A stretch of DNA of 64,000 bases from a phage: sequence record PZ445511.1, one strand, 5' to 3'. Positions 1-64,000 of this stretch are shown here, one piece after another (within the stretch, counting starts at the first letter, position 1; every line of letters begins with the position of its first letter). The translations under genes were made by a program, and so were the position numbers. The notes beneath the pieces are model-generated. The model saw only the letters and a list, made by a program, of their open reading frames with translations, had not been told where the DNA came from and made no database searches.

Positions 1-313
1 CAGTAGCATCCCACGTCCAGACTTTAACTTCATCAGTAAAAGGAACTGGAACCTTCAATTCACCCTTACCCCCACATAACAGATAGGAACAGAGAATAAA
101 TGGTAATCATACCGATTAGGTTGACAAACCGTACTAGACCTTTCCAGATACCCTTAAAAATCTTCTTCACCATATTCTCCCTCCTTAATAAGGAACTCTT
201 TCCATTCTGCTGTATCCTCATAGATAACGCAGAAATCATCACTCTTCCATGAGAAGTCATCAGTAGCAAATTCAAAACGGTAGCACCAACTACCGTCTGG
301 CCATACTAAAAGA

Positions 314-1165
314 TCACACATGCTTTTCTGGGACATAAATATTTCCCTCCATAAAAGCTTCAACTTGATCAATAAAGTGTTTATTACCAAAAACTTCGGC
401 AGCTCCAGCACGCCATACAGTAACACCACGTTTCTCATATTCAAGCTGTTCATCATAGCGAACTTGAGGGTTAACAACCATCATCTTAGTTCCACGACAT
501 ACAGCAGGGAATAGTTCCCAGTTGAAGTCAATCACTTGGTTGCTACAACCTACTACAATAACCATATCATTGCTAGTAAGTGTATCAAACAGGTTAATCT
601 GACCCATATACCACGGAGCCGTCTCACCAAAGAATGTTACGTTTGGTTTTACCCATTCGTAATCTTCAGGAACAATTGCAGTGTATCCAACATCTTCGAT
701 GATTTGATTGCGACCCCGACGATAGATCACCTCTTTCAAGTACCCGTGAGCGTGAATGATTTCATCACGAGGGATACCAGCACGTTCCAGAAGGTCATCA
801 ACGTTAGTAGTGAAGTTCTTCACGCTATCCGCACCATAACGCTGGAACCATTCTGCAATTCGCAGATGGGCAATGTTAGGCTCAACAGTCTGTAATTCCT
901 GACGACGCATGTTGTAGAACTCATGAGTCTTGAGATACAGATCGTTACCCTCTTCATCAATGCCAGGGAAACGAGCACTGAAGTAGTTAGGATCATCTTC
1001 ACCACAGAAGCGACGGAAGCCAGCTTCAAAGTTAGGCAAGCTACATACTTCCTCTAGATCGTACTCATCCCACAAAGATTTTCCACTAGCAGTATCAGTA
1101 CGGAAAGCACGAACACCACTATCAACACTTAAACCAGCACCACTAACAATGATTAGTCTACGCAT
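314..1165 (-). CDS. Sir2-family NAD-dependent protein (sirtuin-like)
   Basis: 283 aa ORF; sirtuin motifs GAGLSVDSGVRAFR, TTNVDDLLERAG, HAHG, FFGE, VVGCS. Confidence 0.6.
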   Translation of the reverse strand: MRRLIIVSGAGLSVDSGVRAFRTDTASGKSLWDEYDLEEVCSLPNFEAGFRRFCGEDDPNYFSARFPGIDEEGNDLYLKTHEFYNMRRQELQTVEPNIAHLRIAEWFQRYGADSVKNFTTNVDDLLERAGIPRDEIIHAHGYLKEVIYRRGRNQIIEDVGYTAIVPEDYEWVKPNVTFFGETAPWYMGQINLFDTLTSNDMVIVVGCSNQVIDFNWELFPAVCRGTKMMVVNPQVRYDEQLEYEKRGVTVWRAGAAEVFGNKHFIDQVEAFMEGNIYVPEKHV

Positions 1166-1359
1166 TATACGATTCCTTGCTTGAATCCTTCGATGATATT
1201 TTGGAGCAGAATTGCTTCTTCTGGGCGAACCTTCTCTTGCTTAATAAGCATATCCAAACCAGCAATACAGGTAGCTACTCCAGCATTATACCCAGCATTC
1301 CACTGCTCCATGAGCATATTTTCTAAATTACTTTTTAGATTCTGATTCAAGAAGTCCAT
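1165..1359 (-). CDS. hypothetical protein (64 aa; start chosen at ATG with GGAGGA RBS)
   Basis: ORF track 1165..1443; internal ATG at 1357-1359 preceded by RBS; start/stop overlap with neighbours. Confidence 0.35.
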   Translation of the reverse strand: MDFLNQNLKSNLENMLMEQWNAGYNAGVATCIAGLDMLIKQEKVRPEEAILLQNIIEGFKQGIV

Positions 1360-1531
1360 AAAGTTTTTCCTCCAATTCCATAATACGATTTTCGTAAGAA
1401 GCACGCAGCTTCTCGATGGACAAAGCACGAACTGTAACTTCATCTGAATTGATCGCTAGCTGAGCTAGATCTTCTGTTTCCATACGTCCGTTGTAAATTA
1501 AGCGATATTTAAGATGTTTTACGTTTTTCAT
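1328..1531 (-). CDS. hypothetical protein
   Basis: 67 aa ORF in minus-strand gene string. Confidence 0.4.
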   Translation of the reverse strand: MKNVKHLKYRLIYNGRMETEDLAQLAINSDEVTVRALSIEKLRASYENRIMELEEKLYGLLESESKK

Positions 1532-1540
1532 TCTTGTTCC

Positions 1541-1822
1541 TTAGTTCTGTACTGTAAATTCATTCTTATCACAGTGAGCATAATAATACCCATACATACG
1601 ATAAATTTTCACAGCCTTAGTAGACCCCTTCGATTCTTCATAATCAATCCAGAGCCACTTGTCTTTACCTACATAATGTACCCGAAACTTCTTAACTTTC
1701 TTATCATTCCATGTTGCAACAACACGACGATAATCAAATCCGCCCAACCAATCTAGAGCCTTACGTTCTTCACTAGGCTCTCCAAGATGGGAAACATCTA
1801 CTTTCGGAAGCAATTCGCTCAT
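1541..1822 (-). CDS. hypothetical protein
   Basis: 93 aa ORF. Confidence 0.5.
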   Translation of the reverse strand: MSELLPKVDVSHLGEPSEERKALDWLGGFDYRRVVATWNDKKVKKFRVHYVGKDKWLWIDYEESKGSTKAVKIYRMYGYYYAHCDKNEFTVQN

Positions 1823-1920
1823 AGCTTTCTCCTCTCAAATTTATAAATCAATTATACATAAGTTTTAGCTCGAAAGCAAATAAAATAAAAGCCAGGTCGA
1901 CTAGCAACCTGGCTGATTCA

Positions 1921-3795
1921 TTATTTAGCGCGAATGTCTTGATGTTTCACTCGACCCATAACCTCATGTTGTTTACCTGGGTTAAACGGACGAGCACCTG
2001 GATTTCCAAGATATCCACAAACTCGACGAGTTACCTCAAGAGTCTCAGGATCATGATTGCCACAAATTGGGCATTTGAAACCATCCTCAGAAGCTATAGT
2101 TTCACCCAAGAACCCACATTCCCCACAAGAGTCTACTGGAGTATTAATACCGAAGTAATGAACTTTACTTGCAGCATAGTTAATAACCCATTCCAGTGCA
2201 TCAGGGAATCGTTTCATATCAGGCAATTCCACATAGGAAATGCACCCACCAGAAGCAATTGGGGTAAAGTTAGACTCATAATCGAACTTCACGTTCGGAG
2301 CAACCTTACGCTCCACATCAAGGTGATGAGAGTTAGTGTAATATCCTTTAACCAGAATATCTTCATGCTCTGGGAAATACTCACGATCTAGACGACAGAA
2401 GCGATCACATAGAGATTCAGATGGTGTAGCATACAGACTATACCCTAATTGAGTCTCTTCCTTCTTCTGATCAGCACGATCACGCATGTATTGTAGCACA
2501 CGTTGAACGAACTTGATACAGGATTCAGACATTGTATCTACATCTTTACCAAACATGAACTGTAACATTTCGTGGCAGCCAATATATCCTAGAGATACAG
2601 AAGCACGCTTGTAGAAATGATCAAATACATATTCATCTGGCCCCAGACGTAATCCAAAGGCTCCTGACATATAGAGGATGGGCGCAGCTTTAGCTTGAAT
2701 GTACTTTAAGCGATCAACCCTCCACTCCAATGCTTTTAACGCGGTATCCACACGCAGCTCAAGCAGATCGAAGAATAGATCAATATTACCTTCCGCTTCG
2801 ATAGCAATTCGAGGTAGGTTTACAGAAACAACGCCTAAGTTGTTACGACCAGAAGTTTCACCATCTTCCGCAGCAGCCAGGAATGAACGACAGCCCATAG
2901 AGACTTTGTAGTCTCCCGTAACTTCTACAACCTTATCATAACTGATGTAGTCAGGATACATACGTTCAGCAGTACATTTCATAGCTAACTTCTTGATATC
3001 ATAGTTAACATCACCAGGTTTCATGTTTACGCCATCACGCAAAACAAATACCAGTTTAGGGAAGATAGCTGTACGTTTATTGATACCCAAACCATCCATA
3101 CGCACTTCTAGGATTGCTTTCTGTACAAGACGTGCTTCCCAAGAAGTTCCTAGACCAAACCCAAAGGTAATAAACGGACTTTGACCATTAGAGTTGAACA
3201 TCGTATTGATTTCATACTCCAGGCCCTGACAGGCATCGTAAACTTCTTTCTCAGTCATTTCCGTAGCCATTACAGATGCTTTAGCTTCATCCTTAGTCCA
3301 ACGCTTTGCAAACGCATGATTCTTATCATAAGACTTACGAACATAAGGAGCCAATACTTCATCTAATCGGTCTACAGAAGTACCCCCATATTGATGTGAA
3401 CTAACCTGAGTGATAATCTGAGCTGTGATAGCAGCCGCAGTAGTAATAGAGTTTGGTGTACTGATTTCAGCATTACCAACCTTCATACCATTCTTCAACA
3501 TATCTTCCAAAGCAACCAGGCAACAGTTAGTCATACCTAACGCAGCGTAATCAGCATCATGGAAGTGAATATCACCAATCATGTGAGCATTTCGAATCTG
3601 GATTGGCATTTCTTCCAGAATCAGATGTTTACTCAATTCCCCTGCAAGCATGTCCCTTTGTGTAGGGAAACGTTCGCTTGGTTTGTTCGCATTATTAAAG
3701 AGTAGCTCTTCATCTGCTGATCCTTCGATAATTTCTTTGCAGTTTCGAATTAAGGACTGCACTCCTTTATACTTTAGTTCTTCATTGAGATTCAT
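1921..3795 (-). CDS. nrdD: anaerobic ribonucleoside-triphosphate reductase
   Basis: 624 aa; C-terminal glycyl-radical motif RVCGY plus Cys4 cluster CGECG..CPICG; GGAGG RBS; consensus promoter upstream. Confidence 0.85.
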   Translation of the reverse strand: MNLNEELKYKGVQSLIRNCKEIIEGSADEELLFNNANKPSERFPTQRDMLAGELSKHLILEEMPIQIRNAHMIGDIHFHDADYAALGMTNCCLVALEDMLKNGMKVGNAEISTPNSITTAAAITAQIITQVSSHQYGGTSVDRLDEVLAPYVRKSYDKNHAFAKRWTKDEAKASVMATEMTEKEVYDACQGLEYEINTMFNSNGQSPFITFGFGLGTSWEARLVQKAILEVRMDGLGINKRTAIFPKLVFVLRDGVNMKPGDVNYDIKKLAMKCTAERMYPDYISYDKVVEVTGDYKVSMGCRSFLAAAEDGETSGRNNLGVVSVNLPRIAIEAEGNIDLFFDLLELRVDTALKALEWRVDRLKYIQAKAAPILYMSGAFGLRLGPDEYVFDHFYKRASVSLGYIGCHEMLQFMFGKDVDTMSESCIKFVQRVLQYMRDRADQKKEETQLGYSLYATPSESLCDRFCRLDREYFPEHEDILVKGYYTNSHHLDVERKVAPNVKFDYESNFTPIASGGCISYVELPDMKRFPDALEWVINYAASKVHYFGINTPVDSCGECGFLGETIASEDGFKCPICGNHDPETLEVTRRVCGYLGNPGARPFNPGKQHEVMGRVKHQDIRAK

Positions 3796-3824
3796 TACAC
3801 CCTCCTTCTCTAATTAAGACTACT

Positions 3825-3853
3825 ATTATAACTCATTCGAAGGCGGATGTCAA
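3825..3853 (-). promoter_or_regulatory. sigma70 promoter for nrdD (TTGACA-17-TATAAT)
   Basis: perfect consensus hexamers on minus strand, 17-bp spacer, about 30 nt upstream of nrdD start. Confidence 0.7.
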
Positions 3854-3904
3854 CAATATTTTACCATAAAGTTCTGTAACATGATCTGAGTCAAAAAATT
3901 TTAT

Positions 3905-3933
3905 TTGCCAACCTCTATTAAAAATAGTATAAT
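3905..3933 (+). promoter_or_regulatory. sigma70 promoter (TTGCCA-17-TATAAT)
   Basis: hexamers with 17-bp spacer in divergent nrdD/phoH intergenic region. Confidence 0.5.
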
Positions 3934-4045
3934 CACACGCCCGTGTACGCGATATAAAATGATTATCTAGTACCATACATCTCCCAATAAAAGCAAGTAA
4001 ATTTTTTATTTAAAAGCAATATCATGGGTTTATTTAAAATTATAC

Positions 4046-4074
4046 TTGCTTTTTGCTGTAAACCTTGTTATAAT
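4046..4074 (+). promoter_or_regulatory. early promoter (TTGCTT-17-TATAAT)
   Basis: member of repeated promoter family; upstream of phoH. Confidence 0.7.
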
Positions 4075-4150
4075 ATATTTGTAAGTTGATAAACAAGATC
4101 TCTTTGTTGATCCTCTGTTAGAAGCGAAGTACACTATAGGAGTGTTATTT

Positions 4151-4903
4151 ATGGGAAAAGCACGTCAAAAAAGAGAGAACCGCAATGGTTCAAGAAAGCG
4201 TGGCAACAAGTATGAGAGTAACGTAATTCAAGCAGATTTCTCTGGTGATTACGCCAATCCAGTTGCTAAATCCCTAGTTGGTAAAAACCGTGAGCAAAAA
4301 TCATATATCAATATGATCAAGAACAACACAGTGACTGTGGGTATTGGTGAACCAGGTACTGGTAAAACCTTTATTCCGTCCGTTCTTGCAGCTCAGGAAC
4401 TCGTAGACATTCACTCAGATATTGAGCAAGTGATCCTCGTGCGTCCGAACGAACCTCTAGGTAAATCTCTTGGTATGCTCCCAGGTGATCTGGCAGAAAA
4501 GCTAGAGCCTTGGTTGGAACCAATAGCCGATGGCATGAAATGGGCAATCGGTGATCACGCCTACAAAGGATATGTCGAACGTCAGAAAATTAAATTCCTG
4601 GCTATCGAACATGCCCGTGGCCGAACTTTCAACAACTCCTATGTAATTGTCGATGAAGCTCAGAATATCTCCGTTGAAGCAATGATCTGTCTCCTGACTC
4701 GTGTAGGACAAGATTGTCGTTTAATTATCTGTGGGGATATAGCGCAGAAAGACATCAAGGGTGATTCAGGTCTAGCACTTCTTATGGAAGTCTATGAGAA
4801 GTATGAAAACTCTCCTTTCTCTATGATCGAACTGATCGACAACGTTCGCTCACCAGAGTCTAAAGCATTCTACGATATCTTTAAGGATATGGGGAAGGTG
4901 TAA
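4151..4903 (+). CDS. phoH: PhoH-like ATPase
   Basis: Walker A GEPGTGKT; ORF track starts at GTG 4142, ATG 4151 has TAGGAG RBS. Confidence 0.8.
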   Translation: MGKARQKRENRNGSRKRGNKYESNVIQADFSGDYANPVAKSLVGKNREQKSYINMIKNNTVTVGIGEPGTGKTFIPSVLAAQELVDIHSDIEQVILVRPNEPLGKSLGMLPGDLAEKLEPWLEPIADGMKWAIGDHAYKGYVERQKIKFLAIEHARGRTFNNSYVIVDEAQNISVEAMICLLTRVGQDCRLIICGDIAQKDIKGDSGLALLMEVYEKYENSPFSMIELIDNVRSPESKAFYDIFKDMGKV

Positions 4904-4904
4904 T

Positions 4905-5147
4905 ATGGGAAACGTCGTACATCTGCACCGCAAAACTAAGATTCACCGTACTTCACTGAGTGCTGCTAATATGATTACACGTAAGGAAGGGGAAGAAAGT
5001 CCTAAGACTACCCTAGCGTGGAAAATTGTAGCCTCTAATCCAAATCGGCCTTTTAATTATAACGAATTGAGTACTTCTATAGACATTCTTATGGCTAAGG
5101 AAATACGACAGAAACTAACTGATATGACCGATAAACTTAAATGGTAA
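4905..5147 (+). CDS. hypothetical protein
   Basis: 80 aa ORF immediately after phoH. Confidence 0.45.
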   Translation: MGNVVHLHRKTKIHRTSLSAANMITRKEGEESPKTTLAWKIVASNPNRPFNYNELSTSIDILMAKEIRQKLTDMTDKLKW

Positions 5148-5155
5148 GACAGACG

Positions 5156-5188
5156 AGCCTGGGTATGAAAATATCCGGGCTCTTTTTA
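5156..5188 (+). terminator. rho-independent terminator
   Basis: 8-bp GC stem (gagcctgg/ccgggctc) followed by TTTTT. Confidence 0.55.
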
Positions 5189-5270
5189 TCTGTAAAATTG
5201 TACTTGCAAAATGACCCAAAACAAAGTAGAATATTTCCTAAATCCTGATAACTACAAAAAGGAAAGCCAA

Positions 5271-7601
5271 ATGAGCCATCGCATCGAAAAAGTAATTAAA
5301 CGTGACGGTACTGTTCAGGACTTTGCTCCTGAAAAACTCAATGATTGGGCTGCATGGGCATGTAAAGATACTGACGTAAGTTGGTCTGCCGTAGTTATGG
5401 CTGCCCTGAAAAATCTACCCAAAGGTGTTGTAGACTCCGATACACTCCAAGATGTGTTAATTAAAGCCGCTGAAGGTCTTATCAAAGACAACCCAGCATA
5501 TGATACTGTAGCAAAGGAATTACGTCTTGCGCAGATGCGTAAACGCCTATATGATTCCTTTGAACCTCCTTCTCTGCGTTTCTTCCACGATCATATGATT
5601 CGTGTTGGCGCCTGGGAAGACATGAGTGCATGGATTAGCGATGATCAGTTTGATGCTCTGAATCAAGTTATTGATCATGATCGCGATCGTTTATTCACCA
5701 GTGGTGGACTGAAACAGTTCTTCGACAAGTATTCCCGTCGTAATATTGCAACTGGTGAAATTTATGAAACCCCGCAGTTTGCCTACATGGGTATGGCAAT
5801 GGCGATGTTATCTCAACCTAACTGGACAATTCTCGATGCAATCGACCTCTACAACGCAATGTCACTCCATAAAATCAACGTGCCGACTCCACCTCTCGTG
5901 GGTCTTAGGAGCAGCGACCGCGGTTTTGCTTCTTGTTGTCTTGTTGATAGTACTGATACCCTCGATTCAATCGACACAGCCGAGCACATCGTCTTCAAAA
6001 TGGTCGCAGCCAGAGCGGGAATCGGGTATCATCTTGAAAGCCGATCAATTGCTGATCCGGTGCGAAATGGGGCATTCCCGCATTCCGGAAAACTGCCATA
6101 TTATCGACACATTGACCGATCAGTAAAAGCTAACACTCAGCAAACCCGTGGTGGTTCTGCTACTGTGTCTTACCCATACTTCGATCCTGAAATCATTCAG
6201 TTGATGCAGGTTAAGCAGCAACGTGCTACAGACGAGAATAAAATCGATAAGATGGATTACTCTCTGAGCTTTAACAACCTTCTGTTAAAACGTTACCTGA
6301 AAAATGAAGATATTACGCTAATGTCCTACTTCTACGCACCAGAAGTTCATGAAGCGTTTTATGGCGAAGATGAGGCTAAGTTTGAAGAAATCTACGTGGC
6401 AGCGGAGAAACGTGTGGCATCTCTTACAAAGATCGACCACGAAGGAAAAACAATTCCAGCAGCTCCTAGAATCTCTGCAAAAGAAATCCTAGATACTTGG
6501 TTACGTATCCGTATGGAAACAGGGCGTATGTATGCTCATCACATTGGTGAATCTAACCGTCATGGTAACTTCCTTGACCCGATTCGTATGACCAACCTTT
6601 GTGTTGAAATTACTCAGCCAACCCGTCCATTCCATCACATTACGGAGCTGTATAAGACCCAAGATCAGTTAGACGATATGCGTCCAGAAGATATTGGTGA
6701 AGTATCTCTGTGTAACTTAGGTGGTGTTGTACTAGGTCGTATGGAATCTCTGGCTGAATGGGAGAAAACTTGCTACATTCTTCTGAAATTCGTTGATACA
6801 ATCATCGAGATTCAGGATTACCCATTCCCAACTATGGAGTACACGGCTAAGAAACGTCGTAACGTTGGTATTGGTCTGATGAACGCAGCAGGTGCAATGG
6901 CAGCCGAAGGTTTGGCTTACGAAGGTGTTGAAGCCCGTAACTGGATTCACCGTGAAGCTGAAAAGCTGTCCTACTTCCTACATAAAGCCTCTGTACGTCT
7001 GGCTAAAGAACAAGGTGCATGTGACTGGTTTAATCGTACTAAACCATCCAAAGGAACTCTGGTAATCGACACGTACAAGAAAACTGTTGATGAACTGGTA
7101 ACTGTAGGTCTAGAAATGGATTGGGAATCTCTGCGTGCAGATATTCTGAAATATGGTATGCGCAACTCTGTTCTGACTGCTCAGATGCCGGGTGAAAGTT
7201 CCTCTGTACTGCTAGGTGTTACTAACTCTATCGAGCCGCCTCGTAAGATTGTATCTATCAAGGGTAGTGCAGTTAATAAAGTAATTGCAATTGCTCCAGG
7301 TGCAACCGATTGGGATACATTAATGAGTTATAAACTGGCTTATGATGTAGATCGTATCGAGTGGATCAAATGGGTAGCAACCATGCAGAAATTCTTCAGT
7401 CAGTCTATCAGTACGAATATGTACTATGACTACACCAAGTTTGAGAATGAAATCATTCCTGGTCCAGTAGTAGTTCGTGATTTCATGACTGCTGTTAAGT
7501 ACGGCTGGAAAACTTGGTACTACGCTAACTTCAACACTGAAAATGGTGGTGGAGCTGGTGAAGAAGCAGCAGGTTGTGCATCAGGTGGTTGTAACCTATA
7601 A
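5271..7601 (+). CDS. nrdA: ribonucleotide reductase class Ia large subunit
   Basis: ORF 5211..7601 (796 aa); ATP-cone-like N-terminus, C-terminal Cys pair; ATG 5271 has AAGGA RBS, 5211 has none. Confidence 0.85.
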   Translation: MSHRIEKVIKRDGTVQDFAPEKLNDWAAWACKDTDVSWSAVVMAALKNLPKGVVDSDTLQDVLIKAAEGLIKDNPAYDTVAKELRLAQMRKRLYDSFEPPSLRFFHDHMIRVGAWEDMSAWISDDQFDALNQVIDHDRDRLFTSGGLKQFFDKYSRRNIATGEIYETPQFAYMGMAMAMLSQPNWTILDAIDLYNAMSLHKINVPTPPLVGLRSSDRGFASCCLVDSTDTLDSIDTAEHIVFKMVAARAGIGYHLESRSIADPVRNGAFPHSGKLPYYRHIDRSVKANTQQTRGGSATVSYPYFDPEIIQLMQVKQQRATDENKIDKMDYSLSFNNLLLKRYLKNEDITLMSYFYAPEVHEAFYGEDEAKFEEIYVAAEKRVASLTKIDHEGKTIPAAPRISAKEILDTWLRIRMETGRMYAHHIGESNRHGNFLDPIRMTNLCVEITQPTRPFHHITELYKTQDQLDDMRPEDIGEVSLCNLGGVVLGRMESLAEWEKTCYILLKFVDTIIEIQDYPFPTMEYTAKKRRNVGIGLMNAAGAMAAEGLAYEGVEARNWIHREAEKLSYFLHKASVRLAKEQGACDWFNRTKPSKGTLVIDTYKKTVDELVTVGLEMDWESLRADILKYGMRNSVLTAQMPGESSSVLLGVTNSIEPPRKIVSIKGSAVNKVIAIAPGATDWDTLMSYKLAYDVDRIEWIKWVATMQKFFSQSISTNMYYDYTKFENEIIPGPVVVRDFMTAVKYGWKTWYYANFNTENGGGAGEEAAGCASGGCNL

Positions 7602-7609
7602 TAAAAACA

Positions 7610-7636
7610 AGGAGATCTTCGGGTCTCCTTTTTTCT
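7610..7636 (+). terminator. rho-independent terminator (UUCG tetraloop)
   Basis: stem aggagatc/ggtctcct, loop ttcg, followed by TTTTTT. Confidence 0.65.
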
Positions 7637-7648
7637 TTGAAATTTTAC

Positions 7649-7677
7649 TTGCTAATCGCTACCAGATTTGCTATAAT
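7649..7677 (+). promoter_or_regulatory. early promoter (TTGCTA-17-TATAAT)
   Basis: promoter family member upstream of nrdB. Confidence 0.7.
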
Positions 7678-7708
7678 ATTCCTGAAATAGTGAGAAAGAG
7701 GAAAATCA

Positions 7709-8854
7709 ATGACTACTTTACTAAACCTGAATTGGGATCATACTAACGCTGACCTTTTCCTGGGCGATTCTCTTGGTATCGCAGATTACGTTCGTGTAGC
7801 ACATCCTGAACTTGAGCGTCTAGCACTTCTGCAACGTTCTCAATTTTGGACTGAAACTGAAATCAGTCTGGAAGCTGATAAGAAACAATGGCCAAACCTC
7901 CCGCGTGATATCCAGGAAATTACTCTCCTGAACTTAGCATGGCAAACTCAAACAGATTCTTTCATTAGTCGTGCTCCTGAGGCAGCTATTATGCCACTTG
8001 TAAGCCGTCCTGAATTGGAAGGTATGCTCAAGCAGTGGAGCTACTTCGAAGATCTACATAGCCGTGCGTATAGTAACATTATTCGTAACGTTCTGACTGA
8101 CCCAGCAGAATTTATTGATTCTGTAACTAAAAACCAAGAAGCATTTGCACGTATCGCAGATTCTGTTGAACTGTTTGATGAATTGTATCTGTTAGGTCAG
8201 TATTTCCTTGCAGTACGTGATCATCAGGGTGATAATACTTATCCAGAAACTGAGTTCCCTGAAGTTAAACGTGAAACTCAGGCTAAACTGTTAGACGCTT
8301 ACTTTGCAATCTACGGTCTGGAAGCAATGCAGTTCTACGCATCCTTTGCATGTACCTTTGCTCTAGCAGAGAACGATATTCTGCAAGGTATTGCTAAGAA
8401 CCTGCAATTAATCGCTAAAGATGAAGCTCTACATACTCAAATGTCTAAAGCTATCATCCAGATTATGTTCCAGCAGTTTGATAAAGATCTGGTAGATGAA
8501 GCATTAGCTAAAGCACCAGCACAACTCCTAAAAACTCTGAAAACTGAGATTGAATGGGGCCACTTTATCTTTAAAGGCCGCAGTCTGATTGGTTTGAACG
8601 CAGAATTGCTTGAAGAATACCTTTACTTTGTAGGACGTAACGCATTTATGCACATTGGTGTAGAATGGCCAAGCCACTTACCTGTAATTACTAAGAACCC
8701 TATTCCGTGGATTATGAACTGGTTGGATACTACATCTTTACAACCTGCTCCACAAGAGATTCAGATTGGTGCAGCGTACCGTGTAGGTCAAGTAACTGAA
8801 ACCTCTGCTGATACTCTGAAAGATCTTGGCAACGAATTTGAGGATATGTTCTAA
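7709..8854 (+). CDS. nrdB: ribonucleotide reductase class Ia small subunit
   Basis: 381 aa; ferritin-like di-iron protein pattern; adjacent to nrdA. Confidence 0.8.
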   Translation: MTTLLNLNWDHTNADLFLGDSLGIADYVRVAHPELERLALLQRSQFWTETEISLEADKKQWPNLPRDIQEITLLNLAWQTQTDSFISRAPEAAIMPLVSRPELEGMLKQWSYFEDLHSRAYSNIIRNVLTDPAEFIDSVTKNQEAFARIADSVELFDELYLLGQYFLAVRDHQGDNTYPETEFPEVKRETQAKLLDAYFAIYGLEAMQFYASFACTFALAENDILQGIAKNLQLIAKDEALHTQMSKAIIQIMFQQFDKDLVDEALAKAPAQLLKTLKTEIEWGHFIFKGRSLIGLNAELLEEYLYFVGRNAFMHIGVEWPSHLPVITKNPIPWIMNWLDTTSLQPAPQEIQIGAAYRVGQVTETSADTLKDLGNEFEDMF

Positions 8855-9384
8855 TGATAGCAGCAATCTATGCAACTGGGCCGAATGGGGAGTTCGGCCT
8901 CAATGGTAAGCTCCCCTGGGGTTCTTTCAAAGAAGAACTAGATATCTTCTATGCTACATTGGATTCTCTGGCACCTGACAATATTATTGTAGGAGCAGGA
9001 ACTTGGTTAGCATTCCCTGAGACTCTGCAAAAAAGAATACTAGGAGATTCTGACCTATTTATTTATGCAAATAGACCACTACCGAACTCTATAAGATCAG
9101 CTACACGCATAAGCAACATTGGATACCGTCTGCCTGATTTTCTCAAGGAAGAGGTAACTGTAGTATTAGGGGGAGCAACTCTGCTTCTTGAAATGTATGT
9201 CAAAAATCATCTAGATATGGCGTATATCTCTACTGTTACTTCAGCCACACCATTATCTGCTGATGTACATCTGCATCATCATATTACTTTAACTAATTCA
9301 ATGGCAACTAGAATGGACTATGTGGCAGGACAGAATGCAGATAAAACGCTTTCATTCTTACAAGAATTGGTGATATTTAAATGA
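8854..9384 (+). CDS. frd: dihydrofolate reductase-like protein
   Basis: 176 aa; N-terminal IAAI..G..G.LPW motif typical of DHFR; sits between nrdB and thyA. Confidence 0.55.
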
Positions 9385-10235
9385 AGCAATATATTGAAAC
9401 TGGAAAACGTATTCTTGAAGAGGGTGTATGGGTAACGAATCCTAGAACAGGGGTTCGTTGCCTAACCATTATTGATGCAGACTTTACCTTTAACGTAGGA
9501 GCAGGAGAACTGCCGCTAGTAACTACTCGTAAAGCATTTGCTAAACAAGCAATAATGGAAATGATCGGATATCTACGTGGGTACGACTCAGCAGCACAAT
9601 TCCGCACTATTGGTGTTAATACATGGAATGCTAATGCAAATGAAAATATTGCCTGGCTAGGTAATCCATTCCGTAAAGGCGAGGATGATATGGGACGAGT
9701 CTATGGTGTTCAAGGACGTCATTGGACTAATTCTGATGGTATGGTATTTGATCAGTTAGCCAAAGTCTACCATAATTTGAAAAGAGGGATTGACGATCGT
9801 GGAGAAATTTTAACTTTTTGGAACCCTGGGGAATTTCGTAAAGGATGCCTACGTCCGTGTATGCATACCCATCAATTCTCTATTTTAGGTGATACACTAT
9901 ACCTAAACTCTTTCCAGAGGTCTAATGATTTCTTGCTGGGCCAAGTATTTAATATGGTGCAATGCTATGCACTTCTAGCTATTATGGCACAGATTACAGG
10001 TCTTAAGCCAGGTATTGCTCGTCAAAAGATTATTAATCTTCATATCTATGAAGATCAGTATAATGTTCTGATGGAGCACAAGCAATTCGATCGTGAACCT
10101 TTTGCACCTCCTACTTTAGAAATCAATCCAAATATTAGAACTTTGGATGATGTATTAACGTGGGTAAGTAAGGATGATTTTACTGTTCGTGGCTATGAAC
10201 ACCATCCTGCTATTGCATATCCATTTACGGTGTAA
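9381..10235 (+). CDS. thyA: thymidylate synthase
   Basis: 284 aa; N-terminus MKQY..G; catalytic region [11 protein letters not shown] resembles ThyA active-site Cys motif. Confidence 0.85.
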
Positions 10236-10238
10236 CAT

Positions 10239-10592
10239 ATGTTAATTATACTATTATTTGTCATATTCTTTCTAAAACATTTTATGGCCGATTATCCACT
10301 CCAAACACCATATATGCTAAGAAAGACGCATAAAATAGGGTGGAAACTTCCATTATTAACCCATTCGCTAGTACATGCTGGATTAACATTTGCAATTCTA
10401 ATCCTATTCACATCACCAGGAATGTCTATAGCTTTAGCTATTATGGAATTAATTCTACACTTTATTATAGATTATTGGAAAGCACAACGCTGTAAATACG
10501 CTATAAGCGATGCTAAGTTTTGGATAGCTTTAGGATTTGATCAGTTACTGCATTATCTGACATACGCCCTAATAATCTTGATTATAATCTAA
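10239..10592 (+). CDS. hypothetical membrane protein
   Basis: 117 aa, multiple hydrophobic segments. Confidence 0.5.
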   Translation: MLIILLFVIFFLKHFMADYPLQTPYMLRKTHKIGWKLPLLTHSLVHAGLTFAILILFTSPGMSIALAIMELILHFIIDYWKAQRCKYAISDAKFWIALGFDQLLHYLTYALIILIII

Positions 10593-10597
10593 TTCAA

Positions 10598-10622
10598 ATA
10601 GCCCTTCGGGGCTATTATATTT
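10598..10622 (+). terminator. hairpin terminator (UUCG loop)
   Basis: tagccc-ttcg-gggcta followed by T-rich tract. Confidence 0.5.
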
Positions 10623-10631
10623 AAATTTCAT

Positions 10632-10660
10632 TTGCTTACTGAGTGAAATTCAAATATAAT
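10632..10660 (+). promoter_or_regulatory. early promoter (TTGCTT-17-TATAAT)
   Basis: promoter family member. Confidence 0.7.
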
Positions 10661-10684
10661 ATATTTTATAAATTGGAGACACTT

Positions 10685-10939
10685 ATGGGACTCTTTAAAA
10701 AGAAAGTTTATTTAACACAAAGTCAAGAACGCAGGTTCTTAGCTCTGTCTCAGTATTACCATTTACCTTTCGATCATTTCATAGAACGGGCGTTAGAACA
10801 ATTCCTAGAAAAGGAATTAAGGGCAATTAGACCTGAACCGCCAAGAGCACCAAATGATGCACAGAGAGGTCATCCACATATCCCACCTATGCCGCCAGTT
10901 CCACCAGCGACTAGGGTCATTATAGAAGGTGAAAAATAA
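10685..10939 (+). CDS. hypothetical protein (Pro-rich C-terminus)
   Basis: ORF 10643..10939; ATG 10685 lies downstream of the promoter with GGAGAC RBS. Confidence 0.5.
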   Translation: MGLFKKKVYLTQSQERRFLALSQYYHLPFDHFIERALEQFLEKELRAIRPEPPRAPNDAQRGHPHIPPMPPVPPATRVIIEGEK

Positions 10940-11208
10940 TGTCTATTCTTTTATCTGCTTTAGAAGCAAAACAAAATACTATTGCTAGTATTAAAAAGGA
11001 AGTAATTGACTTAGAGTCACTTATTGCCGTAGAGATTGACAAAGCCATCAAAGATAAAGAATTTAACTGTCACATCCAGGGATTGACTGAATATTCAGAA
11101 AATGCTAGAAATAGCGTCATGCAAAAACTTAGCAAACTAGGTTATGTTGTGGAAGCTAAGTATGAGCAACGTGAAGGTTTTTGGCTTGAAATTGATTGGA
11201 GCAAATAA
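10939..11208 (+). CDS. hypothetical protein
   Basis: 89 aa ORF. Confidence 0.5.
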   Translation: MSILLSALEAKQNTIASIKKEVIDLESLIAVEIDKAIKDKEFNCHIQGLTEYSENARNSVMQKLSKLGYVVEAKYEQREGFWLEIDWSK

Positions 11209-11684
11209 TGTCGGTTTTCCACATATATACAGATGGTGCATGTAAGGGCAATCCTGGTTTAGGTGCGTGGGGATTCGTTGTCTATAATGATAATGATGAT
11301 CGTATTGGCTCTAAATCTGGCTTCAGCCATAAAACTACTAATAACGAAATGGAACTTACTGCAATTGTTGAAGTTCTTCGTTGGTCTACTAAGAAAGATA
11401 ATCGTCCAGTAATTATCTACACTGATTCTGCTTACTGCAAAAATGGTATGGAGAGTTGGGTATTTGCCTGGCAAAAGAAAGGATGGAAAAAAGCAGATGG
11501 TGAGGCCCCTCTTAATCTAGAACTATGGAAAGAGGCATTTTCTTTACTACAGAAATATATAAACTTCCATGACACTACGCCTACTTTTATAAAAGTCAAA
11601 GGTCACTCAGGGGACCCTAGAAATGATGAAGTAGATGCTCTATGTAACACAGTTATAACAGAGCAAGAATTAGCTGATATATAA
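11208..11684 (+). CDS. rnhA: ribonuclease H
   Basis: motifs IYTDGAC.GNPG, TNN.MEL, YTDS.Y, KGH.G; start placed at ATG overlapping upstream stop (TAATG). Confidence 0.8.
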   Translation: MSVFHIYTDGACKGNPGLGAWGFVVYNDNDDRIGSKSGFSHKTTNNEMELTAIVEVLRWSTKKDNRPVIIYTDSAYCKNGMESWVFAWQKKGWKKADGEAPLNLELWKEAFSLLQKYINFHDTTPTFIKVKGHSGDPRNDEVDALCNTVITEQELADI

Positions 11685-11686
11685 TT

Positions 11687-12199
11687 ATGCTAACACAAGA
11701 AATTCTCAAGCAATTGCTAGATTATGATCCACTATCCGGTATTTTTACATGGAAAACTAGAGATCCCGATAAGGGAGGATTTAATAAGCAATTTGCAGGT
11801 AAAGTAGCTGGAACCAAAAAATCTGGATATATCAGAATACAGATTAACGGAAAACCATACGATGCCCATAGACTAGCCTTCTTATTTATGGAGGGCTATA
11901 TACCAGAGCTGATAGACCATAAAGACAGAGTGGGAACAAACAACGCTTGGGACAATCTTAGAAAAGCTACTGATAGTCAAAATGCTGCAAACCAATCCGT
12001 CCGATCTACTAATATTTCTGGATATAAAAATGTATCCTGGGATAAGGCTAGAAATAAATGGTTAGTTAATATCATGAAGGATGGTAAAACTATATATGGT
12101 GGTAGATTCTCTGAATTAGAGGATGCAGTAAATGCTGCCAATACTCTACGTTTGTCTTTATTTGGTAGCTTTGCTCTTTACGAAGAATTTATAAAATAA
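11687..12199 (+). CDS. HNH homing endonuclease (HNH plus AP2-like domain)
   Basis: 170 aa; ..DHKD..N..N motif and GYKNVSW AP2-type motif. Confidence 0.75.
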   Translation: MLTQEILKQLLDYDPLSGIFTWKTRDPDKGGFNKQFAGKVAGTKKSGYIRIQINGKPYDAHRLAFLFMEGYIPELIDHKDRVGTNNAWDNLRKATDSQNAANQSVRSTNISGYKNVSWDKARNKWLVNIMKDGKTIYGGRFSELEDAVNAANTLRLSLFGSFALYEEFIK

Positions 12200-12212
12200 A
12201 TTAAAAATTCAC

Positions 12213-12241
12213 TTGCTTAAAGCCCTCGAATTTAGTATAAT
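12213..12241 (+). promoter_or_regulatory. early promoter (TTGCTT-17-TATAAT)
   Basis: promoter family member. Confidence 0.7.
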
Positions 12242-12268
12242 ATTCGTATTGAAAGTGAGGAGGGCTTT

Positions 12269-12547
12269 ATGCGAATTTACAACTCAAATTCATTAGGATT
12301 TAAACCTTTGAGAAAACGCGCACAATCTCCGCGTCAGATCAGAAAGGCAAATATTGGTGAGCCAGAAACTAGGCTTCCACCACCTCCGGAGCAACGTCTA
12401 GTTTACTTAGACGAAGAATTAGCCGAAAGGGAACGTAAAGCTCAAGAAGAAATTGAGCGCAAGAAACTGTGTACTGCTCCTGCATATAACAAGGGTGGTT
12501 ATCAGTACGTTTCCAGTGAGGAACAAGCTAAGATGATCGGCAGATAA
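12269..12547 (+). CDS. hypothetical protein
   Basis: 92 aa ORF with GAGGAGGG RBS. Confidence 0.55.
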   Translation: MRIYNSNSLGFKPLRKRAQSPRQIRKANIGEPETRLPPPPEQRLVYLDEELAERERKAQEEIERKKLCTAPAYNKGGYQYVSSEEQAKMIGR

Positions 12548-12563
12548 TTTTTAAAAAATTCAT

Positions 12564-12592
12564 TTGCTAAACGCTTCAAAATTTCGTATAAT
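12564..12592 (+). promoter_or_regulatory. early promoter (TTGCTA-17-TATAAT)
   Basis: promoter family member. Confidence 0.7.
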
Positions 12593-12630
12593 ATATCTCA
12601 TAAATTGATCAACAAAAAGGAAAACAAATA

Positions 12631-13146
12631 ATGGCTAAGCAGAAAAACGCAAAAACTCAGGCAGCTCCGGCAGTTAAAACTTTCGCTCAGACCGAAGCCA
12701 ATCGTAAGGCTCGTCTGGAACGTCATCTGCGTGAGCATCCTACTGATGCTCAGGCTCAGACTGCCCTGAAGTCTGCGGCTCCGGTTCGCCAGAAGCCGAA
12801 GGCCAAGAACTCTACTCGCGCAACTGCTAAGCAGGTTGTGTTCATCAAGGGTGAAGGTCATAAGTCTGTACCTGTAACTCTGAGCTTTAATGGCGGTGCT
12901 GAGATGTTCGCCCGCAACGGTATGGCTCTGAAAGACTACGAAAAAGCAGTCAATCAGAAGCGTAAGCCAATGGCTGACGTAATGCGTGAATCCCGTGGAC
13001 AGTTTGGCTCCGTTAAACCGAATATTTTCGGTGTAGAGTATAGCCGTGACAACGTTCGCGCTCTGTGCTACGGTATAGGTATTAAGTTTACTGGTGCTTC
13101 TGATCGTAAATCCGCTAAACCTACTCGTAAGCGTAAAGCGAAGTAA
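12631..13146 (+). CDS. basic Lys/Ala-rich protein, possible DNA-binding
   Basis: 171 aa; CGT/CTG-rich codon usage unlike neighbours; RBS AAAGGAAA. Confidence 0.6.
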   Translation: MAKQKNAKTQAAPAVKTFAQTEANRKARLERHLREHPTDAQAQTALKSAAPVRQKPKAKNSTRATAKQVVFIKGEGHKSVPVTLSFNGGAEMFARNGMALKDYEKAVNQKRKPMADVMRESRGQFGSVKPNIFGVEYSRDNVRALCYGIGIKFTGASDRKSAKPTRKRKAK

Positions 13147-13207
13147 TGATTGATGGGGCGAAAGCCCCATATACTAACTCTTTCTCTGACTAATCAAGGA
13201 TATTTTT

Positions 13208-13423
13208 ATGTTCTCTAAGAAACCACGTTCCGTTACTGAAATCGTTGCTTCCTTTACCACTATTACTGATGAACTTCAAGCTCGTATTGAAGCTGACCAG
13301 AAAACTGCTGCTGATATTCAGAAACAGCAGGAAGAACTCGCTCTGAAACTGGCTGAAACCAATAAGAGTGAAAAATCTGCTCAAACTATTAAGGAAAATA
13401 TCCTTAAACTGCTGGGCAAGTAA
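13208..13423 (+). CDS. hypothetical coiled-coil protein
   Basis: 71 aa; same optimised codon usage; followed by GNRA-loop hairpin. Confidence 0.5.
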   Translation: MFSKKPRSVTEIVASFTTITDELQARIEADQKTAADIQKQQEELALKLAETNKSEKSAQTIKENILKLLGK

Positions 13424-13464
13424 TTTAAATCAGGGGGCGAAAGCCCCTCTTATTTGGAGAAACT

Positions 13465-13677
13465 ATGCGTAACTTCGTTGCAAAGAATGATTTTAACCGT
13501 GCTAGCACTCACAAGTCTGCTAGAGACTACACTCGTCTTTCTAAACATGAGCTTCTAGAAGAAATCATGGAAGAAAACTGGGATGTTAGTGAAAATGGAA
13601 CAGACCTGTTTGAAGAAGAGGAACTTCCTCTGAAAGACCCCAAACAGTGGGAGTCTATTAAAGAGACAGCTCTTTAA
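13465..13677 (+). CDS. hypothetical acidic protein
   Basis: 70 aa ORF. Confidence 0.5.
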   Translation: MRNFVAKNDFNRASTHKSARDYTRLSKHELLEEIMEENWDVSENGTDLFEEEELPLKDPKQWESIKETAL

Positions 13678-13707
13678 TAGTTTTCTACAACAATAAAGGA
13701 CATAATT

Positions 13708-14409
13708 ATGAAATTCAAGCCCTTTGGTATGCTGGACATTGAATCTCTAGGTACTCCAGGAAATTGCGGTACTACTCATATTGCAATGCCTTCTTTCGCT
13801 TTTGTAGCGATGCACGGAATTGATAAAGATCCTGATCTGGTATTCGTTACTCTAGACGTTCAAGATCAGCTTAATGCGGGTGCTAAGGTAACTGCCTCTA
13901 CTATTGCATTCTGGATGGATCAAGCTAAAAACAGTCCATCTGCGCTCCATATTATGGAGGCTCTAAATGGTCGTAATCCTAAACTGATTGCCTTCCGTGA
14001 TGGTAAGCATCACTGCACTAATGACGTAGGCTCTAATTATGCTGCCTTCTCTATGGCTCAGAACATTATGGAATTGTCTCTAGGAGATAATGCTCTGTAT
14101 TATGGCAATGGCCCAGAGTTTGATATGACAATCTACTCTGCAAATACGTTCCATGCCGGAACCCATGAAGAAATAGTTCCGTGGAAATTCTGGAACTTAG
14201 GTAACGTTCGATCTTTCCGTAATCAGTGGATGCAAGCTGGTTATAGCTATAAAGATCTAGAAGCCGAAGGTGCTAGCTGGGCAAAAGCTAAAATGGAAAA
14301 GATGGACACCATTCGTTATGGAATCTATCCTGTGAAGCATGATCCAGCATTCGATGCTTTAGTTGAAAGTTATTGTGTAGCCGTCATGATCGAAAAAATC
14401 AAAATTTGA
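13708..14409 (+). CDS. DEDDh-type 3'-5' exonuclease-like protein
   Basis: 233 aa; N-terminal LDIESLG (Exo I-like D.E) and C-terminal H....D (HDPAFDAL) motifs. Confidence 0.45.
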   Translation: MKFKPFGMLDIESLGTPGNCGTTHIAMPSFAFVAMHGIDKDPDLVFVTLDVQDQLNAGAKVTASTIAFWMDQAKNSPSALHIMEALNGRNPKLIAFRDGKHHCTNDVGSNYAAFSMAQNIMELSLGDNALYYGNGPEFDMTIYSANTFHAGTHEEIVPWKFWNLGNVRSFRNQWMQAGYSYKDLEAEGASWAKAKMEKMDTIRYGIYPVKHDPAFDALVESYCVAVMIEKIKI

Positions 14410-14410
14410 T

Positions 14411-14439
14411 TTGCTTTCAGCTCCAAAATTCTGTATAAT
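14411..14439 (+). promoter_or_regulatory. early promoter (TTGCTT-17-TATAAT)
   Basis: promoter family member. Confidence 0.7.
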
Positions 14440-14479
14440 ATATTCATAAATTTGAGAGAACAACAAAAGGAAAATAATT

Positions 14480-14662
14480 ATGCCAGTATCTAAAAACGTC
14501 CGTAAAAATGGTAAAGTAGCAAAACGTAACCTGGGTCTGCGTCGTATGGCTGAGCGTCAGTCCGGCATCCAGAAAATCTTTAATGTGCTGAATCGCGCCA
14601 ACCCGAATATTGATAACAGTTCTGATACTGTTCTGCGCACTCTGCTAGCAATCGGTCTGTAA
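14480..14662 (+). CDS. hypothetical small basic protein
   Basis: 60 aa ORF with AAAGGAAAA RBS. Confidence 0.45.
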   Translation: MPVSKNVRKNGKVAKRNLGLRRMAERQSGIQKIFNVLNRANPNIDNSSDTVLRTLLAIGL

Positions 14663-14715
14663 TAGACCATTTTTAAAACAAATTCAAATCTCAAACTTCA
14701 TATAAGGAAGAAATA

Positions 14716-15354
14716 ATGACTACTCGTATCTCTAAAACTCGTGCTCTGGCAACTATCAAGTCTCTAGAAGCTAAAATCCGTAAAGCTACTGAACAACAGC
14801 TTTTGATTGCTGTTGGTGAAGGTAAGGATAAGAACCAAGTTGTAGTTGGCGCTGCAATCGAAGTAGATGCTCTGTCTACTCGTATTAAGACTGATTTCCA
14901 GTCTCTGTTGGATATGATGTCCCAGCGTGATCATCTGAAAGCAGCGCTGATCAAGAGCAATGCTGAAACTGTTGTAGAGATCGGTTCCCGATCTATGACT
15001 GTTGCGGAAGCAATCGAAGCTAAGCGTTCTATGGAACTCAAAGCTCAGTTGCTGGCTAACATGCGTAAGCAGTTCCATGCTGCTACTGTTAAGTTTAACA
15101 CTCAGAAGGCTCAGTTTGATAACAAGTATGAGCGTTTGCAGGATACCATGGCTACCCGCGACAAGAAGACTTCTGAGGATGAAGTTAAGATGCAGCTTAA
15201 CCTGCTGGAACTCAAGAACACTCCGTTCCTGATCGATCCGCTGGAGCTGGAAAAGCTGATCAAGCAACACGACGAAGAATACCAGGATTTTGCAACCAAC
15301 GTTGACTTTGTTCTGTCTGAGTCCAACGCCTCTACTTTTATCGAAGTAGAGTAA
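14716..15354 (+). CDS. hypothetical protein
   Basis: 212 aa; optimised codon usage. Confidence 0.6.
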   Translation: MTTRISKTRALATIKSLEAKIRKATEQQLLIAVGEGKDKNQVVVGAAIEVDALSTRIKTDFQSLLDMMSQRDHLKAALIKSNAETVVEIGSRSMTVAEAIEAKRSMELKAQLLANMRKQFHAATVKFNTQKAQFDNKYERLQDTMATRDKKTSEDEVKMQLNLLELKNTPFLIDPLELEKLIKQHDEEYQDFATNVDFVLSESNASTFIEVE

Positions 15355-15744
15355 TGATTTAAAAGACTAGTAAATCGGTAGACGAAAGCCCAAGCATCTT
15401 ACCTCGCAGCAGCGGTTGAAATACGAGGTTAAATAAGACCGCTGACCATACTATAAAGTATAATCTATTGGAGATTATCTTAATTTATTTTTCGGCAGAT
15501 GTTGCATCTGTCAAAATAAAACAAGACGTCGTTGGTAGTACCAACACAACTTCAAAGATCAACGCTCAAGTATGAAAGCTGAAAAGTTAAAAGCACTCAA
15601 ACTTCTAACCTTCTAAAGCTAAAAGATGCAAAGTATTCGTTGATGATTCAAACCCTAGATCAAAGGTACATGGCTCATAAGATATGGCCTGTGGCGCCTC
15701 TAGGCTGTTTATCGGTTTACTAGTTTCACAATTTAAAAATGTAT

Positions 15745-15773
15745 TTGCTAATTAGTTTAGTTTTCTGTATAAT
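15745..15773 (+). promoter_or_regulatory. early promoter (TTGCTA-17-TATAAT)
   Basis: promoter family member. Confidence 0.7.
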
Positions 15774-15803
15774 ATATTTTTAAATTGATGAGACGAGGCT
15801 ATT

Positions 15804-16067
15804 ATGATTTTTCATATTCTTATTGATGATGTGCGTAACCTTCATGGAATGGACATTATAATTCGAACCCCCGAAGCCGCTGTTGAGTTTCTGAATAAAA
15901 CCGATACCACAGGTCATTTCGTTTATATGGATAACGATCTGGCTGTAGATGATATGGAAGGTTATCAAATTCTTCGTTTACTCCTAGAATTTGGTCAGAG
16001 ACCCAAGAAAGTGGTACTAGTAACCTCGAACCCTTCGTCTAAGAGACCATGCGTAATGATCTCTTAG
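15804..16067 (+). CDS. hypothetical protein
   Basis: 87 aa ORF. Confidence 0.5.
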   Translation: MIFHILIDDVRNLHGMDIIIRTPEAAVEFLNKTDTTGHFVYMDNDLAVDDMEGYQILRLLLEFGQRPKKVVLVTSNPSSKRPCVMIS

Positions 16068-16125
16068 ACGAAGGGTATCAAGAAAGCCCTAATCGTATTG
16101 AGTACGATTGGCCGGAGTAAATAAA

Positions 16126-16575
16126 ATGAAGGCAGCTTTGCTTTTAATAGCTGCCCTAACCTATAGCTTCAATAGTCATGCTACCTACGACGCTAAACAG
16201 ATTGATTGCATTGCAAAAAATGTCTATTTTGAGAGCCGAGGTGAGGGCACGAAGGGAATGGTTGCAGTTGCACAGGTCACCAAAAACCGTGTTAACTCTG
16301 GTACATTCCCGGATTCTTACTGTAAAGTAGTATATCAGTCTAACCAGTTCTCTTGGGTATCTAAGAGACCAAAAGTTGATAAAACCGATGCGGCTTGGCA
16401 AACTGCTAAGAATGTAGCTAGAGTGATATACTACGTTGATTTACCCCATGATCCAACATATGGAGCGTTATACTTCCATAGTGGTAAAGAAAAGCCGTAC
16501 TGGACGAAAACGTTCAAGAAAACAACTAAAATTCAAGGCCACACGTTCTATAAGCCTGTGACTAAGAAAATTTAA
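16126..16575 (+). CDS. secreted cell-wall hydrolase (SleB/CwlJ-like)
   Basis: signal peptide; motifs NVYFESRGEG, VAQVTKNRV, QFSW; ORF track start 16108 is TTG. Confidence 0.6.
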   Translation: MKAALLLIAALTYSFNSHATYDAKQIDCIAKNVYFESRGEGTKGMVAVAQVTKNRVNSGTFPDSYCKVVYQSNQFSWVSKRPKVDKTDAAWQTAKNVARVIYYVDLPHDPTYGALYFHSGKEKPYWTKTFKKTTKIQGHTFYKPVTKKI

Positions 16576-16583
16576 AAATTCAA

Positions 16584-16612
16584 TTGCTTTAAGCCTTAAA
16601 ATTCTGTATAAT
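16584..16612 (+). promoter_or_regulatory. early promoter (TTGCTT-17-TATAAT)
   Basis: promoter family member. Confidence 0.7.
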
Positions 16613-16644
16613 AACTGTATAAATTGATGAGAGGAAAGCGAACA

Positions 16645-16815
16645 ATGAAAACCTTAGTAATTATTGGTGTTAATACTCATGGTATTCGTACTACGAAAAC
16701 AGTTAAAACTACTAACATTGCTGAAATTACTACAAATCCTAAGAAGTTTGATTTCGCCAAAGTCTCAGCAGTTATGACAGAACAATCTTTTAACCAAGCA
16801 CTGGGAATTAAATAA
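16645..16815 (+). CDS. hypothetical small protein
   Basis: ATG with GAGGAAA RBS inside ORF 16624..16815. Confidence 0.45.
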   Translation: MKTLVIIGVNTHGIRTTKTVKTTNIAEITTNPKKFDFAKVSAVMTEQSFNQALGIK

Positions 16816-17258
16816 TGGAAGAGAATATTCTAGATGTTTTGCGTAGGGCTTTGCAGGAATCCAAGTTTGATGGTTCTGATAAAGAAGTAGCTAAAAGCTA
16901 CCAGACCATAATCGGAGATCTTCAGCGTGTTGATAAAGACTTCATTACTTCTGAACAGTTTATATCTTATCTAAAAGCTCAACTGAAAAGCATTAATCAG
17001 ACGAAAGCTAAACTTCACAGTCAAGATCTTGATAATTATAGCTTGCAGTCTGCTCAGTATGAATATATACTGAACAAATGGTTACAGCAGTATTTGCCTC
17101 CTCAGCTATCTGATTCTGAGATTCGCAAATACTTCGCAGAATTAGTTAAGCTGAATCCTGGGATTACAAAGGGTATGCTGATGAAAGCGATTAAGGAAGA
17201 GTTTCCTGGTCGTTACGACGGTGGCATTGCTGCTCAGGTTGCTGGCGAATTTAATTAA
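16815..17258 (+). CDS. GatB/YqeY-domain-like protein
   Basis: 147 aa; C-terminal GMLMKAIKEEFPGRYDGG resembles YqeY domain. Confidence 0.45.
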   Translation: MEENILDVLRRALQESKFDGSDKEVAKSYQTIIGDLQRVDKDFITSEQFISYLKAQLKSINQTKAKLHSQDLDNYSLQSAQYEYILNKWLQQYLPPQLSDSEIRKYFAELVKLNPGITKGMLMKAIKEEFPGRYDGGIAAQVAGEFN

Positions 17259-17266
17259 AAATTAAT

Positions 17267-17295
17267 TTGCTAAACGCTTCAAAATTCTGTATAAT
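17267..17295 (+). promoter_or_regulatory. early promoter (TTGCTA-17-TATAAT)
   Basis: promoter family member; -10 ends 6 nt before ATG 17302. Confidence 0.7.
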
Positions 17296-17301
17296 ATATT
17301 C

Positions 17302-17784
17302 ATGAAAAGGAAAGAATACCCTACTAAAGAAATACTTGAAAAATATTTTGTAGCTGATCCTGATAATGGGATACTATATAGGAAAACAAAGAAAGGTTTG
17401 AAAGAGTGTTGTGCCAATAATAAGAAATCACATCCAGATGTGGGATTTCAGGGCGACACCTATCAACTGCATGTCTTATTATTTATTATGTACTATGGAT
17501 ATAGGCCTGAAGAAGTAGATCATAAGGATACTAATCCTAGAAATAATAGGAAAAATAATCTAAGGGACGCCTCTAGATCGCAAAATAATGCGAATAGAAA
17601 CCAACAATGCAATAATACTTCTGGGTACAAAGGAGTAAGTTGGGAAGGCTCTTCCTGGAGATACCAAGTAAGACATGAAGGAAAAAATTACAGTAAAAGA
17701 GGGTTTAAAACTGCGGAAGAGGCTTTCGAGGCCTCTAAGATATTAAGAGAATCCTTACATAAAGAATTTACTAACTTTGGTTAG
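17302..17784 (+). CDS. HNH homing endonuclease (HNH plus AP2)
   Basis: 160 aa; YGYRPEEVDHKD..N..N and GYKGVSW motifs. Confidence 0.7.
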   Translation: MKRKEYPTKEILEKYFVADPDNGILYRKTKKGLKECCANNKKSHPDVGFQGDTYQLHVLLFIMYYGYRPEEVDHKDTNPRNNRKNNLRDASRSQNNANRNQQCNNTSGYKGVSWEGSSWRYQVRHEGKNYSKRGFKTAEEAFEASKILRESLHKEFTNFG

Positions 17785-18414
17785 TAATAGTGGGGTGCCG
17801 AAACCACTTATGTAACAACACTGCCGTCCTAGTATAATAGGTATTATTAGGGCTTCACCGCCTGAAGATGTGGGTTCGAGTCCCACGGTCGGAAAGAGTT
17901 GGATAACTGGTGCTTCTAATGGCGAAGCAATCGCAGGCAGTTGCGCACTGCCAAAACCACGCGGTAGTTGGTTCCAGGCTAACCAACCACTCTTGAAAAG
18001 TATATACTACGGTTTTGCTTGTTCAGGAAGCTTCGCATCGAAAATCGGAGGTGCGATTTTATCAGACCGCGTGGAGGACGTCTCTCCGTTAAGTGACGAA
18101 AAGTGGGACGATTCAGGTAGAGCTGGATATGGAACACCTATACATATGCGGAGTGCGCACAAAGCATATTGCGGTGGTACTAAACGAAATTAGGAGTCAT
18201 GACCTGCACAAGTTTAGTATGTCATAACCGATGTACATTCAGTACAAAAACCACTGAAGCTAAGATAGATAGTCACCTTGACTTAAACTGGAAGATATTG
18301 TCTGACGGAAGGGCTGCAGAGCTTAATCTGAGGGGGCTGACCCTACCTACCGTCGGGTATCTTTAAGAGTTCTTACGAGAACTCTTAAAGATACCTAAAC
18401 ATTAAGGAATACTG
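17785..18414 (+). ncRNA. structured non-coding region (T-arm-like element and 17-bp perfect hairpin); identity unresolved
   Basis: 630 bp without convincing ORF or promoter; gtgggttcgagtcccac at 17870-17886; hairpin 18357-18394. Confidence 0.3.
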
Positions 18415-18924
18415 ATGAATCTAGGAACTACTTGTATATTTGATCACAGAGAAATGTGTTGCCCACATATTCTGTATGTAGTTCACTTTGCAGAACGTCT
18501 TACTCTGGATGAAGCTCGTGAGAAAATGGGTGGAATTACTGGATATGATTTCCGTGAAGGTGAATACTTTAGCATTGCTCTTGATTACATTGACAATACC
18601 CGTCTCTATCATCTAGTGCAGCTAGGGGAAGAAACTGATGAAGTGAAAATGGCGAAAGATACTCTACGTCGTTATCGTCCTCAGATTCTAGAACGTACAC
18701 TTCGTGGAGAACGTAGTGACCCATTGTTCTTGAAGTGCTATGACGCAGATGTTAATGAGTATCTAGGACAGCAACGGTTTTACACTGAAATCAAAGAGTT
18801 TGTTCGTGAAAAATACGACGCTCTACTAATTGATTCCAGAGCACGACGTGCAGCTAAAAATGCTGAGAAATCTGCTAAAGCAGCACTAGAAAGCCAAACC
18901 AAACTGAACGAAATCGTTAAGTGA
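18415..18924 (+). CDS. hypothetical protein
   Basis: 169 aa ORF with AAGGAA RBS. Confidence 0.6.
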   Translation: MNLGTTCIFDHREMCCPHILYVVHFAERLTLDEAREKMGGITGYDFREGEYFSIALDYIDNTRLYHLVQLGEETDEVKMAKDTLRRYRPQILERTLRGERSDPLFLKCYDADVNEYLGQQRFYTEIKEFVREKYDALLIDSRARRAAKNAEKSAKAALESQTKLNEIVK

Positions 18925-18932
18925 TCTAATTT

Positions 18933-19004
18933 CGGGGTGTAGTCTAAGGGATAGGCAGGAGTCTTCTAAATTCCTTTATGCAGGTTCGAATCCTGTCACC
19001 TCGG
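18933..19004 (+). tRNA. tRNA-Arg(UCU)
   Basis: hand-folded cloverleaf: acceptor cggggtg/cacctcg, anticodon loop cttctaa, T-loop ttcgaat, CCA encoded. Confidence 0.7.
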
Positions 19005-19033
19005 CCAATCTTATTACCTGTTAGGAAAATAAA

Positions 19034-19234
19034 ATGAAAACACGATATATAGTAAAAGTAGTAGGTGAACATTCGCAAGTAAATACCACGGATGTTACAG
19101 CACTAGCATTTGAGGTAGTCTCCGGTATAGTCATATTTCATAATGGGGATATCAAAGCTCCTGAATTTGCTGTGGATGCTGGCCTGTTTATTTCTGCAAC
19201 TAAAGTAACTGTAGTAGCTAACTCTTCTAAATAA
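19034..19234 (+). CDS. hypothetical protein
   Basis: 66 aa ORF. Confidence 0.4.
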   Translation: MKTRYIVKVVGEHSQVNTTDVTALAFEVVSGIVIFHNGDIKAPEFAVDAGLFISATKVTVVANSSK

Positions 19235-19245
19235 TAAGGAAATAT

Positions 19246-20190
19246 ATGTTTACTAAAAACACTAAAGAACTGACTTCTGAGCAAAAAGTAATTCGTACTA
19301 TTAAACGTTGGGGTGTTGGTGCTGCTATTAGTCTTGGTGCTCTTATTCTGGCTCTCAATTCCTATACAGTTGTTCAGGATGGTACTGTTAAGACCCAAAC
19401 CTTCCTGGGTAAAGTTAGCCCTAATCCTGTATTGCCAGGCTTCCATATTGTTAACCCATTTGCTTCTTTTGATACTTTTAGTACGAAAGATATTTCCATG
19501 AAACTGGATAAACTTCAGGTTCCTAGCCAGGATAAGTTTAAGTCCACTGTTGACATTACCGTTATGTTGCAGTTTGATGGTGCTAAAGCTCCTATGAACC
19601 GTGTTAACGCAGGTACTCAGGATCAAGCTCTGAACAAGTACGTTGAAGAGAAGATGCTGTCTACGATTCGTGAGTTTGGTAAGTCTGTACCAAAAGCACA
19701 AGATCTGTTCGACGCTAAGATTCAGGCTCAACTGCAAACCGCTATTCAGCAAGAAGTAGAAGAGTATGCGCGTCCTTATGGTTACACCGTTAAGCAAGTA
19801 TTCCTTCAGGATATTACTCTGCCACCGGTAATCATGGAACAGGTACAGAACACCAAAGTTCGTGAAGAACAAGTTAACGCTGCAAAAGCTGAACTGGCTC
19901 GTGTTGAACAAGAAGCACAGCAGAAAGTTAAGCAAGCTGAGGCGGATCGTTCCGCTCGTGAAAACATGGCAGTAGCTAACGAACGTGACGCAGATGCTAA
20001 ACTGTACGCAGCTAAGAAAGAAGCTGAAGCTAACGCCGCTCTGCAACGTACCATTACTCCTGAAATGATTCGTTGGAAGCAGCTGGAAGTTGAAATGCTT
20101 CGTGCTGAAAAATACCAAGGTGGTGTACCACAGACTGTTGTCGGTACTGGCTACGATGGTCAAATGATCATGGATATGCGTAACAAGTAA
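19246..20190 (+). CDS. SPFH/band-7 (prohibitin/HflC-like) membrane protein
   Basis: 314 aa; N-terminal TM; PGFHIVNPF motif; long Ala/Glu/Lys-rich coiled coil. Confidence 0.65.
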   Translation: MFTKNTKELTSEQKVIRTIKRWGVGAAISLGALILALNSYTVVQDGTVKTQTFLGKVSPNPVLPGFHIVNPFASFDTFSTKDISMKLDKLQVPSQDKFKSTVDITVMLQFDGAKAPMNRVNAGTQDQALNKYVEEKMLSTIREFGKSVPKAQDLFDAKIQAQLQTAIQQEVEEYARPYGYTVKQVFLQDITLPPVIMEQVQNTKVREEQVNAAKAELARVEQEAQQKVKQAEADRSARENMAVANERDADAKLYAAKKEAEANAALQRTITPEMIRWKQLEVEMLRAEKYQGGVPQTVVGTGYDGQMIMDMRNK

Positions 20191-20214
20191 TAGTTACACG
20201 TAATCTTCGAACCA

Positions 20215-20247
20215 AGCCCGCGTTTCCTTCGAGAGCGCGGGCTTTTC
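20215..20247 (+). terminator. rho-independent terminator
   Basis: agcccgcg...cgcgggct stem followed by TTTT. Confidence 0.6.
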
Positions 20248-20394
20248 TATATTTAAGGCAAAAGAAAAAGCCCATAAGTTATTCAACTAAGGTCTTTAGT
20301 ATTTAATTCTTTAGAATCATATACTATTATTGCAGCAACAACGTGCTAACCTTAAGTGCCCTGCGATTTTCCTCTAAAAAGTTAAAAAATTCGA

Positions 20395-20423
20395 TTGCTT
20401 GAATGCTAAATTCTCTGTATAAT
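20395..20423 (+). promoter_or_regulatory. early promoter (TTGCTT-17-TATAAT)
   Basis: promoter family member; 42-nt promoter-RBS cassette identical to 22256-22297. Confidence 0.7.
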
Positions 20424-20453
20424 ATATTTATAAATTTGAGAGAGGAATCAAAT

Positions 20454-21509
20454 ATGATTAAGACTGGTCTAGTAATTGGTAAGTTCGCACCATTAACGCG
20501 TGGTCATATTAACCTAATAAACACAGCAGCAACTATGTGTGAACGAGTTATTGTTGTAGTTAGTCATGATAATCGTTGGCTGGATAAGCAGAACACACGT
20601 GATAAGGAAGTATTACAGTTAAAGAATCGACTTCGTTGGTTAGAACAAACTTACGCGGATATTGAGCACATTTCGGTAGAGTACATTATTGAAGATGATA
20701 TTCCTGAATATCCGAATGGTTGGCCGGAATATGCTAGAATCCTTAATGAAAATTACGGACATTTGCCTGAGATCACCGTTTTCTCTAGCGAACTAGACTA
20801 TGATGCAGAATATAAGAAATATCTGCCGAAGTTTGGTCATTATATTGTAGATTCTGATCGGACTCGTGTTCCAATCTCAGCTACAATGATTCGTAATGAT
20901 CTTATGAAGTATTGGGAGTTTCTTCCTAGCGTAGTTCGTAAAGATTACGTGCGTAAGGTTGTAATCATTGGGACTGAAAGCTCGGGAAAGACTACTTTAA
21001 CAAAATACCTTGCGAAGCTATACAACACTTCGTGGGTAGAAGAATATGGTCGAACGTATTGTGAAGTTGATCTAGTTGGTAACGAAAATCTGCTTACCAG
21101 CGAAGATTATAGTAAAATTGCGTTCAGACACAAAGAGCTAGAGTTTGAAGCAGAACGTACTGCAAATAAGATCATGTTTGTGGATACAAATGCTTTTATT
21201 ACTGAGTTCTACCACAGACTTTATGAACATAGTAAGAATCCTGTGGTTACAGCAATTGCAAAAGAAGAACATTATGATTTAGTAATTGTTCTAGCGCCTA
21301 CTGTCAAGTGGGTAGATGATGGTTTACGTATTAACTCCGATCGTTCAATTACTTCTGAACTATTCGAGCAGATGAAGAAAGAATTTCCAAATCAGTTCCC
21401 TGAAGGGCGTACTGTTTACATCGACTCTCCGGACTACAAAGTTCGTATGGACGAAGCAGTAAACGCAGTAGACTGGCTGATTCATCACTTTAACGTTGGA
21501 GAGTTTTAA
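20454..21509 (+). CDS. nadR: bifunctional NMN adenylyltransferase / ribosylnicotinamide kinase (NadR-like)
   Basis: nucleotidyltransferase motif GKFAPLTRGH; P-loop GTESSGKTT in C-terminal half. Confidence 0.7.
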   Translation: MIKTGLVIGKFAPLTRGHINLINTAATMCERVIVVVSHDNRWLDKQNTRDKEVLQLKNRLRWLEQTYADIEHISVEYIIEDDIPEYPNGWPEYARILNENYGHLPEITVFSSELDYDAEYKKYLPKFGHYIVDSDRTRVPISATMIRNDLMKYWEFLPSVVRKDYVRKVVIIGTESSGKTTLTKYLAKLYNTSWVEEYGRTYCEVDLVGNENLLTSEDYSKIAFRHKELEFEAERTANKIMFVDTNAFITEFYHRLYEHSKNPVVTAIAKEEHYDLVIVLAPTVKWVDDGLRINSDRSITSELFEQMKKEFPNQFPEGRTVYIDSPDYKVRMDEAVNAVDWLIHHFNVGEF

Positions 21510-21510
21510 T

Positions 21511-22188
21511 ATGACTAACTATCTCGTAAATGACTTTAAAAACTGGAAACCTCTGGAATATCTGTGGCTGTTCATAGCGGTTGTCTTCATTAGTTTAGCA
21601 AACTATAATGGTACAGCTCTAGATTGGGCTACTGCAATAACCAATGTGGTTTGTGTTATTCTGGTTGCAAAAGGACGTATTTCCAACTATATTTGGGGCT
21701 TAGTGGGTGTTCTTACATATGGTATTACAGCTTTAAACGCAGATCTTTATGGTAACGCTGCACTAAACCTGCTATACTACGTTCCTATGCAGTTTTATGG
21801 AATGTACTTATGGCATAAAAATAAGCCAAGTAATCTGCCAGATGTTCCAACTAAGGTTCTGACTAAAGCCCAAGCTCTGCTGACTCTAGGGATTCTAGCA
21901 GTAGCCACGTTAGGGTATGGTAGTTTCTTAGCTACTACGGCTGATCCATTTCCAATGTTGGATGCATTTACTGCTGTAGGTAGTGTGATCGCTATGTGGC
22001 TTATGGTTAAGCAATATGCCGAGCAGTGGCTGATCTGGATTGCTATTAACATTGGTACTGTGTACATTTGGCTTGTAACTGCTCAATCTACAGGTGCATC
22101 TTATGCAATCCTAGCAATGTGGCTAGTATTCTTAGGTAACTCTATTATAGGAGCCTATAAAGGATACTTTGTACGCGTTAACAAATAA
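21511..22188 (+). CDS. pnuC: nicotinamide riboside transporter PnuC-like
   Basis: about 226 aa polytopic membrane protein directly downstream of nadR; GGAGAG RBS. Confidence 0.6.
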   Translation: MTNYLVNDFKNWKPLEYLWLFIAVVFISLANYNGTALDWATAITNVVCVILVAKGRISNYIWGLVGVLTYGITALNADLYGNAALNLLYYVPMQFYGMYLWHKNKPSNLPDVPTKVLTKAQALLTLGILAVATLGYGSFLATTADPFPMLDAFTAVGSVIAMWLMVKQYAEQWLIWIAINIGTVYIWLVTAQSTGASYAILAMWLVFLGNSIIGAYKGYFVRVNK

Positions 22189-22195
22189 AGTAGTT

Positions 22196-22218
22196 ATAGC
22201 CCTCGCTTAGAGGGCTAT
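22196..22218 (+). terminator. hairpin terminator
   Basis: atagccctc-gctta-gagggctat; weak T tract. Confidence 0.45.
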
Positions 22219-22235
22219 TATACAGAAATTTTCAC

Positions 22236-22264
22236 TTGCTTAATATAGAAAATTTCTGTATAAT
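22236..22264 (+). promoter_or_regulatory. early promoter (TTGCTT-17-TATAAT)
   Basis: promoter family member. Confidence 0.7.
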
Positions 22265-22294
22265 ATATTTATAAATTTGAGAGAGGAATCAAAT

Positions 22295-22591
22295 ATGAAA
22301 CGCATTGTACTTGCATTGACTCTAGTATCTACTTCTGTATTTGCTGCTCCACAACAGGAACTTTGTCAAGTTCAAGTTTGTAATAAGCTAGAACGATTTA
22401 CTCTAGACATTTGGTCCCACATTAAAGATAATATGGGTGAACAGTGTTTTGATATTGTTCTGCCAAAAGAACAAGCTGTTCCTGGGGCTGTTCTCAGCTC
22501 AGAATCACGTTGGTGGCAAGGTTCTTCTATCAACCCAACTAAGAAGTCAGTGACACGTATCAAACAAGTATATCAGTGCAACGTTCAGTAA
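22295..22591 (+). CDS. secreted small protein
   Basis: 98 aa with signal peptide MKRIVLALTLVSTSVFA. Confidence 0.55.
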   Translation: MKRIVLALTLVSTSVFAAPQQELCQVQVCNKLERFTLDIWSHIKDNMGEQCFDIVLPKEQAVPGAVLSSESRWWQGSSINPTKKSVTRIKQVYQCNVQ

Positions 22592-22599
22592 AATTTCAC

Positions 22600-22628
22600 T
22601 TGCTTAATGCCGAAATTTTCTGTATAAT
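22600..22628 (+). promoter_or_regulatory. early promoter (TTGCTT-17-TATAAT)
   Basis: promoter family member. Confidence 0.7.
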
Positions 22629-22661
22629 ATATTCATAAATTTGGAAGATTAGGAACTATTT

Positions 22662-23171
22662 ATGTTAGACTATGAGTCTATACTTTATAGATTCCGTTTA
22701 GAAGATGGTGTACTGGTGTGGAATCCGCTCTCCGGAAACTCCAGAGAGGAGAAGATATTTAATACTAAGTTTGCCAATAAACCTGCGGGATCTTTGCACA
22801 AAAGCTCTGGGTATATCAGAGTTAACGTTGATCACCAAGATTACTTAGCTCATATCATAGTATTTATACTATGATATGGGTATAGGCCGGAAATGGTTGA
22901 TCATAAAGACTGCAATAAGTTAAATATACATCCTTTAAATTTAAGAGCAGCGGATAGTACCACTAATACTCATAATGCTAGTAAATCTTCTAGGAATACT
23001 AGCGGATTTAAGGGAGTATCCTACCACAAAGCATCTGGTCAGTGGCAGGGTAGAATAATGTTTAAAGGTAAGTCATACTCCGCAGGGCTGCACAGTACTC
23101 CTGAAGCAGCAAATGAAGCTCTAATTCAACTGAGAGAGAAACTTCATGGGGAATATGCCCGAAATAATTAA
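22662..23171 (+). pseudogene. HNH endonuclease interrupted by in-frame TGA (22872-22874)
   Basis: ORFs 22662..22874 and 22893..23171 are in the same frame and together align with intact HNH genes at 11687 and 17302. Confidence 0.6.
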
Positions 23172-23257
23172 GGAAGAATAGCATAACGGTATTGCAGCAG
23201 ATTGCTAATCTGTCGGTTTGAAACATAGCCTTGTGGGTTCGATTCCCACTTCTTCCG
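23172..23257 (+). tRNA. tRNA-Ser(GCU)
   Basis: type II fold with long variable arm, discriminator G, anticodon loop ttgctaa, CCA encoded; starts 1 nt after HNH stop. Confidence 0.7.
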
Positions 23258-23265
23258 CCAAATTT

Positions 23266-23340
23266 GGTTCTCAAGCTCATTTGGTATGAGCCGTCGCCTC
23301 ATAAGCGAAAGGTAGGTAGGTTCGAATCCTCCGGGAGCCA
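23266..23340 (+). tRNA. tRNA-Met/Ile(CAU)
   Basis: acceptor ggttctc/gggagcc, anticodon loop ctcataa, T-loop ttcgaat; one T-stem mismatch. Confidence 0.5.
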
Positions 23341-23360
23341 CCAGATAACTAGGAGACTTT

Positions 23361-23435
23361 ATGTCACGCTTTCACGAAATTAAGCAAGAACTAGAAGAAT
23401 GTATGTGTACTGAATGTTGGGGTTCTGGCACTTAA
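23361..23435 (+). CDS. possible Cys-rich micro-protein (24 aa)
   Basis: AGGAGA RBS 5 nt upstream of ATG; CMCTECWG motif. Confidence 0.25.
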   Translation: MSRFHEIKQELEECMCTECWGSGT

Positions 23436-23492
23436 TGTTCCAGTGACTGGATTCCCTGATTGGCTGCAAGGTTACGAACTCTAACAAAATTT

Positions 23493-23575
23493 GGATCTGT
23501 GGTGGAATTGGCAATACACACCATGCTTAAAACGTGGCGCTTAAATGATTGAGGGTTCGAGCCCCTCCAGATCCA
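23493..23575 (+). tRNA. tRNA-Leu(UAA)
   Basis: acceptor ggatctg/cagatcc, anticodon loop cttaaaa, long variable arm, discriminator A, CCA encoded. Confidence 0.7.
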
Positions 23576-23594
23576 CCAAATTAAGGAAGTAAAA

Positions 23595-23717
23595 ATGAAA
23601 TCTATTAAGAAAGCTATTCGTGAACTTATCCGTTGTCGCTTCCATAACATCAAGGCTTCAACTAATGGTACTACTTACGATCGCTATGATCCTAAGTTTG
23701 GCTTACATTCTAAATAA
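23595..23717 (+). CDS. hypothetical small basic protein (40 aa)
   Basis: AAGGAAG RBS; separate frame from ORF track 23620..23937. Confidence 0.35.
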   Translation: MKSIKKAIRELIRCRFHNIKASTNGTTYDRYDPKFGLHSK

Positions 23718-23730
23718 CTGGAGAAAACAA

Positions 23731-23937
23731 ATGGCTAATCCTGAAATTACGGCACAACGTTTTATGCTGAAAGGAATTATTGCTGAAGCAGGCGTGACAC
23801 AAGAAGTGGAAGATTTCCATAAGCAGTTCCTAAATATTCTCACTCAAGCCAAAGAGCTAGGAGAGAAAGAACATGGCGCGGCTATTATGGCAATCACATT
23901 GGTTGGGCTTGATCTGGCAGAAGAATCAGGAGTTTAA
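23731..23937 (+). CDS. hypothetical protein (68 aa)
   Basis: in-frame ATG with GGAG RBS inside ORF 23620..23937. Confidence 0.5.
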   Translation: MANPEITAQRFMLKGIIAEAGVTQEVEDFHKQFLNILTQAKELGEKEHGAAIMAITLVGLDLAEESGV

Positions 23938-23967
23938 CTTCTCCAAGCAGAAATTTTAAAAATGTAC

Positions 23968-23997
23968 TTGCTTTTTACTTAAGATTTCTGCTATAAT
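23968..23997 (+). promoter_or_regulatory. early promoter (TTGCTT-18-TATAAT)
   Basis: promoter family member. Confidence 0.65.
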
Positions 23998-24026
23998 AGT
24001 TATATAAGTTGATGAGAGGAATCAGA

Positions 24027-24302
24027 ATGTTAAAACGTTTTGCAGCAACTGGTATTGAAAGCTCAGTATGTAAATCCTGGGGTGGTTGGGAAGGTGAGAT
24101 CGAGTGGCTTTATTTCTACAATGTAGAACTTCTTCCAGAGATCAAAGCTCAATGTATTGAGGCTGGTATGGCTCCTGATGCTACGGCTGATGTTGAAATC
24201 AGCATGAATAAGCTAGAGGGTCGAGTAGTCACTGTTACTGATGAAGGTGAAGAGGTATTCGAACTTCCATTCACTTTGAAAGTCACTCCTTCATTTGATT
24301 AA
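24027..24302 (+). CDS. hypothetical protein
   Basis: ORF 24009..24302 (TTG); ATG 24027 with GAGAGGAA RBS. Confidence 0.5.
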   Translation: MLKRFAATGIESSVCKSWGGWEGEIEWLYFYNVELLPEIKAQCIEAGMAPDATADVEISMNKLEGRVVTVTDEGEEVFELPFTLKVTPSFD

Positions 24303-24310
24303 CTGATACA

Positions 24311-24351
24311 GCACTTGAGCAAGTTCTTTAAAATTTGACTTGCTCAAGTGC
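24311..24351. repeat. 14-bp perfect inverted repeat overlapping promoter -35
   Basis: gcacttgagcaagt / acttgctcaagtgc separated by 13 bp. Confidence 0.8.
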
Positions 24352-24369
24352 CTTAAAACTTGATATAAT
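24340..24369 (+). promoter_or_regulatory. promoter (TTGCTC-18-TATAAT) ahead of a tRNA block
   Basis: hexamers with 18-bp spacer; no large ORF before tRNA-Tyr. Confidence 0.6.
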
Positions 24370-24493
24370 AGTTACCTAATTTGGAAACATATCTGAATGA
24401 GAAGTAATTAAGCGAGTTGCTTTGAGGGATAAAGTCAGGATAGCCGGAAATATTCCACCTTGAGTTTAACCGACTTACTTTTCATTCAAATAT

Positions 24494-24571
24494 GGGGGAT
24501 TGGCTCAGTGGCGACGGCGCCTGGCTGTAGACCGGGTATATCACGCGGAGGTTCGAGTCCTCCATCCCCCA
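24494..24571 (+). tRNA. tRNA-Tyr(GUA)
   Basis: acceptor gggggat/atccccc, anticodon loop ctgtaga, 10-nt variable region, discriminator A, CCA. Confidence 0.6.
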
Positions 24572-24582
24572 CCAAAATTAAT

Positions 24583-24654
24583 GCACCTATCGTCTAATGG
24601 TTAGGACATCAGGATTTCAATCTGAGAATTGAACTCCGATTCTCCGTGGGTGTG
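24583..24654 (+). tRNA. tRNA-like, probable tRNA-Glu(UUC) with degenerate T-arm
   Basis: acceptor gcaccta/tgggtgt with G-U pairs, good D and anticodon stems, loop atttcaa, CCA encoded. Confidence 0.4.
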
Positions 24655-24666
24655 CCAATTAATAAT

Positions 24667-24734
24667 TGGGGTACACATAGGTTGCTAGTGGGCCTCCAAA
24701 ACCCATGAAAAGGTTTCGAATACCTTTACCCCTG
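24667..24734 (+). tRNA. tRNA-Trp(CCA)-like with shortened D-arm
   Basis: 68 nt; anticodon loop ctccaaa, T-loop ttcgaat, 1-72 U-U mismatch; CCA encoded. Confidence 0.4.
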
Positions 24735-24743
24735 CCAATATTT

Positions 24744-24815
24744 GCACCTTTAGCTGAGATGGATTAGCGCTTGCCTGAAGAGCTTGAGAGGTTCGTTCAA
24801 TTCGAACAGGGTGCA
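24744..24815 (+). tRNA. tRNA-Phe(GAA)-like
   Basis: acceptor gcacctt/agggtgc, anticodon loop ctgaaga, two U-U mismatches in anticodon stem, CCA encoded. Confidence 0.5.
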
Positions 24816-24835
24816 CCAATTTGAAGGAGATGCTG

Positions 24836-25108
24836 ATGCATCCTGAAAACTTCTTTATATACTGTACTAGTCCTTTGCTTAAACGCCGGATTAATAAAGT
24901 ATATCACTACAGAGCTAGTCAACAGCCTTATGTTTATGATTCTAGTGGAGATCATATTCCACTTGAGCAACTAGGGACTGATTATATGGTTTTGAAGCAC
25001 TTTAATGAGGCGAAGATCTCTAGCGTTCATAACCGACAAAACTCTAAAACGTGGTGGCATAAGAAGCGTAAGAAAGGCATCAAATTTCTTAAAAATGTAG
25101 TTGCTTAA
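24836..25108 (+). CDS. hypothetical basic protein
   Basis: ORF 24821..25108 (TTG); ATG 24836 with AGGAG RBS. Confidence 0.5.
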   Translation: MHPENFFIYCTSPLLKRRINKVYHYRASQQPYVYDSSGDHIPLEQLGTDYMVLKHFNEAKISSVHNRQNSKTWWHKKRKKGIKFLKNVVA

Positions 25109-25129
25109 ATCCTTAAAGTTCTGTATAAT
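25101..25129 (+). promoter_or_regulatory. early promoter (TTGCTT-17-TATAAT)
   Basis: promoter family member, overlaps 3' end of upstream ORF. Confidence 0.7.
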
Positions 25130-25157
25130 TATTACATAAATTGAACTGGAGAACTAG

Positions 25158-25346
25158 ATGAAAGCACCTAAACCGAAATTAGTTAAGTTCGACTGCTGTG
25201 ATACTGAAATCTTATTTACTAAGTTTGGTGAATTTAAGATGTGTGAATGTGGAACATGTGGTTACGATCATGGTGATGGATATTATTGCAGAACCCTAGG
25301 GCCTTCTGAACTAATCCACTTCTCATGGCCGGAAAGTAAAGAATAA
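25158..25346 (+). CDS. Cys-rich small protein (putative zinc ribbon)
   Basis: 62 aa; CC..C.C..C..C pattern. Confidence 0.5.
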   Translation: MKAPKPKLVKFDCCDTEILFTKFGEFKMCECGTCGYDHGDGYYCRTLGPSELIHFSWPESKE

Positions 25347-25348
25347 TA

Positions 25349-25421
25349 CGACCGTTGGCTGAATGGCTTAGGCGGAGGCCTGCAAAACCTCCTTATGTGA
25401 GTTCGAATCTCATGCGGTCGT
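25349..25421 (+). tRNA. tRNA-Cys(GCA)
   Basis: acceptor cgaccgt/gcggtcg, anticodon loop ctgcaaa, T-loop ttcgaat, CCA encoded. Confidence 0.6.
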
Positions 25422-25426
25422 CCAAT

Positions 25427-25567
25427 TTGCTGAAAGAATTGTTAAATCAATTCAGGCACGCGTAGGAACACTGCCTCAGTAATTGAAAGATGAGGCACGG
25501 TTTGGAGAGGTATGCCGCTACACGCTACGGTGCTAACTCCGTCTAGGTGAAAATCCTAGTCAGCAAT
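25427..25567 (+). ncRNA. 141-nt tRNA-like RNA (acceptor-like stem plus T-arm-like hairpin around a long insert)
   Basis: ttgctga...tcagcaa terminal pairing; ctagg-tgaaaat-cctag hairpin; internal hairpins; not a canonical tRNA. Confidence 0.3.
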
Positions 25568-25576
25568 ATAAATTTA

Positions 25577-25656
25577 GGGTCGTTAGCCAAGCGGTTTGGC
25601 GGTGGACTGTTAATCCATGTCGAAAGACAACGTAGGTTCGAATCCTACACGGCCCG
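25577..25656 (+). tRNA. tRNA with GUU (Asn) anticodon on a type-II-like body
   Basis: acceptor gggtcgt/acggccc, 3-bp D stem, anticodon stem gtgga/tccat, loop ctgttaa, 13-nt variable arm, discriminator G, CCA. Confidence 0.5.
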
Positions 25657-25762
25657 CCATATTCTATGTAGGATTAAGTAAACCGGTAGCCAACCAGCTA
25701 TCATTACTGATATCGAATTCAGTCACAGATACCATTTTTCACTAACAACTGAGGAAATAGAT

Positions 25763-25948
25763 ATGACAACTCGTGCAATTGCTCGACTAGAAGCTGATCG
25801 TGATAATCTGATTAATAATATTAAGGTTCGTGGTAATATTATTAAGGCTCTGAAAGCTGAACTTCTTGAAGAACTTCAAGGTCAAGTAGAGCGTCGTGAA
25901 GCTCTAAAAGAGGTTGAGGAAGCTATCGAAAAACTCAAGGCTGAATAA
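25763..25948 (+). CDS. hypothetical coiled-coil protein
   Basis: 61 aa with GAGGAAA RBS. Confidence 0.45.
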   Translation: MTTRAIARLEADRDNLINNIKVRGNIIKALKAELLEELQGQVERREALKEVEEAIEKLKAE

Positions 25949-25951
25949 ATT

Positions 25952-26533
25952 ATGCACGGAATATCCTTACCCATTCCAGGGTTTGAGGAGTACTTAGTAA
26001 GTTTGGATGGGTTAGTATTTAGTATCAAATCAAACAAAATACTAACCCCAATAACCAGTAATTATGGATACTTATCTATACGTCTCCATAAAAATGGTCA
26101 ACAGAGAAATACCGGTGTACATAGGATTTTAGCATGTGCATTTAAGAAATTACCAAGTCTAGACTCTGAACTAGAAGTTGACCATATTAACACAGACATT
26201 ACTTATTGGGGTCTTAATAACTTACAAGTGCTCACAAAAGAGCAGCATCTAGAAAAGACTTTAAAAGATAAAGGATTTAGTAAACTAAATCATGATAATT
26301 GTTGTAAGGATTGTGGTAAAGCTATTTCTTTAAAAGCTGAAAAATGTCAGGAGTGCTCTTCACATAAACCAAAAGATATCTCTATAACTAAAGAAATAAT
26401 CGAGGTTACAGTAAGAGAGCTAGGCTGGTCAGGTGCAGGGAGAAAGTTAAATTATTCAGATAATGGGTTGCGTAAAAGATACACTTCTTTAGGAGGCAAT
26501 CCTAAAGAACTTAAAAAGTTAAAGGTACTATAG
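25952..26533 (+). CDS. HNH homing endonuclease with C-terminal Cys4 zinc ribbon
   Basis: 193 aa; EVDHIN..N motif; CKDCG...CQEC; 3' end overlaps tRNA-Asp by 10 nt. Confidence 0.7.
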   Translation: MHGISLPIPGFEEYLVSLDGLVFSIKSNKILTPITSNYGYLSIRLHKNGQQRNTGVHRILACAFKKLPSLDSELEVDHINTDITYWGLNNLQVLTKEQHLEKTLKDKGFSKLNHDNCCKDCGKAISLKAEKCQECSSHKPKDISITKEIIEVTVRELGWSGAGRKLNYSDNGLRKRYTSLGGNPKELKKLKVL

Positions 26534-26595
26534 TCTAACGGTTAGGATACTCCCCTGTCACGGGAGAGGTAGGGTTTCGATTACCCTTAGTACCG
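26524..26595 (+). tRNA. tRNA-Asp(GUC)
   Basis: acceptor ggtacta/tagtacc, anticodon stem ctccc/gggag, loop ctgtcac, T-loop ttcgatt, CCA. Confidence 0.75.
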
Positions 26596-26604
26596 CCAAA
26601 TTAT

Positions 26605-26678
26605 ACATCCATAGCTCAACTGGTCAGAGCTACCGCCTCTTAAGCGGAGGGTTGAAGGTTCAAGTCCTTCTGGGAGTA
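26605..26678 (+). tRNA. tRNA-Lys(CUU)
   Basis: D-stem gctc/gagc, anticodon loop ctcttaa, T-arm gaagg-ttcaagt-ccttc, CCA; one acceptor mismatch. Confidence 0.5.
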
Positions 26679-26686
26679 CCAAACAA

Positions 26687-26880
26687 ATAGAGTAAAGGCT
26701 ACAGTAGGTGCACCCTTACGGACTGCTACACCGGACTCTATTCATTAACAAACATTCTAGCGTGGTGGAGAGGGGACACCAGCTGTGCGAGGGTAGAAGC
26801 TTGTTCGATTCAAGTGAAAGAATGGTTCTCGTAAATCCGCAGCAGTGATAGTAGGTTCAAGTCCTACCTAGATTGACTTA
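26687..26880 (+). ncRNA. unresolved tRNA-like RNAs (two T-arm-like hairpins, one 66-nt acceptor-paired element)
   Basis: atagagt...actctat pairing; T-arm-like gcttg-ttcgatt-caagt and gtagg-ttcaagt-cctac without matching acceptors. Confidence 0.3.
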
Positions 26881-26884
26881 TTAT

Positions 26885-26955
26885 GCGTTCGTAGTTAAAA
26901 GGTATAATTTTTGGTTGCCAACCAGAAGTTGAGGGTTCGATTCCCTCCGACCGCA
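26885..26955 (+). tRNA. tRNA-Gly(GCC)
   Basis: anticodon stem tttgg/ccaga, loop ttgccaa, T-arm gaggg-ttcgatt-ccctc, CCA. Confidence 0.6.
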
Positions 26956-26959
26956 CCAA

Positions 26960-27180
26960 ATTTAGGGTTCTGCTTCCTAGAGAACGGACTCCTAGATAAA
27001 CAAGGCGATGAGTTTCCGGCCGGTTCTAGTCGCTGAAAATCCTCCCGACCAGGTAGGTGTAGGTAAACGAAAGTTTACTTATTGAGTAGGTTCCGATAGA
27101 TCGGCGGATCTATTCTGGCATTTAAGAGAAGTCTCGCAAACTTCTTTGTCAGCAGAGCGTTTGAAGCGTGAGGTGGCCTA
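26960..27180 (+). ncRNA. non-coding tRNA-cluster spacer with hairpins, candidate small RNA
   Basis: 220 nt, no ORF or canonical tRNA; gtcgctgaaaatcctcccgacc element resembles the T-arm-like hairpin of the 25427 element. Confidence 0.25.
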
Positions 27181-27209
27181 CACAATAAGTAAATTTATTA
27201 AAAACTCAT

Positions 27210-27238
27210 TTGCTATTTCACTTAATTCTCTTTATAAT
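27210..27238 (+). promoter_or_regulatory. early promoter (TTGCTA-17-TATAAT) for a tRNA block
   Basis: promoter family member directly upstream of tRNA-Pro. Confidence 0.7.
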
Positions 27239-27270
27239 ATATCTTATAAAGTGAGTTAACAAAGAATATT

Positions 27271-27345
27271 CTCCGTGTAGCTCAGTTTGGCCAGAGCGTT
27301 CCGTTTGGGGCGGTAGGGTCGGGGGTTCAAATCCTCCCACGGAGA
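27271..27345 (+). tRNA. tRNA-Pro(UGG)
   Basis: acceptor ctccgtg/cacggag perfect, anticodon loop tttgggg, T-loop ttcaaat, CCA. Confidence 0.65.
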
Positions 27346-27354
27346 CCAAACAAT

Positions 27355-27429
27355 TGCGGGTTAGATCTCTGGTAGAGATCGCTAGTCTCATAAGCTAGAA
27401 AGAGGTAGGTTCGATTCCTACACCCGCTT
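27355..27429 (+). tRNA. tRNA-Met/Ile(CAU), 1-72 unpaired
   Basis: anticodon stem ctagt/gctag, loop ctcataa, T-arm gtagg-ttcgatt-cctac, CCA; position 1-72 U-U. Confidence 0.5.
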
Positions 27430-27451
27430 CCAATTTAATAGAGGATACGAA

Positions 27452-27616
27452 ATGAAATTATTTCGATTGGTAGTAAGTGATAGACGGTCTAGCAAAGATC
27501 GTTCGAAGTATACCTTAGCCCATTATGGGAAAGATGAAAATGAAGTAATGGCTGAATTTGGTATTAATCATCGCTACTTAGAAGTTTACTCTATTAAGGA
27601 AGTTTATCCGTATTAA
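27452..27616 (+). CDS. hypothetical small protein (54 aa)
   Basis: GAGGA RBS 6 nt before ATG; stop abuts tRNA-Lys. Confidence 0.4.
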   Translation: MKLFRLVVSDRRSSKDRSKYTLAHYGKDENEVMAEFGINHRYLEVYSIKEVYPY

Positions 27617-27691
27617 GGGTCGTTAGCTCAATTGGTTAGTAGCACTTGCCTTTTAAGCAATAGGTTGAAGGTTCGAGTCCTTCACGACCCA
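27617..27691 (+). tRNA. tRNA-Lys(UUU)
   Basis: acceptor gggtcgt/acgaccc perfect, anticodon loop cttttaa, T-arm gaagg-ttcgagt-ccttc, CCA. Confidence 0.7.
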
Positions 27692-27703
27692 CCAAATTAC
27701 TTT

Positions 27704-27774
27704 GCTCGGTTAGTTTAATGGGAGAACCCCGTCTTTACACGGCGGTTGCGATAGTTCGATTCTATCACCGAGTA
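27704..27774 (+). tRNA. tRNA-Val(UAC)
   Basis: anticodon stem ccgtc/ggcgg, loop tttacac, T-arm gatag-ttcgatt-ctatc, CCA. Confidence 0.7.
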
Positions 27775-27802
27775 CCAATTAACTCAAAATAAGGAATTGC
27801 AA

Positions 27803-28156
27803 ATGCAATTATCAAGCAAGATTCAAGGCTATTTTGGTCATGTAACAATGGAGTTCGCTATCTCTAAAGGTTGGGATTTCGAGCAAGATCTAGCTGAGTT
27901 CTACAAAGATATTGATCTGAACGTACCATACATGGGACTCTCCACTGGTCAAGAGATCACAGAAGGCGATGTGTTCAAGGCAAGTCAAGGTGAGGTAACA
28001 CCTAATTTTGCCAAGTTCTGGTTAGGACTTACTTTGAAGGAAGATGCACCAGAGGATGGTGTGGTTATGCAGAGTATGCACTCTGGAAGCTCTGATTACC
28101 TTTTCGTTAGCGACGTTAAGGAACTACAAGAAATCGCTAAAAATGTACTTGCTTGA
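27803..28156 (+). CDS. hypothetical protein
   Basis: ORF 27797..28156; ATG 27803 with AAGGA RBS; stop overlaps next promoter -35. Confidence 0.55.
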   Translation: MQLSSKIQGYFGHVTMEFAISKGWDFEQDLAEFYKDIDLNVPYMGLSTGQEITEGDVFKASQGEVTPNFAKFWLGLTLKEDAPEDGVVMQSMHSGSSDYLFVSDVKELQEIAKNVLA

Positions 28157-28177
28157 TGCTTAATTTCTTGTTATAAT
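28149..28177 (+). promoter_or_regulatory. early promoter (TTGCTT-17-TATAAT) for a tRNA block
   Basis: promoter family member. Confidence 0.7.
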
Positions 28178-28179
28178 AT

Positions 28180-28439
28180 TTATATAAATTGATGAGGAGA
28201 AATCCTCATCAAAGTTCACTAAGGTATTAGCTCGACCTAGGGCTGGCTGCCAAAAAGCACAATTGCAATTAGACCCCTAATGGCGGGGGATACTTTGCAA
28301 TAAGTTCTAGATTAGTCCACTAGATTCAGTGGCAACTGAATAGTGTATCGGGTTTGTGAAGAGCGGTTATCCTCTACTGGCTAATGTCTGAGGGTAATAC
28401 GCACACCGAGCTAATAGCCTTAGTAAACTTAAAGATTTT
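28180..28439 (+). ncRNA. 260-nt structured leader or small RNA ahead of the tRNA-Ala pair
   Basis: hairpins gatgagga-gaaa-tcctcatc (28191-28210) and ccact-agattc-agtgg; no ORF. Confidence 0.3.
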
Positions 28440-28515
28440 GGGGAATGGGTCTGCTTGGAGTGGACACCTCGCTTGCACCGAGGATATCAGAAGAGTTCGA
28501 ATCTCTTATTCTCCA
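28440..28515 (+). tRNA. tRNA-Ala(UGC)-like
   Basis: G3-U70 pair, anticodon stem cctcg/cgagg, loop cttgcac, T-arm aagag-ttcgaat-ctctt, CCA; atypical D and variable lengths. Confidence 0.5.
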
Positions 28516-28523
28516 CCAAATTC

Positions 28524-28596
28524 GGGGTCATAGGTTATTTGGTTAAACTTACTGCCTTGCAAGCAGTGGAACTCAGTTCAATTCTGAGTGACTCCA
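28524..28596 (+). tRNA. tRNA-Ala(UGC)
   Basis: G3-U70 pair, anticodon stem actgc/gcagt, loop cttgcaa, T-arm ctcag-ttcaatt-ctgag, CCA. Confidence 0.65.
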
Positions 28597-28618
28597 CCAA
28601 ACAAATTAAGGAAATAAT

Positions 28619-28837
28619 ATGGTATTCTTAGCAGCCTCTGTAGTTCTTGCAGCTTTAGCACTAGCTATCTATTTTAGAACTATTAAAGATTTAGCTAAAG
28701 AAAAGAAAACTTTCTTTACTGATTATTCTTGGGGCGCTCCATATAACGTCCGCTTTATCAGCTTAGAAGCTATGCTGATAATGGTATTCAGTGGCATAGG
28801 TTCCATTGTTGCAGGGTTACTATTTATTTCTAACTAA
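28619..28837 (+). CDS. small membrane protein
   Basis: 72 aa with two hydrophobic helices. Confidence 0.5.
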   Translation: MVFLAASVVLAALALAIYFRTIKDLAKEKKTFFTDYSWGAPYNVRFISLEAMLIMVFSGIGSIVAGLLFISN

Positions 28838-28844
28838 ATAAAAT

Positions 28845-28922
28845 GGGGATGTGGCGAAATTGGCAGACGCGCTAGATTTAGGTTCTAGTCTTCGGGTGTG
28901 GGTTCGAGTCCCTCCATCCCTA
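28845..28922 (+). tRNA. tRNA-Leu(UAG)
   Basis: anticodon stem ctaga/tctag perfect, loop tttaggt, 9-nt variable region, discriminator A, CCA. Confidence 0.6.
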
Positions 28923-29099
28923 CCAAACATTGGATTAACTCATGATGAAAACTCCTATAACTGATATCTGGTTAGCTGTTAATACATCAACTAAAGAGTA
29001 TGTGTTTATAGAGTATGGTCAGAGGTATGACCAAAAGATGTATAATCTCATACTTCCAGTATCTGCTAATGAAGTTTATGATTTAATCCTGAGATCTAC

Positions 29100-29189
29100 G
29101 GAAGAGCAAATCGATTAGGTGACGAAAACCGCTTGGAAAGTGGCTGACTTGTTAAAGCAGGCTTGAGAGTTCGAATCTCTCTTCTTCCG
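29100..29189 (+). tRNA. tRNA-Ser(GGA)
   Basis: 90 nt, acceptor ggaagag/ttcttcc, anticodon loop ttggaaa, long variable arm, discriminator G, CCA. Confidence 0.55.
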
Positions 29190-29213
29190 CCAAACAACTA
29201 ATAGGGAATATAA

Positions 29214-29456
29214 ATGAAAGTCAAGATTATGATGTTGGATTTAGCTAATGATAAGTTTTTCTTGCGTCATACATTCCCTAGTAAGCAAGCTTTAGAGTTT
29301 CATATCAAGTACGCAATGGGCATGAAACTTCCTGAGCGAGAAATATTTGATAAAGCATGTGATACTGGAGTTATTTATGTATGGCAAACAACCTATCATG
29401 ATAATCCAGAAGATCTTCGAAAAGAAGTAGAACAAATACTAGAAGATAGTACGTAG
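29214..29456 (+). CDS. hypothetical protein
   Basis: 80 aa; 3' end overlaps tRNA-Ser(UGA) by 16 nt. Confidence 0.5.
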   Translation: MKVKIMMLDLANDKFFLRHTFPSKQALEFHIKYAMGMKLPEREIFDKACDTGVIYVWQTTYHDNPEDLRKEVEQILEDST

Positions 29457-29527
29457 TGGTATGTAACCGGTCTTGAAAACCGGCCCGCTGTAGTGATACG
29501 GTGATGGTTCGACTCCATTATCTTCTG
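29441..29527 (+). tRNA. tRNA-Ser(UGA)
   Basis: acceptor agaagat/atcttct perfect, anticodon stem ccggt/accgg, loop cttgaaa, long variable arm, discriminator G, CCA. Confidence 0.7.
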
Positions 29528-29530
29528 CCA

Positions 29531-29667
29531 AATCTTGAAGTATGCCGGAATCGGTAGACGGGGCTTCCTAAAGGGCGTAAGGGGAACATCCACTCCTCAT
29601 AAGATACCCGAAAACGAGGCTGAGATAACTGGTCTATCTCGTGAAGGTTCGAGTCCTTCTGCTTCTT
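29531..29667 (+). ncRNA. tRNA-like RNA with canonical T-arm but no clean cloverleaf
   Basis: T-arm gaagg-ttcgagt-ccttc at 29643-29659 preceded by hairpin gagata-actggtc-tatctc; best acceptor partner aggggaa at 29580 has a mismatch; no CCA. Confidence 0.3.
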
Positions 29668-29669
29668 GA

Positions 29670-29855
29670 TATTCATCAATGGCTCAAAGTGTAACGGTGC
29701 TATTTGATGCTCTTAGTAAGACTTTCCCGACATGCGTTCGGGAGTAAGCTGCTAAGGCTAGAGTAGAAGAGTTTCGGAGAGCCGCCACAATTGAAGTCTT
29801 TAGAATGGGTATCGCCCTTTAGCCCCTCCGAAAGGGATAACTAGAGATTTCAATT
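29670..29855 (+). ncRNA. structured non-coding segment bounded by 11-bp inverted repeat
   Basis: ccacaattgaa (29776-29786) and ttcaattgtgg (29849-29859) flank a GC hairpin ccctttagcccctccgaaaggg. Confidence 0.25.
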
Positions 29856-29929
29856 GTGGCTATATCATAATTGGTTAATGATCCTGATTGTGAATCAGGC
29901 CTATGTGGATTCGAATTCCACTAGCCACC
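29856..29929 (+). tRNA. tRNA-His(GUG)
   Basis: acceptor gtggcta/tagccac perfect, anticodon stem cctga/tcagg, loop ttgtgaa, T-arm gtgga-ttcgaat-tccac, CCA. Confidence 0.7.
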
Positions 29930-29938
29930 CCAAATATT

Positions 29939-30010
29939 GCGTCCTTATTTCAACGGAAAGAATGTAAAGCTACGAACTTTACGATCGGGGTTCGATTCCC
30001 TGAGGATGCA
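29939..30010 (+). tRNA. tRNA-Arg(ACG)
   Basis: anticodon stem taaag/cttta, loop ctacgaa, T-arm cgggg-ttcgatt-ccctg, CCA. Confidence 0.7.
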
Positions 30011-30037
30011 CCAATTAACTTAAACAGGAAATAAAAT

Positions 30038-30238
30038 ATGGCTGATTTCTGCAAAGAATGCTCTATTGATATGTGGGGCAGAGATACTGGTGATCTTTCT
30101 GGTCTGATTACAGAAGCCGAAGTTAAAGAAGGCTATGGTGCTGTTGTAATCTGTGAAGGTTGTGGCATTATCCGTGTTGATCATAATGGTAAACGTCTAG
30201 AAGAACCTGATCCAATCGCCACGGTTCCTGTAGAATAA
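30038..30238 (+). CDS. Cys-rich small protein (CxxC...CxxC)
   Basis: 66 aa; CKEC...CEGCG. Confidence 0.5.
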   Translation: MADFCKECSIDMWGRDTGDLSGLITEAEVKEGYGAVVICEGCGIIRVDHNGKRLEEPDPIATVPVE

Positions 30239-30245
30239 AAATTAT

Positions 30246-30318
30246 TGGGATGTAGATCAATTGGTAGATCGTCGGCCTCTGACTCCGAAGGTTCCACGTT
30301 CGATCCGTGGCATCCCAG
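30246..30318 (+). tRNA. tRNA-Gln(CUG)
   Basis: U1-A72, anticodon loop ctctgac, T-arm ccacg-ttcgatc-cgtgg, CCA. Confidence 0.65.
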
Positions 30319-30327
30319 CCAAACAAT

Positions 30328-30400
30328 TGGAGAGTAGTGTAACGGTTAGCACAACGGCCTTTGACTCCGTTAATGGTAGGTTCGATTCCTCCTTCTCCAG
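30328..30400 (+). tRNA. tRNA-Gln(UUG)
   Basis: paralog of previous; anticodon loop ctttgac; U1-A72; CCA. Confidence 0.65.
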
Positions 30401-30409
30401 CCAATTTAT

Positions 30410-30481
30410 GCGTGATTAGTTCAGTGGCTAGAATAACTGGCTTCCAACCAGTAGACACGAGTTCGACTCTCGTATCCCGCA
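30410..30481 (+). tRNA. tRNA-Gly(UCC)
   Basis: anticodon stem actgg/ccagt, loop cttccaa, T-arm acgag-ttcgact-ctcgt, CCA. Confidence 0.7.
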
Positions 30482-30500
30482 CCAAATATAAGGAAACGTT

Positions 30501-30722
30501 ATGGACGTTTTTGAGTTTCGTAATAAAAATCCTAATAGACGAGTTTTAATTATTGGTGAAACATACCGAGCTTATGAACAGGAAGACGGTTCGGTTTTAT
30601 TAAATGATGAAAAGCAAGGCTATAGCTTTCATCCAGAAGAAACATATGAAGAATTTCGTACTAAGTTTCTTTTACCAGACTGGCTAGCAATAGCTGAGCA
30701 AAGAGAACCCGAAGAGGGCTGA
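30501..30722 (+). CDS. hypothetical acidic protein
   Basis: 73 aa with AAGGAAA RBS. Confidence 0.5.
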   Translation: MDVFEFRNKNPNRRVLIIGETYRAYEQEDGSVLLNDEKQGYSFHPEETYEEFRTKFLLPDWLAIAEQREPEEG

Positions 30723-30750
30723 TAATCTAAAGCTAAAGGTTGATAAGCAA

Positions 30751-30879
30751 ATGAAGTGTGTTGAGGTTGAGTTGGGTGAAGAACGTTTAAAACTCTCATT
30801 CGAATTTCTACAGCAGTTGGCTATGACAGTAATGTCTGATAAGTCCCTTATATTTGAAAAAGAAATCCCGTTGAAATAA
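30751..30879 (+). CDS. possible small protein (42 aa)
   Basis: ATG with AAAGG upstream; below ORF-track length cutoff. Confidence 0.25.
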   Translation: MKCVEVELGEERLKLSFEFLQQLAMTVMSDKSLIFEKEIPLK

Positions 30880-30889
30880 TGGGTTTATT

Positions 30890-30961
30890 GCTCCTAAAGC
30901 ATTGCTGGCGATGCAGTTGCCTTGTAAGCATCTGAACCGGGTTCGATTCCAGGTGGGAGCA
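30890..30961 (+). tRNA. tRNA-Thr(UGU)
   Basis: acceptor gctccta/tgggagc, anticodon loop cttgtaa, T-loop ttcgatt, CCA; single mismatches in stems. Confidence 0.55.
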
Positions 30962-30980
30962 CCAAATTTAAAAAATTCAT

Positions 30981-31009
30981 TTGCCTTCTCTCTTATTTCT
31001 TGTTATAAT
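30981..31009 (+). promoter_or_regulatory. early promoter (TTGCCT-17-TATAAT)
   Basis: promoter family member. Confidence 0.65.
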
Positions 31010-31039
31010 ATTTATATAAATTAATTAGAGGGAAACCAA

Positions 31040-31333
31040 ATGAAACGTTATCTTTCTGTCGTGTTCCAAACTGGTGGTCAACGCTACACTTATGAATTTC
31101 CTGAGTCCTGGAAAATTAAAGAAGGTGATCAAGTTGTTGTATTAACACCTCGTGAAGGCTTCAAAGTAGTAACGGTTAAACAAGTATTTCCAAAAGATCA
31201 CGAACCATCTAAGTCTATTCAGTACAAGATGATTCACGGTCTGGTACGAAAAGTACCTAGAACAGAAGTCGAAGTAGATAAAACTGGGGGAGTTAAGTAT
31301 CAATATACATCCTACTTAGACGAGATGATGTAA
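31040..31333 (+). CDS. hypothetical protein
   Basis: 97 aa ORF. Confidence 0.55.
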   Translation: MKRYLSVVFQTGGQRYTYEFPESWKIKEGDQVVVLTPREGFKVVTVKQVFPKDHEPSKSIQYKMIHGLVRKVPRTEVEVDKTGGVKYQYTSYLDEMM

Positions 31334-31533
31334 TGAGAATTACTTTCACAGAAAAGATTATGTGTAATGGTGTTATGATCATTACAGCGTGGGACGGTAA
31401 ATTGTGGTGTAACGTATCTGGTCTAAAGCCAGAAGATCAAACACCTGAAAACATCCGCAAAGTAAAGCGAAAAATGGCGGAACGTGCCCAACTTCCAGGT
31501 GCTCCAAGAAATGGAGGCTATTTTTCAACCTAA
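31333..31533 (+). CDS. hypothetical protein
   Basis: 66 aa ORF, start overlaps upstream stop. Confidence 0.5.
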   Translation: MRITFTEKIMCNGVMIITAWDGKLWCNVSGLKPEDQTPENIRKVKRKMAERAQLPGAPRNGGYFST

Positions 31534-31534
31534 T

Positions 31535-31607
31535 GCTCCGATAGTTCAACAGGTTAGAACAGGCGACCGATAATCGTCAAATCTTGGTTCGATCCCAAGT
31601 CGGAGTA
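31535..31607 (+). tRNA. tRNA-Ile(GAU)
   Basis: D-stem gttc/gaac, anticodon stem ggcga/tcgtc, loop ccgataa, T-arm cttgg-ttcgatc-ccaag, CCA. Confidence 0.6.
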
Positions 31608-31616
31608 CCAAATTAT

Positions 31617-31689
31617 AGTTAGTTGGCAGAACGGTTATGCACCTCCTTCATACGGAGCGACTACAGTGGTTCAACTCCACTACTAACTA
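31617..31689 (+). tRNA. tRNA-Met/Ile(CAU)
   Basis: acceptor agttagt/actaact perfect, anticodon loop ttcatac, T-arm agtgg-ttcaact-ccact, CCA. Confidence 0.55.
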
Positions 31690-31875
31690 CCAAAGATAAG
31701 ATCAGGCCTTTGTGCCAGATCTCTGTGTTTATTAAACTGAATGGGACTATCAATCCACAAGCCGGACTACGAGCGATTATCGGGTATTCACTTAATAAAC
31801 AGCCTGCCTCCCAGTTTTTATCTTGCTTCTGGGTTAACAAAAAGCTGAGCCAAATTCTAACATCAGGGAGATCTA

Positions 31876-32244
31876 ATGAAAGCATATCAAAGTCTTAAGT
31901 CTGGCGTAATTAACATTGTTCATAACAATCAGATCATTCAACTATATTCTAAAGATGGTAAACTTAAACAGAAAGTTCTAGTCGAAGATCTAGAAGGTAT
32001 CACACCTCACTTTGACCCTGAGGCCTTTCGCATTGTAGATGTGGAAGTGGTTCCTCAAGTCGAGGGTGGTCAGCACCTAAATGTCAATGTGTTAAGCCGT
32101 GATCAGCTTTTGGATGCACAGAAACATCCTGAAAAATATCCTCAGTTGACCATCCGTGTCTCTGGCTATGCTGTTCGATTTAACGCATTGACGCGTGAAC
32201 AACAGAACGACGTTATTAGTCGTACATTTACTCAGGCGATATAA
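31876..32244 (+). CDS. grcA: autonomous glycyl-radical cofactor (GrcA/YfiD-like)
   Basis: 122 aa; C-terminal block GGQHLNVNV...[20 protein letters not shown] matches my recollection of E. coli GrcA including the RVSGY radical motif. Confidence 0.75.
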
Positions 32245-32325
32245 TGGGGTTTGGATACGATTTCTCCCAGCTACGCAAGGTAGTCGAGCAAACTCCATTT
32301 ATCTCCCAAGTTTTAGGAGAAATGT

Positions 32326-32625
32326 GTGGATCGAGCATTAAGACGCCATCACCGGCAACGTGTGAAAAACAATCGCAAAAAGTATTGGACAGTCTTCCCA
32401 CATGAAGAAAGTCCTAAGCGGTTAGGCATTATCACTACCACTCCTTGCATCTGTTCTTGTTGGATGTGTGGGAATCCTCGCAAATACTATAAGAATAGTA
32501 AAGCAGGTATGAAAATCTCGGAGATTAAAAAGATGGGTGCAATGATTATGGGCATCACCTTTACAGGCGGTATCTCTGATGAATTCGACGGTTTTGTAAC
32601 TCAGGATATTGTCGAAATTATCTAA
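32326..32625 (+). CDS. hypothetical basic, Cys-containing protein (GTG start)
   Basis: 99 aa; AGGAGA RBS 6 nt upstream of GTG; CICSCWMC cluster. Confidence 0.4.
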   Translation: MDRALRRHHRQRVKNNRKKYWTVFPHEESPKRLGIITTTPCICSCWMCGNPRKYYKNSKAGMKISEIKKMGAMIMGITFTGGISDEFDGFVTQDIVEII

Positions 32626-32689
32626 TTAATAATAAACCCCAGCTATTGAATAGGTAGTCTGGGGTTTTCTTGTATGTAGGATTTTCGAA

Positions 32690-32875
32690 ATGAAAATTTT
32701 TAAAGTGAACTATAGCGGCCTGTGGTTAGGTGGTAAAGCTATTGTCGTTGCAGAAACTGCAGAAGAAGCAATCGAACTGGCTAGAAACCATAGAAGTTCT
32801 ATAGAATTCGAGGATGTGACAGTAGAAGAACTCCCGAGCAGTGGGGTAGTATACAACGACAACGGAGATTACTGA
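32690..32875 (+). CDS. hypothetical protein
   Basis: 61 aa ORF. Confidence 0.45.
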   Translation: MKIFKVNYSGLWLGGKAIVVAETAEEAIELARNHRSSIEFEDVTVEELPSSGVVYNDNGDY

Positions 32876-32933
32876 TGTTATATTTTGAAGTTCGCCCACA
32901 TTAAGTTAATTTAAAAGACTTAATGGAGGTAAT

Positions 32934-33329
32934 ATGAGCCGTACATATCGTAAACAATCTGGTGATCGTCACTGGCGTGATGCACATCGTTCTACTTATA
33001 ATTTTCATAGCACTAATATCCGTATTCCGTATATCTACACGGATAGGGATGGTAAGCAGTGGAAGTATTATCAAGTTCGATCCAATGAAGCATGGGCTAA
33101 AACTTGGGATGAAATTGAGAAGGAGATTCAGGAAAATATCATCCGTAACGAGAAGAAAGATGGGCACTGGTGGGATTCTGTTAGTAGGAATGTTAAGTGG
33201 CATTCTAACAAAATGGTTCGTCATGGAAACCGTCGTGAACTTCACCGTGTGATGAAAGATCCAGAAAATTACGACTATAATCGTGATCATGACCTGCGTA
33301 AGCGTGGGTTATGGTGGGTTTACGACTAA
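32934..33329 (+). CDS. hypothetical basic protein
   Basis: 131 aa with GGAGG RBS. Confidence 0.55.
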   Translation: MSRTYRKQSGDRHWRDAHRSTYNFHSTNIRIPYIYTDRDGKQWKYYQVRSNEAWAKTWDEIEKEIQENIIRNEKKDGHWWDSVSRNVKWHSNKMVRHGNRRELHRVMKDPENYDYNRDHDLRKRGLWWVYD

Positions 33330-33346
33330 TTTCATAAATAATTCAT

Positions 33347-33375
33347 TTGCTAAAACCCTCTCCTTTTGATATAAT
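33347..33375 (+). promoter_or_regulatory. early promoter (TTGCTA-17-TATAAT)
   Basis: promoter family member. Confidence 0.7.
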
Positions 33376-33405
33376 ATTTATATAAATTGATGAGAGGGCT
33401 TTGAA

Positions 33406-33678
33406 ATGAAAGAAGCAGAAATTAATGAAATGGCTAGAATATTCATCGTTTCCTATATGCAAGGCAGTTGCAATAGTTTATTCGAGTCTGCTATAGTATT
33501 TCAGGAAATGTTAGCCGAGAAAGGCGTACATATGGAAGATACTGAAATTGAAGATCTTCTAATGGAAACTTGTAGTAGTGCTGAAGTCTTCCAGTGTGGT
33601 AACTGTAATTGGTGGTGTCCAGAGCATGATCGTTCTGAAGAAGGTTCCTACTGTTCCGATTGTGAAGGAGAAGAATAA
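33406..33678 (+). CDS. hypothetical protein with C-terminal Cys cluster
   Basis: 90 aa; CGNCNWWC...CSDC. Confidence 0.5.
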   Translation: MKEAEINEMARIFIVSYMQGSCNSLFESAIVFQEMLAEKGVHMEDTEIEDLLMETCSSAEVFQCGNCNWWCPEHDRSEEGSYCSDCEGEE

Positions 33679-33977
33679 TGAATAAGTTTATTATTGCTCT
33701 AGTAATTTCAGCAGTTAGTTTCGGTTCTCTGGCATCTACCAAAGTTTCTATGAAAAATGGTAATGTTAAAGTTCAGCAGAATGGCATTACCACCGAATAT
33801 GGTAAAGTACGTGATGTAAAAGAACGTAATGGCAAAGTAGAAATATATACTAATAAAAACTTCTCTACTCCGGCTGTTACTGTTAGTAAACGTGGTGAAA
33901 TCACTACTCAACGTACTAATAGTTCTGATTCTTTTACTTGCCGTTATGACTGCGGCTTTGAAGGTGAAGATGAGTAA
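33678..33977 (+). CDS. secreted small protein
   Basis: 99 aa with signal peptide. Confidence 0.5.
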   Translation: MNKFIIALVISAVSFGSLASTKVSMKNGNVKVQQNGITTEYGKVRDVKERNGKVEIYTNKNFSTPAVTVSKRGEITTQRTNSSDSFTCRYDCGFEGEDE

Positions 33978-34389
33978 TTTAGACCCTAGAATTAAACATG
34001 CAGTTGAAGAAATCCAAGATCAAATCGATGAGGATTTCACTGTTTGGTCAAGATTTGGTAATGGTGAAGGTTGTCAGCTTTATAACATGAAAATGGGTAT
34101 CTCGATTGAACTTAGTATCAATCCCGAGGGTAACGTAGAAGCCCAACCCATGTTCAGTGTTCCAGGCTTCTCTGGATTTGTTATGGGCATGAAACTATGT
34201 CTACCAAATAAACATCTTTACCGTGTTATCTGTCAGCTAGAAACAATTAAACATTTCTTGCCAGAAGATAACATTAATGACTACTATCATGAAGTTGTAG
34301 CAGCTTACATGATGAAAGAACGCAAACGTCGGAGAGCAGAACGTGAAAGAGCTAAATCTCAACAGTCTAGTACAGATTCCAGCAACTGA
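33970..34389 (+). CDS. hypothetical protein
   Basis: ATG 33970 in frame within ORF 33892..34389, overlapping upstream stop by 8 nt. Confidence 0.45.
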   Translation: MSNLDPRIKHAVEEIQDQIDEDFTVWSRFGNGEGCQLYNMKMGISIELSINPEGNVEAQPMFSVPGFSGFVMGMKLCLPNKHLYRVICQLETIKHFLPEDNINDYYHEVVAAYMMKERKRRRAERERAKSQQSSTDSSN

Positions 34390-34639
34390 TGCTGTACTAG
34401 ACTTCCCCAAGCAGGAACATATTAAGTTCTGGACTAACTATGCAGAACAGTACGAAGAAACTTCTAGTGCAATAACATTCGCGGATAAACGAATAGCTGA
34501 GTATACAGATCCTAGAGTTAAAAATGGTATGATTACCTTACCACTTTGGGATGTAATGGAAAAGTTTGGTAAAGATTTGTGCCCAGGTTGTATACCATTG
34601 TTTGTTACTATTCTAATTGACGAAAAGGATCTTAAATGA
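34343..34639 (+). CDS. hypothetical protein
   Basis: 98 aa; 47-nt overlap with upstream gene makes the start uncertain. Confidence 0.4.
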   Translation: MKELNLNSLVQIPATDAVLDFPKQEHIKFWTNYAEQYEETSSAITFADKRIAEYTDPRVKNGMITLPLWDVMEKFGKDLCPGCIPLFVTILIDEKDLK

Positions 34640-34920
34640 TTATCTCTCCATTTGCTTTGTGGTTTGTTATTGGTGCAGTTGTCGCGATTTACAGTCTGAT
34701 TGATGATCTGTATATCTCTAAAAATAAAGATGTTATTCTTTATGTTATAAACAAATATCGTCCGCCAGAATTAACAGAATTTGACGATGAAAAGATGTTC
34801 AAATTCATTATGTCAGGTATGCTTATTATGGACACCTTGTTCGGGCCAGTAGCTACTTATTTCTTCTTACGTAAAACTCGTAAGATGAAAAAGTTCCGTG
34901 CTGAAATGCAGAGCAAGTAA
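34636..34920 (+). CDS. small membrane protein
   Basis: 94 aa, two hydrophobic segments. Confidence 0.5.
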   Translation: MIISPFALWFVIGAVVAIYSLIDDLYISKNKDVILYVINKYRPPELTEFDDEKMFKFIMSGMLIMDTLFGPVATYFFLRKTRKMKKFRAEMQSK

Positions 34921-35036
34921 AGAACTCGCGTAGGACCGAGTTGCGTCACCTGCAACTGTTACGGATAAGGGAGTCGTGCCCCTTAGTGCGGTAAGTGGTG
35001 AGTTGGTCGCTGACCTCAACTTTAACTGGAGATATC

Positions 35037-35384
35037 ATGAGCTTTATTTTATTCATTGTAGCAGCATGGTTTATTATTGGTTTAGGCTATGCTATTGCAG
35101 TTATTCGTCATCTGGATGAATATTCTGCTGAATGGTTTATTAAGTACCTACGTTTAGACGATCAAGAACACGAGTTCGACAGTGCTGAGGAAAGACAGGC
35201 TGTCCAGTCAATGACTCCCAAAGAATGCTTGCTTTACATGCGTGTAATTGGTTTCTTTGGACTGTTGGTAGCGGGGCCGTTAGGTCTTACTATTGCTCCC
35301 TACAAAGAAGTTGTTGACGACATTAAACTATGGAGAACCGCTGGATCGCTACGTCGTGCTAGAGAATTAAGTAAACAAGAGTGA
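35037..35384 (+). CDS. small membrane protein
   Basis: ATG 35037 with GGAG RBS inside ORF 34995..35384. Confidence 0.5.
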   Translation: MSFILFIVAAWFIIGLGYAIAVIRHLDEYSAEWFIKYLRLDDQEHEFDSAEERQAVQSMTPKECLLYMRVIGFFGLLVAGPLGLTIAPYKEVVDDIKLWRTAGSLRRARELSKQE

Positions 35385-35419
35385 TGATAATCACCTCCTA
35401 GCAAGAATAATAATGACAA

Positions 35420-35455
35420 AGCCCAGCCTGCAATTTTGCGACTGGGCTATTTTTG
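35420..35455 (+). terminator. rho-independent terminator
   Basis: agcccag...ctgggct stem followed by TTTTT. Confidence 0.6.
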
Positions 35456-35469
35456 TAATAAAATTTCAG

Positions 35470-35498
35470 TTGCTCAGATGCCACAAGTATTGTATAAT
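35470..35498 (+). promoter_or_regulatory. early promoter (TTGCTC-17-TATAAT)
   Basis: promoter family member. Confidence 0.65.
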
Positions 35499-35529
35499 AT
35501 GTTTATAGATTGAGGCAAAAGGATAATTT

Positions 35530-36228
35530 ATGAGAATCATTTCAAAGTTCAATGATGTATACGATTTGCAGAATAGTTTATTTGATCCAGATCGTGTCTG
35601 GGAGCGTAAAACTGAAGAGCTGCTAGTAAAAGTAACTGACGATGTAGAAAAGAATATCGTTCATAATCGTCAGGTGTTTCGTGAGGGTTCCTTATCCTTC
35701 CGTGGTGACTTCGAATACTCAGTAAATCCACTGTTTATTGCAGGTGAAGTTTACTGGTTACATGAACTGTCCTGCTGGCATCCAGCATTCAGTTTCAAAA
35801 CGTTCAACATCGATGCTGTGTTCGATAAAATGGAAGAAATGGGATTACATGCCCGTTCTTACTTACTAGATAAGAATCGTGGTGATGTTCGTGAAACCAT
35901 GCGAGATATGTTGGTTGAAGCAAAACCTAAAGCAGAACGTATCTTATCTGAACTGCGCGTACCAATTGCATATGTGAAAGGTATTAAGAAGAACGATAAC
36001 GATGATGTTCGTAACTTCGTAATTCAGACAAACATTCGTTTCCATCAGTCAGGTATTCCGTGGCAGGAAATTGAAAGTAACTTATACCGTTTACACCAAG
36101 TTCTCGAACAGTATATTTTCGGTGTACTAGGAACTGGTGAGCCTGATATGATTACCGTATCAGATAAAGACAGGTTAGCAGCACATGGATTTGATACAAA
36201 AACTTCTTTCAGGAATATGGCAAGGTAA
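35530..36228 (+). CDS. hypothetical protein
   Basis: 232 aa ORF. Confidence 0.6.
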   Translation: MRIISKFNDVYDLQNSLFDPDRVWERKTEELLVKVTDDVEKNIVHNRQVFREGSLSFRGDFEYSVNPLFIAGEVYWLHELSCWHPAFSFKTFNIDAVFDKMEEMGLHARSYLLDKNRGDVRETMRDMLVEAKPKAERILSELRVPIAYVKGIKKNDNDDVRNFVIQTNIRFHQSGIPWQEIESNLYRLHQVLEQYIFGVLGTGEPDMITVSDKDRLAAHGFDTKTSFRNMAR

Positions 36229-36634
36229 GTGGTATATCCTGGGAGCTGGTCTTGCGATAGGTATCGGATTCGGTGCTTATCACTTAGTAAATAAGGTTGA
36301 AACTCTAGCTGGGGATCTTGCAGTTGCGGCTAAAAAGATCTCCACTCTAGAGACTTCCCTTAATAAGGTGAAAACTGAAAGTGAACTTCGGGAGACTCGA
36401 ATGAACCAGTATTTCACAATGAATAATATTTCGCAAGCAGATCTAGACAAAAAGATTAAGCAGTTAGATAAAGCTCTTAATCGTCAAGATGTTATCGCTG
36501 CAAAGCCTGGATTGGTAACATTAATTGCTAAAAAGCAGAATAAAGAGTTCGAGGAAAGATTAGCGTGTTTAACTGGAAACTTGGAGTACTGCTCGCAGCC
36601 GCAATCACAATCACAGGCTGTGCAGAAGAAATAA
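36185..36634 (+). CDS. membrane-anchored coiled-coil protein (i-spanin-like)
   Basis: N-terminal TM WYILGAGLAIGIGFGAY followed by coiled coil; overlaps next gene by 70 nt. Confidence 0.4.
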   Translation: MDLIQKLLSGIWQGKWYILGAGLAIGIGFGAYHLVNKVETLAGDLAVAAKKISTLETSLNKVKTESELRETRMNQYFTMNNISQADLDKKIKQLDKALNRQDVIAAKPGLVTLIAKKQNKEFEERLACLTGNLEYCSQPQSQSQAVQKK

Positions 36635-36918
36635 AACCAGAGCCATCCCATGAGTTAAAGCAAGCTCATATCGATTGGCCTAAAGGACTTCAGCCTTGTA
36701 GTTTTGATTTCAAATTCGAAAAGAAATTAGCTACAAATGGTGAAGATGGCGTAGTAGTTGTTGTACCTTACAAAGATTGGAATGCAAAAGCAAAATGCGA
36801 GGAAGCAGTTTACTCTTACATTTCACGACTGACCGGTATGGTTTGCTTCTATCGTCAGGATTTACAAGAAAAACGTTGCTTAGTTTATTATCCACCCATT
36901 ACAAATAGGAAAGATTAA
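36565..36918 (+). CDS. lipoprotein (o-spanin-like)
   Basis: signal peptide with lipobox ITGC; gene embedded in 3' end of preceding ORF. Confidence 0.45.
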   Translation: MFNWKLGVLLAAAITITGCAEEIKPEPSHELKQAHIDWPKGLQPCSFDFKFEKKLATNGEDGVVVVVPYKDWNAKAKCEEAVYSYISRLTGMVCFYRQDLQEKRCLVYYPPITNRKD

Positions 36919-37670
36919 TGTCAGTATTAGTCGGTTTACATGGTGAGGCTGGTGCGGGAAAAGATACTGTTGCAAAATTAATGATTGACTGGTGTAATGA
37001 CACGTTCCCAACGTGTTTATCCCGTCGTTATAGTTTTGCTAAACCCGTTTACGAACTTGCATCCGTAATCCTCGGGGTAACTCCAGAGTTTCTGGGAGAG
37101 CGCAGGGGAAAAGAGATTGACCAATGGTTTACGATCACACAATCTCAATTGGAGCGAGCTAGAGACGTATGGTTTAAGTATGGTATCGATAAGTTTGAGG
37201 ACTTCTCGTACGTTTGGCCGATTTTTGAAGGAAAATACCTTGATCCTCAGCAGTTAATTGGGCAAGCTGATGATGCGCTGTATAGCGTGTTTATCTCCCC
37301 AAGAAAAATGCTACAGCTTGTAGGTACTGAGTTAGGAAGGCAGCTGGTGCATGAACGCATTTGGCTCATAATTCTGGAGCAATCCATCGATAAAGACGAC
37401 CCAGACGTCGCAATCGTTACCGATGTGCGTTTCCCCAATGAGGGAGAGCTAATCATGGAAACCAATACTCTAGATATGGATTCCATGCTTATTAAGGTTG
37501 AATCTGGTATTACTAATAAGTATCGCATCGAGACAGATCATCCGTCTGAAAGCGGTATTCCTGAAAAATACATTTCTCATAAATTTGAGAATACCTTCAA
37601 CGGACTTGATGCACTTCGTACCGATGTGTACCACTTCTGTGACTTAGAGCTAGAACCACTAGTTGGATAA
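36918..37670 (+). CDS. dnk: deoxynucleoside monophosphate kinase
   Basis: 250 aa; P-loop GEAGAGKDT at N-terminus. Confidence 0.65.
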   Translation: MSVLVGLHGEAGAGKDTVAKLMIDWCNDTFPTCLSRRYSFAKPVYELASVILGVTPEFLGERRGKEIDQWFTITQSQLERARDVWFKYGIDKFEDFSYVWPIFEGKYLDPQQLIGQADDALYSVFISPRKMLQLVGTELGRQLVHERIWLIILEQSIDKDDPDVAIVTDVRFPNEGELIMETNTLDMDSMLIKVESGITNKYRIETDHPSESGIPEKYISHKFENTFNGLDALRTDVYHFCDLELEPLVG

Positions 37671-37682
37671 TTAAGGATCACT

Positions 37683-38282
37683 ATGACTAATAAGAAAGAA
37701 GAAAAGACTAACTTGTTTCACACTGTTCGCCAATCTAACGAATATACCTTTTTCTTTGATGAAGAATTAGGCTCACCGGATGAGTATCGTGACCTATCCA
37801 TGATACTTATGCAGGCTGGTGAAGAAGATGAAATTAATCTGATGATTAATGGGCCTGGTGGTTACGTTGATACTGCTGCACAACTATCTAACCTAATCGC
37901 TAACTGTCGTGGAACGGTTATTGGACACCTGCTCGGTCCTAGTGCTTCTGCTTACTGTACAATCTTCCTGTCTTGCCACGGTTGGGTTGTACATCCACAT
38001 GCTACGCTTATGGGACATACGTTCTCTGGCGGATTCTGCGAGAAAGGTCAAGAAATCAAGAAAGCCTATGAATCCTACAACCAGTTTGTAGAAGATATGA
38101 TGCTAGATATTTACTTTCCGTTCTTCTCTGTCGACGAAATCGAGGATATGGTAAAAGAGAATAAGAATATCTATCTCAACAGCAAAGAAATCAATAAGCG
38201 TATTGAAATTTTGGCGAATTATCGTAAAGAGCAGTGTAGTAAAGCTCAAGCCCCGCATCCAGAAGAACATGGAGAAGTGTAA
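37683..38282 (+). CDS. ClpP-like serine protease
   Basis: 199 aa; INGPGGYV and GPSASAY motifs. Confidence 0.5.
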   Translation: MTNKKEEKTNLFHTVRQSNEYTFFFDEELGSPDEYRDLSMILMQAGEEDEINLMINGPGGYVDTAAQLSNLIANCRGTVIGHLLGPSASAYCTIFLSCHGWVVHPHATLMGHTFSGGFCEKGQEIKKAYESYNQFVEDMMLDIYFPFFSVDEIEDMVKENKNIYLNSKEINKRIEILANYRKEQCSKAQAPHPEEHGEV

Positions 38283-38291
38283 GTAGTTTTA

Positions 38292-38320
38292 AGCCAGAGT
38301 TTAACGACTCTGGCTTTTCT
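38292..38320 (+). terminator. rho-independent terminator
   Basis: agccagagt-ttaacg-actctggct followed by TTTT. Confidence 0.65.
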
Positions 38321-38385
38321 TTTGCCTAAAATTCTTCTTGACAACGACAAAAAATTGTGCTCCAGAAGTGATCTTAAAAAACACA

Positions 38386-38414
38386 TTGTAATTTTACTCT
38401 AGAATTAGTATAAT
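38386..38414 (+). promoter_or_regulatory. promoter (TTGTAA-17-TATAAT) for lysis genes
   Basis: hexamers with 17-bp spacer upstream of holin; TTGACA hexamer at 38338 has no matching -10. Confidence 0.5.
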
Positions 38415-38438
38415 GGTAGTGGTTAGAGGAGGTTACAA

Positions 38439-39095
38439 GTGGAAAAGTTTATACAACTATTAACGATACTGCTACAAGAAGCGAAAGATCCAGCTTCGCT
38501 ACTAAAACGTCTGCTAACTATCTTAGTTGCTGTCATTATTTTCTTGTTTATAAGTAACACTAGCGAGGTGATGTCATTTTTAAAGACTTTCTCCACGTCT
38601 TCGGTTTTACAGGATGTTCAAACCCAAAGGATAGATAACTTTCCTAATGTAGCACGAGAAAAGAGTATGGTTCTTTTCTCCCAGACTGGTGCGGATGCCG
38701 TTTTTGTAGTAAAGTATAAACCAGATGCTATAAATGATTATTCAAACATTATTGCATGGGAAAGCAATGCGCAATTGGATAGGGCTGACTTGGCCGATAA
38801 AGCAGTAAACAAGACGTCTGAACTTTATAGACGTCACCTGGAAGGCTTTAACTATGCTGCGGATTTAAGTGTAAAAGTAAATAAATATACGGGGTCAAAT
38901 ATACCAGCGTTTAAGAACATTACTTTTAATTACGTCTACACTTGTCCATATTTCAACCTAAATAATATCTATGCTGGATACATAGGTATTGCATGGAAGG
39001 ATAAACCCGTAGATACAGCTGATTCGGAACAATTTAATGAGTACTTAGCAAAGCTCTGTTCCCCACAACGGAGATCATTAGGTAGATCTATATGA
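38439..39095 (+). CDS. holin-like membrane protein
   Basis: 218 aa, GTG start with GAGGAGG RBS, N-terminal TM, directly upstream of and overlapping endolysin. Confidence 0.55.
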   Translation: MEKFIQLLTILLQEAKDPASLLKRLLTILVAVIIFLFISNTSEVMSFLKTFSTSSVLQDVQTQRIDNFPNVAREKSMVLFSQTGADAVFVVKYKPDAINDYSNIIAWESNAQLDRADLADKAVNKTSELYRRHLEGFNYAADLSVKVNKYTGSNIPAFKNITFNYVYTCPYFNLNNIYAGYIGIAWKDKPVDTADSEQFNEYLAKLCSPQRRSLGRSI

Positions 39096-39505
39096 GTTTT
39101 AAATTTGGTAAAAATAGCGAAAAACAATTAGCAACTGTTAAGCCCGAGCTACAGAAGGTAGCTCGTAGGGCTTTAGAATTATCTCCATATGATTTCACAA
39201 TCGTACAGGGTATTCGTACAGTAGCACAAAGTGCCCAAAACATTGCTAATGGTACTTCATTTTTGAAAGACCCTAGCAAAAGTAAGCATGTAACTGGAGA
39301 CGCTATCGATTTTGCACCATATATTAATGGTAAGATTGATTGGAAAGATCTGGAAGCATTTTGGGCTGTTAAGAAGGCTTTTGAACAAGCTGGTAAGGAA
39401 CTTGGTGTCAAACTTCGTTTTGGTGCCGACTGGAATAGTTCTGGTGATTATCATGATGAGATCGATCGTGGTACTTACGACGGTGGTCACGTAGAATTAG
39501 TCTGA
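39092..39505 (+). CDS. endolysin, L-alanyl-D-glutamate peptidase type
   Basis: 137 aa; size and sequence fit my recollection of T5-type Zn peptidase endolysin. Confidence 0.7.
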   Translation: MSFKFGKNSEKQLATVKPELQKVARRALELSPYDFTIVQGIRTVAQSAQNIANGTSFLKDPSKSKHVTGDAIDFAPYINGKIDWKDLEAFWAVKKAFEQAGKELGVKLRFGADWNSSGDYHDEIDRGTYDGGHVELV

Positions 39506-39516
39506 TAATAAATCAA

Positions 39517-39539
39517 GGCGGGGTAATTCCCGCCTTTTA
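39517..39539 (+). terminator. rho-independent terminator
   Basis: aggcggg-gtaatt-cccgcct followed by TTTT. Confidence 0.6.
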
Positions 39540-39580
39540 AAGCAAAGGGGGCTTTAAAAACTTAATGATAGGAGAAAGCC

Positions 39581-39997
39581 ATGTTTGCAGAACTATTCAC
39601 CATGATATTACTAGGAATATGGAAAATAAGCCTAGTAGTTTTCATCTTAATGATAATTCTCACTGTTGTCGCACTAGTTACCCAAAATGATACATTAAAG
39701 AAAGTCGTTCATGGGCTAGAGTATATAATTATGGGCACATTCGGCGTTTGCAAATGCAACTGCCAGAGGAATACGAAATATTGTTGGCTTTGGATGGAGT
39801 TAGAGAACTGCATCACAGTAGCCTTGGCTGTCTCATTCGGTATGATTCTTATGGCCCTTACTCTAGCATTGATACCACTAATGTTAGCTGGGGGAGTCAC
39901 GGCTTATTTCACCCTTTTCTCCCCTATACTTATGTATTCAATATACCCAATAACTATGTACTTAGTTAGGAAGAGATTCCCACATCAAGCACACTAA
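39581..39997 (+). CDS. polytopic membrane protein
   Basis: 138 aa, several hydrophobic helices. Confidence 0.5.
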   Translation: MFAELFTMILLGIWKISLVVFILMIILTVVALVTQNDTLKKVVHGLEYIIMGTFGVCKCNCQRNTKYCWLWMELENCITVALAVSFGMILMALTLALIPLMLAGGVTAYFTLFSPILMYSIYPITMYLVRKRFPHQAH

Positions 39998-40010
39998 TAT
40001 AAAAAAGTAG

Positions 40011-40039
40011 TTGACTTTCCGCTGAAATTTTTATATAAT
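40011..40039 (+). promoter_or_regulatory. early promoter (TTGACT-17-TATAAT)
   Basis: 17-bp spacer. Confidence 0.7.
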
Positions 40040-40072
40040 ATTTGTATAAATTGAATCAGAGGAGTTTCACAA

Positions 40073-40483
40073 ATGTCAGATCGTTACTATACTCAGATGG
40101 CTAACCATTACAATATGGCTCCGTATGAATTGAACATCGCATTACGTGACCTCGATTCACCAGAGCGTGCAAAACTTGAGAAAAAGGCGGGAATTCGTAT
40201 GTCTAGCAAGGGCAAGAAACTTACTCGTATTGACTTAAATACCATGCTAATGGAAGAGCTTGGCGTGAATATTGAAGGTCAGAAGTTGCCTCTCAATGTT
40301 CTTGAAACGATGCTGGATAAAGTCAAGAAGAAAACCTATAAGAAAGTACAAGTACCGGAAGGCAGGCTAAAAGCCCCTTATCAAGCTGCTGTATCCGAGT
40401 GCTTAGGTGCTACCTTAGATCTTAGCACTGCAACTGTCAAGGTAATGAAAGGCTTTTTGGAGGCCATTAATAAACATGAGTAA
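40073..40483 (+). CDS. hypothetical protein
   Basis: 136 aa with GAGGAG RBS. Confidence 0.55.
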   Translation: MSDRYYTQMANHYNMAPYELNIALRDLDSPERAKLEKKAGIRMSSKGKKLTRIDLNTMLMEELGVNIEGQKLPLNVLETMLDKVKKKTYKKVQVPEGRLKAPYQAAVSECLGATLDLSTATVKVMKGFLEAINKHE

Positions 40484-40766
40484 ATTAATATATCTATTAA
40501 AAGGTTCCACTTGCAACCCATGTAAACTTTTCGAGCCTGTATTCGATAAAGTAGTACAGGGCTACAGTCTAGAAGTTCATAAAGAGACTGATAATACAGA
40601 ACTTATGCAGAAGTTCGGTGTTAGACAAGTTCCTGTAGTAGTTCTAGCAGATCGTCTACCGAATGGTCGTGTGGAAGCCAACCACATTCTGATTGGTCGT
40701 CAGCTTCGTAAGGAAACTATGCACGATGCAATCAAAAACTTCCTGGAAGATAATCCAGAAGATTAA
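40476..40766 (+). CDS. thioredoxin/glutaredoxin-like redoxin (CNPC active site)
   Basis: 96 aa; CxxC near N-terminus in thioredoxin-fold context; likely RNR reductant. Confidence 0.55.
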   Translation: MSKLIYLLKGSTCNPCKLFEPVFDKVVQGYSLEVHKETDNTELMQKFGVRQVPVVVLADRLPNGRVEANHILIGRQLRKETMHDAIKNFLEDNPED

Positions 40767-40773
40767 TAAATCC

Positions 40774-40805
40774 AACCCAGATCTTAGCTGATCTGGGTTT
40801 TTCTT
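40774..40805 (+). terminator. rho-independent terminator
   Basis: aacccagatc-ttagct-gatctgggtt followed by TTTTTC. Confidence 0.65.
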
Positions 40806-40808
40806 TAT

Positions 40809-40837
40809 TTGCTAAACGCTTAAAATTTTGATATAAT
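40809..40837 (+). promoter_or_regulatory. early promoter (TTGCTA-17-TATAAT)
   Basis: promoter family member. Confidence 0.7.
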
Positions 40838-40868
40838 ATACCTATAAACTTGAGAAAGGAACCAGATA

Positions 40869-41732
40869 ATGAAAAAAGAATTTAACCTGCATGAAATGTT
40901 AGTAGTACCAGACGATGTTAACCTGTTCTTCGTAGGAGATATTCACGGCTGTAATGATATGCTGGAAGATGCTCTTAAACTAGCAGGATATAAAGAGAAG
41001 CGTGACTATGTTGTCTGTGTTGGCGACTTAATTGACCGTGGCCCGCAGAACTTACAGGTTCTAGCCAAATTCTTATATAACCCACGCTTCCGCAGCGTTC
41101 GTGGCAACCATGATCAGTTTATGATTGCTGGTGACTACGCCAACTGGATGTATAATGGTGGAATGTGGGCAATGAATGATCTGGATACCGATACAATTAA
41201 AGGTATCGCAGAAGATATGGCAGTTAAAATGCCAGTATTCATGACTGTACTCCATCGTGGCAAGAAATACGGTGTTGTTCATGGTGGAATACCATTCCAA
41301 TATAAAGATGCGGGATTCGATGTACATACACCTAATTGGGACGATATTATTGATCATATCGCTGCAAGTGAAAATGATCCTAATGACCATCCTAGTTATT
41401 ATATTGAACCATATTTGTGGGATCGTGATGTAATTCAGGAAATTGGTTTTCATCTATCTAAGCAAGGTGCAGAACATCCTTATTTCCAGCGTTATACAGG
41501 CTTTAAAGATGAATTGACGGTGGAAGTACCAGAAGTTGAAAGTGTGGATTTCGTATTCCACGGCCACACTGGTGTTCCTTACCCGATTCTATATAAGAAC
41601 CGTGTTTATCTTGATACTGGCGGTGTTTTCAACGGGCAGTTGACGGTTGCGCAAGTTAATGATGAAGCCGGTAAAATCATGACATTTACCACAGATAAAA
41701 ATGATAGCTGTGGTGTACAGAGGATTCTATAA
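40869..41732 (+). CDS. Ser/Thr protein phosphatase (calcineurin-like metallophosphoesterase)
   Basis: motifs GDIHG, GDLIDRG, GNHD. Confidence 0.75.
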   Translation: MKKEFNLHEMLVVPDDVNLFFVGDIHGCNDMLEDALKLAGYKEKRDYVVCVGDLIDRGPQNLQVLAKFLYNPRFRSVRGNHDQFMIAGDYANWMYNGGMWAMNDLDTDTIKGIAEDMAVKMPVFMTVLHRGKKYGVVHGGIPFQYKDAGFDVHTPNWDDIIDHIAASENDPNDHPSYYIEPYLWDRDVIQEIGFHLSKQGAEHPYFQRYTGFKDELTVEVPEVESVDFVFHGHTGVPYPILYKNRVYLDTGGVFNGQLTVAQVNDEAGKIMTFTTDKNDSCGVQRIL

Positions 41733-42100
41733 TGGAACGTGAAGAACGTTATGTAGTAATAAAGTTGTCTGATATTGAGAAAGCCCTAGAATTAGGGCAT
41801 ATCACTCAAAGCAACTTTACCACTTTGGAACATATCTTATCCAAACTGTGGTATAGTCGAGCACAACGTGGAAAAGAGGATCTCAAAACCGTTGTGGTAG
41901 AGCATGACTGGCCAGAGTATGAAGAAGTCTGGAAAATGCTAGAGAATCGTGTTGATTTTGAGCAAGCACGACAAGAAGAACTTGACAAAGGATATCAAGA
42001 AGCAAAAGAACATCATGAGATTCATGATGAAATATTCAAACTTCGTGGTATTAGTAGTTATTGTCAGGGTTGGAATAAATATGCGGAGGAAGTTCTGTAA
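41732..42100 (+). CDS. hypothetical protein
   Basis: 122 aa. Confidence 0.5.
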   Translation: MEREERYVVIKLSDIEKALELGHITQSNFTTLEHILSKLWYSRAQRGKEDLKTVVVEHDWPEYEEVWKMLENRVDFEQARQEELDKGYQEAKEHHEIHDEIFKLRGISSYCQGWNKYAEEVL

Positions 42101-42618
42101 TGAAAGTTTATTTTTGGAGCGACCTACACTTAGGGCATGTTAATATCCCTAAGTTTCGAACTATGTTCTCTAGTATGGAAGAGCACGACGAATTTATCAT
42201 GGATACTATTACGTCTATGAAGGATAAACGTACTGTATTTTTCATTTTAGGGGACGCATTTGTATCTAGAAAGGGTCTGGAGAAGTTTGAAAAACTATTT
42301 AGCAATGTTAGGACTACTTTAGTTCTGGGGAACCACGATTTGGAACGAGAAGGCTTATCTTTTACAGACTTAGTAGGTGTAGTAGATAATGTGCAGTCTT
42401 TAGTTAAATATAAGAACTTCTGGCTTTCTCATGCCCCCGTGCACCCAGGAGAGTTAAGGGGTAAAAAGAATTTACATGGGCATACTCACTTTGAATTAAT
42501 GGGAGATCCACGTTACATTAACGTTTGTGTTGAGTATGCAAAGTCGCCTGTACGATTAGAAGATATTATGAGTGGTAAGTATACTTCTCATGATAAAACT
42601 AGCTGGATGTTGGAATGA
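42100..42618 (+). CDS. metallophosphoesterase
   Basis: motifs SDLHLGH, GD, GNHD. Confidence 0.6.
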   Translation: MKVYFWSDLHLGHVNIPKFRTMFSSMEEHDEFIMDTITSMKDKRTVFFILGDAFVSRKGLEKFEKLFSNVRTTLVLGNHDLEREGLSFTDLVGVVDNVQSLVKYKNFWLSHAPVHPGELRGKKNLHGHTHFELMGDPRYINVCVEYAKSPVRLEDIMSGKYTSHDKTSWMLE

Positions 42619-43082
42619 TATGGATACAAATTACAGAATATCCTAACTATGCTGTATCAGAAGATGGTGAAGTTAAGAATATATCACGAGGTAGACTTTT
42701 AACTCCCCATATAGATAGAGATGGATATGTTATTTATACACTATATAACAAGGGTAAACCTAAAAAGTTAAAAGCCCATAGATTAGTCGCGCAATACCAT
42801 CTAGATTTACCAGATAACTGGGAAAACCTACCTGTTAATCACAAGGATGGGGATAAGCAGAATAACCATAAATCTAATGTAGAATGGTCTACTATACTGG
42901 AAAATAATAGACATGCTAGAATTAATGGGTTAACTACAGATGCGCTTACAGTAGAACAAGTATGGGAAATTAGAAGTCTGCTTATACAAGGCAGATCTAA
43001 TACCGAAATTGCCAAAATCTATAAAGTAGATCAGTCTACTATCAGTAATATAAAGACAGGAAGAACGTGGAATTATGTTTGA
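42615..43082 (+). CDS. HNH homing endonuclease with C-terminal HTH
   Basis: 155 aa; VNHKDGDKQNNHKSN motif. Confidence 0.7.
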   Translation: MIWIQITEYPNYAVSEDGEVKNISRGRLLTPHIDRDGYVIYTLYNKGKPKKLKAHRLVAQYHLDLPDNWENLPVNHKDGDKQNNHKSNVEWSTILENNRHARINGLTTDALTVEQVWEIRSLLIQGRSNTEIAKIYKVDQSTISNIKTGRTWNYV

Positions 43083-43148
43083 TTTTGATGGCATGGCTCG
43101 TGAGATATTTATAGCAATAGGGATAGTAGTTCTTATCTCTTTCTTTAC

Positions 43149-43170
43149 GGGCCTAGGCTTAGGCCTTTTA
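43149..43170 (+). terminator. rho-independent terminator
   Basis: ggcct-aggctt-aggcc followed by TTTT. Confidence 0.55.
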
Positions 43171-43184
43171 TTTTAAAACTTCAT

Positions 43185-43213
43185 TTGCTAAAATGCTTAG
43201 TTTTCTGTATAAT
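43185..43213 (+). promoter_or_regulatory. early promoter (TTGCTA-17-TATAAT)
   Basis: promoter family member. Confidence 0.7.
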
Positions 43214-43244
43214 TACTTTATAAATTGATGAGAAGGAATCAAAA

Positions 43245-43676
43245 ATGCAAAAGATTGATAAAGCACTTTTAATCGCAACAGCAGATAAGTTTGAGCAAGT
43301 TAAAACTACTTTTAAGGCAGTCTTTCAGTCCTATGTTCAAGACAAATCGAACCCGATTTCTGAGCGTTTGATGATGTGGGAATGTTTTACTTGCAATGCT
43401 CTGCTAATTTCCGATTATAGGGGAGAAGTATCTGAGGAATTGCAGGAGATCTTTATTAATGAAGATACTCCACGCTATCAGTTAGTGAACTTCCAGGATC
43501 TAGCCGAGCAAGTTATTCCAGATGATCTTTGGGACAAGTATTACGGTGATCCTGAAGAAGATGGTATGGAACCTGAGAAGTGCATCGAACTGATCTGTAA
43601 GGATTATCCTGAAATTGCTGAGAAATTTGAGTTAGTATTTGCTTCGGAGTTCTCAGGTTTCGTTAACGATTGGTAA
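43245..43676 (+). CDS. hypothetical protein
   Basis: 143 aa. Confidence 0.55.
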   Translation: MQKIDKALLIATADKFEQVKTTFKAVFQSYVQDKSNPISERLMMWECFTCNALLISDYRGEVSEELQEIFINEDTPRYQLVNFQDLAEQVIPDDLWDKYYGDPEEDGMEPEKCIELICKDYPEIAEKFELVFASEFSGFVNDW

Positions 43677-43689
43677 ATAAATAATTTAC

Positions 43690-43718
43690 TTGCTAAATGT
43701 CCAGAAATCTTATATAAT
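43690..43718 (+). promoter_or_regulatory. early promoter (TTGCTA-17-TATAAT)
   Basis: promoter family member; last in window. Confidence 0.7.
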
Positions 43719-43750
43719 ATATTTATAAATTAATGAGAGAGGAAGTTCAA

Positions 43751-44011
43751 ATGGAAAACATGACTAAAACTGAAATGGCAAACGTATTGGCTATCCTGCT
43801 GGACATGCAAGGGTTTGAAGGTCAGCTCATGAAGATGTCTATTCCGGCAATGAAAAAGATGTATGATTCTCTGAACAAGAATGCTATGGCATTCAACCTA
43901 GCAAAACAGGAAGCACGTTTTGCGAAAGAGCATCAGGCAACTGCCGAACGTCGTGCAGCATCTTTTGAGCGTGAAGTTAAGCAACTGAAAGGTAAGAAAA
44001 ATGGAAGCTAA
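43751..44011 (+). CDS. hypothetical protein
   Basis: ATG 43751 with GAGAGAGGAAG RBS inside ORF 43733..44011. Confidence 0.5.
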   Translation: MENMTKTEMANVLAILLDMQGFEGQLMKMSIPAMKKMYDSLNKNAMAFNLAKQEARFAKEHQATAERRAASFEREVKQLKGKKNGS

Positions 44012-44143
44012 ACTAGCTATATTAGTAGTATTAGCTTTCCAAGCAATGGTATTAGGATTTATTCATGGTAAAGTGTCCCATTTAGAGAATTCAGTGAAGG
44101 AATTAAAAGTAGAAATGTGCAAAAATATCCCAGATAATGAAAA

Positions 44144-44440
44144 ATGCAGGAGCACTTAATGATTACAGAAATTTTAATTGGATTGCTGGTTCTTACTACT
44201 TTAGCAGCAATTGGAGGAATCATTGGCATTCTTAATGCTAGTAAAAATATGGAAGCAATGAAGGCTACCAACAATGCGCTTTGGGAAAAATATATAGCTG
44301 CGGAAAAAGATATCGAGGACACACAAAGACGTTCAGATCTTCTTAAAGAAAAGCTAAAGAATGTTGAAACTCTTGTTGGTAACACTAAACTTCCTATTAA
44401 AGTCCTGCGCGCTCAGGTAATCACGGAGATTAAGAAATGA
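44144..44440 (+). CDS. membrane-anchored coiled-coil protein
   Basis: 98 aa. Confidence 0.5.
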   Translation: MQEHLMITEILIGLLVLTTLAAIGGIIGILNASKNMEAMKATNNALWEKYIAAEKDIEDTQRRSDLLKEKLKNVETLVGNTKLPIKVLRAQVITEIKK

Positions 44441-44682
44441 TGTTAATTATCTTAGCTTTTTATCTGGTTATTGTTGGTGTTCTGGTTACTAAGTATCACA
44501 CCTGGACTCCGAAGAACGTTGGTAAAGTAGCACTGTTTGTTCTGCCAGTTCCTATCATCATCGTTGCAATGCTGTTCACGATGTTGGCCGGTAAAGTGAC
44601 AAAAACTGACGTTAAACGCATTGTAGACGAACTACAGCAATCTTCTGACATGATCGAGGATATTCTGAAAGATGAAGCTTAA
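44437..44682 (+). CDS. small membrane protein
   Basis: 81 aa. Confidence 0.5.
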   Translation: MMLIILAFYLVIVGVLVTKYHTWTPKNVGKVALFVLPVPIIIVAMLFTMLAGKVTKTDVKRIVDELQQSSDMIEDILKDEA

Positions 44683-45004
44683 TTTTAGTGAATTAACCCT
44701 GCTGGACGAGTTTCTAGGTTTTGTTACTGAACGTGGGTTTATTAACGTAGACCACCAGACACTAGAAGTCCTTCAATCTATCCAGAATAAAACTAAAACA
44801 GATCTGGAAGACTTATGGCGACCGCTTTCTGAGTTAACTCCTCTTAATATGAAAGTGATTGTTAAAAATATTGAAACTGGTGAAGAACGTGAGATGGTTC
44901 GTAAAGAACTGGCTAATAGTTATTCTCCAGAGTCCCTAGTGATGCATCATGACGATGAACCAGAAACACTTTGGACAGCCCATTATATTTGGCGTCTGCC
45001 TTGA
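44672..45004 (+). CDS. hypothetical protein
   Basis: 110 aa. Confidence 0.5.
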   Translation: MKLNFSELTLLDEFLGFVTERGFINVDHQTLEVLQSIQNKTKTDLEDLWRPLSELTPLNMKVIVKNIETGEEREMVRKELANSYSPESLVMHHDDEPETLWTAHYIWRLP

Positions 45005-45103
45005 TTGATTTAACAACTGTTACGGCAATCTTAATCTTCGGTTTAGTGGTTGCAGTTTTCATAATCGTTGAGCAGGCCAAAGTAATACGGAGACTTAAAA
45101 ACA

Positions 45104-45304
45104 ATGCTAAGACTTCTTAGTTCCAAGCTCTCCCAATCCATTTGGGAGTATTTTATAATTCTACCAGCTTTTATGTTAAGTTGTGCAATCATTAACATTA
45201 TGTATCAAGAAGCTGGTTGGACAGTCCAAGATTTCCACATTTCACAAGTTCTTCCCTTCATGTATGAAGGCGTTATCGCAGCAATAAATGGAGTTCGTAA
45301 ATGA
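45104..45304 (+). CDS. small membrane protein
   Basis: 66 aa. Confidence 0.4.
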   Translation: MLRLLSSKLSQSIWEYFIILPAFMLSCAIINIMYQEAGWTVQDFHISQVLPFMYEGVIAAINGVRK

Positions 45305-45768
45305 CAGCACTGCAAAGATTACAAAATTACTGGTTTGATGGCCAATTTAATGATTTATTCATCCAGTTGTTTGTCGAAACGAATGGACGCTTTAACTACC
45401 GCTTCTTTAATACCTTCCATGAAACGAAGTTCTCACATACAGAGATTAATGCGGCGATTCAAGATCTCACCGGTTCTAAGGTAGTTCCTTATCGTGATGT
45501 AGATTTTGCACCTGACTGTTTTGGTTTTGAACTGTTCAAGAAAGCATATAAGTTCGGTAAGTTTGAAAATGCACGACATTGGGTTCATGACTTCTGGTAT
45601 AATACCGATATCGTTCCTAGCCGTGTACTGATCCTCAACTGGATTGCTAAACAACATCCGCCGAAAGCACAATCGGCATTCCTTCCAACTGATACAGGAA
45701 ACCTTTACCATGACACAAAAGAAAAATCCAGTGCTAGAGCAGATGAAGCAGTTGGAGAAGCAGATTGA
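45301..45768 (+). CDS. hypothetical protein
   Basis: 155 aa. Confidence 0.55.
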   Translation: MTALQRLQNYWFDGQFNDLFIQLFVETNGRFNYRFFNTFHETKFSHTEINAAIQDLTGSKVVPYRDVDFAPDCFGFELFKKAYKFGKFENARHWVHDFWYNTDIVPSRVLILNWIAKQHPPKAQSAFLPTDTGNLYHDTKEKSSARADEAVGEAD

Positions 45769-46093
45769 GGAAGGAAGCGTTGATGGGCAGTCAATTGTCA
45801 ATCATGCTTTCGATCTTACAGTAGGATGTGCTAATCCGCTGGTGGCAGGTGAAACAACAGATATTCTTGGGCTTTTAATGGCTGTTGGCCAGTTAATTGA
45901 GATTACCAAAGAAGAGTTAGACAAGGATGAAGAAGTAACTGTTCATGATGTTCTTGGTGCTCTAGATCTGATTGTTAATGCTTATGCCTATAAACGCCGC
46001 CACTCAATTGATGAATATCTAGTTTCTCGAGAGATTACCGAATCTCTTCTGGAAACTGCTGATATGGCCTTAAACGGCAAGCAACTTCACTAA
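45710..46093 (+). CDS. hypothetical protein
   Basis: ATG 45710 in frame within ORF 45644..46093; start uncertain. Confidence 0.4.
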   Translation: MTQKKNPVLEQMKQLEKQIEEGSVDGQSIVNHAFDLTVGCANPLVAGETTDILGLLMAVGQLIEITKEELDKDEEVTVHDVLGALDLIVNAYAYKRRHSIDEYLVSREITESLLETADMALNGKQLH

Positions 46094-46147
46094 TCCTAGA
46101 GGCCAGGACTTAATTGTTCTGGCCTTTCGTGTATACAGGAATATAAC

Positions 46148-46345
46148 ATGAAATCACTAGATAATTACTTAAAGGCTAAATACAGTCCTATAGAAGATCA
46201 ATCTGCTGTAACTTGTGAAATAAGTCGAAATAATACATTACGATTAGCTCAAAAAGGTGGAGGAGCATCCGCCAGCATTATTTGGCTATCCGAAGAACAA
46301 GCAAAAGACTTGTACCATAAGCTAGACAAGTTATTTAATAAGTAA
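46148..46345 (+). CDS. hypothetical protein
   Basis: 65 aa. Confidence 0.45.
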   Translation: MKSLDNYLKAKYSPIEDQSAVTCEISRNNTLRLAQKGGGASASIIWLSEEQAKDLYHKLDKLFNK

Positions 46346-46346
46346 T

Positions 46347-46865
46347 ATGAGAGATAAAATAAACGAATTACTTTATGAGGAAGCACTACAATTCCCCATA
46401 AATAGATTCACTAAATCAGATGGATCTATTAATAGAACTAAACTCAAACAACTTCATCCAGACTTCCAGCAAGATGCACTTAATCTAATCTTTATTAGAA
46501 GATCTGTAGAAGCACATGGCAAGTTCTTTGGGTATGAAAGAGTTAAGTATAGAACTATGCAACAGCAGGTTGAGATCTATTGTCCAGATCATGACGGTTA
46601 CTTCCTGCAAACTGCACGATCTCACTTAGAAGGACATGGTTGCCGATTATGTGCTCATAAAGTTGTGACACGCTTAACAGAATATGGAGTGTACACCGTA
46701 CCAGCACCTTTCCACAAATTTGTAGTTGACGGTGAGCATATAATTTGGTATAATAAAGATCAAAAGTTAAAACAGGAGTTAAAGAAAGATGGAGTACGTA
46801 GTCTGGTCAAACCCATTAGCTCTACTCTCCCACAAACTGTTCAAGACGACGTGGGGAAGGCATGA
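46347..46865 (+). CDS. hypothetical protein
   Basis: 172 aa. Confidence 0.55.
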   Translation: MRDKINELLYEEALQFPINRFTKSDGSINRTKLKQLHPDFQQDALNLIFIRRSVEAHGKFFGYERVKYRTMQQQVEIYCPDHDGYFLQTARSHLEGHGCRLCAHKVVTRLTEYGVYTVPAPFHKFVVDGEHIIWYNKDQKLKQELKKDGVRSLVKPISSTLPQTVQDDVGKA

Positions 46866-47073
46866 AGTCTTTATAGATACAAATCCTTATCCAAATAGCC
46901 CTCCATTAGTTCCTACATTATTTAAGGTAAAAATTGATGGTAAAGAATATTTACTAGATTCTTTTGGGCATGAGTTTGTAATAGAAGCTGTAGAAAATAA
47001 TAGTATCTCTATGCGTGAAGTAATTAATAGAGCAGCCACCTTTGATAAGAGTTGGATGTTAATCTGGGGTTAA
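46789..47073 (+). CDS. hypothetical protein (start uncertain)
   Basis: 94 aa ORF overlapping upstream gene by 77 nt. Confidence 0.3.
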   Translation: MEYVVWSNPLALLSHKLFKTTWGRHEVFIDTNPYPNSPPLVPTLFKVKIDGKEYLLDSFGHEFVIEAVENNSISMREVINRAATFDKSWMLIWG

Positions 47074-47074
47074 T

Positions 47075-47308
47075 ATGGAAATTATAGTAAGTGTCTTAGT
47101 AGTTATGTTATTCATCGTAATACTCGTATCTTTCGCTATTATGCGTAGAGCTAGAGAACTAGCAGCAGATCTAACAAAGTTACGTGGCGAAGTAGCTGGT
47201 TTTAAACTACAACGTGAAGCTCTCAAGTTATTCGTGGCTCAAGGTAGCCTAGAACATAAAGCGGAAGACTTTATCGTATATCTTAAACATTACATGGGAA
47301 TCAAATAA
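47075..47308 (+). CDS. small membrane protein
   Basis: 77 aa. Confidence 0.45.
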   Translation: MEIIVSVLVVMLFIVILVSFAIMRRARELAADLTKLRGEVAGFKLQREALKLFVAQGSLEHKAEDFIVYLKHYMGIK

Positions 47309-47493
47309 TGGAAACATTACTTCTTGTATTACTAGGCGGCTCACTCTTAACCATCCTAGGCTTGATAATTGTGTGCAGTCGCCTCAATACTAAGAATCTA
47401 GAGTTAATCTGTGAGAATGAAATTCTCAATAATGAACTCTTTCAATATAACATCGCAGCTCATAAACTGTTAGACAAACTGGAGAATATATAA
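47308..47493 (+). CDS. small membrane protein
   Basis: 61 aa. Confidence 0.45.
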   Translation: METLLLVLLGGSLLTILGLIIVCSRLNTKNLELICENEILNNELFQYNIAAHKLLDKLENI

Positions 47494-48098
47494 TGTTTAC
47501 ACAACAACCTATTCAAGTAGTACCGGATCATGAACTGAACACATGGGATTATAGCTTTAAAGATTTAACTGCTACTGTACAATTCAAATCTATGAAGCTA
47601 ACATTTGCACACAATGACCTTAGAGCATGTAAAGATCTTGAGGGTAAGCTCGAAGATGCTCGCAAGATTTTTGGTAAGGCTCGCATCCCGGCGGATAATC
47701 TGATTAATGCACTGATCGATGCAGGATACAAACTCGTGAAGACTGAGGTGAACCGCCCGAGTACTACAACTATTCCTCGTAATGACCCTTGGCATATTAC
47801 TGCACTGACTAATTCTGATAAAAGATTAATGTCGGATATGCACAATGTTCCTTGTGGTGGCGTGGTAAGCAATACGCAATCATATAAGTTTGGGGAGGAT
47901 TGCAGTCCTTCTGTACAATTGAAACATACTCAAGAAGCTCTTGAATCTGATATGCGAAGCGTAGCACCAGCGGATACTGGAGTTTCTAGGAACTCATACA
48001 CCATTCATCTGAGTACACCATCTAGTAGAAATGAGAGCTTTGCTGATGCAGTTATGGAAGCTCTTGTTGATCTGACTAATAGTAAGGGTTTTAATTAA
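47493..48098 (+). CDS. hypothetical protein
   Basis: 201 aa. Confidence 0.55.
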   Translation: MFTQQPIQVVPDHELNTWDYSFKDLTATVQFKSMKLTFAHNDLRACKDLEGKLEDARKIFGKARIPADNLINALIDAGYKLVKTEVNRPSTTTIPRNDPWHITALTNSDKRLMSDMHNVPCGGVVSNTQSYKFGEDCSPSVQLKHTQEALESDMRSVAPADTGVSRNSYTIHLSTPSSRNESFADAVMEALVDLTNSKGFN

Positions 48099-48448
48099 TG
48101 GAACTAGTTACTGAATTTACTATAGGCCACTGCAAGGTGGCTTTTCTTAATGAAAAGTCTTTTAATAACGAAGAAACTATTGGGATCTTTGAAATTAAGG
48201 AGGATGAATATGAACGTGTGGAAAGGCTAGCGTATTTATTCTTTGCTGATGGTCATTTAATGAATGATCTCAAAGAGCTAGTATTTAGGCTGCCAAAAGA
48301 TATACCTTTCACAGCTAGAAACATGTCTCATATTGTTGCTCAACTAAATCTAATATGGATTAAATTAGATCCCGCTATAGATAGAGTCATAACATTAAAA
48401 GAAAGACCAGTTAAAAAATTTACAGGTGATCAAGCCTGTGATATCTAG
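48098..48448 (+). CDS. hypothetical protein
   Basis: 116 aa. Confidence 0.5.
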   Translation: MELVTEFTIGHCKVAFLNEKSFNNEETIGIFEIKEDEYERVERLAYLFFADGHLMNDLKELVFRLPKDIPFTARNMSHIVAQLNLIWIKLDPAIDRVITLKERPVKKFTGDQACDI

Positions 48449-48524
48449 TAATAAAGCATGAGCCTCTACGGAGGCTCTAAAATAAAAAGAAGGTCACAAT
48501 GACCTTAAAAACGAGATATAACTA

Positions 48525-49406
48525 ATGTATAACTTTAAAGATAAACTAAGACAAAATGCTGGTAAAGGAAAAGCTAAAGAGAACAATAATATTCCTAGTG
48601 CTAAAATATTATCTTTTCCTGAACTAACACAGGAAGAAAAAGATAAACTAGCATTTATGTTCGATGCACTTATAGGATTAAGTGGACGCCTATATTCCAC
48701 TCTTAGTATTAATGAGAAACGTCTAGTAGAGATGTTCTGCAAACGTTATCAAGTTACTTCAAAAGGTAACTCTTATAAAGAAGGTGAAAAAGCATTCACA
48801 GTCTTAAAAATCAGTGCGTATGCACATCGTTTCTTAGTTTATGGATTACAGATGGAATACTTCACCCTCCCACCATTTAAATCATTCCATATCTTTGAAG
48901 ATGAACGAATGAATATTGATGATCTTTATGGAGATACGTACAAATATTCAGGAAGCCCATTCCATGATGCATTAAGAAGCTACCCTACTAGTTACCTACC
49001 AGTTAGAGCATCACAAGGCAAAGCTAGCATCTTTGCTGTATACTCAGGATCTAAAGCATCTGATCTAGAAACTTATATATTTAAAGAGCGTAAATCTGCA
49101 ATTCCAGATGAAGCATTATATAATAATCCACTTCTTCCAGAAGAACCGGAGAAAATTGATGTAACTCCCCCAATCCCATCCGAATCTCAATATTTAGTCT
49201 ATGAAAAACAAGTTAAGTTGTCTCTAGACATTGGGTTGGTTACACCGCTTGCTGCAGCATTCATAAATAAGTATCTAGAAATTCCTGACGAGTTCCATGC
49301 ACGTTATAACACGAATATTCAGATCACAGATGAACTAGTTGCATTAGCAAAAGATACACCTACTGACACTGAGGCGTATCAAAAAGCATACCAAGAGTTA
49401 CTGTAA
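48525..49406 (+). CDS. hypothetical protein
   Basis: 293 aa; last gene before the repeat region. Confidence 0.6.
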   Translation: MYNFKDKLRQNAGKGKAKENNNIPSAKILSFPELTQEEKDKLAFMFDALIGLSGRLYSTLSINEKRLVEMFCKRYQVTSKGNSYKEGEKAFTVLKISAYAHRFLVYGLQMEYFTLPPFKSFHIFEDERMNIDDLYGDTYKYSGSPFHDALRSYPTSYLPVRASQGKASIFAVYSGSKASDLETYIFKERKSAIPDEALYNNPLLPEEPEKIDVTPPIPSESQYLVYEKQVKLSLDIGLVTPLAAAFINKYLEIPDEFHARYNTNIQITDELVALAKDTPTDTEAYQKAYQELL

Positions 49407-49789
49407 GATCCTGCAAGTCTCGGTGCACAATACCTGTACCGAGACTCAAATACAAACTCTCGTTGACAGATAACTAAATGTATGTTATCATAACTCTATG
49501 AGTTAATAAAATTAACCATTTAGAGTTGCCACACAGAAGGTGTGGTGGTTCAGGAATCTTAAATTACTGACTTGTAGCGTAGGTTACGGAGCGACAGGAC
49601 AAGTCAACAGGTAATTTAATAAAGATTACTAGAAACATCACGAGACCTTCTGGCGGGGGCAAAGCTCTATATGAGAACCCTGGGGGGATCTTATACTTAT
49701 ATAAAAACTAATACTGTTGAATAGATAAATTAACGTTCAAGATGATACACTCGGTTGCCGCTCATCTGCTAGGATGGCACAACACTTTC

Positions 49790-50110
49790 TTCTAGACTCC
49801 TAAGTTTCTAGGAAAACTCTCGTCAACTCAGGCGGTTTTCATTGTTCCTAGAAACTCTAGCAATAGGCGGTTAATACAGGGCGGTTATAGGGAGGGCGGT
49901 TATTTCTAGGAGTCATTTTTTGAAAACACATTTCTGGAGATTGCTATCGGATTTGCACATTATGTTTCTAGAAATTTATGGTCGGATTTGCACAATTGCC
50001 TAAGTTTTTAGGAACATATAATCTCCCGAAAATAGCAGCATTATTTCGGGCCGAAGGCCCATGATTGCCTGAGTTTTTAGAGCCACAGGAATTTTCACTT
50101 GTCAAGCTAT
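49790..50110 (+). repeat. short direct repeats (GGCGGTT x4; CT[AG]AGTTT[CT]TAG[AG] x5)
   Basis: seen directly in gene-free region upstream of the iteron array. Confidence 0.6.
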
Positions 50111-50546
50111 TTTGCCCCATTTTGCTAATAAAATTTCGCTTTATCTCCCCCAATCTCAATTCTAGCCAAAACATCCCGCATTATCCCCAAAAACGCAGCA
50201 AACCGGTGCTAAAGCACCATCACCGCTGCTCCTTCCGTAGTTACTCCCAAAATCTCATCGGATTCGCACTTCTCCCCAAACTCACACAATCACACACCCT
50301 CCAATCGAAGTCACAAAAATCTTGTCGGATTCGCACACCTTAACACTTGTCGGTTTTGCACATATTCTAGTAAATCCAGCTGGATTGCATCGCAGTTGCG
50401 GATTGCTGGAGTTTTTAGGAAAATTCATTGTCGGATTCGCACACTATAAAAATATTTGCCATCGGATTTGCACACTACCAAAAATTGTCGGATTCGCACA
50501 TGCACGCTGGCACGTAATCCGTGGGGGCAAATGTCGGATTTGCACA
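49947..50546 (+). repeat. iteron-like array: 9 direct copies of 13-bp TCGG(A/T)TT(T/C)GCACA
   Basis: copies start at 49947, 49982, 50258, 50325, 50350, 50431, 50462, 50488, 50534; irregular spacing; no ORF. Confidence 0.85.
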
Positions 50547-50569
50547 AAAGCGCAGGGCAATTTGCCCTG

Positions 50570-50720
50570 CCTGCCGAAATGCGAATGATAATGAGAATGA
50601 TTCTCTTTTGGGAAGTTGAATGATAATGATTCGCATTTGAGAAGTTGAATGCGAATGAGAACAGTTATCATTTGACTACCGGAATACGAATGAGTCGCAT
50701 AATGAGAATGATTTGCATTT
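50570..50720. repeat. AT-rich GAATGA(G/T)AATGA repeat block with partial palindromes
   Basis: gcgaatgataatgagaatgattc, gaatgataatgattcgcattt, cgaatgagtcgcataatgagaatgatttgcattt. Confidence 0.7.
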
Positions 50721-50752
50721 AGAAAGCGAAGTGAGAAACACTGTTATTTAAG

Positions 50753-50761
50753 TTATCCACA
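50753..50761 (+). promoter_or_regulatory. DnaA box (TTATCCACA, perfect)
   Basis: exact 9-mer; two TTATCAACA variants at 50815-50834. Confidence 0.6.
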
Positions 50762-50844
50762 GGTTTATTAACAGCACGATCTGACTTGACAAAATCCTAG
50801 TGATTTTGAGGCGTTATCAACAGACTTATCAACAGGTTATTCTA

Positions 50845-50860
50845 CTGTATATTTATACAG
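50845..50860. repeat. 16-bp palindrome CTGTATATTTATACAG (copy 1)
   Basis: identical copy at 54516-54531. Confidence 0.8.
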
Positions 50861-50893
50861 TATTACTGCGTAGTGAATAACTCTAATATAGCC

Positions 50894-50922
50894 CTAAAAC
50901 GCTCTGTAACTCATTCTAAGCG
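50894..50922 (+). repeat. 29-bp direct repeat CTAAAACGCTCTGTAAC..TTCTAAGCG (copy 1)
   Basis: 27/29 identical to 54943-54971. Confidence 0.8.
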
Positions 50923-51232
50923 ATTTAATTTTGGAGGAGGTATTTTAATAAGGGGAAATTTGAGGAAGGCCAGAAAAAGCGGGGCGCAACTATCGGCCCC
51001 GTTATTATTAGTCTGGTAGTCGATGTGTGATCTTTTCGCTTTCGCCGTAGGAGTCTACCAAATGTTGATAGTAACCATCGTTATCATAAATCACTTTATC
51101 ATAACGCCATCGCTCCTAGAATGAGAATGATTATCAATATCATTGTAAAGCCATTACCAAATCGTAAACGCTGGGAATGTTTCCCAGCGGTATTATTAGA
51201 TTTATGGCTTTGTGTTTTTCGCCACCAGCTAT

Positions 51233-51445
51233 TCACGGTTTTAAATTCTCTATAGTTAATTTTGCGCGAATAGTGATTCCATATAATTCGCCTCCCTTGT
51301 TTCTTACATCAGGTAGCCAGTCCCACAATTCAGGGTATCCGCTTAAAATTCCTAGCGATGCAAGATTAGCAATAAAACCGGCTATAGTAACCGCTTCCAG
51401 TGAAATAGTTACACGATTATTAATAACTAAAGTAAACTTTTTCAT
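51233..51445 (-). CDS. hypothetical protein (cassette gene 8)
   Basis: 70 aa; start overlaps upstream stop (ATGA). Confidence 0.4.
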   Translation of the reverse strand: MKKFTLVINNRVTISLEAVTIAGFIANLASLGILSGYPELWDWLPDVRNKGGELYGITIRAKLTIENLKP

Positions 51446-51786
51446 TGCGACACCTTTCGAAACGCTGTTTCGATACTTTCAGCGGTTGATTGAATATACG
51501 CGCCTTTCATAATCAGGCGCTCTGTACACACTTTGCGGAAAATGTCAATAAATTCATTTTCATTTTCCGCTATTAACGCTTCCCCCATAACCTGAACATC
51601 ACAAGACCCAAAAGTTAAAAATTGAAATGCTAGTTCACGGGCGACAACGGCAGAAATTTTATAATGTGCTTTGCCCTCATAGATATTAACCACGCCTTTA
51701 TAAACTGGTGAAAGCTGATTTAAATAGTTTGCTAATAATGCCGGACGGCAATTAGTTACAAATCGGTTGCCCTCGTAAATTACCAT
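51442..51786 (-). CDS. hypothetical protein (cassette gene 7)
   Basis: 114 aa. Confidence 0.5.
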   Translation of the reverse strand: MVIYEGNRFVTNCRPALLANYLNQLSPVYKGVVNIYEGKAHYKISAVVARELAFQFLTFGSCDVQVMGEALIAENENEFIDIFRKVCTERLIMKGAYIQSTAESIETAFRKVSQ

Positions 51787-51913
51787 CTGCCAACCTCCCT
51801 AGCAAATAGCCAAAACAAATCGAATAAACGCCTAACAGTGCAGGATCACTTTTAAAGTAGGTAGCAATAAAGCCACCAGCAGCACCGAGCAAAATAGAAA
51901 ATAAAGTTTTCAT
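51752..51913 (-). CDS. small membrane protein, 53 aa (cassette gene 6)
   Basis: hand-translated MKTLFSILLGAAGGFIATYF...; below ORF-track cutoff. Confidence 0.35.
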   Translation of the reverse strand: MKTLFSILLGAAGGFIATYFKSDPALLGVYSICFGYLLGRLADGNLRGQPICN

Positions 51914-52122
51914 AATACCCCACGAAACGCAGCGTAAAAGGTGGCAAAGTGTTTAACCGTTTCGGCTACCAAATTGCCGCGCTTGTCAAATTTCTTATCT
52001 GTAACACGGAAAGCGTTTTTGTTGCGTGCTACATATTCGATTTTACAATCTGGACGCTCGAACGTGTTAACATCCACCAGCTTAAAACCTTTGGAACGGG
52101 CAAGGGAAACATTCTTTAACAT
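51910..52122 (-). CDS. hypothetical basic protein (cassette gene 5)
   Basis: 70 aa. Confidence 0.45.
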   Translation of the reverse strand: MLKNVSLARSKGFKLVDVNTFERPDCKIEYVARNKNAFRVTDKKFDKRGNLVAETVKHFATFYAAFRGVL

Positions 52123-52124
52123 TT

Positions 52125-52274
52125 TTATTCCCCTTTACCAGTCATACAGCCTAACAAGTAAGAAAACCCCGCGATACCTGCTCCGATAATAACCACGTGA
52201 ACGCCGAAAGCTATTACAAACAGCGATAAAATAGCGCCCAAGATACTAGCCAGAATAGATCGAAAAATAACCAT
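52125..52274 (-). CDS. small membrane protein, 49 aa (cassette gene 4)
   Basis: hand-translated MVIFRSILASILGAILSLFVIAFGVHVVIIGAGIAGF...; TAGGAGG RBS. Confidence 0.4.
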   Translation of the reverse strand: MVIFRSILASILGAILSLFVIAFGVHVVIIGAGIAGFSYLLGCMTGKGE

Positions 52275-52381
52275 TTTAACGCCTCCTAGAAATTAGGGAA
52301 AATTTTCAGTCCACCGTTTCGGTGTAAAGGCATTATAACAAAAAAGGCCGCCGATTAGGGCGACCTTTACAAAACTTTACA

Positions 52382-52876
52382 TTAGACTATTTCTAATGCT
52401 TCCACACCGAAACAGCGTTTTAGTTCTTTCTGTAAAACGGCATATTCATCCCAACGGGAATTATCAGGAATATAAACAAGCTGTTTTAATCGATTTGCAT
52501 ATAATAACGCCTTGTTACCAATTATTTCCGCGCCACCGTGTTTAATAATTAATTTCATAACGGTATTAATAGGATCGCCGCCATTTACATAAATACCGGA
52601 TTTACTCAATTGATAATGATAAATACTCGCATAAACATTATCATTTTCAATCCATTCCCCTGTTTCTTCATCTTCTTCCCCATCACTACCGAAACGAGAA
52701 GCATTATCATATGCGTGTTCGTTTGCGAAAGCGTCCAGATCACAGCCAGCGGGAACAAAATGTTCCTCCGTCCAGCCTTCCCCACAATAGCCAGTGTGAC
52801 AATCAACTAAAACGATCATATCGTGTTTAGCTTCATTCACACTTTCTAGAGAAAAGCCATATTTTTCTTCTGACAT
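52382..52876 (-). CDS. hypothetical acidic protein (cassette gene 3)
   Basis: 164 aa, Asp/Glu-rich central segment. Confidence 0.55.
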   Translation of the reverse strand: MSEEKYGFSLESVNEAKHDMIVLVDCHTGYCGEGWTEEHFVPAGCDLDAFANEHAYDNASRFGSDGEEDEETGEWIENDNVYASIYHYQLSKSGIYVNGGDPINTVMKLIIKHGGAEIIGNKALLYANRLKQLVYIPDNSRWDEYAVLQKELKRCFGVEALEIV

Positions 52877-52889
52877 AACTAGACTCCTA

Positions 52890-53198
52890 TTAATTAGCAG
52901 GGAAATAAAGAGAATTTGCTACACTGTAAAATACTTTATTTAAGAAAATTACGTCATCACGGACTATTTCATCCATTCCATAATCCAGCAAAGTTTCGTC
53001 TACAAAAATACATAGCCAGCCATAACCACGATCAAAGAAAGCATGATAATTATTAGCGCTTTCTACATGTTCCCATAAAAAGGGACGGCCTTGTTTTTCC
53101 CATATAGGAATATTGCTTTGATCGTCCGAATAATTAACATGGGGGCTATTCGGCATTTTTTCGGCTAATTGCGTCAACATGATTTGATTCAGTTGCAT
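52890..53198 (-). CDS. hypothetical protein (cassette gene 2)
   Basis: 102 aa. Confidence 0.5.
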   Translation of the reverse strand: MQLNQIMLTQLAEKMPNSPHVNYSDDQSNIPIWEKQGRPFLWEHVESANNYHAFFDRGYGWLCIFVDETLLDYGMDEIVRDDVIFLNKVFYSVANSLYFPAN

Positions 53199-53264
53199 AA
53201 TAAGTAGTCTCCTAACAATTAACAGGGAAATAGTAAAGCGGGAAATAATCCCCGCTAGTAATTA

Positions 53265-54266
53265 TTACTCTGTTTCGGCGCTTTGGGTAAAGGTAGAAAT
53301 GTCAATGCCTTTTACCATTTCATCGATCATTTCAGCAATATTGAAACTCTGTACCATTTCCAGCATTGCCGCTTCCATTGCCGCGCCTGCTACCGCTTTC
53401 GCTTTCTGATTAGTCGGGGCGTACTGGTCAACCGCTACGCTTAACAGGTTAGCGATCACTACGCGACCAATCGGAGTATCAATATAACCTTTAATCATAA
53501 ACGGCGCTTTTTTCGCCGCTACTTTTGTGATTTGAGTCAGTGCAATTTTACCCGCTTCCAGTTTTGCAGCATTTACAACAGCGGATTTATTAGCAGCAAC
53601 GATAGAAGATACTTTAGTCATGATATTTCCTTTATTTTCAGTAGTTTGCGCATTTGCGCTTGAAGTTTGAGAGTTTACAGCCTGTTTTGTTACGTTGTCA
53701 ACTGGTTTTAGTGTAAATCCAGCATTTGCAACGTTTGATTCATTCCCATAACATAAATAATCGTCAGGGATCAACATGTTACCGCTAGCGCGTTCAAAAC
53801 ATAATACGCCAGTTGTTTCGATTGCGTCACTATCCGCACCTTTATAGCTTGACGATAATTCCCGCCAGATACTATTTAATAACGATCCGACACTATCCAG
53901 TCTGATATTATTTATTTTTGTTGCTGTTACCTGCTCTTTTTCTTGCACGTTATATAATCGCGCAATGTAACCACTATGAGACTCACTATAACCAACAATG
54001 ATAAAATCAATATCAGTTCCCCGACTATTACGGAAAATGTGATAATCACGGTTGAAAATTACTAGCGCCCTTGTCTGGTCTAGTAATAGCGTGAAATCAT
54101 CGACTGAATAATGAGTATCATTATTATCTAAAATTTCATCGTGAATCTTTTCAACCATTGCCGCCGTATGTTGTACGCTTGCCGCACTACTACCATCTAG
54201 CAGGTTGCGCAAACTACCCTTAATAATAGTGGCGTTTGCTGGTACTGCAATTCTTACAGTAGACAT
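53265..54266 (-). CDS. hypothetical protein (cassette gene 1)
   Basis: 333 aa; Ala/Lys-rich C-terminal third; no recognisable motif. Confidence 0.6.
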   Translation of the reverse strand: MSTVRIAVPANATIIKGSLRNLLDGSSAASVQHTAAMVEKIHDEILDNNDTHYSVDDFTLLLDQTRALVIFNRDYHIFRNSRGTDIDFIIVGYSESHSGYIARLYNVQEKEQVTATKINNIRLDSVGSLLNSIWRELSSSYKGADSDAIETTGVLCFERASGNMLIPDDYLCYGNESNVANAGFTLKPVDNVTKQAVNSQTSSANAQTTENKGNIMTKVSSIVAANKSAVVNAAKLEAGKIALTQITKVAAKKAPFMIKGYIDTPIGRVVIANLLSVAVDQYAPTNQKAKAVAGAAMEAAMLEMVQSFNIAEMIDEMVKGIDISTFTQSAETE

Positions 54267-54454
54267 TTCTTTGTCTCCCTCGTTAATCAGTGAGTGAATG
54301 ATATAGATAATTGTTCGCTAGGGGCAAGAAAAAAGAAAAGGTTTTTTATTCCTTGCCTACTGCCCGTTTTTATGATAATCGCGCGTTTTCTATTTCTAGC
54401 TCTCTGTAAGCGTACACAAGGCTTTATTATAATAAGGGTCACACTGAGAAAACC

Positions 54455-54474
54455 GTCTAGAATCGATTCTAGAC
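54455..54474. promoter_or_regulatory. 20-bp perfect palindrome GTCTAGAATCGATTCTAGAC (operator-like)
   Basis: exact inverted repeat in divergent control region. Confidence 0.7.
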
Positions 54475-54515
54475 GCCTTAAAATCGACATCCTTATAATA
54501 TGCTACCAGTTTACC

Positions 54516-54531
54516 CTGTATATTTATACAG
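54516..54531. repeat. 16-bp palindrome CTGTATATTTATACAG (copy 2)
   Basis: identical to 50845-50860. Confidence 0.8.
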
Positions 54532-54553
54532 TAGGATAACCTGTATATAAGTC

Positions 54554-54611
54554 TGTGGATAAGTCCTCATATAGTCGCCTATTACGTCAAGTTATTTTGT
54601 GCTGTGGATAA
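54554..54611 (-). promoter_or_regulatory. two perfect DnaA boxes (TGTGGATAA at 54554-54562 and 54603-54611)
   Basis: exact reverse-complement 9-mers 41 bp apart; third 8/9 box at 54888-54896. Confidence 0.6.
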
Positions 54612-54942
54612 CTTTGGGGATAAGTTAAATGATAGTGGTTCTCACTTAGCCCGATAGTTTCTCATAGTTATTATTTCCCATTAATTTATGTGTATATTAT
54701 ATATTATGAAATAGTTAGTTGGCTAATAGGATTTTCCGTGATTAATAGTCTGCTAATGATAACGCATGTTTCAATCCACCAGCGTGATTATCATCCTAGC
54801 AACTATTAGAGTGCTAATGACCTGATACACGTCCAGACTTATTTGTCAATGAAAAATAACAGCAGAAAATACTTTTTTGAAAAATCAAGTGGATAACTCA
54901 TTAAATTTCATTTTTGCTTTTTGTATAAGTTATTAACAGGGT

Positions 54943-54971
54943 CTAAAACGCTCTGTAACGCGTTCTAAGCG
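54943..54971 (+). repeat. 29-bp direct repeat (copy 2)
   Basis: 27/29 identical to 50894-50922. Confidence 0.8.
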
Positions 54972-55374
54972 CCTTTGATGAAAAGCTATCCCATCATAAG
55001 GGGAGGTGTCCGAAAACCTCACCACGAGGATTTTAGATTTTGTCAAGTAGGCAAGAGCAGAAATAAATGAAAAAATTACTTGCTAAACTGCTTATTTGTG
55101 TGTTATTCGTGCGCCCGTTTCATTAAATTTAGTGCGCCGCTGGACGTGGTGCGGTGGCGTTTGTCTTTACGTTTCTTTACAAAAATAAGGTTGCGCCCTT
55201 CTCGGTATTCTCCTATTATTTATCACGTAGGGCGGCAATGACGAACTACACGGCGGGGATAACAGCGATTGACAGTCTGTTTGACCTTTCAAAACCCTGC
55301 CATGCTCTTTAAAAATTAGGGAACATCTTAAAGCCTATCGGCGGTAAACTTAGATATTATAAGGAATCGACGAT

Positions 55375-55584
55375 ATGAAACAAACGCTTTTGATCACTGG
55401 CAAGCCTATCAAGTCACTTGATAGCAGAACAAAAAATTTGTTGACAGTAGCGCAACGATCTGTAAAATACAGATTCAAGCAATACAAGAAAGGCAAGCAA
55501 CAAGGGCTGGAAATGGTGTGGCGTAATATAATGATTGATTTATATAACTCATATCAAATAGAAAAAAGTTTAAAAAACGCTTGA
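55375..55584 (+). CDS. hypothetical small basic protein (may be spurious)
   Basis: 69 aa; contains internal TTGACA-16-TAAAAT promoter-like motif. Confidence 0.3.
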   Translation: MKQTLLITGKPIKSLDSRTKNLLTVAQRSVKYRFKQYKKGKQQGLEMVWRNIMIDLYNSYQIEKSLKNA

Positions 55585-55609
55585 CACGCTAGCCGATAGG
55601 TTTTAAGAT
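55581..55609 (+). promoter_or_regulatory. putative promoter (TTGACA-17-TAAGAT)
   Basis: consensus -35 with weaker -10. Confidence 0.35.
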
Positions 55610-55815
55610 GTTCCCTAGTTTTTAAAGAGTGATAACTTGATAAAATTTGACGGTCGGCACTTACCATAATGTGCCCCGCCCCCTAACTGGGATATAGCGG
55701 CCCGCGTGGAGTTCTTTAAATTTATTATATTGGCTAGCGGATTATAATCTAATAGCGTTTCAAAGTATCGAGGCGCTATTGTGGAATAATCCCCCAATAA
55801 ACCGGAGTATTAAAA

Positions 55816-56067
55816 ATGCAAAACGTTATCACCGCACCGAAAGTAGGTCAATCCGTTTTTATTCCTTTCGTTACTAAAACGGATGAATTAACTGGAAAAG
55901 CTGAACGTATTAAAGGTGCGGCGCTTGATCCCTTTGATAAAATTGAAGCGGTATACGCGGAAACGGAACGCAGTAACAACGGCAAGCCAATTTATAACGT
56001 TCGCGTTAAATCTGGCGACGTTGTAAAAATCATTCAGAAAGATGATAAATGGCAAGCTATTAGCTAA
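55816..56067 (+). CDS. hypothetical protein
   Basis: 83 aa. Confidence 0.5.
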   Translation: MQNVITAPKVGQSVFIPFVTKTDELTGKAERIKGAALDPFDKIEAVYAETERSNNGKPIYNVRVKSGDVVKIIQKDDKWQAIS

Positions 56068-56166
56068 TTAGTGTTACTTTTATATTCCCCTGAAATATGG
56101 GGAATATATGGATTAACATTAGTTAATCATAATCCCTTAATTAATAATTGAATGGAGTATTAAATT

Positions 56167-56583
56167 ATGTCTAACGTTAAAACCGAAAAAACCGCAAAAT
56201 TCTCTTGGAACGAAGAAAACACCGAAAAGGCTGTTTCTATGTATTCTGAAATGGTCGCTAAAAGCGGAATTGAATTTGCTAACAGTGACGGCTTGAAAGA
56301 AATCGCCGCCGCCGTTGGTGCTGCTAGTCCGGTGTCTGTACGTTCTAAATTGACCAGTGCAAAAGCCTACCAGAAAAGCGACAAGCCGCGTAAAGTTGGC
56401 GGCGGTAGCTCTGTCCGTAAAGCTCACTATGTGCGCGTCATTGCTAAACATGCCATTGATAGCGGCATTGTAAAAGACGCTGACGATCTGGCAAGTCTGG
56501 AAAGTGCTAAACTGGAAACACTGGACGCCGTAGCGCAATTATTAGGCGTAGCGGAGGAAGTAAAACAGGCCGCAGGTGAATAA
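56167..56583 (+). CDS. A2: pre-early A2-like protein
   Basis: 138 aa immediately upstream of A1-like gene; assignment by size and position only. Confidence 0.4.
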   Translation: MSNVKTEKTAKFSWNEENTEKAVSMYSEMVAKSGIEFANSDGLKEIAAAVGAASPVSVRSKLTSAKAYQKSDKPRKVGGGSSVRKAHYVRVIAKHAIDSGIVKDADDLASLESAKLETLDAVAQLLGVAEEVKQAAGE

Positions 56584-56633
56584 ATTTTAATTAGCGGGGA
56601 ATATTCCCCGCTAACCCTTAAAGGAGAATAATC

Positions 56634-56861
56634 TTGATCTTTTATCCTAGCGAAGCGTTTATTTTAGGTTTATTTATTATTGCCGCTATATTTATATTTA
56701 ATTACGGCAAATATATAATTTCTATTATCGGCATTAATTCAGCTTATGCCGCTGATATGTTTAAACGTCAAGCTAATAAACAAAAATATCTGGCGATTAT
56801 ATTTTTAACGCTGGCTATTAGTTGCGGTTTTAGTTCTAGTCTTATGCCAATTCTAGAATAA
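56634..56861 (+). CDS. small membrane protein
   Basis: 75 aa. Confidence 0.4.
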   Translation: MIFYPSEAFILGLFIIAAIFIFNYGKYIISIIGINSAYAADMFKRQANKQKYLAIIFLTLAISCGFSSSLMPILE

Positions 56862-56969
56862 TATTGCAAATTATAACGCCTTTTAAATTGTCCTCACTTC
56901 AGGCAAGGCGTTATATTTGGCAATATTGCCAGTATTAATATTTATCCCTTTAATGGAGTTAATTAACTT

Positions 56970-58634
56970 ATGAATATTTCCGCAGAAAAACAAGCTCAAA
57001 TTTTGAAAATGGCCGCAGATTTTAACTTCTACGGTAAGCGTTTACGCGCTACTAAATTGGAAGTTTGCGACGATATTTCAAAAGCTGTTTATGATACGCC
57101 GAAACATTCAACCGCAATTTGTGATTGGCTGGAAGCAAACAAGCCAGCGAAACCGAAAGCGGCAAAAGCTGAAAAGGCGATTAAAAATGATGATCGCCCC
57201 GAAGCGGCGGGAATTGTTTCTAGTACCGTTGAACAATGGGAAGTTAAATCCGGTCGCCGTTTTATTCTAACGTCGATTCAAAATAATACTTTCCCTCATA
57301 AAAACTTTTTAGCAAGTCTAGAAAAATTCGCTGAATATTGCGGCGCTGAATTGCTGATTAGTAAATTCATTTATAATAAAAATGGATTCCAGAACGGGGA
57401 AGGGGCAAACGGTATTAAATACGATCCCGCATTTGATAAATATGTTTGTGATAAAAACGTATTTTTAAATAACCGCCGCTTTGCTTTCATGGCTGAAATT
57501 AACGTTTTGCCAACGGCAGATTATCCGCTTTCAGGATTCGCAGAAACTGCCACCGCTTTAAATATTGAAGGTCTGGCAATTGGTCACGCAAAAATTACCG
57601 CCGAAAGCGTGCCAGCTTTAAAAGGTGAAGTAGTGCGCCGTATGTATTCAACCGGAACGGCTACACTTAAAAACTATATTCAGCAGAAAGCAGGTCAAAA
57701 AGCTGAGGCTTTACATAATTACGGCGCTTTGCTGGTAGAATTTGACGACGACGGCGAATTTTTCGTGCGCCAGCTTGAAACAATGGACGAAAGCGGAATG
57801 TTCTATGATCTGAATATTTGCGCCACTCCTAGCGGTTGCAAAGAAATTACCGGACACATTTTAGGCTTACAATATGGCGATATTCACGCCGAAAAATTAG
57901 ATGATGAATGCGCCGTCGCTTCATGGGCTAGTGAAAATTCATTGCTTGATATTCTTAAACCGAAATATCAGTTTATTCATGATGTGCATGATTTTACATC
58001 GCGTAACCATCACAACCGCGCTAGTGGTGTATTCCTTGCTAAACAGTACGCCGCAGGACGTGATAAAGTTATTGATGATCTCATTGATACCGGTCGCGTG
58101 TTGGAATCTATGGAACGTGAATTTAGTCAAACAATCATTGTGGAATCCAACCATGATTTAGCTCTTTCACGCTGGCTTGATGATCGTAACGCAAACATTA
58201 AGGACGATCCCGCAAACGCCGAGCTATACCACAGCCTAAACGCTGCGATTTACGCCGCAATTGCAAAACAAGATGATACCTTTAACGTATTGGATTACGC
58301 GCTTAGAAACGTTGCAGGTTGCGAATTTAACGCTATTTTCCTGACTACTGACCAGTCATTTAAAATCGCTGGCATTGAATGTGGCGTACATGGTCACAAC
58401 GGCATTAATGGCAGTCGGGGCAATCCTAAACAGTTTAAAAAGTTGGGACGCCTTAACACTGGTCACACTCACACGGCTAGCATATACGGCGGCGTTTATA
58501 CCGCTGGCGTTGCTGGTAGTCTCGATATGGGTTACAACGTGGGCGCGTCAAGCTGGACGCAAACGCATTTAATTACCTATGCAAACGGGCAACGTACTTT
58601 GATTGATTTCAAAAACGGTAAATTCTTTGCATAA
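56970..58634 (+). CDS. A1: pre-early A1-like metallophosphoesterase
   Basis: 554 aa; phosphoesterase motifs GDIHAE, HDVHD, HTHT; size fits my recollection of T5 A1. Confidence 0.6.
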   Translation: MNISAEKQAQILKMAADFNFYGKRLRATKLEVCDDISKAVYDTPKHSTAICDWLEANKPAKPKAAKAEKAIKNDDRPEAAGIVSSTVEQWEVKSGRRFILTSIQNNTFPHKNFLASLEKFAEYCGAELLISKFIYNKNGFQNGEGANGIKYDPAFDKYVCDKNVFLNNRRFAFMAEINVLPTADYPLSGFAETATALNIEGLAIGHAKITAESVPALKGEVVRRMYSTGTATLKNYIQQKAGQKAEALHNYGALLVEFDDDGEFFVRQLETMDESGMFYDLNICATPSGCKEITGHILGLQYGDIHAEKLDDECAVASWASENSLLDILKPKYQFIHDVHDFTSRNHHNRASGVFLAKQYAAGRDKVIDDLIDTGRVLESMEREFSQTIIVESNHDLALSRWLDDRNANIKDDPANAELYHSLNAAIYAAIAKQDDTFNVLDYALRNVAGCEFNAIFLTTDQSFKIAGIECGVHGHNGINGSRGNPKQFKKLGRLNTGHTHTASIYGGVYTAGVAGSLDMGYNVGASSWTQTHLITYANGQRTLIDFKNGKFFA

Positions 58635-58686
58635 TTAAATTTAATCGGCGGTTGAAATATACCGCCATTAATAAAAGGTTTATTAA

Positions 58687-58965
58687 ATGGCTAGTAAAAT
58701 TAATATATCTATCCCTGATAGCAATTGTTTAGAAGATATTGCATGGTCTGAAATGTCTTTTGATAGTTGCGTTTATTTAGTTACCCGTGGAATGTACGCG
58801 GGAATGTACGCCGTATGGGATAGTAATATTGGCGAAAATATGATCTTTTTCGGAAAAGATTCTATTCAGGTAATGACAGGCGATTACCTTAATCAAGAAA
58901 GGAAAGACGGCGACGAAACATATTTTCGTAAAACTGATTTATCTTTAAATGTATTTTTTCAATAA
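58687..58965 (+). CDS. hypothetical protein
   Basis: 92 aa. Confidence 0.5.
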   Translation: MASKINISIPDSNCLEDIAWSEMSFDSCVYLVTRGMYAGMYAVWDSNIGENMIFFGKDSIQVMTGDYLNQERKDGDETYFRKTDLSLNVFFQ

Positions 58966-58997
58966 ATCCCGTAATTAAATAATCTGGAGTCATAAAC

Positions 58998-59390
58998 ATG
59001 AAAAACCAAAACATTCCTTTTGATCGTGCTACTTCTTCCATCGTTCTAGTTTATTCTAATGGCGAACGTTATCACGTCGAAGCGGGGCAAGTTAATTTCG
59101 ATTTGCTGAATTATAACGACGCTTTGCAGGTTACTACCTTTGCTTATGATACCGGCAAAGTGGCAAGCCATACGAAAGCAAAAGGCGTTTACGCTGATAC
59201 TTTGACAGTGCAAACAATCATTATTGATGCGCTTAAATCCGGTCTAGCGTTTGCGGTTGTTAAGCCGTGTCCGGTCTGCAATCCCGAAGCTAGCGCAATG
59301 GTTTATACTTGCGCGGGTATCCGTTCTAGCGTACATGGTGAAGATCTTTCCTTTATCGGTGACGCGCTAGCGTATGGCCTCACTAACTAA
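58998..59390 (+). CDS. hypothetical protein
   Basis: 130 aa. Confidence 0.5.
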   Translation: MKNQNIPFDRATSSIVLVYSNGERYHVEAGQVNFDLLNYNDALQVTTFAYDTGKVASHTKAKGVYADTLTVQTIIIDALKSGLAFAVVKPCPVCNPEASAMVYTCAGIRSSVHGEDLSFIGDALAYGLTN

Positions 59391-59477
59391 TAGTTAATTG
59401 AACATTGCCAGCTAATCTAATATAATTAGCTGGCAAGATTGAATTAACCTAAATCCCTTAAATGGAGAATGTAACAA

Positions 59478-60212
59478 ATGAATCAAGTCAACATGAATAT
59501 TACCCGCACTTTCCCGCATATTTCCCGCGTTATGATTTGGGATTTAGACGGGACAATCATTAATTCATTCCATCGTGTAGCGCCTTGCTTTGATGATAAC
59601 GGGAATTTAGATTTAAATAAGTATTCCCGCGAAGCCTGCAAACATGAATTAATTATGCAGGATTCCTTATTACCATTGGTTGAATATATGCGCCAATGTA
59701 TGAATGATCCCAATACCTTAAACCTTATTTGTACCGCTCGCTTAATGGGTAAATCTGATTATTATTTCTTGCGTAAACAAAGTCTAAGAGGGCGCGGAAA
59801 TAGTAATATTCGCGTATTTTCCCGCGATACATTACATAAATACTTTGATGCAAATAAGGTTAGTGAAATATATCACAGCAAAGACGCAGTATATAAAAGC
59901 TATTACTTTGAACTGTTTAAACAGCTATATCCTAACGCTGATTTTACGATGATTGATGATCATAAAGGCGTATTATCAGCAGCAGCAAACGCAGGATTTA
60001 AAACGCTGGACGCTCAAGCTGTTAACGATATCCTATCAATTGGGGTAACATTGATTGGTGAAACCTTTATTGATGAATCGCTTGATGATGATAACGATTA
60101 TCAATTCCTAGCCGAACGTTTAAAAATGTGTTGGGAAGGTATGACCGAGGAAGAACGCGCAGAATATAGTACCACTCCGCAACAGTTCATCGACAAATTA
60201 AAAGTTGCCTAA
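59478..60212 (+). CDS. dmp: HAD-superfamily phosphatase, 5'-deoxyribonucleotidase-like
   Basis: 244 aa; HAD motif IWDLDGTI; size fits T5 Dmp. Confidence 0.6.
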   Translation: MNQVNMNITRTFPHISRVMIWDLDGTIINSFHRVAPCFDDNGNLDLNKYSREACKHELIMQDSLLPLVEYMRQCMNDPNTLNLICTARLMGKSDYYFLRKQSLRGRGNSNIRVFSRDTLHKYFDANKVSEIYHSKDAVYKSYYFELFKQLYPNADFTMIDDHKGVLSAAANAGFKTLDAQAVNDILSIGVTLIGETFIDESLDDDNDYQFLAERLKMCWEGMTEEERAEYSTTPQQFIDKLKVA

Positions 60213-60375
60213 CAATTAAAAATAAAATAGTCACACTGTGTAATGATAACATGGTGTGACTATTAGCTTGCTAAGTACCGGGGCGGTAATGAGACTCATT
60301 CTCATCTGTGGAACCTCTGGGCACACCTTCATGTGTAATCTTATGAAATTTCGAGAATTGGTAATTAGCGCTAAC

Positions 60376-60621
60376 TTAGGAAGAACACCGGTCTACTGGC
60401 TTGTCTCCTGATTCTGACATACGAAATCTCCTCCGCGACGCCCGAGATCCATCCGACCACTCTCGCTCAAACTCCGCACGTTTCTCCGCAAACTTCCGCT
60501 CCCTTTCCGAAAGCTCCCGCGATACTCCCGCAATATATTCACGATGCTTATTAATCGCCCCGAGTGTTCCGAAGATTCCCGCAAGTACCCCGATAATGAA
60601 GATAGCTACAAAGCTAAACAT
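60376..60621 (-). CDS. small membrane protein
   Basis: 81 aa with N-terminal TM. Confidence 0.45.
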   Translation of the reverse strand: MFSFVAIFIIGVLAGIFGTLGAINKHREYIAGVSRELSERERKFAEKRAEFEREWSDGSRASRRRFRMSESGDKPVDRCSS

Positions 60622-60808
60622 CTAATTCCCTCTCAAGTTGGTGAATACGTGCCCGATCATTACGTTGGGAGTCCAGTAACTTATCCATATTAATGTTTAG
60701 TTGGGTGACTTTATCCTCTAGCCGCTGTATACGATTACGATGTGACGTCATATATCCAACAATCCAGACAAGCCATACTACAAGTGTAATAAGTCCTAGC
60801 CAATCCAT
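60614..60808 (-). CDS. small membrane protein
   Basis: 64 aa with N-terminal TM. Confidence 0.45.
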   Translation of the reverse strand: MDWLGLITLVVWLVWIVGYMTSHRNRIQRLEDKVTQLNINMDKLLDSQRNDRARIHQLERELDV

Positions 60809-60912
60809 TATTTATCTCCCCGCAGCTTACGTTCGATATGAGCTAAGTGGTTATCTAAAATGCACTGCCCGATAATTACCACAACTAGTAAAGCAATAAT
60901 TACTACTTCCAT
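60809..60912 (-). CDS. small membrane protein (34 aa)
   Basis: hand-translated MEVVIIALLVVVIIGQ...; abuts downstream gene. Confidence 0.3.
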
Positions 60913-61376
60913 TATAACCACCCCGCCATAGCTGCTAACCAAAAGAGTACAAAGATAAAGAATAACACAGTCCCGAATCCGAAACTATTTATCCAACTTT
61001 CGTACACTTCCCCGCGTCTGTTCTTTCTTCTGTTGTCGCCTGACATCTCTTTGCTTCTCCTGTAAGTCCGGTATTTGGAATACCCTAGCAAATTGCACGA
61101 ACCATTATGACTGTCCCGATAAGATCCATTACTTCGTCGAAGCCGGATTCTTCTAGTAAGAAGGATGTTCCCATCACGTCTTCTATTGTATCTTCTATGA
61201 CGTCTTGAATGATTTCATCAATTGCATCATGTATTGCTTTTTAGTCCTGGGATCTATTTCAAAGTTAACAGGTTCCTGAAAGGACTTTTCTTCATCTTGC
61301 ATTGTGTTTGCTACCTGTACCTCATCCCAGAAATAAAAATTTTTGTTTACTTCGAGATCTTTTTACTTTATACTAA

Positions 61377-61643
61377 TTACAAGTGACCAGATTGTTCTAG
61401 TTTAAATTTGCAATCGCCATATTTGAGATCAAACTGTGACAGATCCCACCACCCAAACTTAGTGCGTAACTGAGTTTTAGGGAATCGATAGCCCACAGTA
61501 CGTGCTTCTCGAATATCTAAAGCATAGTGTTCTTCACCAACATGACCATAAGACTTCACGTATGCCTTACAGAACGGCTTAGGAGCTGGTACACAACCAG
61601 TCAACACTACTGCTGCAACTACGATAGCTAGTAACTTTTTCAT
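61377..61643 (-). CDS. llp: Llp-like lipoprotein (candidate receptor-blocking superinfection-exclusion protein)
   Basis: 88 aa; signal peptide with lipobox LTGC; divergent from and adjacent to RBP gene. Confidence 0.55.
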   Translation of the reverse strand: MKKLLAIVVAAVVLTGCVPAPKPFCKAYVKSYGHVGEEHYALDIREARTVGYRFPKTQLRTKFGWWDLSQFDLKYGDCKFKLEQSGHL

Positions 61644-61726
61644 AATCGTTCCTCTGTTTAATTTATAAATATATTATAGCAAAATAGAGGGATCTAAGCA
61701 AATACATTTTTAAAGAAGGAGATTGT

Positions 61727-63508
61727 ATGAGTTTTTTCGCAGGAAAATTTAGTGATGGTAAAACTGTATTATCTCTAAACGCTGCTAATGGTGGTGATAT
61801 AAATCAGCACTACTCTCCAAATACTAATAGTATCTTCCACTCAGATATGCCATTTGTCCTAGTTGATGGGACTTACGAGGCTGCTCTAGGTGATGCAGGT
61901 AATGGGTATTTTGTTACTCAGATGCCTTGGGATATTATAAACATTAAATCCAATGATCCTGGTAGAGTTATATTAACTGCTATTGAGATAAATGGTACTC
62001 ATAGGGGTTTCCTTAATGGTACACAATCTCAGGTTGGCCAGTTCTTATCATTCTTTGAAGACCAACCACGTGCTGGTGCTGAATTATCTGTAACATCTGC
62101 TTTTGCTATCGGTGATAGTTTAGCTCATGGTACCTATATCTATAATGGTGGTCTTGGCCATGAGGAATCTATTGCTCGGCAAGGTTCTGGAGGCAGTTTA
62201 CTACAGTCCTCTGGTTTCCAGATCTTTAGACCTGGTGGTGTTTCTGCTGGTGAAGCCATTGCCAGAGCCTGGAGTCTTATGGGTTTTCCAACTGGTGTCT
62301 CTACTGTTCCTTTAGATGGTGGTAACGCAGATTATTGGGATCCTAACTGGCAGGCGCCTATTGGTTCTGCTGGTAGAGGCCATGATTGGTTTTATGTTTG
62401 TAGTTCTAATATTCGTGGCTTCGCAGGTAAAAAAGGCGTACTACCAGATAACGTAAACATTAACTACCAATCCCCCTCCTTTCCTACTAAAGTATACGTT
62501 TGTAGGGGTTCTACAACTAATATGGCTGCGCAAGCCACTAGAAAGGTGTATGTACAGGACTGGTACAACGTTACGCCAACTAAGGTTATTTGGTATGTAC
62601 TAAATCTGCGCTATTCTAATGGTAGTATGGGAGTTTCTGGTAATCCATTTACCGGTTCAGATATCCTAATATCTCCATCTAACTTTACTATTAAAGGTGT
62701 TAGCCTACCAAATACAGGCTATAAATTTATCAACCAGAATGCTTTCGGAAACTTAGGCTATCGCCCTGATATGGAGTATGTTGGTAATAACGCTGCGTAT
62801 ACCGGAGTTTTTGGTGATAATACTGCACGATGTGAATTTATCGGCTCTAGTAATGGTGGGTTGTGGTCGCCCGTTAACTATGGGGGTGCAGCTTCCCAAA
62901 TTAGCCTATATAAATTTGGTGTAGGTAAACAATGGTATGTAGATACTAATACCAACTCCATCGGTAATGAACATGGACCTGTGTGGAGTCCTAGTACTGT
63001 ACCCCTCAGGTTATTTCCAGGCAACGTTGCAAGTACTTATGTTGGTGATGATATAACTCCTTCCTACCCTGGTGCTGGTGACTTCTATACACCTTTGGCC
63101 ACTGTTTGGTTAGGATTACCTAATGCTCACTCTACCGTTATATTAACTACTGAAGTTATTATGGGTAATCTTAATACTGCTGGAATGCCTGTGCGTACTT
63201 ACGGCGGTAGCGCTTGGCAGGTACAAGGTAGACGTCAACAAAGTTATACAGCTGGTGATGGTGTATTCCATCAGATTCTTACTCTGCCACCTGGATATCT
63301 AGTACCTTATCACAGTACAACTTCCTATAGTTATACACAAACTTGGGCTAGTAGGCCAGATGAGTTTGCTTTCCGTAGGAACGGATATATTTATACTATT
63401 AAAAACCTTGGTAATGGCAACGTTGAATTGGGTGTTATCATTCACGCTGCGGAAGCGGCGGCTGTTTTCTTGCCAAGACTACGTGTAACAGTTCAACGCC
63501 TAACCTAA
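61727..63508 (+). CDS. oad: receptor-binding tail protein, pb5-like
   Basis: 593 aa; N-terminus MSFFAGK and C-terminus QRLT match my recollection of T5 pb5; Gly/Asn-rich. Confidence 0.6.
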
Positions 63509-63518
63509 AGGAGGATAT

Positions 63519-64000
63519 ATGGCAAATGATGTATTAGTTCCCGATCTCATGTCTCCTGAGGGCATGGATGTTATTGAAGCCTATTTACAGTGCGGTAGTG
63601 ATGTTCCTGCCGCCGCTCGTAGTCTTGGAATGTCCGAGATTGCATTTCGTGATATAATGAATCGTGGGGAAGTTAAAAACTATCTCAACGATATCTTTAT
63701 GGAAAGCGGCTTCCGTAATCGTGACCGCTTATTCGGAGTTCTTGACGAAGTTATCAAGCGTAAGCTGGAAGAACTTGAAGAAACTGGCATGGGTTCTGAC
63801 CAGGATATCATGGATATTCTCTGGAAGGCGCACAAGATGAAAATGGAAGAAATGAAAATGATGGTAGAACTGGAGAAAGTGAAGGCAGCAGCCCGTACTC
63901 CGGCTAACCAGACTAACATTCAGAATAATATTATTGCTGGAAGTGGTGACGAAAACTATATGAATCTTATTACCGCTCTAGCAGGAGGAGGTAAGAGATA
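63519..64000 (+). CDS. HTH-containing protein, 3'-truncated by window end
   Basis: ATG 63519 with AGGAGGA RBS; open to window edge; N-terminal helix-turn-helix-like segment. Confidence 0.5.

What the first reader, a model, noticed from the sequence alone, without database searches (positions are those of the whole stretch)
20395..22218. Phage NAD+ salvage pair (NadR-like and PnuC-like), with a Sir2-family gene elsewhere in the window
A promoter, a bifunctional NMN adenylyltransferase/ribosylnicotinamide kinase and a PnuC-type nicotinamide riboside importer form one operon; a sirtuin-like NAD-dependent enzyme is at 314..1165. Phage-encoded NAD+ replenishment has been reported to counter NAD+-depleting bacterial immunity (Thoeris, Sir2/TIR-based systems). 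This import-based route would be a different way to the same end.
Basis: partly seen in the sequence, partly recalled or inferred. Interest (0 to 1): 0.55.

Follow-up and report, generated by a model that had tools for sequence, protein, structure and literature searches.

The report
Known phage NAD+ rebuilding operon (NARP3)
This is a T5-like Salmonella/E. coli phage carrying a two-gene operon that imports nicotinamide riboside and turns it into NAD+. A 2026 paper showed that a 99%-identical gene pair lets phages escape NAD+-depleting bacterial immunity, so the finding is real and correctly read, but already known.

Summary
The interval 20395..22218 holds a strong T5-type early promoter, a NadR-like NMN adenylyltransferase/ribosylnicotinamide kinase without the HTH domain (20454..21509), a PnuC-like nicotinamide riboside transporter (21511..22188, one base after the nadR stop) and a closing hairpin.

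The window is an Epseptimavirus (T5-like phage). The two proteins are 349/351 and 223/225 residues identical to Bas30_86 and Bas30_87 of Escherichia phage TrudiRoth. That pair was named NARP3 and characterised in Sci Adv, Aug 2026 (PMC13464706). The paper reports nicotinamide riboside (NR) binding, NR->NMN->NAD+ catalysis, crystal structures 9X6H/9X6F, and rescue of T7 and lambda from Sir2-HerA and DSR1. Every residue mutated in that paper is conserved here. The idea had already been stated in 2022 and 2024.

The Sir2-like gene (314..1165, minus strand) is real, but I found no sign that it belongs to the system. It is a core T5-like gene, present in T5, which lacks NARP3. It sits near a HAD 'Swiss-army-knife' RNA-repair phosphatase gene.

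One small addition: the cassette occupies a variable slot and is flanked by direct repeats of the promoter/leader.

Still untested: the role of the cassette in its native phage.

The parts
20214..20244 (+). Intrinsic terminator of the upstream SPFH/band-7 gene (19246..20190). It marks the left boundary of the transcription unit.
   Evidence: 12-bp stem with 7 GC pairs followed by a T-run. Conserved in TrudiRoth.
20395..20423 (+). T5 P-N25-type sigma-70 early promoter: -35 TTGCTT at 20395..20400, 17-nt spacer, -10 TATAAT at 20418..20423.
   Evidence: Sequence read. Aligns with the annotated T5 promoter P-N25. Identical in TrudiRoth.
20424..20453 (+). Conserved leader carrying the ribosome-binding site (ATAAATTTGAGAGAGGAATCAAAT).
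   Evidence: The 21-mer TTGAGAGAGGAATCAAATATG occurs exactly twice in the window, at 20436 and 22277, with 0 expected by chance. Seven promoter/leader copies of this class are found at up to 3 mismatches.
20454..21509 (+). NadR-like bifunctional enzyme (351 aa). An N-terminal NMN adenylyltransferase domain is followed by a C-terminal ribosylnicotinamide kinase domain. There is no HTH domain. Orthologue of Bas30_86.
   Evidence: Family matches. 349/351 identical to Bas30_86 and to PDB 9X6F/9X6H. Motifs found: TRGH at 15, ISATMIR at 141, Walker A GTESSGKT at 173, WVDDGLR at 286. All 17 residues named in the paper are present.
21511..22188 (+). PnuC-like nicotinamide riboside transporter (225 aa). 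Orthologue of Bas30_87. Its start lies one base after the nadR stop, which suggests translational coupling.
   Evidence: Family matches. 223/225 identical to Bas30_87. E = 1e-32 to Neisseria mucosa PnuC, PDB 4QTN. N45, Q94, N180, W173 and W176 are present.
22196..22218 (+). GC-rich hairpin after pnuC. It is a possible weak terminator or RNA 3'-end stabiliser.
   Evidence: Folds at -18 kcal/mol, z = -3.57, with 0 of 200 shuffles as stable. The terminator scan did not call it because there is no strong T-run.
22236..22297 (+). Second copy of the same promoter and leader, driving the next gene (98-aa signal-peptide protein, 22295..22591). It marks the right boundary and forms a direct repeat flanking the cassette.
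   Evidence: Identical to the nadR promoter/leader from TCTGTATAAT through the ATG.
314..1165 (-). Sir2-family (CobB-like) gene named in the finding. It is an NAD+-using enzyme but is probably not part of the NAD+ rebuilding operon.
   Evidence: Pfam SIR2, E = 2e-21. Best solved relative is E. coli CobB, 1S5P. GAGLS at 9, TTNVD at 119 and HAHG at 138 are present, but no Cys lies in the zinc-ribbon stretch. It is syntenic with T5.102 in phage T5, which lacks NadR/PnuC.

Best explanation
The interval is a self-contained early transcription unit of a T5-like phage (Epseptimavirus). It encodes the two-gene NAD+ reconstitution pathway now called NARP3.

Proposed sequence of events. After DNA entry, host RNA polymerase fires a very strong P-N25-type promoter. 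The PnuC-like membrane protein takes up nicotinamide riboside (NR) from the medium. The HTH-less NadR-like enzyme phosphorylates NR to NMN in its C-terminal P-loop kinase domain, then adenylates NMN to NAD+ in its N-terminal (T/H)xGH nucleotidyltransferase domain, using two ATP. This keeps NAD+ available when host NADase defences (Sir2-HerA, DSR1 and probably others) are triggered, so replication can finish.

Shown here: gene structure, domain content, conserved motifs and residues, operon signals, and 99% identity to the characterised pair.

Shown elsewhere for the 99%-identical orthologues: NR binding, both enzymatic steps, NAD+ restoration and rescue of T7, lambda and Klebsiella phages.

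Inferred: early timing of expression, translational coupling, and that counter-defence is the role selected for in the native phage.
For: Family matches above the curated cut-offs.

The NadR match covers profile positions 54-407 of 411, so the N-terminal HTH is missing.

Identity is 349/351 to Bas30_86 and 223/225 to Bas30_87. The four substitutions (K51Q, V109I; I57V, I213M) lie outside every residue tested in the paper.

The crystal structures 9X6F/9X6H match at E = 1e-240.

All catalytic and binding residues and the canonical motifs are conserved.

Experimental demonstration is in PMC13464706. Co-expression of both genes raises the plating of T7 and lambda 10^3-10^4-fold on Sir2-HerA strains. 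NAD+/NADH pools are restored. Rescue depends on NR, with an EC50 of 3.6-5.6 uM. Point mutants in either protein abolish the effect.

Operon signals are present: terminator, promoter, a 1-nt gene spacing, hairpin, then the next promoter.

Distribution is patchy, as expected of an accessory gene. About 200 of roughly 400-440 related T5-like records carry the full cassette. T5 itself lacks it, and one phage has an empty slot.
Against: No experiment has been done in a native NARP3-carrying phage. The authors state this limitation. All functional data come from plasmid expression, with unrelated phages as reporters.

The route needs external NR, whose availability in the gut or in sewage is unknown.

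The hosts already encode NadR and PnuC, so what the phage copies add is inferred (no HTH and no repression, strong early promoter), not measured.

Expression timing in this phage is inferred from promoter class only.
Confidence: 0.88

Rival explanations
1. Housekeeping supply rather than counter-defence. The operon mainly feeds the phage's own NAD+-consuming enzymes (NAD+-dependent DNA ligase, the Sir2-like enzyme) or offsets NAD+ loss after host shut-off. Any escape from NADase defences would be a side effect.
For: T5-like phages encode an NAD-dependent DNA ligase (T5.116) and a Sir2-like protein (T5.102, and window 314..1165). The Sir2 operon and the NadR/PnuC operon use the same class of early promoter. 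No native-phage test of counter-defence exists.
Against: Phage T5 and many relatives carry the ligase and the Sir2-like gene but no NadR/PnuC. The phage's own NAD+ consumers therefore do not require the cassette. The cassette behaves as an accessory island in a variable slot, which is typical of anti-defence genes. The 99%-identical pair does defeat Sir2-HerA and DSR1. The two roles are not mutually exclusive.
Confidence: 0.2
2. The PnuC-like protein carries another substrate (other Pnu-family members carry thiamine or riboflavin precursors) or acts as a membrane exclusion factor, and the NadR-like protein acts as a regulator.
For: The PnuC-like protein scores far below the cut-off of the enterobacterial PnuC subfamily model (67.5 against 335 bits), so it is not a close copy of the host transporter. 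The published NR-binding residue N45 aligns with a glycine in Neisseria PnuC.
Against: It passes the general PnuC equivalog model, 120 against 42 bits. The near-identical Bas30_87 binds NR with a Kd of about 0.66 uM, and rescue is NR-dose dependent. The NadR-like protein has no HTH domain, so it has no DNA-binding module.
Confidence: 0.03
3. The cassette is a neutral passenger. It would be carried along by recombination between repeated promoter/leader sequences and would have no selected function in this phage.
For: The cassette is flanked by identical promoter/leader repeats and is missing from close relatives.
Against: Both ORFs are intact and nearly invariant across about 200 phage genomes: 196 records hold a NadR-like protein at 95% identity or more. 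All functional residues are kept. The unit is driven by a very strong promoter.
Confidence: 0.03

Closest known systems
NARP3 (Bas30_86/Bas30_87 of Escherichia phage TrudiRoth; Yan et al., Sci Adv 2026, PMC13464706; PDB 9X6H/9X6F)
   Same: Same genus. Same gene order, spacing, promoter and flanks. Proteins are 99.4% and 99.1% identical, and all tested residues are conserved.
   Different: Only four conservative substitutions. The downstream neighbours differ slightly: a split HNH/AP2 ORF here, against a tRNA-Ser directly in TrudiRoth.
Bacterial NadR + PnuC nicotinamide riboside salvage (Salmonella/E. coli, Haemophilus influenzae; PDB 1LW7, 8X7F, 4QTN)
   Same: Same two-domain NMNAT + RNK enzyme and the same transporter family. 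The motifs (T/H)xGH, ISxTxxR, Walker A and WVDDGLR are conserved.
   Different: The phage enzyme lacks the N-terminal HTH repressor domain. The first His of HxGH is Thr (TRGH). In the phage the genes are adjacent and co-transcribed, whereas in E. coli they are at separate loci. The PnuC-like protein is not of the enterobacterial subfamily.
NARP2 (Nampt/NadV + NMNAT-Nudix NatV, e.g. Vibrio phage KVP40)
   Same: Ends with an NMN adenylyltransferase step and restores NAD+ against NADase defences.
   Different: Starts from intracellular nicotinamide + PRPP, with no transporter and no kinase domain.
NARP1 (Adps + Namat)
   Same: A two-gene phage operon that rebuilds NAD+ and counters Sir2-HerA-type defences.
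   Different: Recycles the cleavage products ADPR + nicotinamide through ADPR-PP. The enzymes are unrelated and no import is involved.

Membership tests
NARP3 (phage NadR-like + PnuC-like NAD+ reconstitution operon) | Adjacent, co-oriented nadR-like gene followed by a pnuC-like gene in a phage genome | tested here: met
   CDS at 20454..21509 and 21511..22188, same strand, 1-nt gap. The phage is an Epseptimavirus.
NARP3 (phage NadR-like + PnuC-like NAD+ reconstitution operon) | NadR-like protein with NMNAT and RNK domains but no HTH domain | tested here: met
   Pfam CTP_transf_like at 24-164 and AAA_28 at 185-331. The PRK08099 match spans profile positions 54-407 of 411.
NARP3 (phage NadR-like + PnuC-like NAD+ reconstitution operon) | Residues shown by mutagenesis to be required: Bas30_86 K10, F11, S37, E80, P84, G89, F110, S112, D115, V139, I141, E230, D275; Bas30_87 N45, Q94, N180 | tested here: met
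   All are present at the same positions. Residue list taken.
NARP3 (phage NadR-like + PnuC-like NAD+ reconstitution operon) | Restores NAD+ and phage plating in cells with NADase defences, in an NR-dependent manner | not testable with these tools
   Shown for the 99%-identical TrudiRoth pair only, expressed from plasmids. Never tested in a native phage.
NadR family (trifunctional regulator/NMNAT/RNK) | N-terminal HTH DNA-binding domain that represses NAD genes | tested here: not met
   The first ~53 profile positions are not matched, and the protein starts directly with the GKFxP nucleotidyltransferase motif. It is therefore a NadR-like enzyme, not a regulator.
NadR family (trifunctional regulator/NMNAT/RNK) | Nucleotidyltransferase (H/T)xGH and ISxTxxR motifs; kinase Walker A and lid | tested here: met
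   TRGH at 15, ISATMIR at 141, GTESSGKT at 173, WVDDGLR at 286. Aligned to H. influenzae NadR, 1LW7, at E = 2e-55.
PnuC nicotinamide riboside transporter family | Full-length match to the PnuC models and to the solved PnuC, with the conserved Q and WxxWxxxN of the binding site | tested here: met
   PF04973 covers positions 2-171 of 175, E = 2.5e-43. TIGR01528 scores 120 bits against a cut-off of 42. 4QTN matches at E = 1e-32, with Q94 and W173/W176/N180 aligned to identical residues.
Sirtuin (Sir2/CobB) family, for the gene at 314..1165 | Rossmann NAD+-binding GAGxS motif, NxD motif and catalytic His | tested here: met
   GAGLS at 9, TTNVD at 119, HAHG at 138, aligned to CobB 1S5P.
Sirtuin (Sir2/CobB) family, for the gene at 314..1165 | Zinc-ribbon module with four Cys between the catalytic His and the FGE motif | tested here: not met
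   The only Cys residues are at 41, 54, 207 and 223, with none in 141-180. The CobB cysteines align to non-Cys residues. It is a sirtuin-fold enzyme of a phage-specific clade, not a canonical deacylase.

The most novel reading that the evidence does not exclude
In its native T5-like phage the cassette may not be primarily an anti-immunity device. It could be an exchangeable 'NAD+ supply' module in a hot spot whose contents are swapped by recombination between the repeated P-N25-type promoter/leader sequences.

Its benefit could depend on the phage's own NAD+ consumers, namely the zinc-less Sir2-like enzyme of a predicted RNA-repair set and the NAD+-dependent ligase, in NR-rich but NAD+-poor hosts. 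The alternative cassette in the same slot of phage T5 (T5.077-079, no known domains) might then be a different accessory or anti-defence module.
Probability: 0.2. Interest if true: 0.4.

Novelty: already known. Interest (0 to 1): 0.15.

Why it matters
NAD+ depletion is a common end-point of bacterial anti-phage systems (Sir2-HerA, DSR, Thoeris, short Argonautes and others). Phage pathways that rebuild NAD+ therefore defeat several of them at once, and they are candidates for arming therapeutic phages.

This window adds another natural carrier of the import-based route (NARP3) but no new principle.

Two things remain useful. First, nobody has yet tested the pathway in a native phage. Second, the cassette sits in a swap-prone slot, which gives natural with/without pairs among T5-like phages for that test.

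Tried and rejected
1. Rfam scan of 19900..22700 at a permissive threshold, looking for an NAD+ riboswitch or 'pnuC motif' leader. It returned only two sub-threshold chance hits, STnc560 and Trp leader, at E = 0.1-0.4. I found no sign of riboswitch control.

2. The generic promoter scan did not pick up the true promoter, because TTGCTT scores 3/6 against TTGACA. I settled this by aligning to the annotated T5 promoters instead.

3. Functional link between the Sir2-like gene and the operon. Rejected as unsupported: it lies in a different strand and unit, it is conserved in T5 without NadR/PnuC, and it neighbours a HAD_SAK_2 RNA-repair phosphatase gene.

4. ORF-finder start codons (ATG 20403 for nadR, TTG 21496 for pnuC). 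Rejected in favour of 20454 and 21511, which sit behind ribosome-binding sites, agree with GenBank and reproduce the published residue numbering.

5. Two Python calls failed because locus L002 was not available to the script machine. I replaced them with BLASTP comparisons.

6. A literature search for 'NARP3' alone returned only unrelated uses of the string. The searches combining PnuC, NadR and phage terms turned up only the 2024 preprint and the 2026 paper as treating the NadR/PnuC pair as a phage NAD+ pathway.

7. I did not run the large protein-database searches or structure prediction. A crystal structure of a 99%-identical protein already exists.

Full report
**What is in the sequence**

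ORF listing of 18.5-24.5 kb shows two consecutive plus-strand ORFs, 20403..21509 and 21496..22188. A 283-aa minus-strand ORF lies at 314..1165.

Pfam and NCBIfam place the first ORF in the NadR family. It has a cytidylyltransferase-like domain plus an AAA_28 kinase domain. The NadR equivalog PRK08099 scores 259.6 bits against a cut-off of 201, matching profile positions 54-407 of 411, so the N-terminal HTH is absent.

The second ORF falls in the PnuC family (PF04973, E = 2.5e-43; TIGR01528, 120 bits against 42). The third falls in the SIR2 family (E = 2e-21).

The real starts are ATG 20454 and ATG 21511. Both sit behind ribosome-binding sites, agree with GenBank annotation of identical phages, and reproduce the residue numbering of the published proteins. 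The nadR stop and the pnuC start are one base apart.

**Transcription signals**

- The upstream SPFH gene ends with a strong intrinsic terminator at 20214..20244.
A 17-nt spacer and TATAAT at 20418..20423 follow.
- This promoter and its leader align column for column with the promoter annotated as P-N25 in phage T5.
- Eighteen bases further on, the same promoter and leader are repeated, identical from TCTGTATAAT through the ATG, in front of the next gene.

The pair is therefore a self-contained two-gene unit under a T5-type early promoter. A permissive Rfam scan found no riboswitch.

**Where the window comes from**

The 2-kb stretch is 100% identical to Salmonella phages vB_SenS-3, RA40 and bux, which are Demerecviridae of the genus Epseptimavirus. 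In these records both genes are already annotated as NadR/NMN adenylyltransferase and PnuC-like transporter. The wider window matches the layout of Salmonella phage S147. That layout has nucleotide-metabolism genes, a block of 28 tRNA genes, lysis genes and the pre-early A1/A2/dmp genes.

**What is already known**

Iyer et al. 2022 listed phage NadR among the NAD+-synthesis enzymes that counter NADase effectors.

Osterman et al. 2024 noted that phage NadR genes usually sit in an operon with PnuC. They wrote that this could be a further NAD+ reconstitution pathway, and listed the BASEL phages that carry it.

Yan et al. (Sci Adv, 12 Aug 2026, PMC13464706) then characterised Bas30_86/87 of phage TrudiRoth and named the pair NARP3. 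Their results were:

- The transporter is a trimer that binds NR (Kd about 0.66 uM).
- The enzyme converts NR to NMN to NAD+ in vitro.
- Structures 9X6H and 9X6F were solved.
- Co-expression of both genes restores NAD+/NADH and raises T7 and lambda plating 10^3-10^4-fold on Sir2-HerA strains. It also counters DSR1.
- Rescue depends on external NR (EC50 3.6-5.6 uM).
- Point mutants in either protein abolish the effect.

**Comparison with the characterised pair**

The TrudiRoth locus is 99% identical in DNA. The proteins differ at two positions each: K51Q and V109I in the enzyme, I57V and I213M in the transporter. The PDB search returns 9X6F/9X6H at E = 1e-240.

All 17 enzyme residues and all three transporter residues named in the paper are present. 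So are the canonical motifs TRGH, ISATMIR, GTESSGKT and WVDDGLR, and the WxxWxxxN stretch of the PnuC binding site. Membership in NARP3 is met on every feature that sequence can test. The functional feature rests on the near-identical orthologues.

**The Sir2-family gene**

It is real and CobB-like (best solved relative 1S5P). It keeps the GAGLS, TTNVD and HAHG motifs. It has no cysteine where sirtuins carry their zinc ribbon.

It lies 19 kb away on the other strand, in a unit headed by its own promoter of the same class, at about 1828..1885 on the minus strand.

Phage T5 has the syntenic gene (T5.102, downstream of nrdD) but no NadR/PnuC. Homologues occur in 979 phage records, including several groups outside the T5-like phages.

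In S147, three genes downstream of the Sir2-like gene and mostly beyond the window's left edge, is a HAD_SAK_2 'Swiss-army-knife' RNA-repair phosphatase gene. This matches the third neighbourhood type that Iyer et al. describe for a phage sirtuin clade. They predict that this clade removes RNA 2'-phosphates in the manner of KptA.

I therefore treat it as an NAD+ user encoded by the same phage, not as part of the operon.

**A small addition**

The cassette is accessory. Of 394-443 related T5-like records that match the flanks, about 170-200 hold the full cassette.

In T5 the same slot, between the SPFH gene T5.080 and T5.076, holds three unrelated genes on the other strand (T5.077-079), which have no Pfam hits.

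In Escherichia phage vB_EcoS_HZ_ZJUN2 the slot is empty. There, a promoter/leader nearly identical to the one upstream of nadR directly drives the Toprim gene.

With identical promoter/leader copies on both sides of the cassette, gain and loss by homologous recombination is a reasonable inference. It is not shown.

**Verdict**

The remaining open point is the native role, since all published tests used plasmid expression and reporter phages. The main rival, housekeeping NAD+ supply for the phage's own ligase and sirtuin, is weakened because T5 carries those consumers without the cassette.

Noticed in passing
window 20395..20456 and 22236..22297; compare L007:1080-1400 and L005 (T5 37800..39800): The NadR/PnuC cassette is flanked by direct repeats of an identical promoter/leader and sits in a variable slot. 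Phage T5 holds T5.077-079 there, on the other strand and with no known domains. Phage vB_EcoS_HZ_ZJUN2 has an empty slot with the same promoter driving the Toprim gene. This suggests cassette exchange by recombination at promoter repeats.
   Followed up: partly
window 314..1165 (-) and S147 locus L003:5349-5891 (-): The Sir2-like protein lacks all zinc-ribbon cysteines. It lies three genes upstream of a HAD_SAK_2 RNA-repair phosphatase gene, followed by two DUF7415 genes. This fits a predicted, untested phage NAD+-dependent RNA-repair set, in a phage that carries 28 tRNA genes.
   Followed up: partly
window 1828..1856(-), 14434..14462, 16607..16635, 20418..20446, 22259..22287, 40832..40860, 61650..61678(-): Seven copies of the T5 P-N25-type -10/leader module (TATAAT-N7-TAAATTTGAGAGAGGA, up to 3 mismatches, 0 expected by chance) mark early transcription units across the window.
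   Followed up: partly
window 22295..22591 (+): A 98-aa protein with a signal-peptide-like N-terminus (MKRIVLALTLVSTSVFA...) and no Pfam match lies directly after the cassette, under the duplicated promoter. It is conserved in NARP3-carrying phages (bux_103, bas30_0088, S147 orf86). Its function is unknown.
   Followed up: no
window 22662..22874 and 22893..23171 (+): Two short consecutive ORFs. The second has weak, sub-threshold matches to an HNH_3 fragment and an AP2 domain. It looks like a split or decayed homing endonuclease next to tRNA-Ser. S147 has a Toprim-like gene at this position instead.
   Followed up: partly
window 17822..17895 (+): ARAGORN calls a tRNA with anticodon TCA ('tRNA-SeC', a possible opal suppressor) ahead of the main block of 27 further tRNA genes (18933..31692).
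   Followed up: no
Escherichia phage IrmaTschudi MZ501076.1 69622..74225 (hit H108): In this BASEL phage the match to the cassette is split into two pieces spanning 4.6 kb instead of 2.9 kb, and extra hypothetical genes are listed alongside nadR and pnuC. This implies an insertion of about 1.7 kb whose position I did not determine.
   Followed up: no

What the first reader, a model, noticed from the sequence alone, without database searches (positions are those of the whole stretch)
22662..23171. HNH endonuclease gene with an in-frame TGA at 22872-22874
The two ORFs are in the same frame and align across the stop with the intact HNH paralogues (AHIIVFIL-TGA-YGYRPEMVDHKD versus LHVLLFIMYYGYRPEEVDHKD). 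This is either a decaying pseudogene, a sequencing error, or a read-through site. I found no tRNA with a UCA anticodon, but the cluster does contain an atypical tRNA-Trp(CCA)-like gene at 24667-24734; altered tRNA-Trp is a classical route to UGA decoding.
Basis: partly seen in the sequence, partly recalled or inferred. Interest (0 to 1): 0.45.

Follow-up and report, generated by a model that had tools for sequence, protein, structure and literature searches.

The report
Nonsense-mutated phage homing endonuclease gene
A selfish HNH homing-endonuclease gene in this T5-like Salmonella phage carries a recent stop-codon mutation, probably made in one step when DNA replication "corrected" an imperfect hairpin; it is most likely an ordinary broken gene, not a case of stop-codon read-through.

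Summary
Positions 22662-23171 form one reading frame of 169 codons, interrupted only by TGA at 22872-22874.

The window is a T5-like Epseptimavirus. Relatives carry the same gene intact (named F-TflVI HNH endonuclease in some records), with TAT (Tyr) at this codon.

- **Distribution:** the TGA allele is found only in phages bux and KKP_3831 (4 records) against 21 records with TAT. Over 1.1 kb it differs from the nearest intact alleles by just the adjacent AT->GA change.
- **Origin:** that change turns an imperfect inverted repeat into a perfect 13+13 palindrome (22851-22863 / 22866-22878). Only 4 of 4581 possible adjacent double substitutions would make such a hairpin. This is the signature of a quasipalindrome template-switch mutation.
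- **Effect:** the stop lies inside the HNH_3 domain, upstream of the catalytic DH...N motif and the AP2-like domain, so the 70-aa product should be inactive.
Its loop is 6 nt, its "anticodon" varies between relatives, it lacks an encoded CCA, and it is also present where the gene is intact.
- **The tRNA-Trp-like gene** does not co-occur with the TGA allele.
- **TGA as a stop:** it ends about 23% of ORFs in the window.

Verdict: a recent null or leaky allele. Low interest.

The parts
22662..23171 (+). HNH homing-endonuclease gene (orthologue of the CDS named F-TflVI in vB_SenS-3, mar003J3 and YZU-L1), 169 codons, interrupted at codon 71
   Evidence: Pfam HNH_3 (residues 61-99, 34.9 bits against a cutoff of 24.8) and AP2 (114-163, 25.5 bits, below the cutoff of 33.3) on the restored sequence. 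Intact 510-nt CDS in relatives.
22662..22874 (+). Upstream ORF, 70 aa plus the TGA. It lacks the catalytic DH...N motif and the AP2-like domain.
   Evidence: Annotated as a hypothetical protein in bux (bux_104) and KKP_3831.
22872..22874 (+). In-frame TGA (followed by T). Bases 22873-22874 (GA) are the derived dinucleotide; the ancestral state is AT, giving TAT (Tyr).
   Evidence: five sequences compared; ten loci; 4 records against 21.
22851..22878 (.). Perfect palindrome: arms 22851-22863 and 22866-22878, 13 nt each, 2 nt apart. It exists only in the TGA allele. In the ancestral allele the same hairpin has a 2x2 internal loop exactly at the mutated bases.
   Evidence: the only inverted repeat of at least 10 nt in the gene, 100% complementary. 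(DNA hairpin -9.4 against -3.7 kcal/mol). (4 of 4581 adjacent double substitutions give a perfect stem of at least 10 bp).
22893..23171 (+). Downstream ORF, 92 aa from an internal ATG 18 nt after the TGA. It carries the rest of the HNH motif (VDHKD...N...N) and the AP2-like domain. Its stop codon abuts the tRNA-Ser gene at 23172.
   Evidence: Annotated as bux_105.
17822..17895 (+). tRNA-like element that ARAGORN calls tRNA-SeC(tca). It is non-canonical and is not a credible opal suppressor.
   Evidence: 33 bits against 29; G.A and U.U mismatches in the acceptor stem, G.G in the anticodon stem, C at position 37; the 'anticodon' differs among orthologues: act, 2-nt 'aa', tca; the conserved register has a 6-nt loop; the only one of 28 without an encoded CCA; lies inside the 'RNAX, stable RNA with unknown functions' feature of BF23.
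24667..24737 (+). tRNA-Trp(CCA)-like gene with a reduced D-arm and a C31.A39 mismatch. It keeps G73 and an encoded CCA.
   Evidence: found by ARAGORN only at a lowered threshold; Rfam 23.8 bits, below 29; the same allele in phages with an intact HNH gene.
17302..17784 (+). Intact HNH_3 paralogue, used as the comparison across the stop site

Best explanation
This is a recent loss-of-function (nonsense) allele of a free-standing HNH homing-endonuclease gene in the tRNA region of a T5-like Epseptimavirus.

Shown:
- The ancestral codon 71 was TAT (Tyr).
- Two adjacent bases changed (AT->GA), giving TGA.
- The change makes a pre-existing imperfect inverted repeat perfectly complementary.

Inferred origin: both bases changed in one event. 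During replication the nascent strand folded back and copied the other arm of the hairpin, which is the quasipalindrome-templated template-switch mechanism.

Inferred consequences:
- Translation stops after 70 residues, in a TGA-T context that the phage itself uses at many real gene ends.
- The product lacks the catalytic His-Me finger residues and the DNA-binding domain, so it is inactive.
- The only full-length protein would come from ordinary background misreading of UGA by tRNA-Trp. This would give Y71W at a position that varies among the homologues compared, so a small residual activity is possible.
- Because a homing endonuclease is dispensable to the phage, the allele persists and now sits in at least three slightly different genomes.
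- No dedicated recoding machinery is involved.
For: - **Direction of change.** The codon is TAT in vB_SenS-3, vaffelhjerte, mar003J3, PMBT36, gmork and 26175I, and in the more divergent alleles of atrejo, bastian and S114. The paralogue also has YY.
- **Rarity.** A 54-nt probe that can only seed across the variant finds 4 records (bux and KKP_3831, each in GenBank and RefSeq) for TGA and 21 records for TAT. The exact 70-aa and 92-aa fragments each sit on 2 contigs in a 15-billion-protein collection, while the listed 169-aa forms sit on 1 to 12 contigs each.
- **Recency.** Over 1101 bp the TGA allele differs from vB_SenS-3, RA40 and PMBT36 only by this dinucleotide. In the surrounding 3.5 kb it is the only site separating the carriers from their nearest relatives.
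- **Templated origin.** The TGA allele holds a perfect 13+13 inverted repeat, the only one of at least 10 nt in the gene. The ancestral allele folds into the same hairpin with a 2x2 internal loop at exactly these bases (-3.7 against -9.4 kcal/mol). Only 4 of 4581 possible adjacent double substitutions make a perfect stem of at least 10 bp. Quasipalindromes are described as template-switch mutation hotspots in E. coli (PMC7202029, abstract seen).
- **Functional damage.** The stop falls inside Pfam HNH_3 (residues 61-99), before VDHKD, which aligns to the DHKDGNKDN segment of I-HmuI (1U3E).
- **No recoding.** TGA ends 21 of 92 long ORFs, 13 of them as TGA-T, and no other interrupted gene stood out among the same-frame neighbouring ORFs.
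- **Selfish-gene context.** Only 58 of 430 related records cover at least 80% of the locus. F-Tfl HNH genes are described as the main source of differences among T5-like genomes (PMC10644984).
Against: - No expression or activity data exist, so 'inactive' is an inference.
- The allele has no further damage, so relaxed selection cannot be shown from sequence.
- It occurs in three genomes that are mosaic relative to one another. It has therefore either persisted and spread or arisen repeatedly; mild selection for reduced nuclease dosage cannot be excluded.
- The phage encodes two unusual tRNA-like genes whose decoding properties are untested.
- An ATG 18 nt after the stop could allow re-initiation.
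Confidence: 0.83

Rival explanations
1. The TGA is decoded. Low-level or regulated read-through, promoted by a phage-encoded RNA, yields full-length endonuclease at a deliberately low dose. The RNA would be either the tRNA-like element with a UCA triplet (17822-17895) or the structurally altered tRNA-Trp(CCA) (24667-24737).
For: - ARAGORN and Rfam both call a tRNA at 17822-17895, and U precedes the UCA triplet.
- The tRNA-Trp-like gene keeps CCA, G73 and an encoded 3' CCA, and is nearly invariant in seven relatives although the flanks differ.
- Changes to the D-arm or the top of the anticodon stem of tRNA-Trp(CCA) are known to enhance UGA reading (PMC13092985).
- Position 71 differs among the homologues compared (Y here and in the 17302 paralogue, E in the 11912 paralogue, C in I-HmuI), so a substituted product could work.
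Against: - **UCA element, sequence.** It is identical over 114 nt in most phages examined whose HNH gene is intact.
- **UCA element, anticodon arm.** Its orthologues carry other 'anticodons'. The register supported by covariation has a 6-nt loop: three pairs form in 9 of 9 sequences, with GC/CG swaps. The 7-nt register fails in 3 to 6 of 9 sequences. In the 7-nt register position 37 is C and pair 31-39 is G.G.
- **UCA element, ends.** The acceptor stem has two mismatches. It is the only one of 28 tRNA or tRNA-like genes without an encoded CCA.
- **tRNA-Trp-like gene.** It scores below threshold. Its mismatch is at 31:39, not 27:43. It does not co-occur with the TGA allele: bux has another tRNA-Trp and KKP_3831 has none in the locus.
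- **TGA usage.** TGA ends about 23% of ORFs, mostly as TGA-T, the same context as here.
Confidence: 0.06
2. The gene works as a split or shortened gene. After termination at TGA, ribosomes re-initiate at ATG 22893. The 92-aa product (HNH remainder plus the AP2-like domain) is active alone or together with the 70-aa fragment.
For: - The ATG lies 18 nt downstream of the stop in the same frame.
- The 92-aa ORF contains VDHKD...N...N and the AP2-like domain.
- Annotators of S114, S133 and SE3 even called only this 92-aa ORF.
Against: - Those 92-aa annotations are start-site miscalls in genes whose 169-codon ORF is intact.
- The ATG and its weak AGG upstream are unchanged from the intact alleles, so nothing has evolved for re-initiation.
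- The 92-aa piece lacks the first third of the HNH_3 domain, residues 61-70 with the conserved AH strand.
Confidence: 0.06
3. Sequencing or assembly error: the true sequence is TAT.
For: A palindromic context could in principle cause artefacts. The difference from the nearest relatives is confined to 2 bases.
Against: The same GA is present in this window, in bux and in KKP_3831. bux is a wastewater phage grown on S. Enteritidis PT1; KKP_3831 came from Warsaw wastewater and a different host strain. All three differ by private SNPs and by mosaic flanks. The site is not a homopolymer.
Confidence: 0.02
4. The TGA encodes selenocysteine, using the element that ARAGORN labels tRNA-SeC.
For: Only the ARAGORN label 'tRNA-SeC(tca)'.
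Against: - ARAGORN gave the SeC label to each tca call here.
- The RNA is 74 nt with a 5-nt variable region and has no long extra arm.
- The ancestral residue is Tyr, not Cys.
- The element also occurs where there is no in-frame TGA.
Confidence: 0.005

Closest known systems
F-Tfl HNH endonucleases of bacteriophage T5 (F-TflI, II and IV characterised by Akulenko et al. 2004, cited in PMC10644984); the orthologue is named 'F-TflVI' in the vB_SenS-3, mar003J3 and YZU-L1 records
   Same: Same position class (free-standing gene between tRNA genes of a T5-like phage) and the same HNH_3 domain. The orthologues are 99% or more identical, and the gene is patchily present among relatives.
   Different: This allele is interrupted at codon 71. 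The activity of F-TflVI itself is, as far as I could find, only an annotation (no paper held the term).
I-HmuI (PDB 1U3E), HNH homing (nicking) endonuclease of Bacillus phage SPO1
   Same: The core motif aligns: HxxV...GY...VDHKDxNKxN...NLR.
   Different: The match is very weak overall (E = 0.53). The C-terminal DNA-binding part differs (AP2-like here). I-HmuI is intron-encoded, whereas this gene is free-standing.
Quasipalindrome-associated template-switch mutations (E. coli and yeast hotspots; PMC7202029, PMC3820800)
   Same: An imperfect inverted repeat becomes perfect through a multi-base change that copies the opposite arm.
   Different: Seen here as a natural polymorphism in a phage genome, not in a reporter assay. 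The replication strand and the enzymes involved are unknown.
UGA-reading tRNA-Trp(CCA) variants (Hirsh G24A, A9C, 4-bp anticodon stem; PMC13092985)
   Same: [quoted passage not shown]
   Different: The unpaired position is 31:39, at the bottom of the stem, not 27:43 at the top. The D-arm is grossly reduced rather than point-mutated. There is no link to in-frame UGA codons.

Membership tests
HNH_3 / His-Me finger homing endonuclease (T5 F-Tfl type) | Sequence match to the HNH_3 profile above the curated threshold | tested here: met
   34.9 bits against a cutoff of 24.8, residues 61-99 of the read-through sequence.
HNH_3 / His-Me finger homing endonuclease (T5 F-Tfl type) | Catalytic D-H ... N ... 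N motif present | tested here: met
   VDHKDCNKLN...NLR aligns with VDHKDGNKDN...NLR of I-HmuI 1U3E. The role of these residues comes from my own knowledge of I-HmuI.
HNH_3 / His-Me finger homing endonuclease (T5 F-Tfl type) | Uninterrupted ORF encoding the whole domain | tested here: not met
   TGA at codon 71, inside the HNH_3 match.
HNH_3 / His-Me finger homing endonuclease (T5 F-Tfl type) | Attached DNA-binding module | tested here: inconclusive
   AP2 scores 25.5 bits, below the cutoff of 33.3. There is a weak match to the AP2 domain of WRI1, PDB 7WQ5.
HNH_3 / His-Me finger homing endonuclease (T5 F-Tfl type) | Patchy, mobile-element-like distribution among close relatives | tested here: met
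   58 of 430 matching phage records cover at least 80% of the locus.
HNH_3 / His-Me finger homing endonuclease (T5 F-Tfl type) | Site-specific nuclease activity and homing | not testable with these tools
   Needs an enzyme assay or co-infection crosses.
Opal suppressor tRNA (anticodon UCA), for 17822-17895 | Cloverleaf recognised by tRNA models | tested here: met
   Marginal: Rfam tRNA 33 bits against 29; called by ARAGORN.
Opal suppressor tRNA (anticodon UCA), for 17822-17895 | Canonical 7-nt anticodon loop (U33, purine 37) closed by a 5-bp stem | tested here: not met
   The register conserved in 9 orthologues has a 6-nt loop with covarying pairs. The 7-nt register is unpaired in 3 to 6 of 9 sequences and has C37 and G31.G39.
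Opal suppressor tRNA (anticodon UCA), for 17822-17895 | Anticodon conserved among orthologues | tested here: not met
   ARAGORN reads act, a 2-nt 'aa', or tca in different T5-like phages.
Opal suppressor tRNA (anticodon UCA), for 17822-17895 | Paired acceptor stem and a 3' CCA like the phage's other tRNAs | tested here: not met
   G.A and U.U mismatches in the acceptor stem. It is the only one of 28 without an encoded CCA.
Opal suppressor tRNA (anticodon UCA), for 17822-17895 | Co-occurrence with in-frame UGA codons | tested here: not met
   The element is identical over 114 nt in most examined phages with the intact gene. At least 77 records match it at 95% identity or more, against 4 records with the TGA allele.
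Selenocysteine tRNA | Long variable arm and extended acceptor/T architecture, with a Sec-decoding context | tested here: not met
   74 nt with a 5-nt variable region. The ancestral residue is Tyr.
UGA-reading tRNA-Trp(CCA) variants, for 24667-24737 | CCA anticodon with Trp-type acceptor end (G73) | tested here: met
UGA-reading tRNA-Trp(CCA) variants, for 24667-24737 | Unpaired top pair 27:43, or a G24A/A9C-type point change in an otherwise normal tRNA | tested here: not met
   27:43 is U-A. The mismatch is C31.A39. The D-arm lacks about 3 nt and most of its pairs, and the score is 23.8 bits, below 29. Definitions are from PMC13092985.
UGA-reading tRNA-Trp(CCA) variants, for 24667-24737 | Association with in-frame UGA | tested here: not met
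   The same allele is in vB_SenS-3, vaffelhjerte, PMBT36, gmork, mar003J3 and atrejo, all with an intact HNH gene. It is absent from the bux and KKP_3831 loci.
Quasipalindrome-templated (template-switch) mutation | The ancestral sequence is an imperfect inverted repeat | tested here: met
   A hairpin with a 2x2 internal loop, -3.7 kcal/mol, z = -2.9.
Quasipalindrome-templated (template-switch) mutation | The mutation makes the arms perfectly complementary; a multi-base change is explained by one event | tested here: met
   13+13 nt, 100% complementary; 4 of 4581 by chance.
Quasipalindrome-templated (template-switch) mutation | Dependence on replication or exonuclease background | not testable with these tools
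   Needs a genetic assay.

The most novel reading that the evidence does not exclude
The most novel reading not excluded: T5-like phages carry non-canonical tRNA-type RNAs that raise UGA read-through during infection. Candidates are the D-arm-reduced tRNA-Trp(CCA) at 24667-24737 and the hexaloop tRNA-like element at 17822-17895. On this reading the TGA allele is a tolerated, dose-reduced version of a toxic homing endonuclease rather than a dead gene.
Probability: 0.05. Interest if true: 0.6.

Novelty: new member of a known kind. Interest (0 to 1): 0.15.

Why it matters
- **Annotation.** bux_104/105 and the KKP_3831 pair are two halves of one disrupted HNH gene and should be marked as a pseudogene. 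The label 'tRNA-Sec' or 'tRNA-OTHER' on the upstream element should not be read as evidence for a suppressor.
- **A natural example of a known mutation mechanism.** A templated two-base mutation creating a nonsense codon in a phage is a small, clean natural case of quasipalindrome correction.
- **Genetic code.** It does not change what is known about the genetic code in these phages.
- **A possible follow-up.** The conserved hexaloop tRNA-like element, which lies within the 'RNAX' feature of BF23, is a more interesting loose end than the stop codon itself.

Tried and rejected
- **Public collection scans.** I scanned IMG/VR and the JGI metagenome contigs for the site with NN at the variable dinucleotide. 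Both gave 0 matches, so there are no extra allele frequencies.
- **Literature.** Searches for 'F-TflVI', for T5-like plus tRNA-Sec, and for Epseptimavirus plus suppressor found nothing. A search for T5 tRNA-like or stable RNA gave nothing specific.
- **Gene conversion from a paralogue.** No other copy of TACTATGATATGGGTA exists in the window. The only near match is the opposite arm of the same palindrome, which is what led to the template-switch explanation.
- **Independent truncations in S114, S133 and SE3.** Their 92-aa annotations suggested this, but the ORF in S114 is intact, so these are start-site miscalls.
- **Linked SNPs.** I looked for variants that would separate a single origin from recurrent mutation. 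There are none; all other variants are private.
- **Promoter.** By eye there is a TATAAT at 22623-22628 with TTGCTT 17 nt upstream. The consensus scan did not report it because the -35 matches only 3 of 6, so I make no claim from it.
- **Not run.** Structure prediction and large homology searches were skipped because they could not change the verdict.

Full report
**What the window is.** The region 22300-23400 is 100% identical to Salmonella phages bux and KKP_3831, and 95-99.8% identical to many other Epseptimavirus genomes (T5-like, Demerecviridae). Over 24 kb the best match is vB_SenS-3 at 99.3%. The window is not identical to bux: it is 99.7% identical over 8 kb and mosaic beyond that. It is therefore a distinct but closely related genome. 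The finding lies in the tRNA gene region. ARAGORN lists 28 tRNA genes in the window, interspersed with small ORFs and four HNH_3-type genes.

**The observation.** Positions 22662-23174 translate in one frame with a single internal TGA at 22872-22874. The upstream ORF has 70 codons. The downstream ORF has 92 codons and starts at an ATG 18 nt after the stop. With the stop read through, the protein matches Pfam HNH_3 (residues 61-99, above threshold) and AP2 (114-163, below threshold). It aligns across the stop with the intact paralogue at 17302-17784 (46% identity, E = 5e-29). It also shows a weak match to the HNH core of I-HmuI.

**What relatives show.** Eight related phages annotate a single 510-nt CDS here: vB_SenS-3, vaffelhjerte, mar003J3, PMBT36, gmork, 26175I, atrejo and bastian. 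Some records name it 'H-N-H endonuclease F-TflVI'. In all of them, and in S114, the codon is TAT (Tyr). bux and KKP_3831 share the TGA and annotate two hypothetical proteins.

A 54-nt probe in which every 28-mer seed must span the variant finds 4 records with TGA (two phages, each in GenBank and RefSeq) and 21 with TAT. In a 15-billion-protein collection the exact 70-aa and 92-aa fragments each occur on 2 contigs, while the listed 169-aa forms sit on 1 to 12 contigs each. The 92-aa 'homing endonuclease' entries of S114, S133 and SE3 are start-site miscalls in intact genes.

TGA is therefore the derived, rare state. Over 1.1 kb it differs from the closest intact alleles only by AT->GA at 22873-22874.

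**Not a sequencing error.** In the 3.5 kb around the site, the window, bux, KKP_3831, vB_SenS-3 and PMBT36 differ only by private SNPs. The dinucleotide is the only site that splits them into carriers and non-carriers. The three carriers are thus distinct genomes, and bux and KKP_3831 were deposited by different laboratories, so a sequencing error is very unlikely. The same result means that a single origin followed by spread cannot be told apart from recurrence at a hotspot.

**How the mutation arose.** TAT->TGA needs two adjacent substitutions. While searching the window for a possible donor sequence, I found that the only near match was the complementary strand just upstream. The repeat finder then reported one inverted repeat in the gene: arms 22851-22863 and 22866-22878, 13 nt each, 100% complementary, 2 nt apart.

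Folded as single-stranded DNA, the ancestral (TAT) sequence forms the same hairpin with a 2x2 internal loop exactly at the two bases that changed (-3.7 kcal/mol). The TGA allele forms a perfect stem (-9.4 kcal/mol, z = -6.1). I enumerated all 4581 adjacent double substitutions of the ancestral gene. Only 4 (0.09%) create a perfect stem of at least 10 bp covering the changed bases, and the observed change is one of them.

This is the defining pattern of quasipalindrome-associated template-switch mutation, a known hotspot class in E. coli (PMC7202029 and PMC3820800, abstracts). I infer a single replication error, not selection for a stop codon.

**Consequence for the protein.** The stop lies 10 residues into the HNH_3 match, upstream of VDHKD...N...N. 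That segment aligns to DHKDGNKDN...NLR of I-HmuI. The catalytic role of those residues comes from my own knowledge of I-HmuI. The 70-aa product should therefore be inactive.

The stop is followed by T. TGA-T is also the commonest TGA context at real ORF ends in this window (13 of 21). From my own knowledge of E. coli termination contexts (Poole et al. 1995), UGA-U is an efficient terminator.

Background misreading of UGA by tRNA-Trp would give Y71W. The equivalent position is Y, E or C in the homologues compared, so a trace of active enzyme is plausible but unproven.

ARAGORN calls 'tRNA-SeC(tca)' at 17822-17895 and Rfam scores it at 33 bits (threshold 29). Several deposited genomes annotate it as tRNA-Sec or tRNA-OTHER. 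It fails the tests for a decoding tRNA in five ways:

- Its drawn structure has G.A and U.U mismatches in the acceptor stem, G.G closing the anticodon stem, and C at position 37.
- Orthologues occur across T5-like phages, including T5_ev212, Klebsiella phages and BF23. In BF23 it lies inside a feature annotated 'RNAX, stable RNA with unknown functions'. ARAGORN reads a different 'anticodon' in each: act, a 2-nt 'aa', or tca.
- On a 9-sequence alignment, the register with a 6-nt loop has three pairs formed in 9 of 9 sequences, with GC/CG and GC/AU swaps. The 7-nt-loop register that yields 'UCA' is unpaired in 3 to 6 of 9 sequences at four of its five pairs.
- It is the only one of 28 tRNA or tRNA-like genes in the window without an encoded 3' CCA.
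- The UCA version is identical over 114 nt in most of the examined phages whose HNH gene is intact.

It is a conserved tRNA-like RNA of unknown function, not a credible opal suppressor. The selenocysteine label appeared on every tca call here and nothing else supports it.

**The tRNA-Trp-like gene.** The element at 24667-24737 has a CCA anticodon, G73 and an encoded CCA. Against that, it has a 1-72 mismatch, a C31.A39 mismatch and a D-arm about 3 nt short with almost no pairing. ARAGORN finds it only at a lowered threshold, and Rfam gives 23.8 bits against a threshold of 29.

It is nearly invariant in vB_SenS-3, vaffelhjerte, mar003J3, PMBT36, gmork, atrejo and bastian, all of which have an intact HNH gene. 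TGA carrier bux has a different tRNA-Trp, and KKP_3831 has none in the 13-kb locus.

Known UGA-reading tRNA-Trp(CCA) variants have G24A or A9C, or an unpaired 27:43 pair (PMC13092985). This element matches none of those definitions. Its near-invariance suggests it may be a functional, reduced tRNA, but nothing links it to this stop codon.

**No sign of recoding.** TGA ends 21 of 92 long ORFs (TAA 63, TAG 8). The other same-frame stretches separated by TGA do not look like interrupted genes.

**Verdict.** The feature is real. It is best explained as a very recent nonsense allele of a dispensable, selfish homing-endonuclease gene, created in one step by quasipalindrome-templated replication slippage (confidence about 0.83).

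The rivals are read-through aided by phage RNAs (about 0.06), re-initiation giving a functional split or short protein (about 0.06), sequencing error (about 0.02) and selenocysteine (below 0.01).

It is a new instance of known kinds of event and is of low general interest. Its practical value is in correcting annotation: the split CDS pair in bux and KKP_3831, the 'tRNA-Sec' label, and the 92-aa miscalls.

Noticed in passing
window 17822-17895; L011 (BF23) 275-355; L012-L017: A tRNA-like element is conserved across T5-like phages (Epseptimavirus, Tequintavirus, Klebsiella Sugarlandvirus). It has a well-paired T-arm, a covarying 3-4 bp 'anticodon' stem closing a 6-nt loop, a hypervariable loop sequence and no encoded CCA. 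In BF23 it lies within the feature 'RNAX, stable RNA with unknown functions'. Its function is unknown.
   Followed up: partly
window 24667-24737: A tRNA-Trp(CCA)-like gene with a strongly reduced D-arm and a C31.A39 mismatch keeps G73 and CCA. It is nearly invariant in seven relatives although the flanks differ. The window has a private G->A at 24675. It could be a functional minimal tRNA rather than a pseudogene.
   Followed up: partly
window 24583-24654: Rfam finds a tRNA here (35 bits, reads as tRNA-Glu UUC) that ARAGORN misses at default settings. The T-stem has non-standard pairs.
   Followed up: no
window 22981-22992 / 22998-23009: The same gene holds a second quasipalindrome. Two adjacent substitutions (at 22988 or 23003) would make it a perfect 12-bp hairpin, so it is another potential template-switch site.
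   Followed up: no
L010 (phage bastian) 2949-3335 and 3356-3892: The SPFH/band-7 gene of phage bastian is annotated as two consecutive CDS, so it is another interrupted gene in a relative. The orthologue is annotated as a single 945-nt CDS in bux and other relatives.
   Followed up: no
L018 (phage S114) 563-1072; P0008, P0009: S114, S133 and SE3 annotate only the 92-aa C-terminal part as 'homing endonuclease', although the full 169-codon ORF is intact in S114. This is a start-codon miscall.
   Followed up: yes
window 23171/23172 and 26524-26533: HNH ORFs abut or overlap the tRNA genes that follow. The stop of this gene is directly followed by tRNA-Ser, and the gene at 25952-26533 overlaps the start of tRNA-Asp. 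The ORFs and tRNAs are therefore probably co-transcribed, and a premature stop might have polar effects on tRNA-Ser and tRNA-Met expression.
   Followed up: no
window 24392-25570 against L001 (bux) and L005 (KKP_3831): The tRNA cluster is strongly mosaic among near-identical phages. bux has different tRNA-Glu and tRNA-Trp alleles here. After the tRNA-Met following the HNH gene, KKP_3831 diverges and annotates a different set of tRNAs.
   Followed up: partly

What the first reader, a model, noticed from the sequence alone, without database searches (positions are those of the whole stretch)
24583..28515. Several tRNAs in the cluster are structurally degenerate
The Glu(UUC)-like tRNA has a non-pairing T-arm, the Trp(CCA)-like tRNA is 68 nt with a shortened D-arm, the Phe(GAA)-like tRNA has two U-U mismatches in its anticodon stem, and one of two tandem tRNA-Ala(UGC) genes has odd D and variable lengths. 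If my folds are right the phage either tolerates marginal tRNAs or uses some as regulatory or decoy RNAs.
Basis: partly seen in the sequence, partly recalled or inferred. Interest (0 to 1): 0.35.

Follow-up and report, generated by a model that had tools for sequence, protein, structure and literature searches.

The report
Odd tRNA genes in T5-like phage
The four odd-looking tRNA genes in this T5-like Salmonella phage are real: two are conserved, unusual but working tRNA types, one is phage T5's own short tRNA-Trp, and one is a tRNA-Glu gene broken by a 9-base flip, so this is mostly known phage biology.

Summary
The window is about 99.9% identical to Salmonella phage S147, a T5-like phage of genus Epseptimavirus. 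They have four different explanations.

1. **Glu-like gene (24583-24657).** It is an intact tRNA-Glu allele in which 9 bases of the T arm were inverted between a 6-bp inverted repeat. The Rfam tRNA score drops from 56.9 to 35.2 bits. It is probably a dead gene. Eighteen Salmonella phage records carry it.

2. **Trp-like gene (24667-24737).** It is the orthologue of T5's curated 'tRNAW'. It scores 23.8 bits, below the Rfam threshold of 29. It is 94-97% conserved between two genera where the adjacent ORF is only about 76% conserved. Its function is unresolved.

3. **Phe.** It is 100% identical to T5 tRNA-Phe, which a review cites as an E. coli PheRS substrate. The tandem U·U in the anticodon stem is a conserved trait of a phage tRNA-Phe subfamily whose other stems covary heavily.

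4. **Ala-1.** It belongs to a family found in 415 phage records. Its odd features (G8, G9, 9-nt D loop, 7-8-nt variable loop) are conserved, 12 of 21 pairs show compensatory changes, and G3·U70 never varies.

'Tolerated marginal tRNA' fits Glu and possibly Trp, but not Phe or Ala-1. Nothing supports a decoy role directly.

The parts
24583..24657 (+). tRNA-Glu(UUC)-like gene with encoded CCA. It is 'allele B' of the Glu slot carrying a T-arm inversion, and is a probable pseudogene.
   Evidence: Rfam tRNA 35.2 bits, against 56.9 bits for the intact allele at L007:9743-9814. ARAGORN is negative at all thresholds tried. Stem table. The MFE fold loses the anticodon arm.
24630..24638 (+). Inverted 9-nt segment: TGAACTCCG here, CGGAGTTCA in intact alleles.
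   Evidence: Reverse-complementing gene positions 48-56 of the L007 allele reproduces the window sequence. This removes all 5 T-arm differences and leaves 1 mismatch at the discriminator.
24624..24629 (+). Left arm (GAGAAT) of the 6-bp inverted repeat that flanks the inversion.
   Evidence: Read from the sequence and the inversion scan.
24639..24644 (+). Right arm (ATTCTC) of the 6-bp inverted repeat that flanks the inversion.
   Evidence: Read from the sequence and the inversion scan.
24667..24737 (+). Short tRNA-Trp(CCA)-like gene, 68 nt plus CCA. It is the orthologue of T5/BF23 'tRNAW'.
   Evidence: Rfam 23.8 bits with a full-length model alignment. ARAGORN finds it at -ps90. It is 94.4% identical to T5 AY543070 tRNAW. 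It occurs in 118 phage records.
24744..24818 (+). tRNA-Phe(GAA), identical to T5 tRNA-Phe. It has a tandem U·U mismatch at 28:42 and 29:41 (window 24771/24785 and 24772/24784).
   Evidence: Family analysis.
28440..28518 (+). tRNA-Ala(UGC) 'Ala-1', a member of a conserved non-canonical family with G8, G9, a 9-nt D loop, a 7-nt variable loop, G3·U70 and A73.
   Evidence: Rfam 38.1 bits. Covariation: 99.4% of cells paired and 12 of 21 pairs with compensatory changes. Found in 415 phage records.
28524..28599 (+). tRNA-Ala(UGC) 'Ala-2', a canonical-looking tandem partner.
   Evidence: Rfam 59.6 bits. Found in 303 phage records, including Felixounavirus at about 81% identity.
24494..24574 (+). tRNA-Tyr(GUA), the first gene of the conserved Tyr-Glu-Trp-Phe block.
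   Evidence: The order is the same in T5.
25662..25734 (+). Homologue of T5 RNA3, annotated there as 'putative tRNA-like RNA'.
   Evidence: blastn 92% identity to the AY543070 misc_RNA.
26753..26877 (+). Homologue of T5 RNA2, annotated there as 'tRNA-like stable RNA with unknown functions'.
   Evidence: blastn 84% identity.
27086..27184 (+). Homologue of T5 RNAIV, a stable RNA of unknown function.
   Evidence: blastn 89% identity.
28225..28359 (+). Homologue of T5 RNA2H, a stable RNA, lying just upstream of Ala-1.
   Evidence: blastn 77% identity.
25952..26533 (+). HNH endonuclease ORF inside the tRNA cluster, overlapping the start of tRNA-Asp.
   Evidence: ORF list. The S147 annotation calls it 'HNH endonuclease'. 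T5 has TflI, TflII and TflIV in the same cluster.

Best explanation
The region is the tRNA cassette of a T5-like phage. Each tRNA slot exists in several interchangeable alleles across the family, and the four odd genes are four different cases.

(a) **Glu-like gene: a broken tRNA gene.** In an ancestor of the S147 clade, the 9 bases between a 6-bp inverted repeat (GAGAAT/ATTCTC) were flipped. This converted the T stem and T loop CGGAG-UUCAAUU into UGAAC-UCCGAUU. The transcript is predicted to form a new 8-bp hairpin instead of a T arm and to lose its anticodon arm. It most likely no longer works in translation and is tolerated because the host supplies tRNA-Glu.

(b) **Trp-like gene: T5's own 'tRNAW'.** It is a short tRNA with a reduced D arm and U1·U72. 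It is kept nearly unchanged across two genera, so it probably does something, but whether it decodes UGG is not shown.

(c) **Phe: T5 tRNA-Phe itself.** Its tandem non-Watson-Crick pairs in the anticodon stem are a conserved trait of a phage tRNA-Phe subfamily.

(d) **Ala-1: a widespread tRNA-Ala type.** It has an altered core, and it is the only tRNA-Ala in many relatives.

Shown here: the anatomy, the inversion, the allele distribution and the covariation. Inferred: loss of function for Glu; function for Ala-1 and Phe (for Phe also from a literature citation); and the idea that the unusual conserved features help the phage tRNAs escape host tRNA-cutting defence nucleases.
For: **Identity of the locus.** The window is 99.9% identical to S147. 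The gene order Tyr-Glu-Trp-Phe matches T5.

**Alleles.** The Glu slot has at least 3 alleles and the Trp slot has 2.

**Glu.**
- One inversion explains all 5 T-arm differences.
- The score falls from 56.9 to 35.2 bits.
- The MFE fold shows the new 8-bp hairpin.
- There is no donor sequence elsewhere in the window.
- The same allele is in 18 records, about a dozen Salmonella phages.
- An independent 19-nt tandem duplication hits the same allele in L012.

**Trp.**
- It is annotated tRNAW in AY543070 and AJ604530.
- It is 94-97% identical between genera, against 75-77% for the adjacent ORF.

**Phe.**
- It is 100% identical to the T5 gene.
- T5 tRNA-Phe is cited as a PheRS substrate (PMC9976931).
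- Of 70 unique family members, 46 have a fully paired anticodon stem. The CUNGC/GCNUG subfamily is mismatched at 28:42 and 29:41, while all 7 acceptor pairs and 4 of 5 T-stem pairs show compensatory changes.

**Ala-1.**
- 99.4% of cells are paired, 12 of 21 pairs have changes on both sides, and G3·U70 is invariant.
- It is the sole tRNA-Ala in many loci and occurs in 415 records.

**Context.** T5 tRNAs counter PARIS, and T5 tRNA-Lys resists AriB through changes at anticodon-stem positions 39 and 41. T5 mutants with tRNA deletions are viable (PMC12409363).
Against: - No expression, processing or charging data exist for this phage, so 'dead' (Glu) and 'working' (Ala-1, Trp) are inferences.
- The Glu-like gene is 100% identical in all 18 carriers with no further decay. 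That could mean it is young, or that it is kept for some other use.
- High conservation of Trp next to an identical Phe could reflect a recently exchanged recombination patch rather than selection.
- Variants of the short Trp allele argue against strict decoding function. BF23 has the anticodon loop CUACAAA and T5 has G3·U70.
- I chose the 19 sequences of the Phe subfamily alignment A2 to include the mismatch-bearing members, so the mismatch frequencies are not an unbiased sample. The unbiased count is 46 of 70 fully paired.
- Position 29:41 is paired (A:U) in a few close relatives, so it may simply be unconstrained rather than selected to be open.
Confidence: 0.72

Rival explanations
1. The unusual conserved features are adaptations that let phage tRNAs escape host tRNA-targeting defence nucleases while remaining usable in translation. 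The features in question are the tandem mismatches at 28:42 and 29:41 plus C32 and G37 in Phe, the altered core and long variable loop in Ala-1, and U·U pairs in the acceptor stem of the alternative Trp allele.
For: - T5 tRNA-Lys resists AriB through changes at anticodon-stem positions 39 and 41, and AriB cuts between 40 and 41 (PMC12409363).
- Septu cuts the variable loop of tRNA-Tyr (abstract of PMC13096335).
- The host tRNA-Phe anticodon arm GGGGA-UUGAAAA-UCCCC is fully paired and differs from the phage arm at every stem position and at loop positions 32 and 37.
- U28 and U42 are conserved across members whose acceptor stems differ completely.
Against: - No nuclease is known to be blocked by these particular features.
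- Position 29:41 looks unconstrained rather than selected.
- Many members of the same Phe family have fully paired stems (46 of 70).
- This idea does not explain the Glu inversion.
Confidence: 0.25
2. All four genes are decaying relics under relaxed selection, because the host supplies every tRNA.
For: - tRNA-region deletions are viable in T5 (PMC12409363, PMC11464382).
- Mismatches are frequent across the cluster.
- The Glu allele was hit independently by an inversion and by a duplication.
- There are anticodon and acceptor variants in the short Trp allele.
Against: - Ala-1 and Phe show dense compensatory covariation with their odd features held constant.
- Phe is 97-100% identical and Trp 94-97% identical where the neighbouring ORF is about 76% identical.
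- Ala-1 is the only tRNA-Ala in many relatives.
Confidence: 0.08
3. The Glu-like and Trp-like RNAs are kept for a job outside translation. One option is as tRNA-shaped processing signals for RNase P and RNase Z in the polycistronic transcript. The other is as decoys that soak up tRNA-targeting nucleases, like the stable tRNA-like RNAs of T5.
For: - The T5 record lists stable tRNA-like RNAs (RNA1, RNA2, RNA3) in the cluster, and their homologues lie in this window.
- Both genes keep an intact acceptor stem and an encoded CCA.
- The Glu-like gene shows no further decay in 18 records.
- Trp is conserved across genera.
- The authors of PMC12409363 raise competition for AriB as a possibility.
Against: There is no direct evidence. 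The carriers of the Glu inversion are close relatives, so lack of decay says little. Other phages do well with canonical alleles, or with none, in the same slots.
Confidence: 0.12
4. The hand folds are wrong, and all four are ordinary tRNAs that software would score normally.
For: Three of the four exceed the Rfam gathering score of 29 bits.
Against:
- Trp is below threshold at 23.8 bits.
- Glu loses 21.7 bits relative to its intact allele.
- ARAGORN misses both Glu and Trp.
Confidence: 0.02

Closest known systems
Bacteriophage T5 tRNA gene cluster (GenBank AY543070, Ksenzenko laboratory annotation: tRNAY, tRNAE, tRNAW, tRNAF, tRNAA and stable RNAs RNA1-3, RNAI, III, IV, X, 2H)
   Same: The block Tyr-Glu-Trp-Phe has the same order and spacing. 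Phe is 100% identical and the short Trp is 94.4% identical. Homologues of RNA3, RNA2, RNAIV, RNA2H, RNA1, RNAI and RNAX are present, and HNH endonuclease genes are interspersed.
   Different: The Glu slot holds a different allele (B, inverted) from T5's 77-nt allele A. The Ala slot holds Ala-1 plus Ala-2 instead of T5's single 75-nt allele. The window has extra genes: Lys-CUU, Gly-GCC, Arg-ACG and Leu-UAA.
Small inversions of a hairpin loop between short inverted repeats. From my own knowledge, this mutation class is well described in plastid non-coding DNA, and template-switch mutagenesis at quasipalindromes is described in E. coli.
   Same: A 9-nt spacer is exactly reverse-complemented between perfect 6-bp inverted-repeat arms.
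   Different: Here the event lies inside a tRNA gene and destroys its T arm. I did not test the mechanism (replication template switch or recombination).
Phage tRNAs hardened against host tRNases: T5 tRNA-Lys, Thr and Asn against PARIS AriB, and T5 tRNA-Tyr against retron and PtuAB effectors
   Same: It is the same gene cluster. Published escape changes lie in the anticodon stem at positions 39 and 41, next to the 41/42 mismatch positions of Phe (PMC12409363; PMC11555353).
   Different: No nuclease is known whose action is blocked by the Phe, Ala-1 or Trp features, so function by analogy is only inferred.
Canonical bacterial elongator tRNA (Rfam RF00005; E. coli tRNA-Phe as reference)
   Same: Cloverleaf with a 7-bp acceptor stem, a 7-nt anticodon loop with U33, an encoded CCA, and identity elements (G3·U70 and A73 in both Ala genes; GAA anticodon in Phe).
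   Different: Scores are low (23.8-45.8 bits). There are tandem U·U pairs in the Phe anticodon stem, G8 and a 7-nt variable loop in Ala-1, a reduced D arm and U1·U72 in Trp, and no T arm in Glu.

Membership tests
tRNA (Rfam RF00005) | Covariance-model score at or above the gathering score of 29 bits | tested here: inconclusive
   Met by Phe (45.8), Ala-1 (38.1) and the Glu-like gene (35.2). Not met by the Trp-like gene (23.8).
tRNA (Rfam RF00005) | T arm with a 5-bp stem and a T-loop motif (U54 U55 C56, G53:C61) | tested here: inconclusive
   Met by Trp, Phe, Ala-1 and Ala-2. Not met by the Glu-like gene, which has 3 of 5 pairs, C55 and C53·C61. Its intact allele has CGGAG-UUCAAUU-CUCCG.
tRNA (Rfam RF00005) | D arm with a 3-4-bp stem and a loop carrying G18 G19 | tested here: inconclusive
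   Normal in Glu and Phe. Ala-1 has a 4-bp stem with a 9-nt loop. Trp has at most 3 bp with a 4-5-nt loop, and the model alignment marks its D stem as non-paired.
tRNA (Rfam RF00005) | Cloverleaf supported by compensatory base changes among relatives | tested here: met
   Ala-1 family: 12 of 21 pairs changed on both sides, 0 of 500 shuffles reach the observed value. Phe family: 16 of 21 pairs, 0 of 500. Not testable for the short Trp, because all 118 records are at least 94% identical. For Glu, alleles B and C differ by paired changes in the anticodon and T stems (read; no formal count made).
Functional elongator tRNA | Expressed, processed and aminoacylated by the cognate synthetase | not testable with these tools
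   The only evidence is literature for the identical T5 tRNA-Phe sequence (Kholod et al. 1997, as cited in PMC9976931). Nothing is available for Glu, Trp or Ala-1 of this phage.
tRNA-Ala | G3·U70 wobble pair and A73 discriminator (AlaRS identity; established knowledge) | tested here: met
   Both Ala-1 and Ala-2 have G3·U70 and A73. G3·U70 is invariant in all 8 Ala-1 family members.
Orthologue of T5 tRNA genes (AY543070) | Same slot in the Tyr-Glu-Trp-Phe block, and sequence similarity to the T5 gene | tested here: inconclusive
   The slot order is the same for all. Phe is 100% and Trp 94.4% identical, so both meet the test. Glu and Ala-1 are different alleles with no blastn match to the T5 genes, so they do not meet it.
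tRNA pseudogene | A disabling lesion relative to an intact close relative | tested here: met
   For the Glu-like gene only: a 9-nt inversion, a loss of 21.7 bits, and a predicted misfold.
tRNA pseudogene | Loss of constraint after the lesion (further decay) | tested here: inconclusive
   All 18 carriers are 100% identical over the 49 nt tested, but they are close relatives.
T5 stable tRNA-like RNAs (RNA1, RNA2, RNA3) | Sequence homology to the annotated T5 misc_RNA features | tested here: not met
   The four flagged genes do not match these features. The homologues lie elsewhere, in intergenic gaps at 25662-25734, 26753-26877 and other sites.

The most novel reading that the evidence does not exclude
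The persistent non-Watson-Crick pairs in these phage tRNAs are selected 'armour' against defence nucleases that read or cut tRNA helices. The pairs are U28·U42 with an open 29:41 in the anticodon stem of a whole tRNA-Phe subfamily, tandem U·U at 2:71 and 3:70 in the acceptor stem of the alternative Trp allele, and the rebuilt core of Ala-1. This would extend the published 'anticodon-loop mutation' escape idea to stems and to the tRNA core. The T-arm-less Glu RNA and the short Trp RNA would be retained as non-decoding decoys or processing elements.
Probability: 0.2. Interest if true: 0.6.

Novelty: new member of a known kind. Interest (0 to 1): 0.3.

Why it matters
**Annotation.** Standard tRNA finders miss or mis-score several genes of T5-like phages.
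- The short Trp is unannotated in the automated records among the 118 that carry it.
- Ala-1 is often unannotated.
- Only one of the 18 records with the inverted Glu calls it tRNA-Glu.

tRNA counts and 'complete tRNA set' statements for these therapeutic-candidate phages are therefore unreliable in both directions.

**Biology.** T5 tRNAs are now known to be counter-defence tools. It is useful to know which odd features are conserved by selection (Phe mismatches, Ala-1 core) and which are accidents (Glu inversion), because this shows where to look for new tRNA-nuclease escape determinants. The Glu case is also a clean natural example of a hairpin-loop inversion disabling a gene in one step.

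Tried and rejected
- **Gene conversion as the source of the Glu T-arm changes.** No other copy of the inverted segment, or of its complement, occurs in the window with up to 3 mismatches. I prefer in-situ inversion.
- **Distant relatives of the short Trp, to test covariation.**
  - blastn of the phage collection found only records at least 90% identical.
  - An exact T-arm pattern found only the 5 known T5-like contigs.
  - An anticodon-arm pattern found two unrelated tRNA-Trp genes and chance hits.
  - Covariation for Trp is therefore untestable with these data.
- **T-loop inversion as the source of the A54/U58 T loops in the Phe family.** The loops are not reverse complements of each other (read), so I rejected this.
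- **Thermodynamic z-scores.** None of the tRNAs, good or bad, differs from shuffled sequences, so the scores are uninformative.
- **Literature.** The 1997 FEBS Letters paper on T5 tRNA-Phe is not held. No supplementary tables are held for the Schlafen paper that sequenced T5 tRNA ends. I found no tRNA-seq evidence for T5 Trp or Glu.
- **T5 record notes on amber suppression.** The notes say Glu, Trp and Phe do not become amber suppressors when the anticodon is changed. I did not use these as evidence of non-function, because from established knowledge the anticodon is itself an identity element for GluRS, TrpRS and PheRS.

Full report
**What the window is.** The stretch 24400-28700 is 99.9% identical over its full length to Salmonella phage S147 (NC_048012), genus Epseptimavirus, family Demerecviridae, which are T5-like phages. 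ARAGORN finds 28 tRNA genes in the window, all on the + strand between 17.8 and 31.7 kb. Rfam finds 27 at its gathering score.

**Checking the observation.** I parsed every gene into cloverleaf parts and compared the result with the covariance-model alignments.
- **Glu-like gene (24583-24654).** The acceptor, D and anticodon arms are sound. The T arm is TGAAC-TCCGATT-CTCCG, with 3 of 5 pairs and no U55. It scores 35.2 bits. ARAGORN never finds it, even at a 70% threshold.
- **Trp-like gene (24667-24734).** It is 68 nt long, with U1·U72, C31·A39 and a D arm of about 3 bp. It scores 23.8 bits, below the threshold of 29. ARAGORN finds it only at a 90% threshold.
- **Phe (24744-24815).** It has U28·U42 and U29·U41 and scores 45.8 bits.
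- **Ala-1 (28440-28515).** It has G8, G9, a 9-nt D loop and a 7-nt variable loop. It scores 38.1 bits, against 59.6 for Ala-2.

It should be seen against a cluster in which about a third of the genes carry at least one stem mismatch.

**The cluster is T5's cluster, in a mosaic of alleles.** The curated T5 record AY543070 has tRNA-Tyr, Glu, Trp and Phe in the same order. It also has a series of 'stable RNAs', some described as tRNA-like. Homologues of RNA3, RNA2, RNAIV, RNA2H, RNA1, RNAI and RNAX lie in the intergenic gaps of the window. I collected 23 related IMG/VR loci through the small ORF that follows Phe, and added T5, S147 and more distant Demerecviridae. Running ARAGORN and alignments on these gave the following.
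- The Glu slot holds at least three alleles.
- The Trp slot holds two: a 77-nt form and the 71-nt short form.
- The Ala slot holds five length classes.

**Glu: one inversion.** The window's gene differs from 'allele B' (L007, L009, L005) at five alternating positions within nine bases. Reverse-complementing positions 48-56 of allele B (CGGAGTTCA to TGAACTCCG) reproduces the window sequence exactly, apart from the discriminator base.
- The flipped segment sits between perfect 6-bp inverted repeats, GAGAAT at 24624-24629 and ATTCTC at 24639-24644.
- The intact allele scores 56.9 bits with a perfect T arm, so the inverted gene loses 21.7 bits.
- The inverted gene is predicted to fold into a new 8-bp hairpin, GAGAAUUG/CGAUUCUC, at the expense of the anticodon arm.
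- No other copy of the segment exists in the window.
- The inverted allele is present, 100% identical over 49 nt, in 18 records from about a dozen Salmonella phages.
- In another lineage (L012) the same allele carries a 19-nt tandem duplication.

I conclude that this is a tRNA-Glu gene disabled in one step and since tolerated. That fits the published viability of T5 mutants lacking many tRNA genes (PMC12409363; PMC11464382).

**Trp: T5's tRNAW.** The short form is 94.4% identical to the gene annotated tRNA-Trp in T5 and BF23 by the Ksenzenko laboratory. It occurs in 118 phage records, and the automated annotations leave it blank.
- It has no detectable relatives below 90% identity, so covariation cannot be tested.
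- Between Epseptimavirus and Tequintavirus it is 94-97% identical, while the ORF 17 nt downstream of Phe is only 75-77% identical. This suggests constraint, although a shared recombination patch with the adjacent Phe gene is possible.
- Three observations argue against strict decoding function. BF23 has the anticodon loop CUACAAA. T5 has G3·U70. The window has a private G9-to-A change that removes one D-stem pair.
- The alternative 77-nt allele is also unusual. It has tandem U·U at 2:71 and 3:70 and scores 36.3 bits.

The function of the short Trp remains open.

**Phe: a conserved oddity.** The gene is identical to T5 tRNA-Phe. A review cites that tRNA as a substrate of E. coli PheRS (PMC9976931).
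- Its D arm, TAGCTGAGATGGATTAGC, defines a large phage tRNA-Phe family.
- Among 70 unique members, 46 have a fully paired anticodon stem. A subfamily with the arm CUNGC-CUGAAGA-GCNUG is mismatched at 28:42 (nearly always U·U) and at 29:41 (U·U, A·C, C·C, and occasionally A:U).
- In a 19-sequence alignment, all 7 acceptor pairs and 4 of 5 T-stem pairs show compensatory changes. Pair 28:42 is unpaired in 15 sequences and 29:41 in 12. I chose these sequences to include the mismatch-bearing members, so one search is the unbiased count.
- The host tRNA-Phe arm GGGGA-UUGAAAA-UCCCC is fully paired.

The U·U pairs are therefore an old, maintained trait of a structurally constrained tRNA, not decay.

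**Ala-1: a conserved non-canonical family.** The 79-80-nt type occurs in Tequintavirus, Epseptimavirus, Novosibvirus, Serratia phage Slocum and others. It is the only tRNA-Ala in many of them.
- Eight distinct members are 99.4% paired on the cloverleaf.
- Twelve of 21 pairs are changed on both sides, and no shuffle out of 500 reaches this.
- G3·U70, G8, G9 and the D-loop frame are invariant, and the long variable loop is kept throughout (7 nt, 8 nt in one member).
- It is in 415 phage records, against 303 for the Ala-2 type.

The 'odd' copy is therefore the widespread one, and the canonical-looking Ala-2 is the narrower addition.

**Mechanism and comparison.** The best-supported picture is a counter-defence and supply cassette whose slots are filled by exchangeable alleles. 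HNH endonuclease genes are interspersed in the cluster. Individual genes in the cassette are dispensable and sometimes break. Published work shows three relevant things.
- T5 tRNA-Lys, Thr and Asn neutralise PARIS, and escape maps to anticodon-stem positions 39 and 41.
- T5 tRNA-Tyr counters retron effectors.
- A Schlafen nuclease cuts anticodon arms of host and T5 tRNAs.

That the Phe, Ala-1 and Trp features serve such escape is an inference by analogy. I give it about 0.2-0.25.

**Verdict.** The genes are members of a known system, the T5 tRNA cluster, which was annotated long ago. The new details are the inversion origin of the Glu pseudogene, the conserved mismatch motif of the Phe subfamily, and the breadth of the Ala-1 family. 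Interest is modest.

Noticed in passing
window 17781-18399 (ARAGORN 'tRNA-SeC(tca)' at 17822-17895): The gene that ARAGORN and the S147 annotation call tRNA-Sec(UCA) lies inside the homologue of T5 'RNAX', a 719-nt stable RNA of unknown function. It scores only 33 bits, parses poorly as a cloverleaf and ends in AAA rather than CCA. At the same place in T5, ARAGORN calls 'Ser(act)'. It is probably a tRNA-like element and not a selenocysteine tRNA.
   Followed up: partly
window 25662-25734, 26753-26877, 27086-27184, 28225-28359, 29534-29680, 29681-29787: The intergenic gaps of the cluster hold homologues (77-92% identity) of T5 stable RNAs RNA3, RNA2, RNAIV, RNA2H, RNA1 and RNAI. None of these is annotated in S147.
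   Followed up: partly
L007:9826-9902 and most other T5-like loci (the Trp slot): The alternative 77-nt tRNA-Trp allele has tandem U·U mismatches at 2:71 and 3:70 of the acceptor stem (Rfam 36.3 bits). In L018 the same allele carries a CTA anticodon, which makes it a potential amber suppressor.
   Followed up: partly
L012 (IMGVR_UViG_2974619798, chee24-type), the Glu slot: A 19-nt tandem duplication (TTCAATCTGAGAATCGGAG twice) lies inside tRNA-Glu allele B, bounded by the TTCAAT repeats of the anticodon loop and the T loop. It is a second, independent lesion in the same allele.
   Followed up: no
phage tRNA-Phe family (loci L033-L152): In 38 of 70 unique members the T loop reads A54...U58 (ATCGTTA) instead of U54...A58. 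This looks like a swap of the two bases of the reverse-Hoogsteen pair. ARAGORN misses several such genes.
   Followed up: partly
window 24494-24574 and the Tyr slot of related loci: tRNA-Tyr comes in length classes of 81, 84, 87, 88 and 91 nt that differ in the variable arm. The window has the shortest, with a 10-nt variable region. This may be relevant because Septu is reported to cut the variable loop of tRNA-Tyr (PMC13096335).
   Followed up: no
window 27355-27432: The initiator-type tRNA-Met has a U1·U72 mismatch at the top of the acceptor stem. The Trp-like gene shares the same U1·U72, which is unusual for an elongator tRNA.
   Followed up: no
window 24675: The window has A at position 9 of the Trp-like gene, where S147 and the best matches among the 118 database records have G. 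No record is 100% identical to the window; the best is 98.6%.
   Followed up: partly
L071 (175-kb contig), L029 (Enterobacter phage PG7, T4-like), Erwinia phage FBB1, Cronobacter phage EspYZU08: Ala-1 copies identical to the window, and close relatives of the T5-type Phe, occur in unrelated large phages (T4-like and others). This points to exchange of single tRNA genes between phage families.
   Followed up: no
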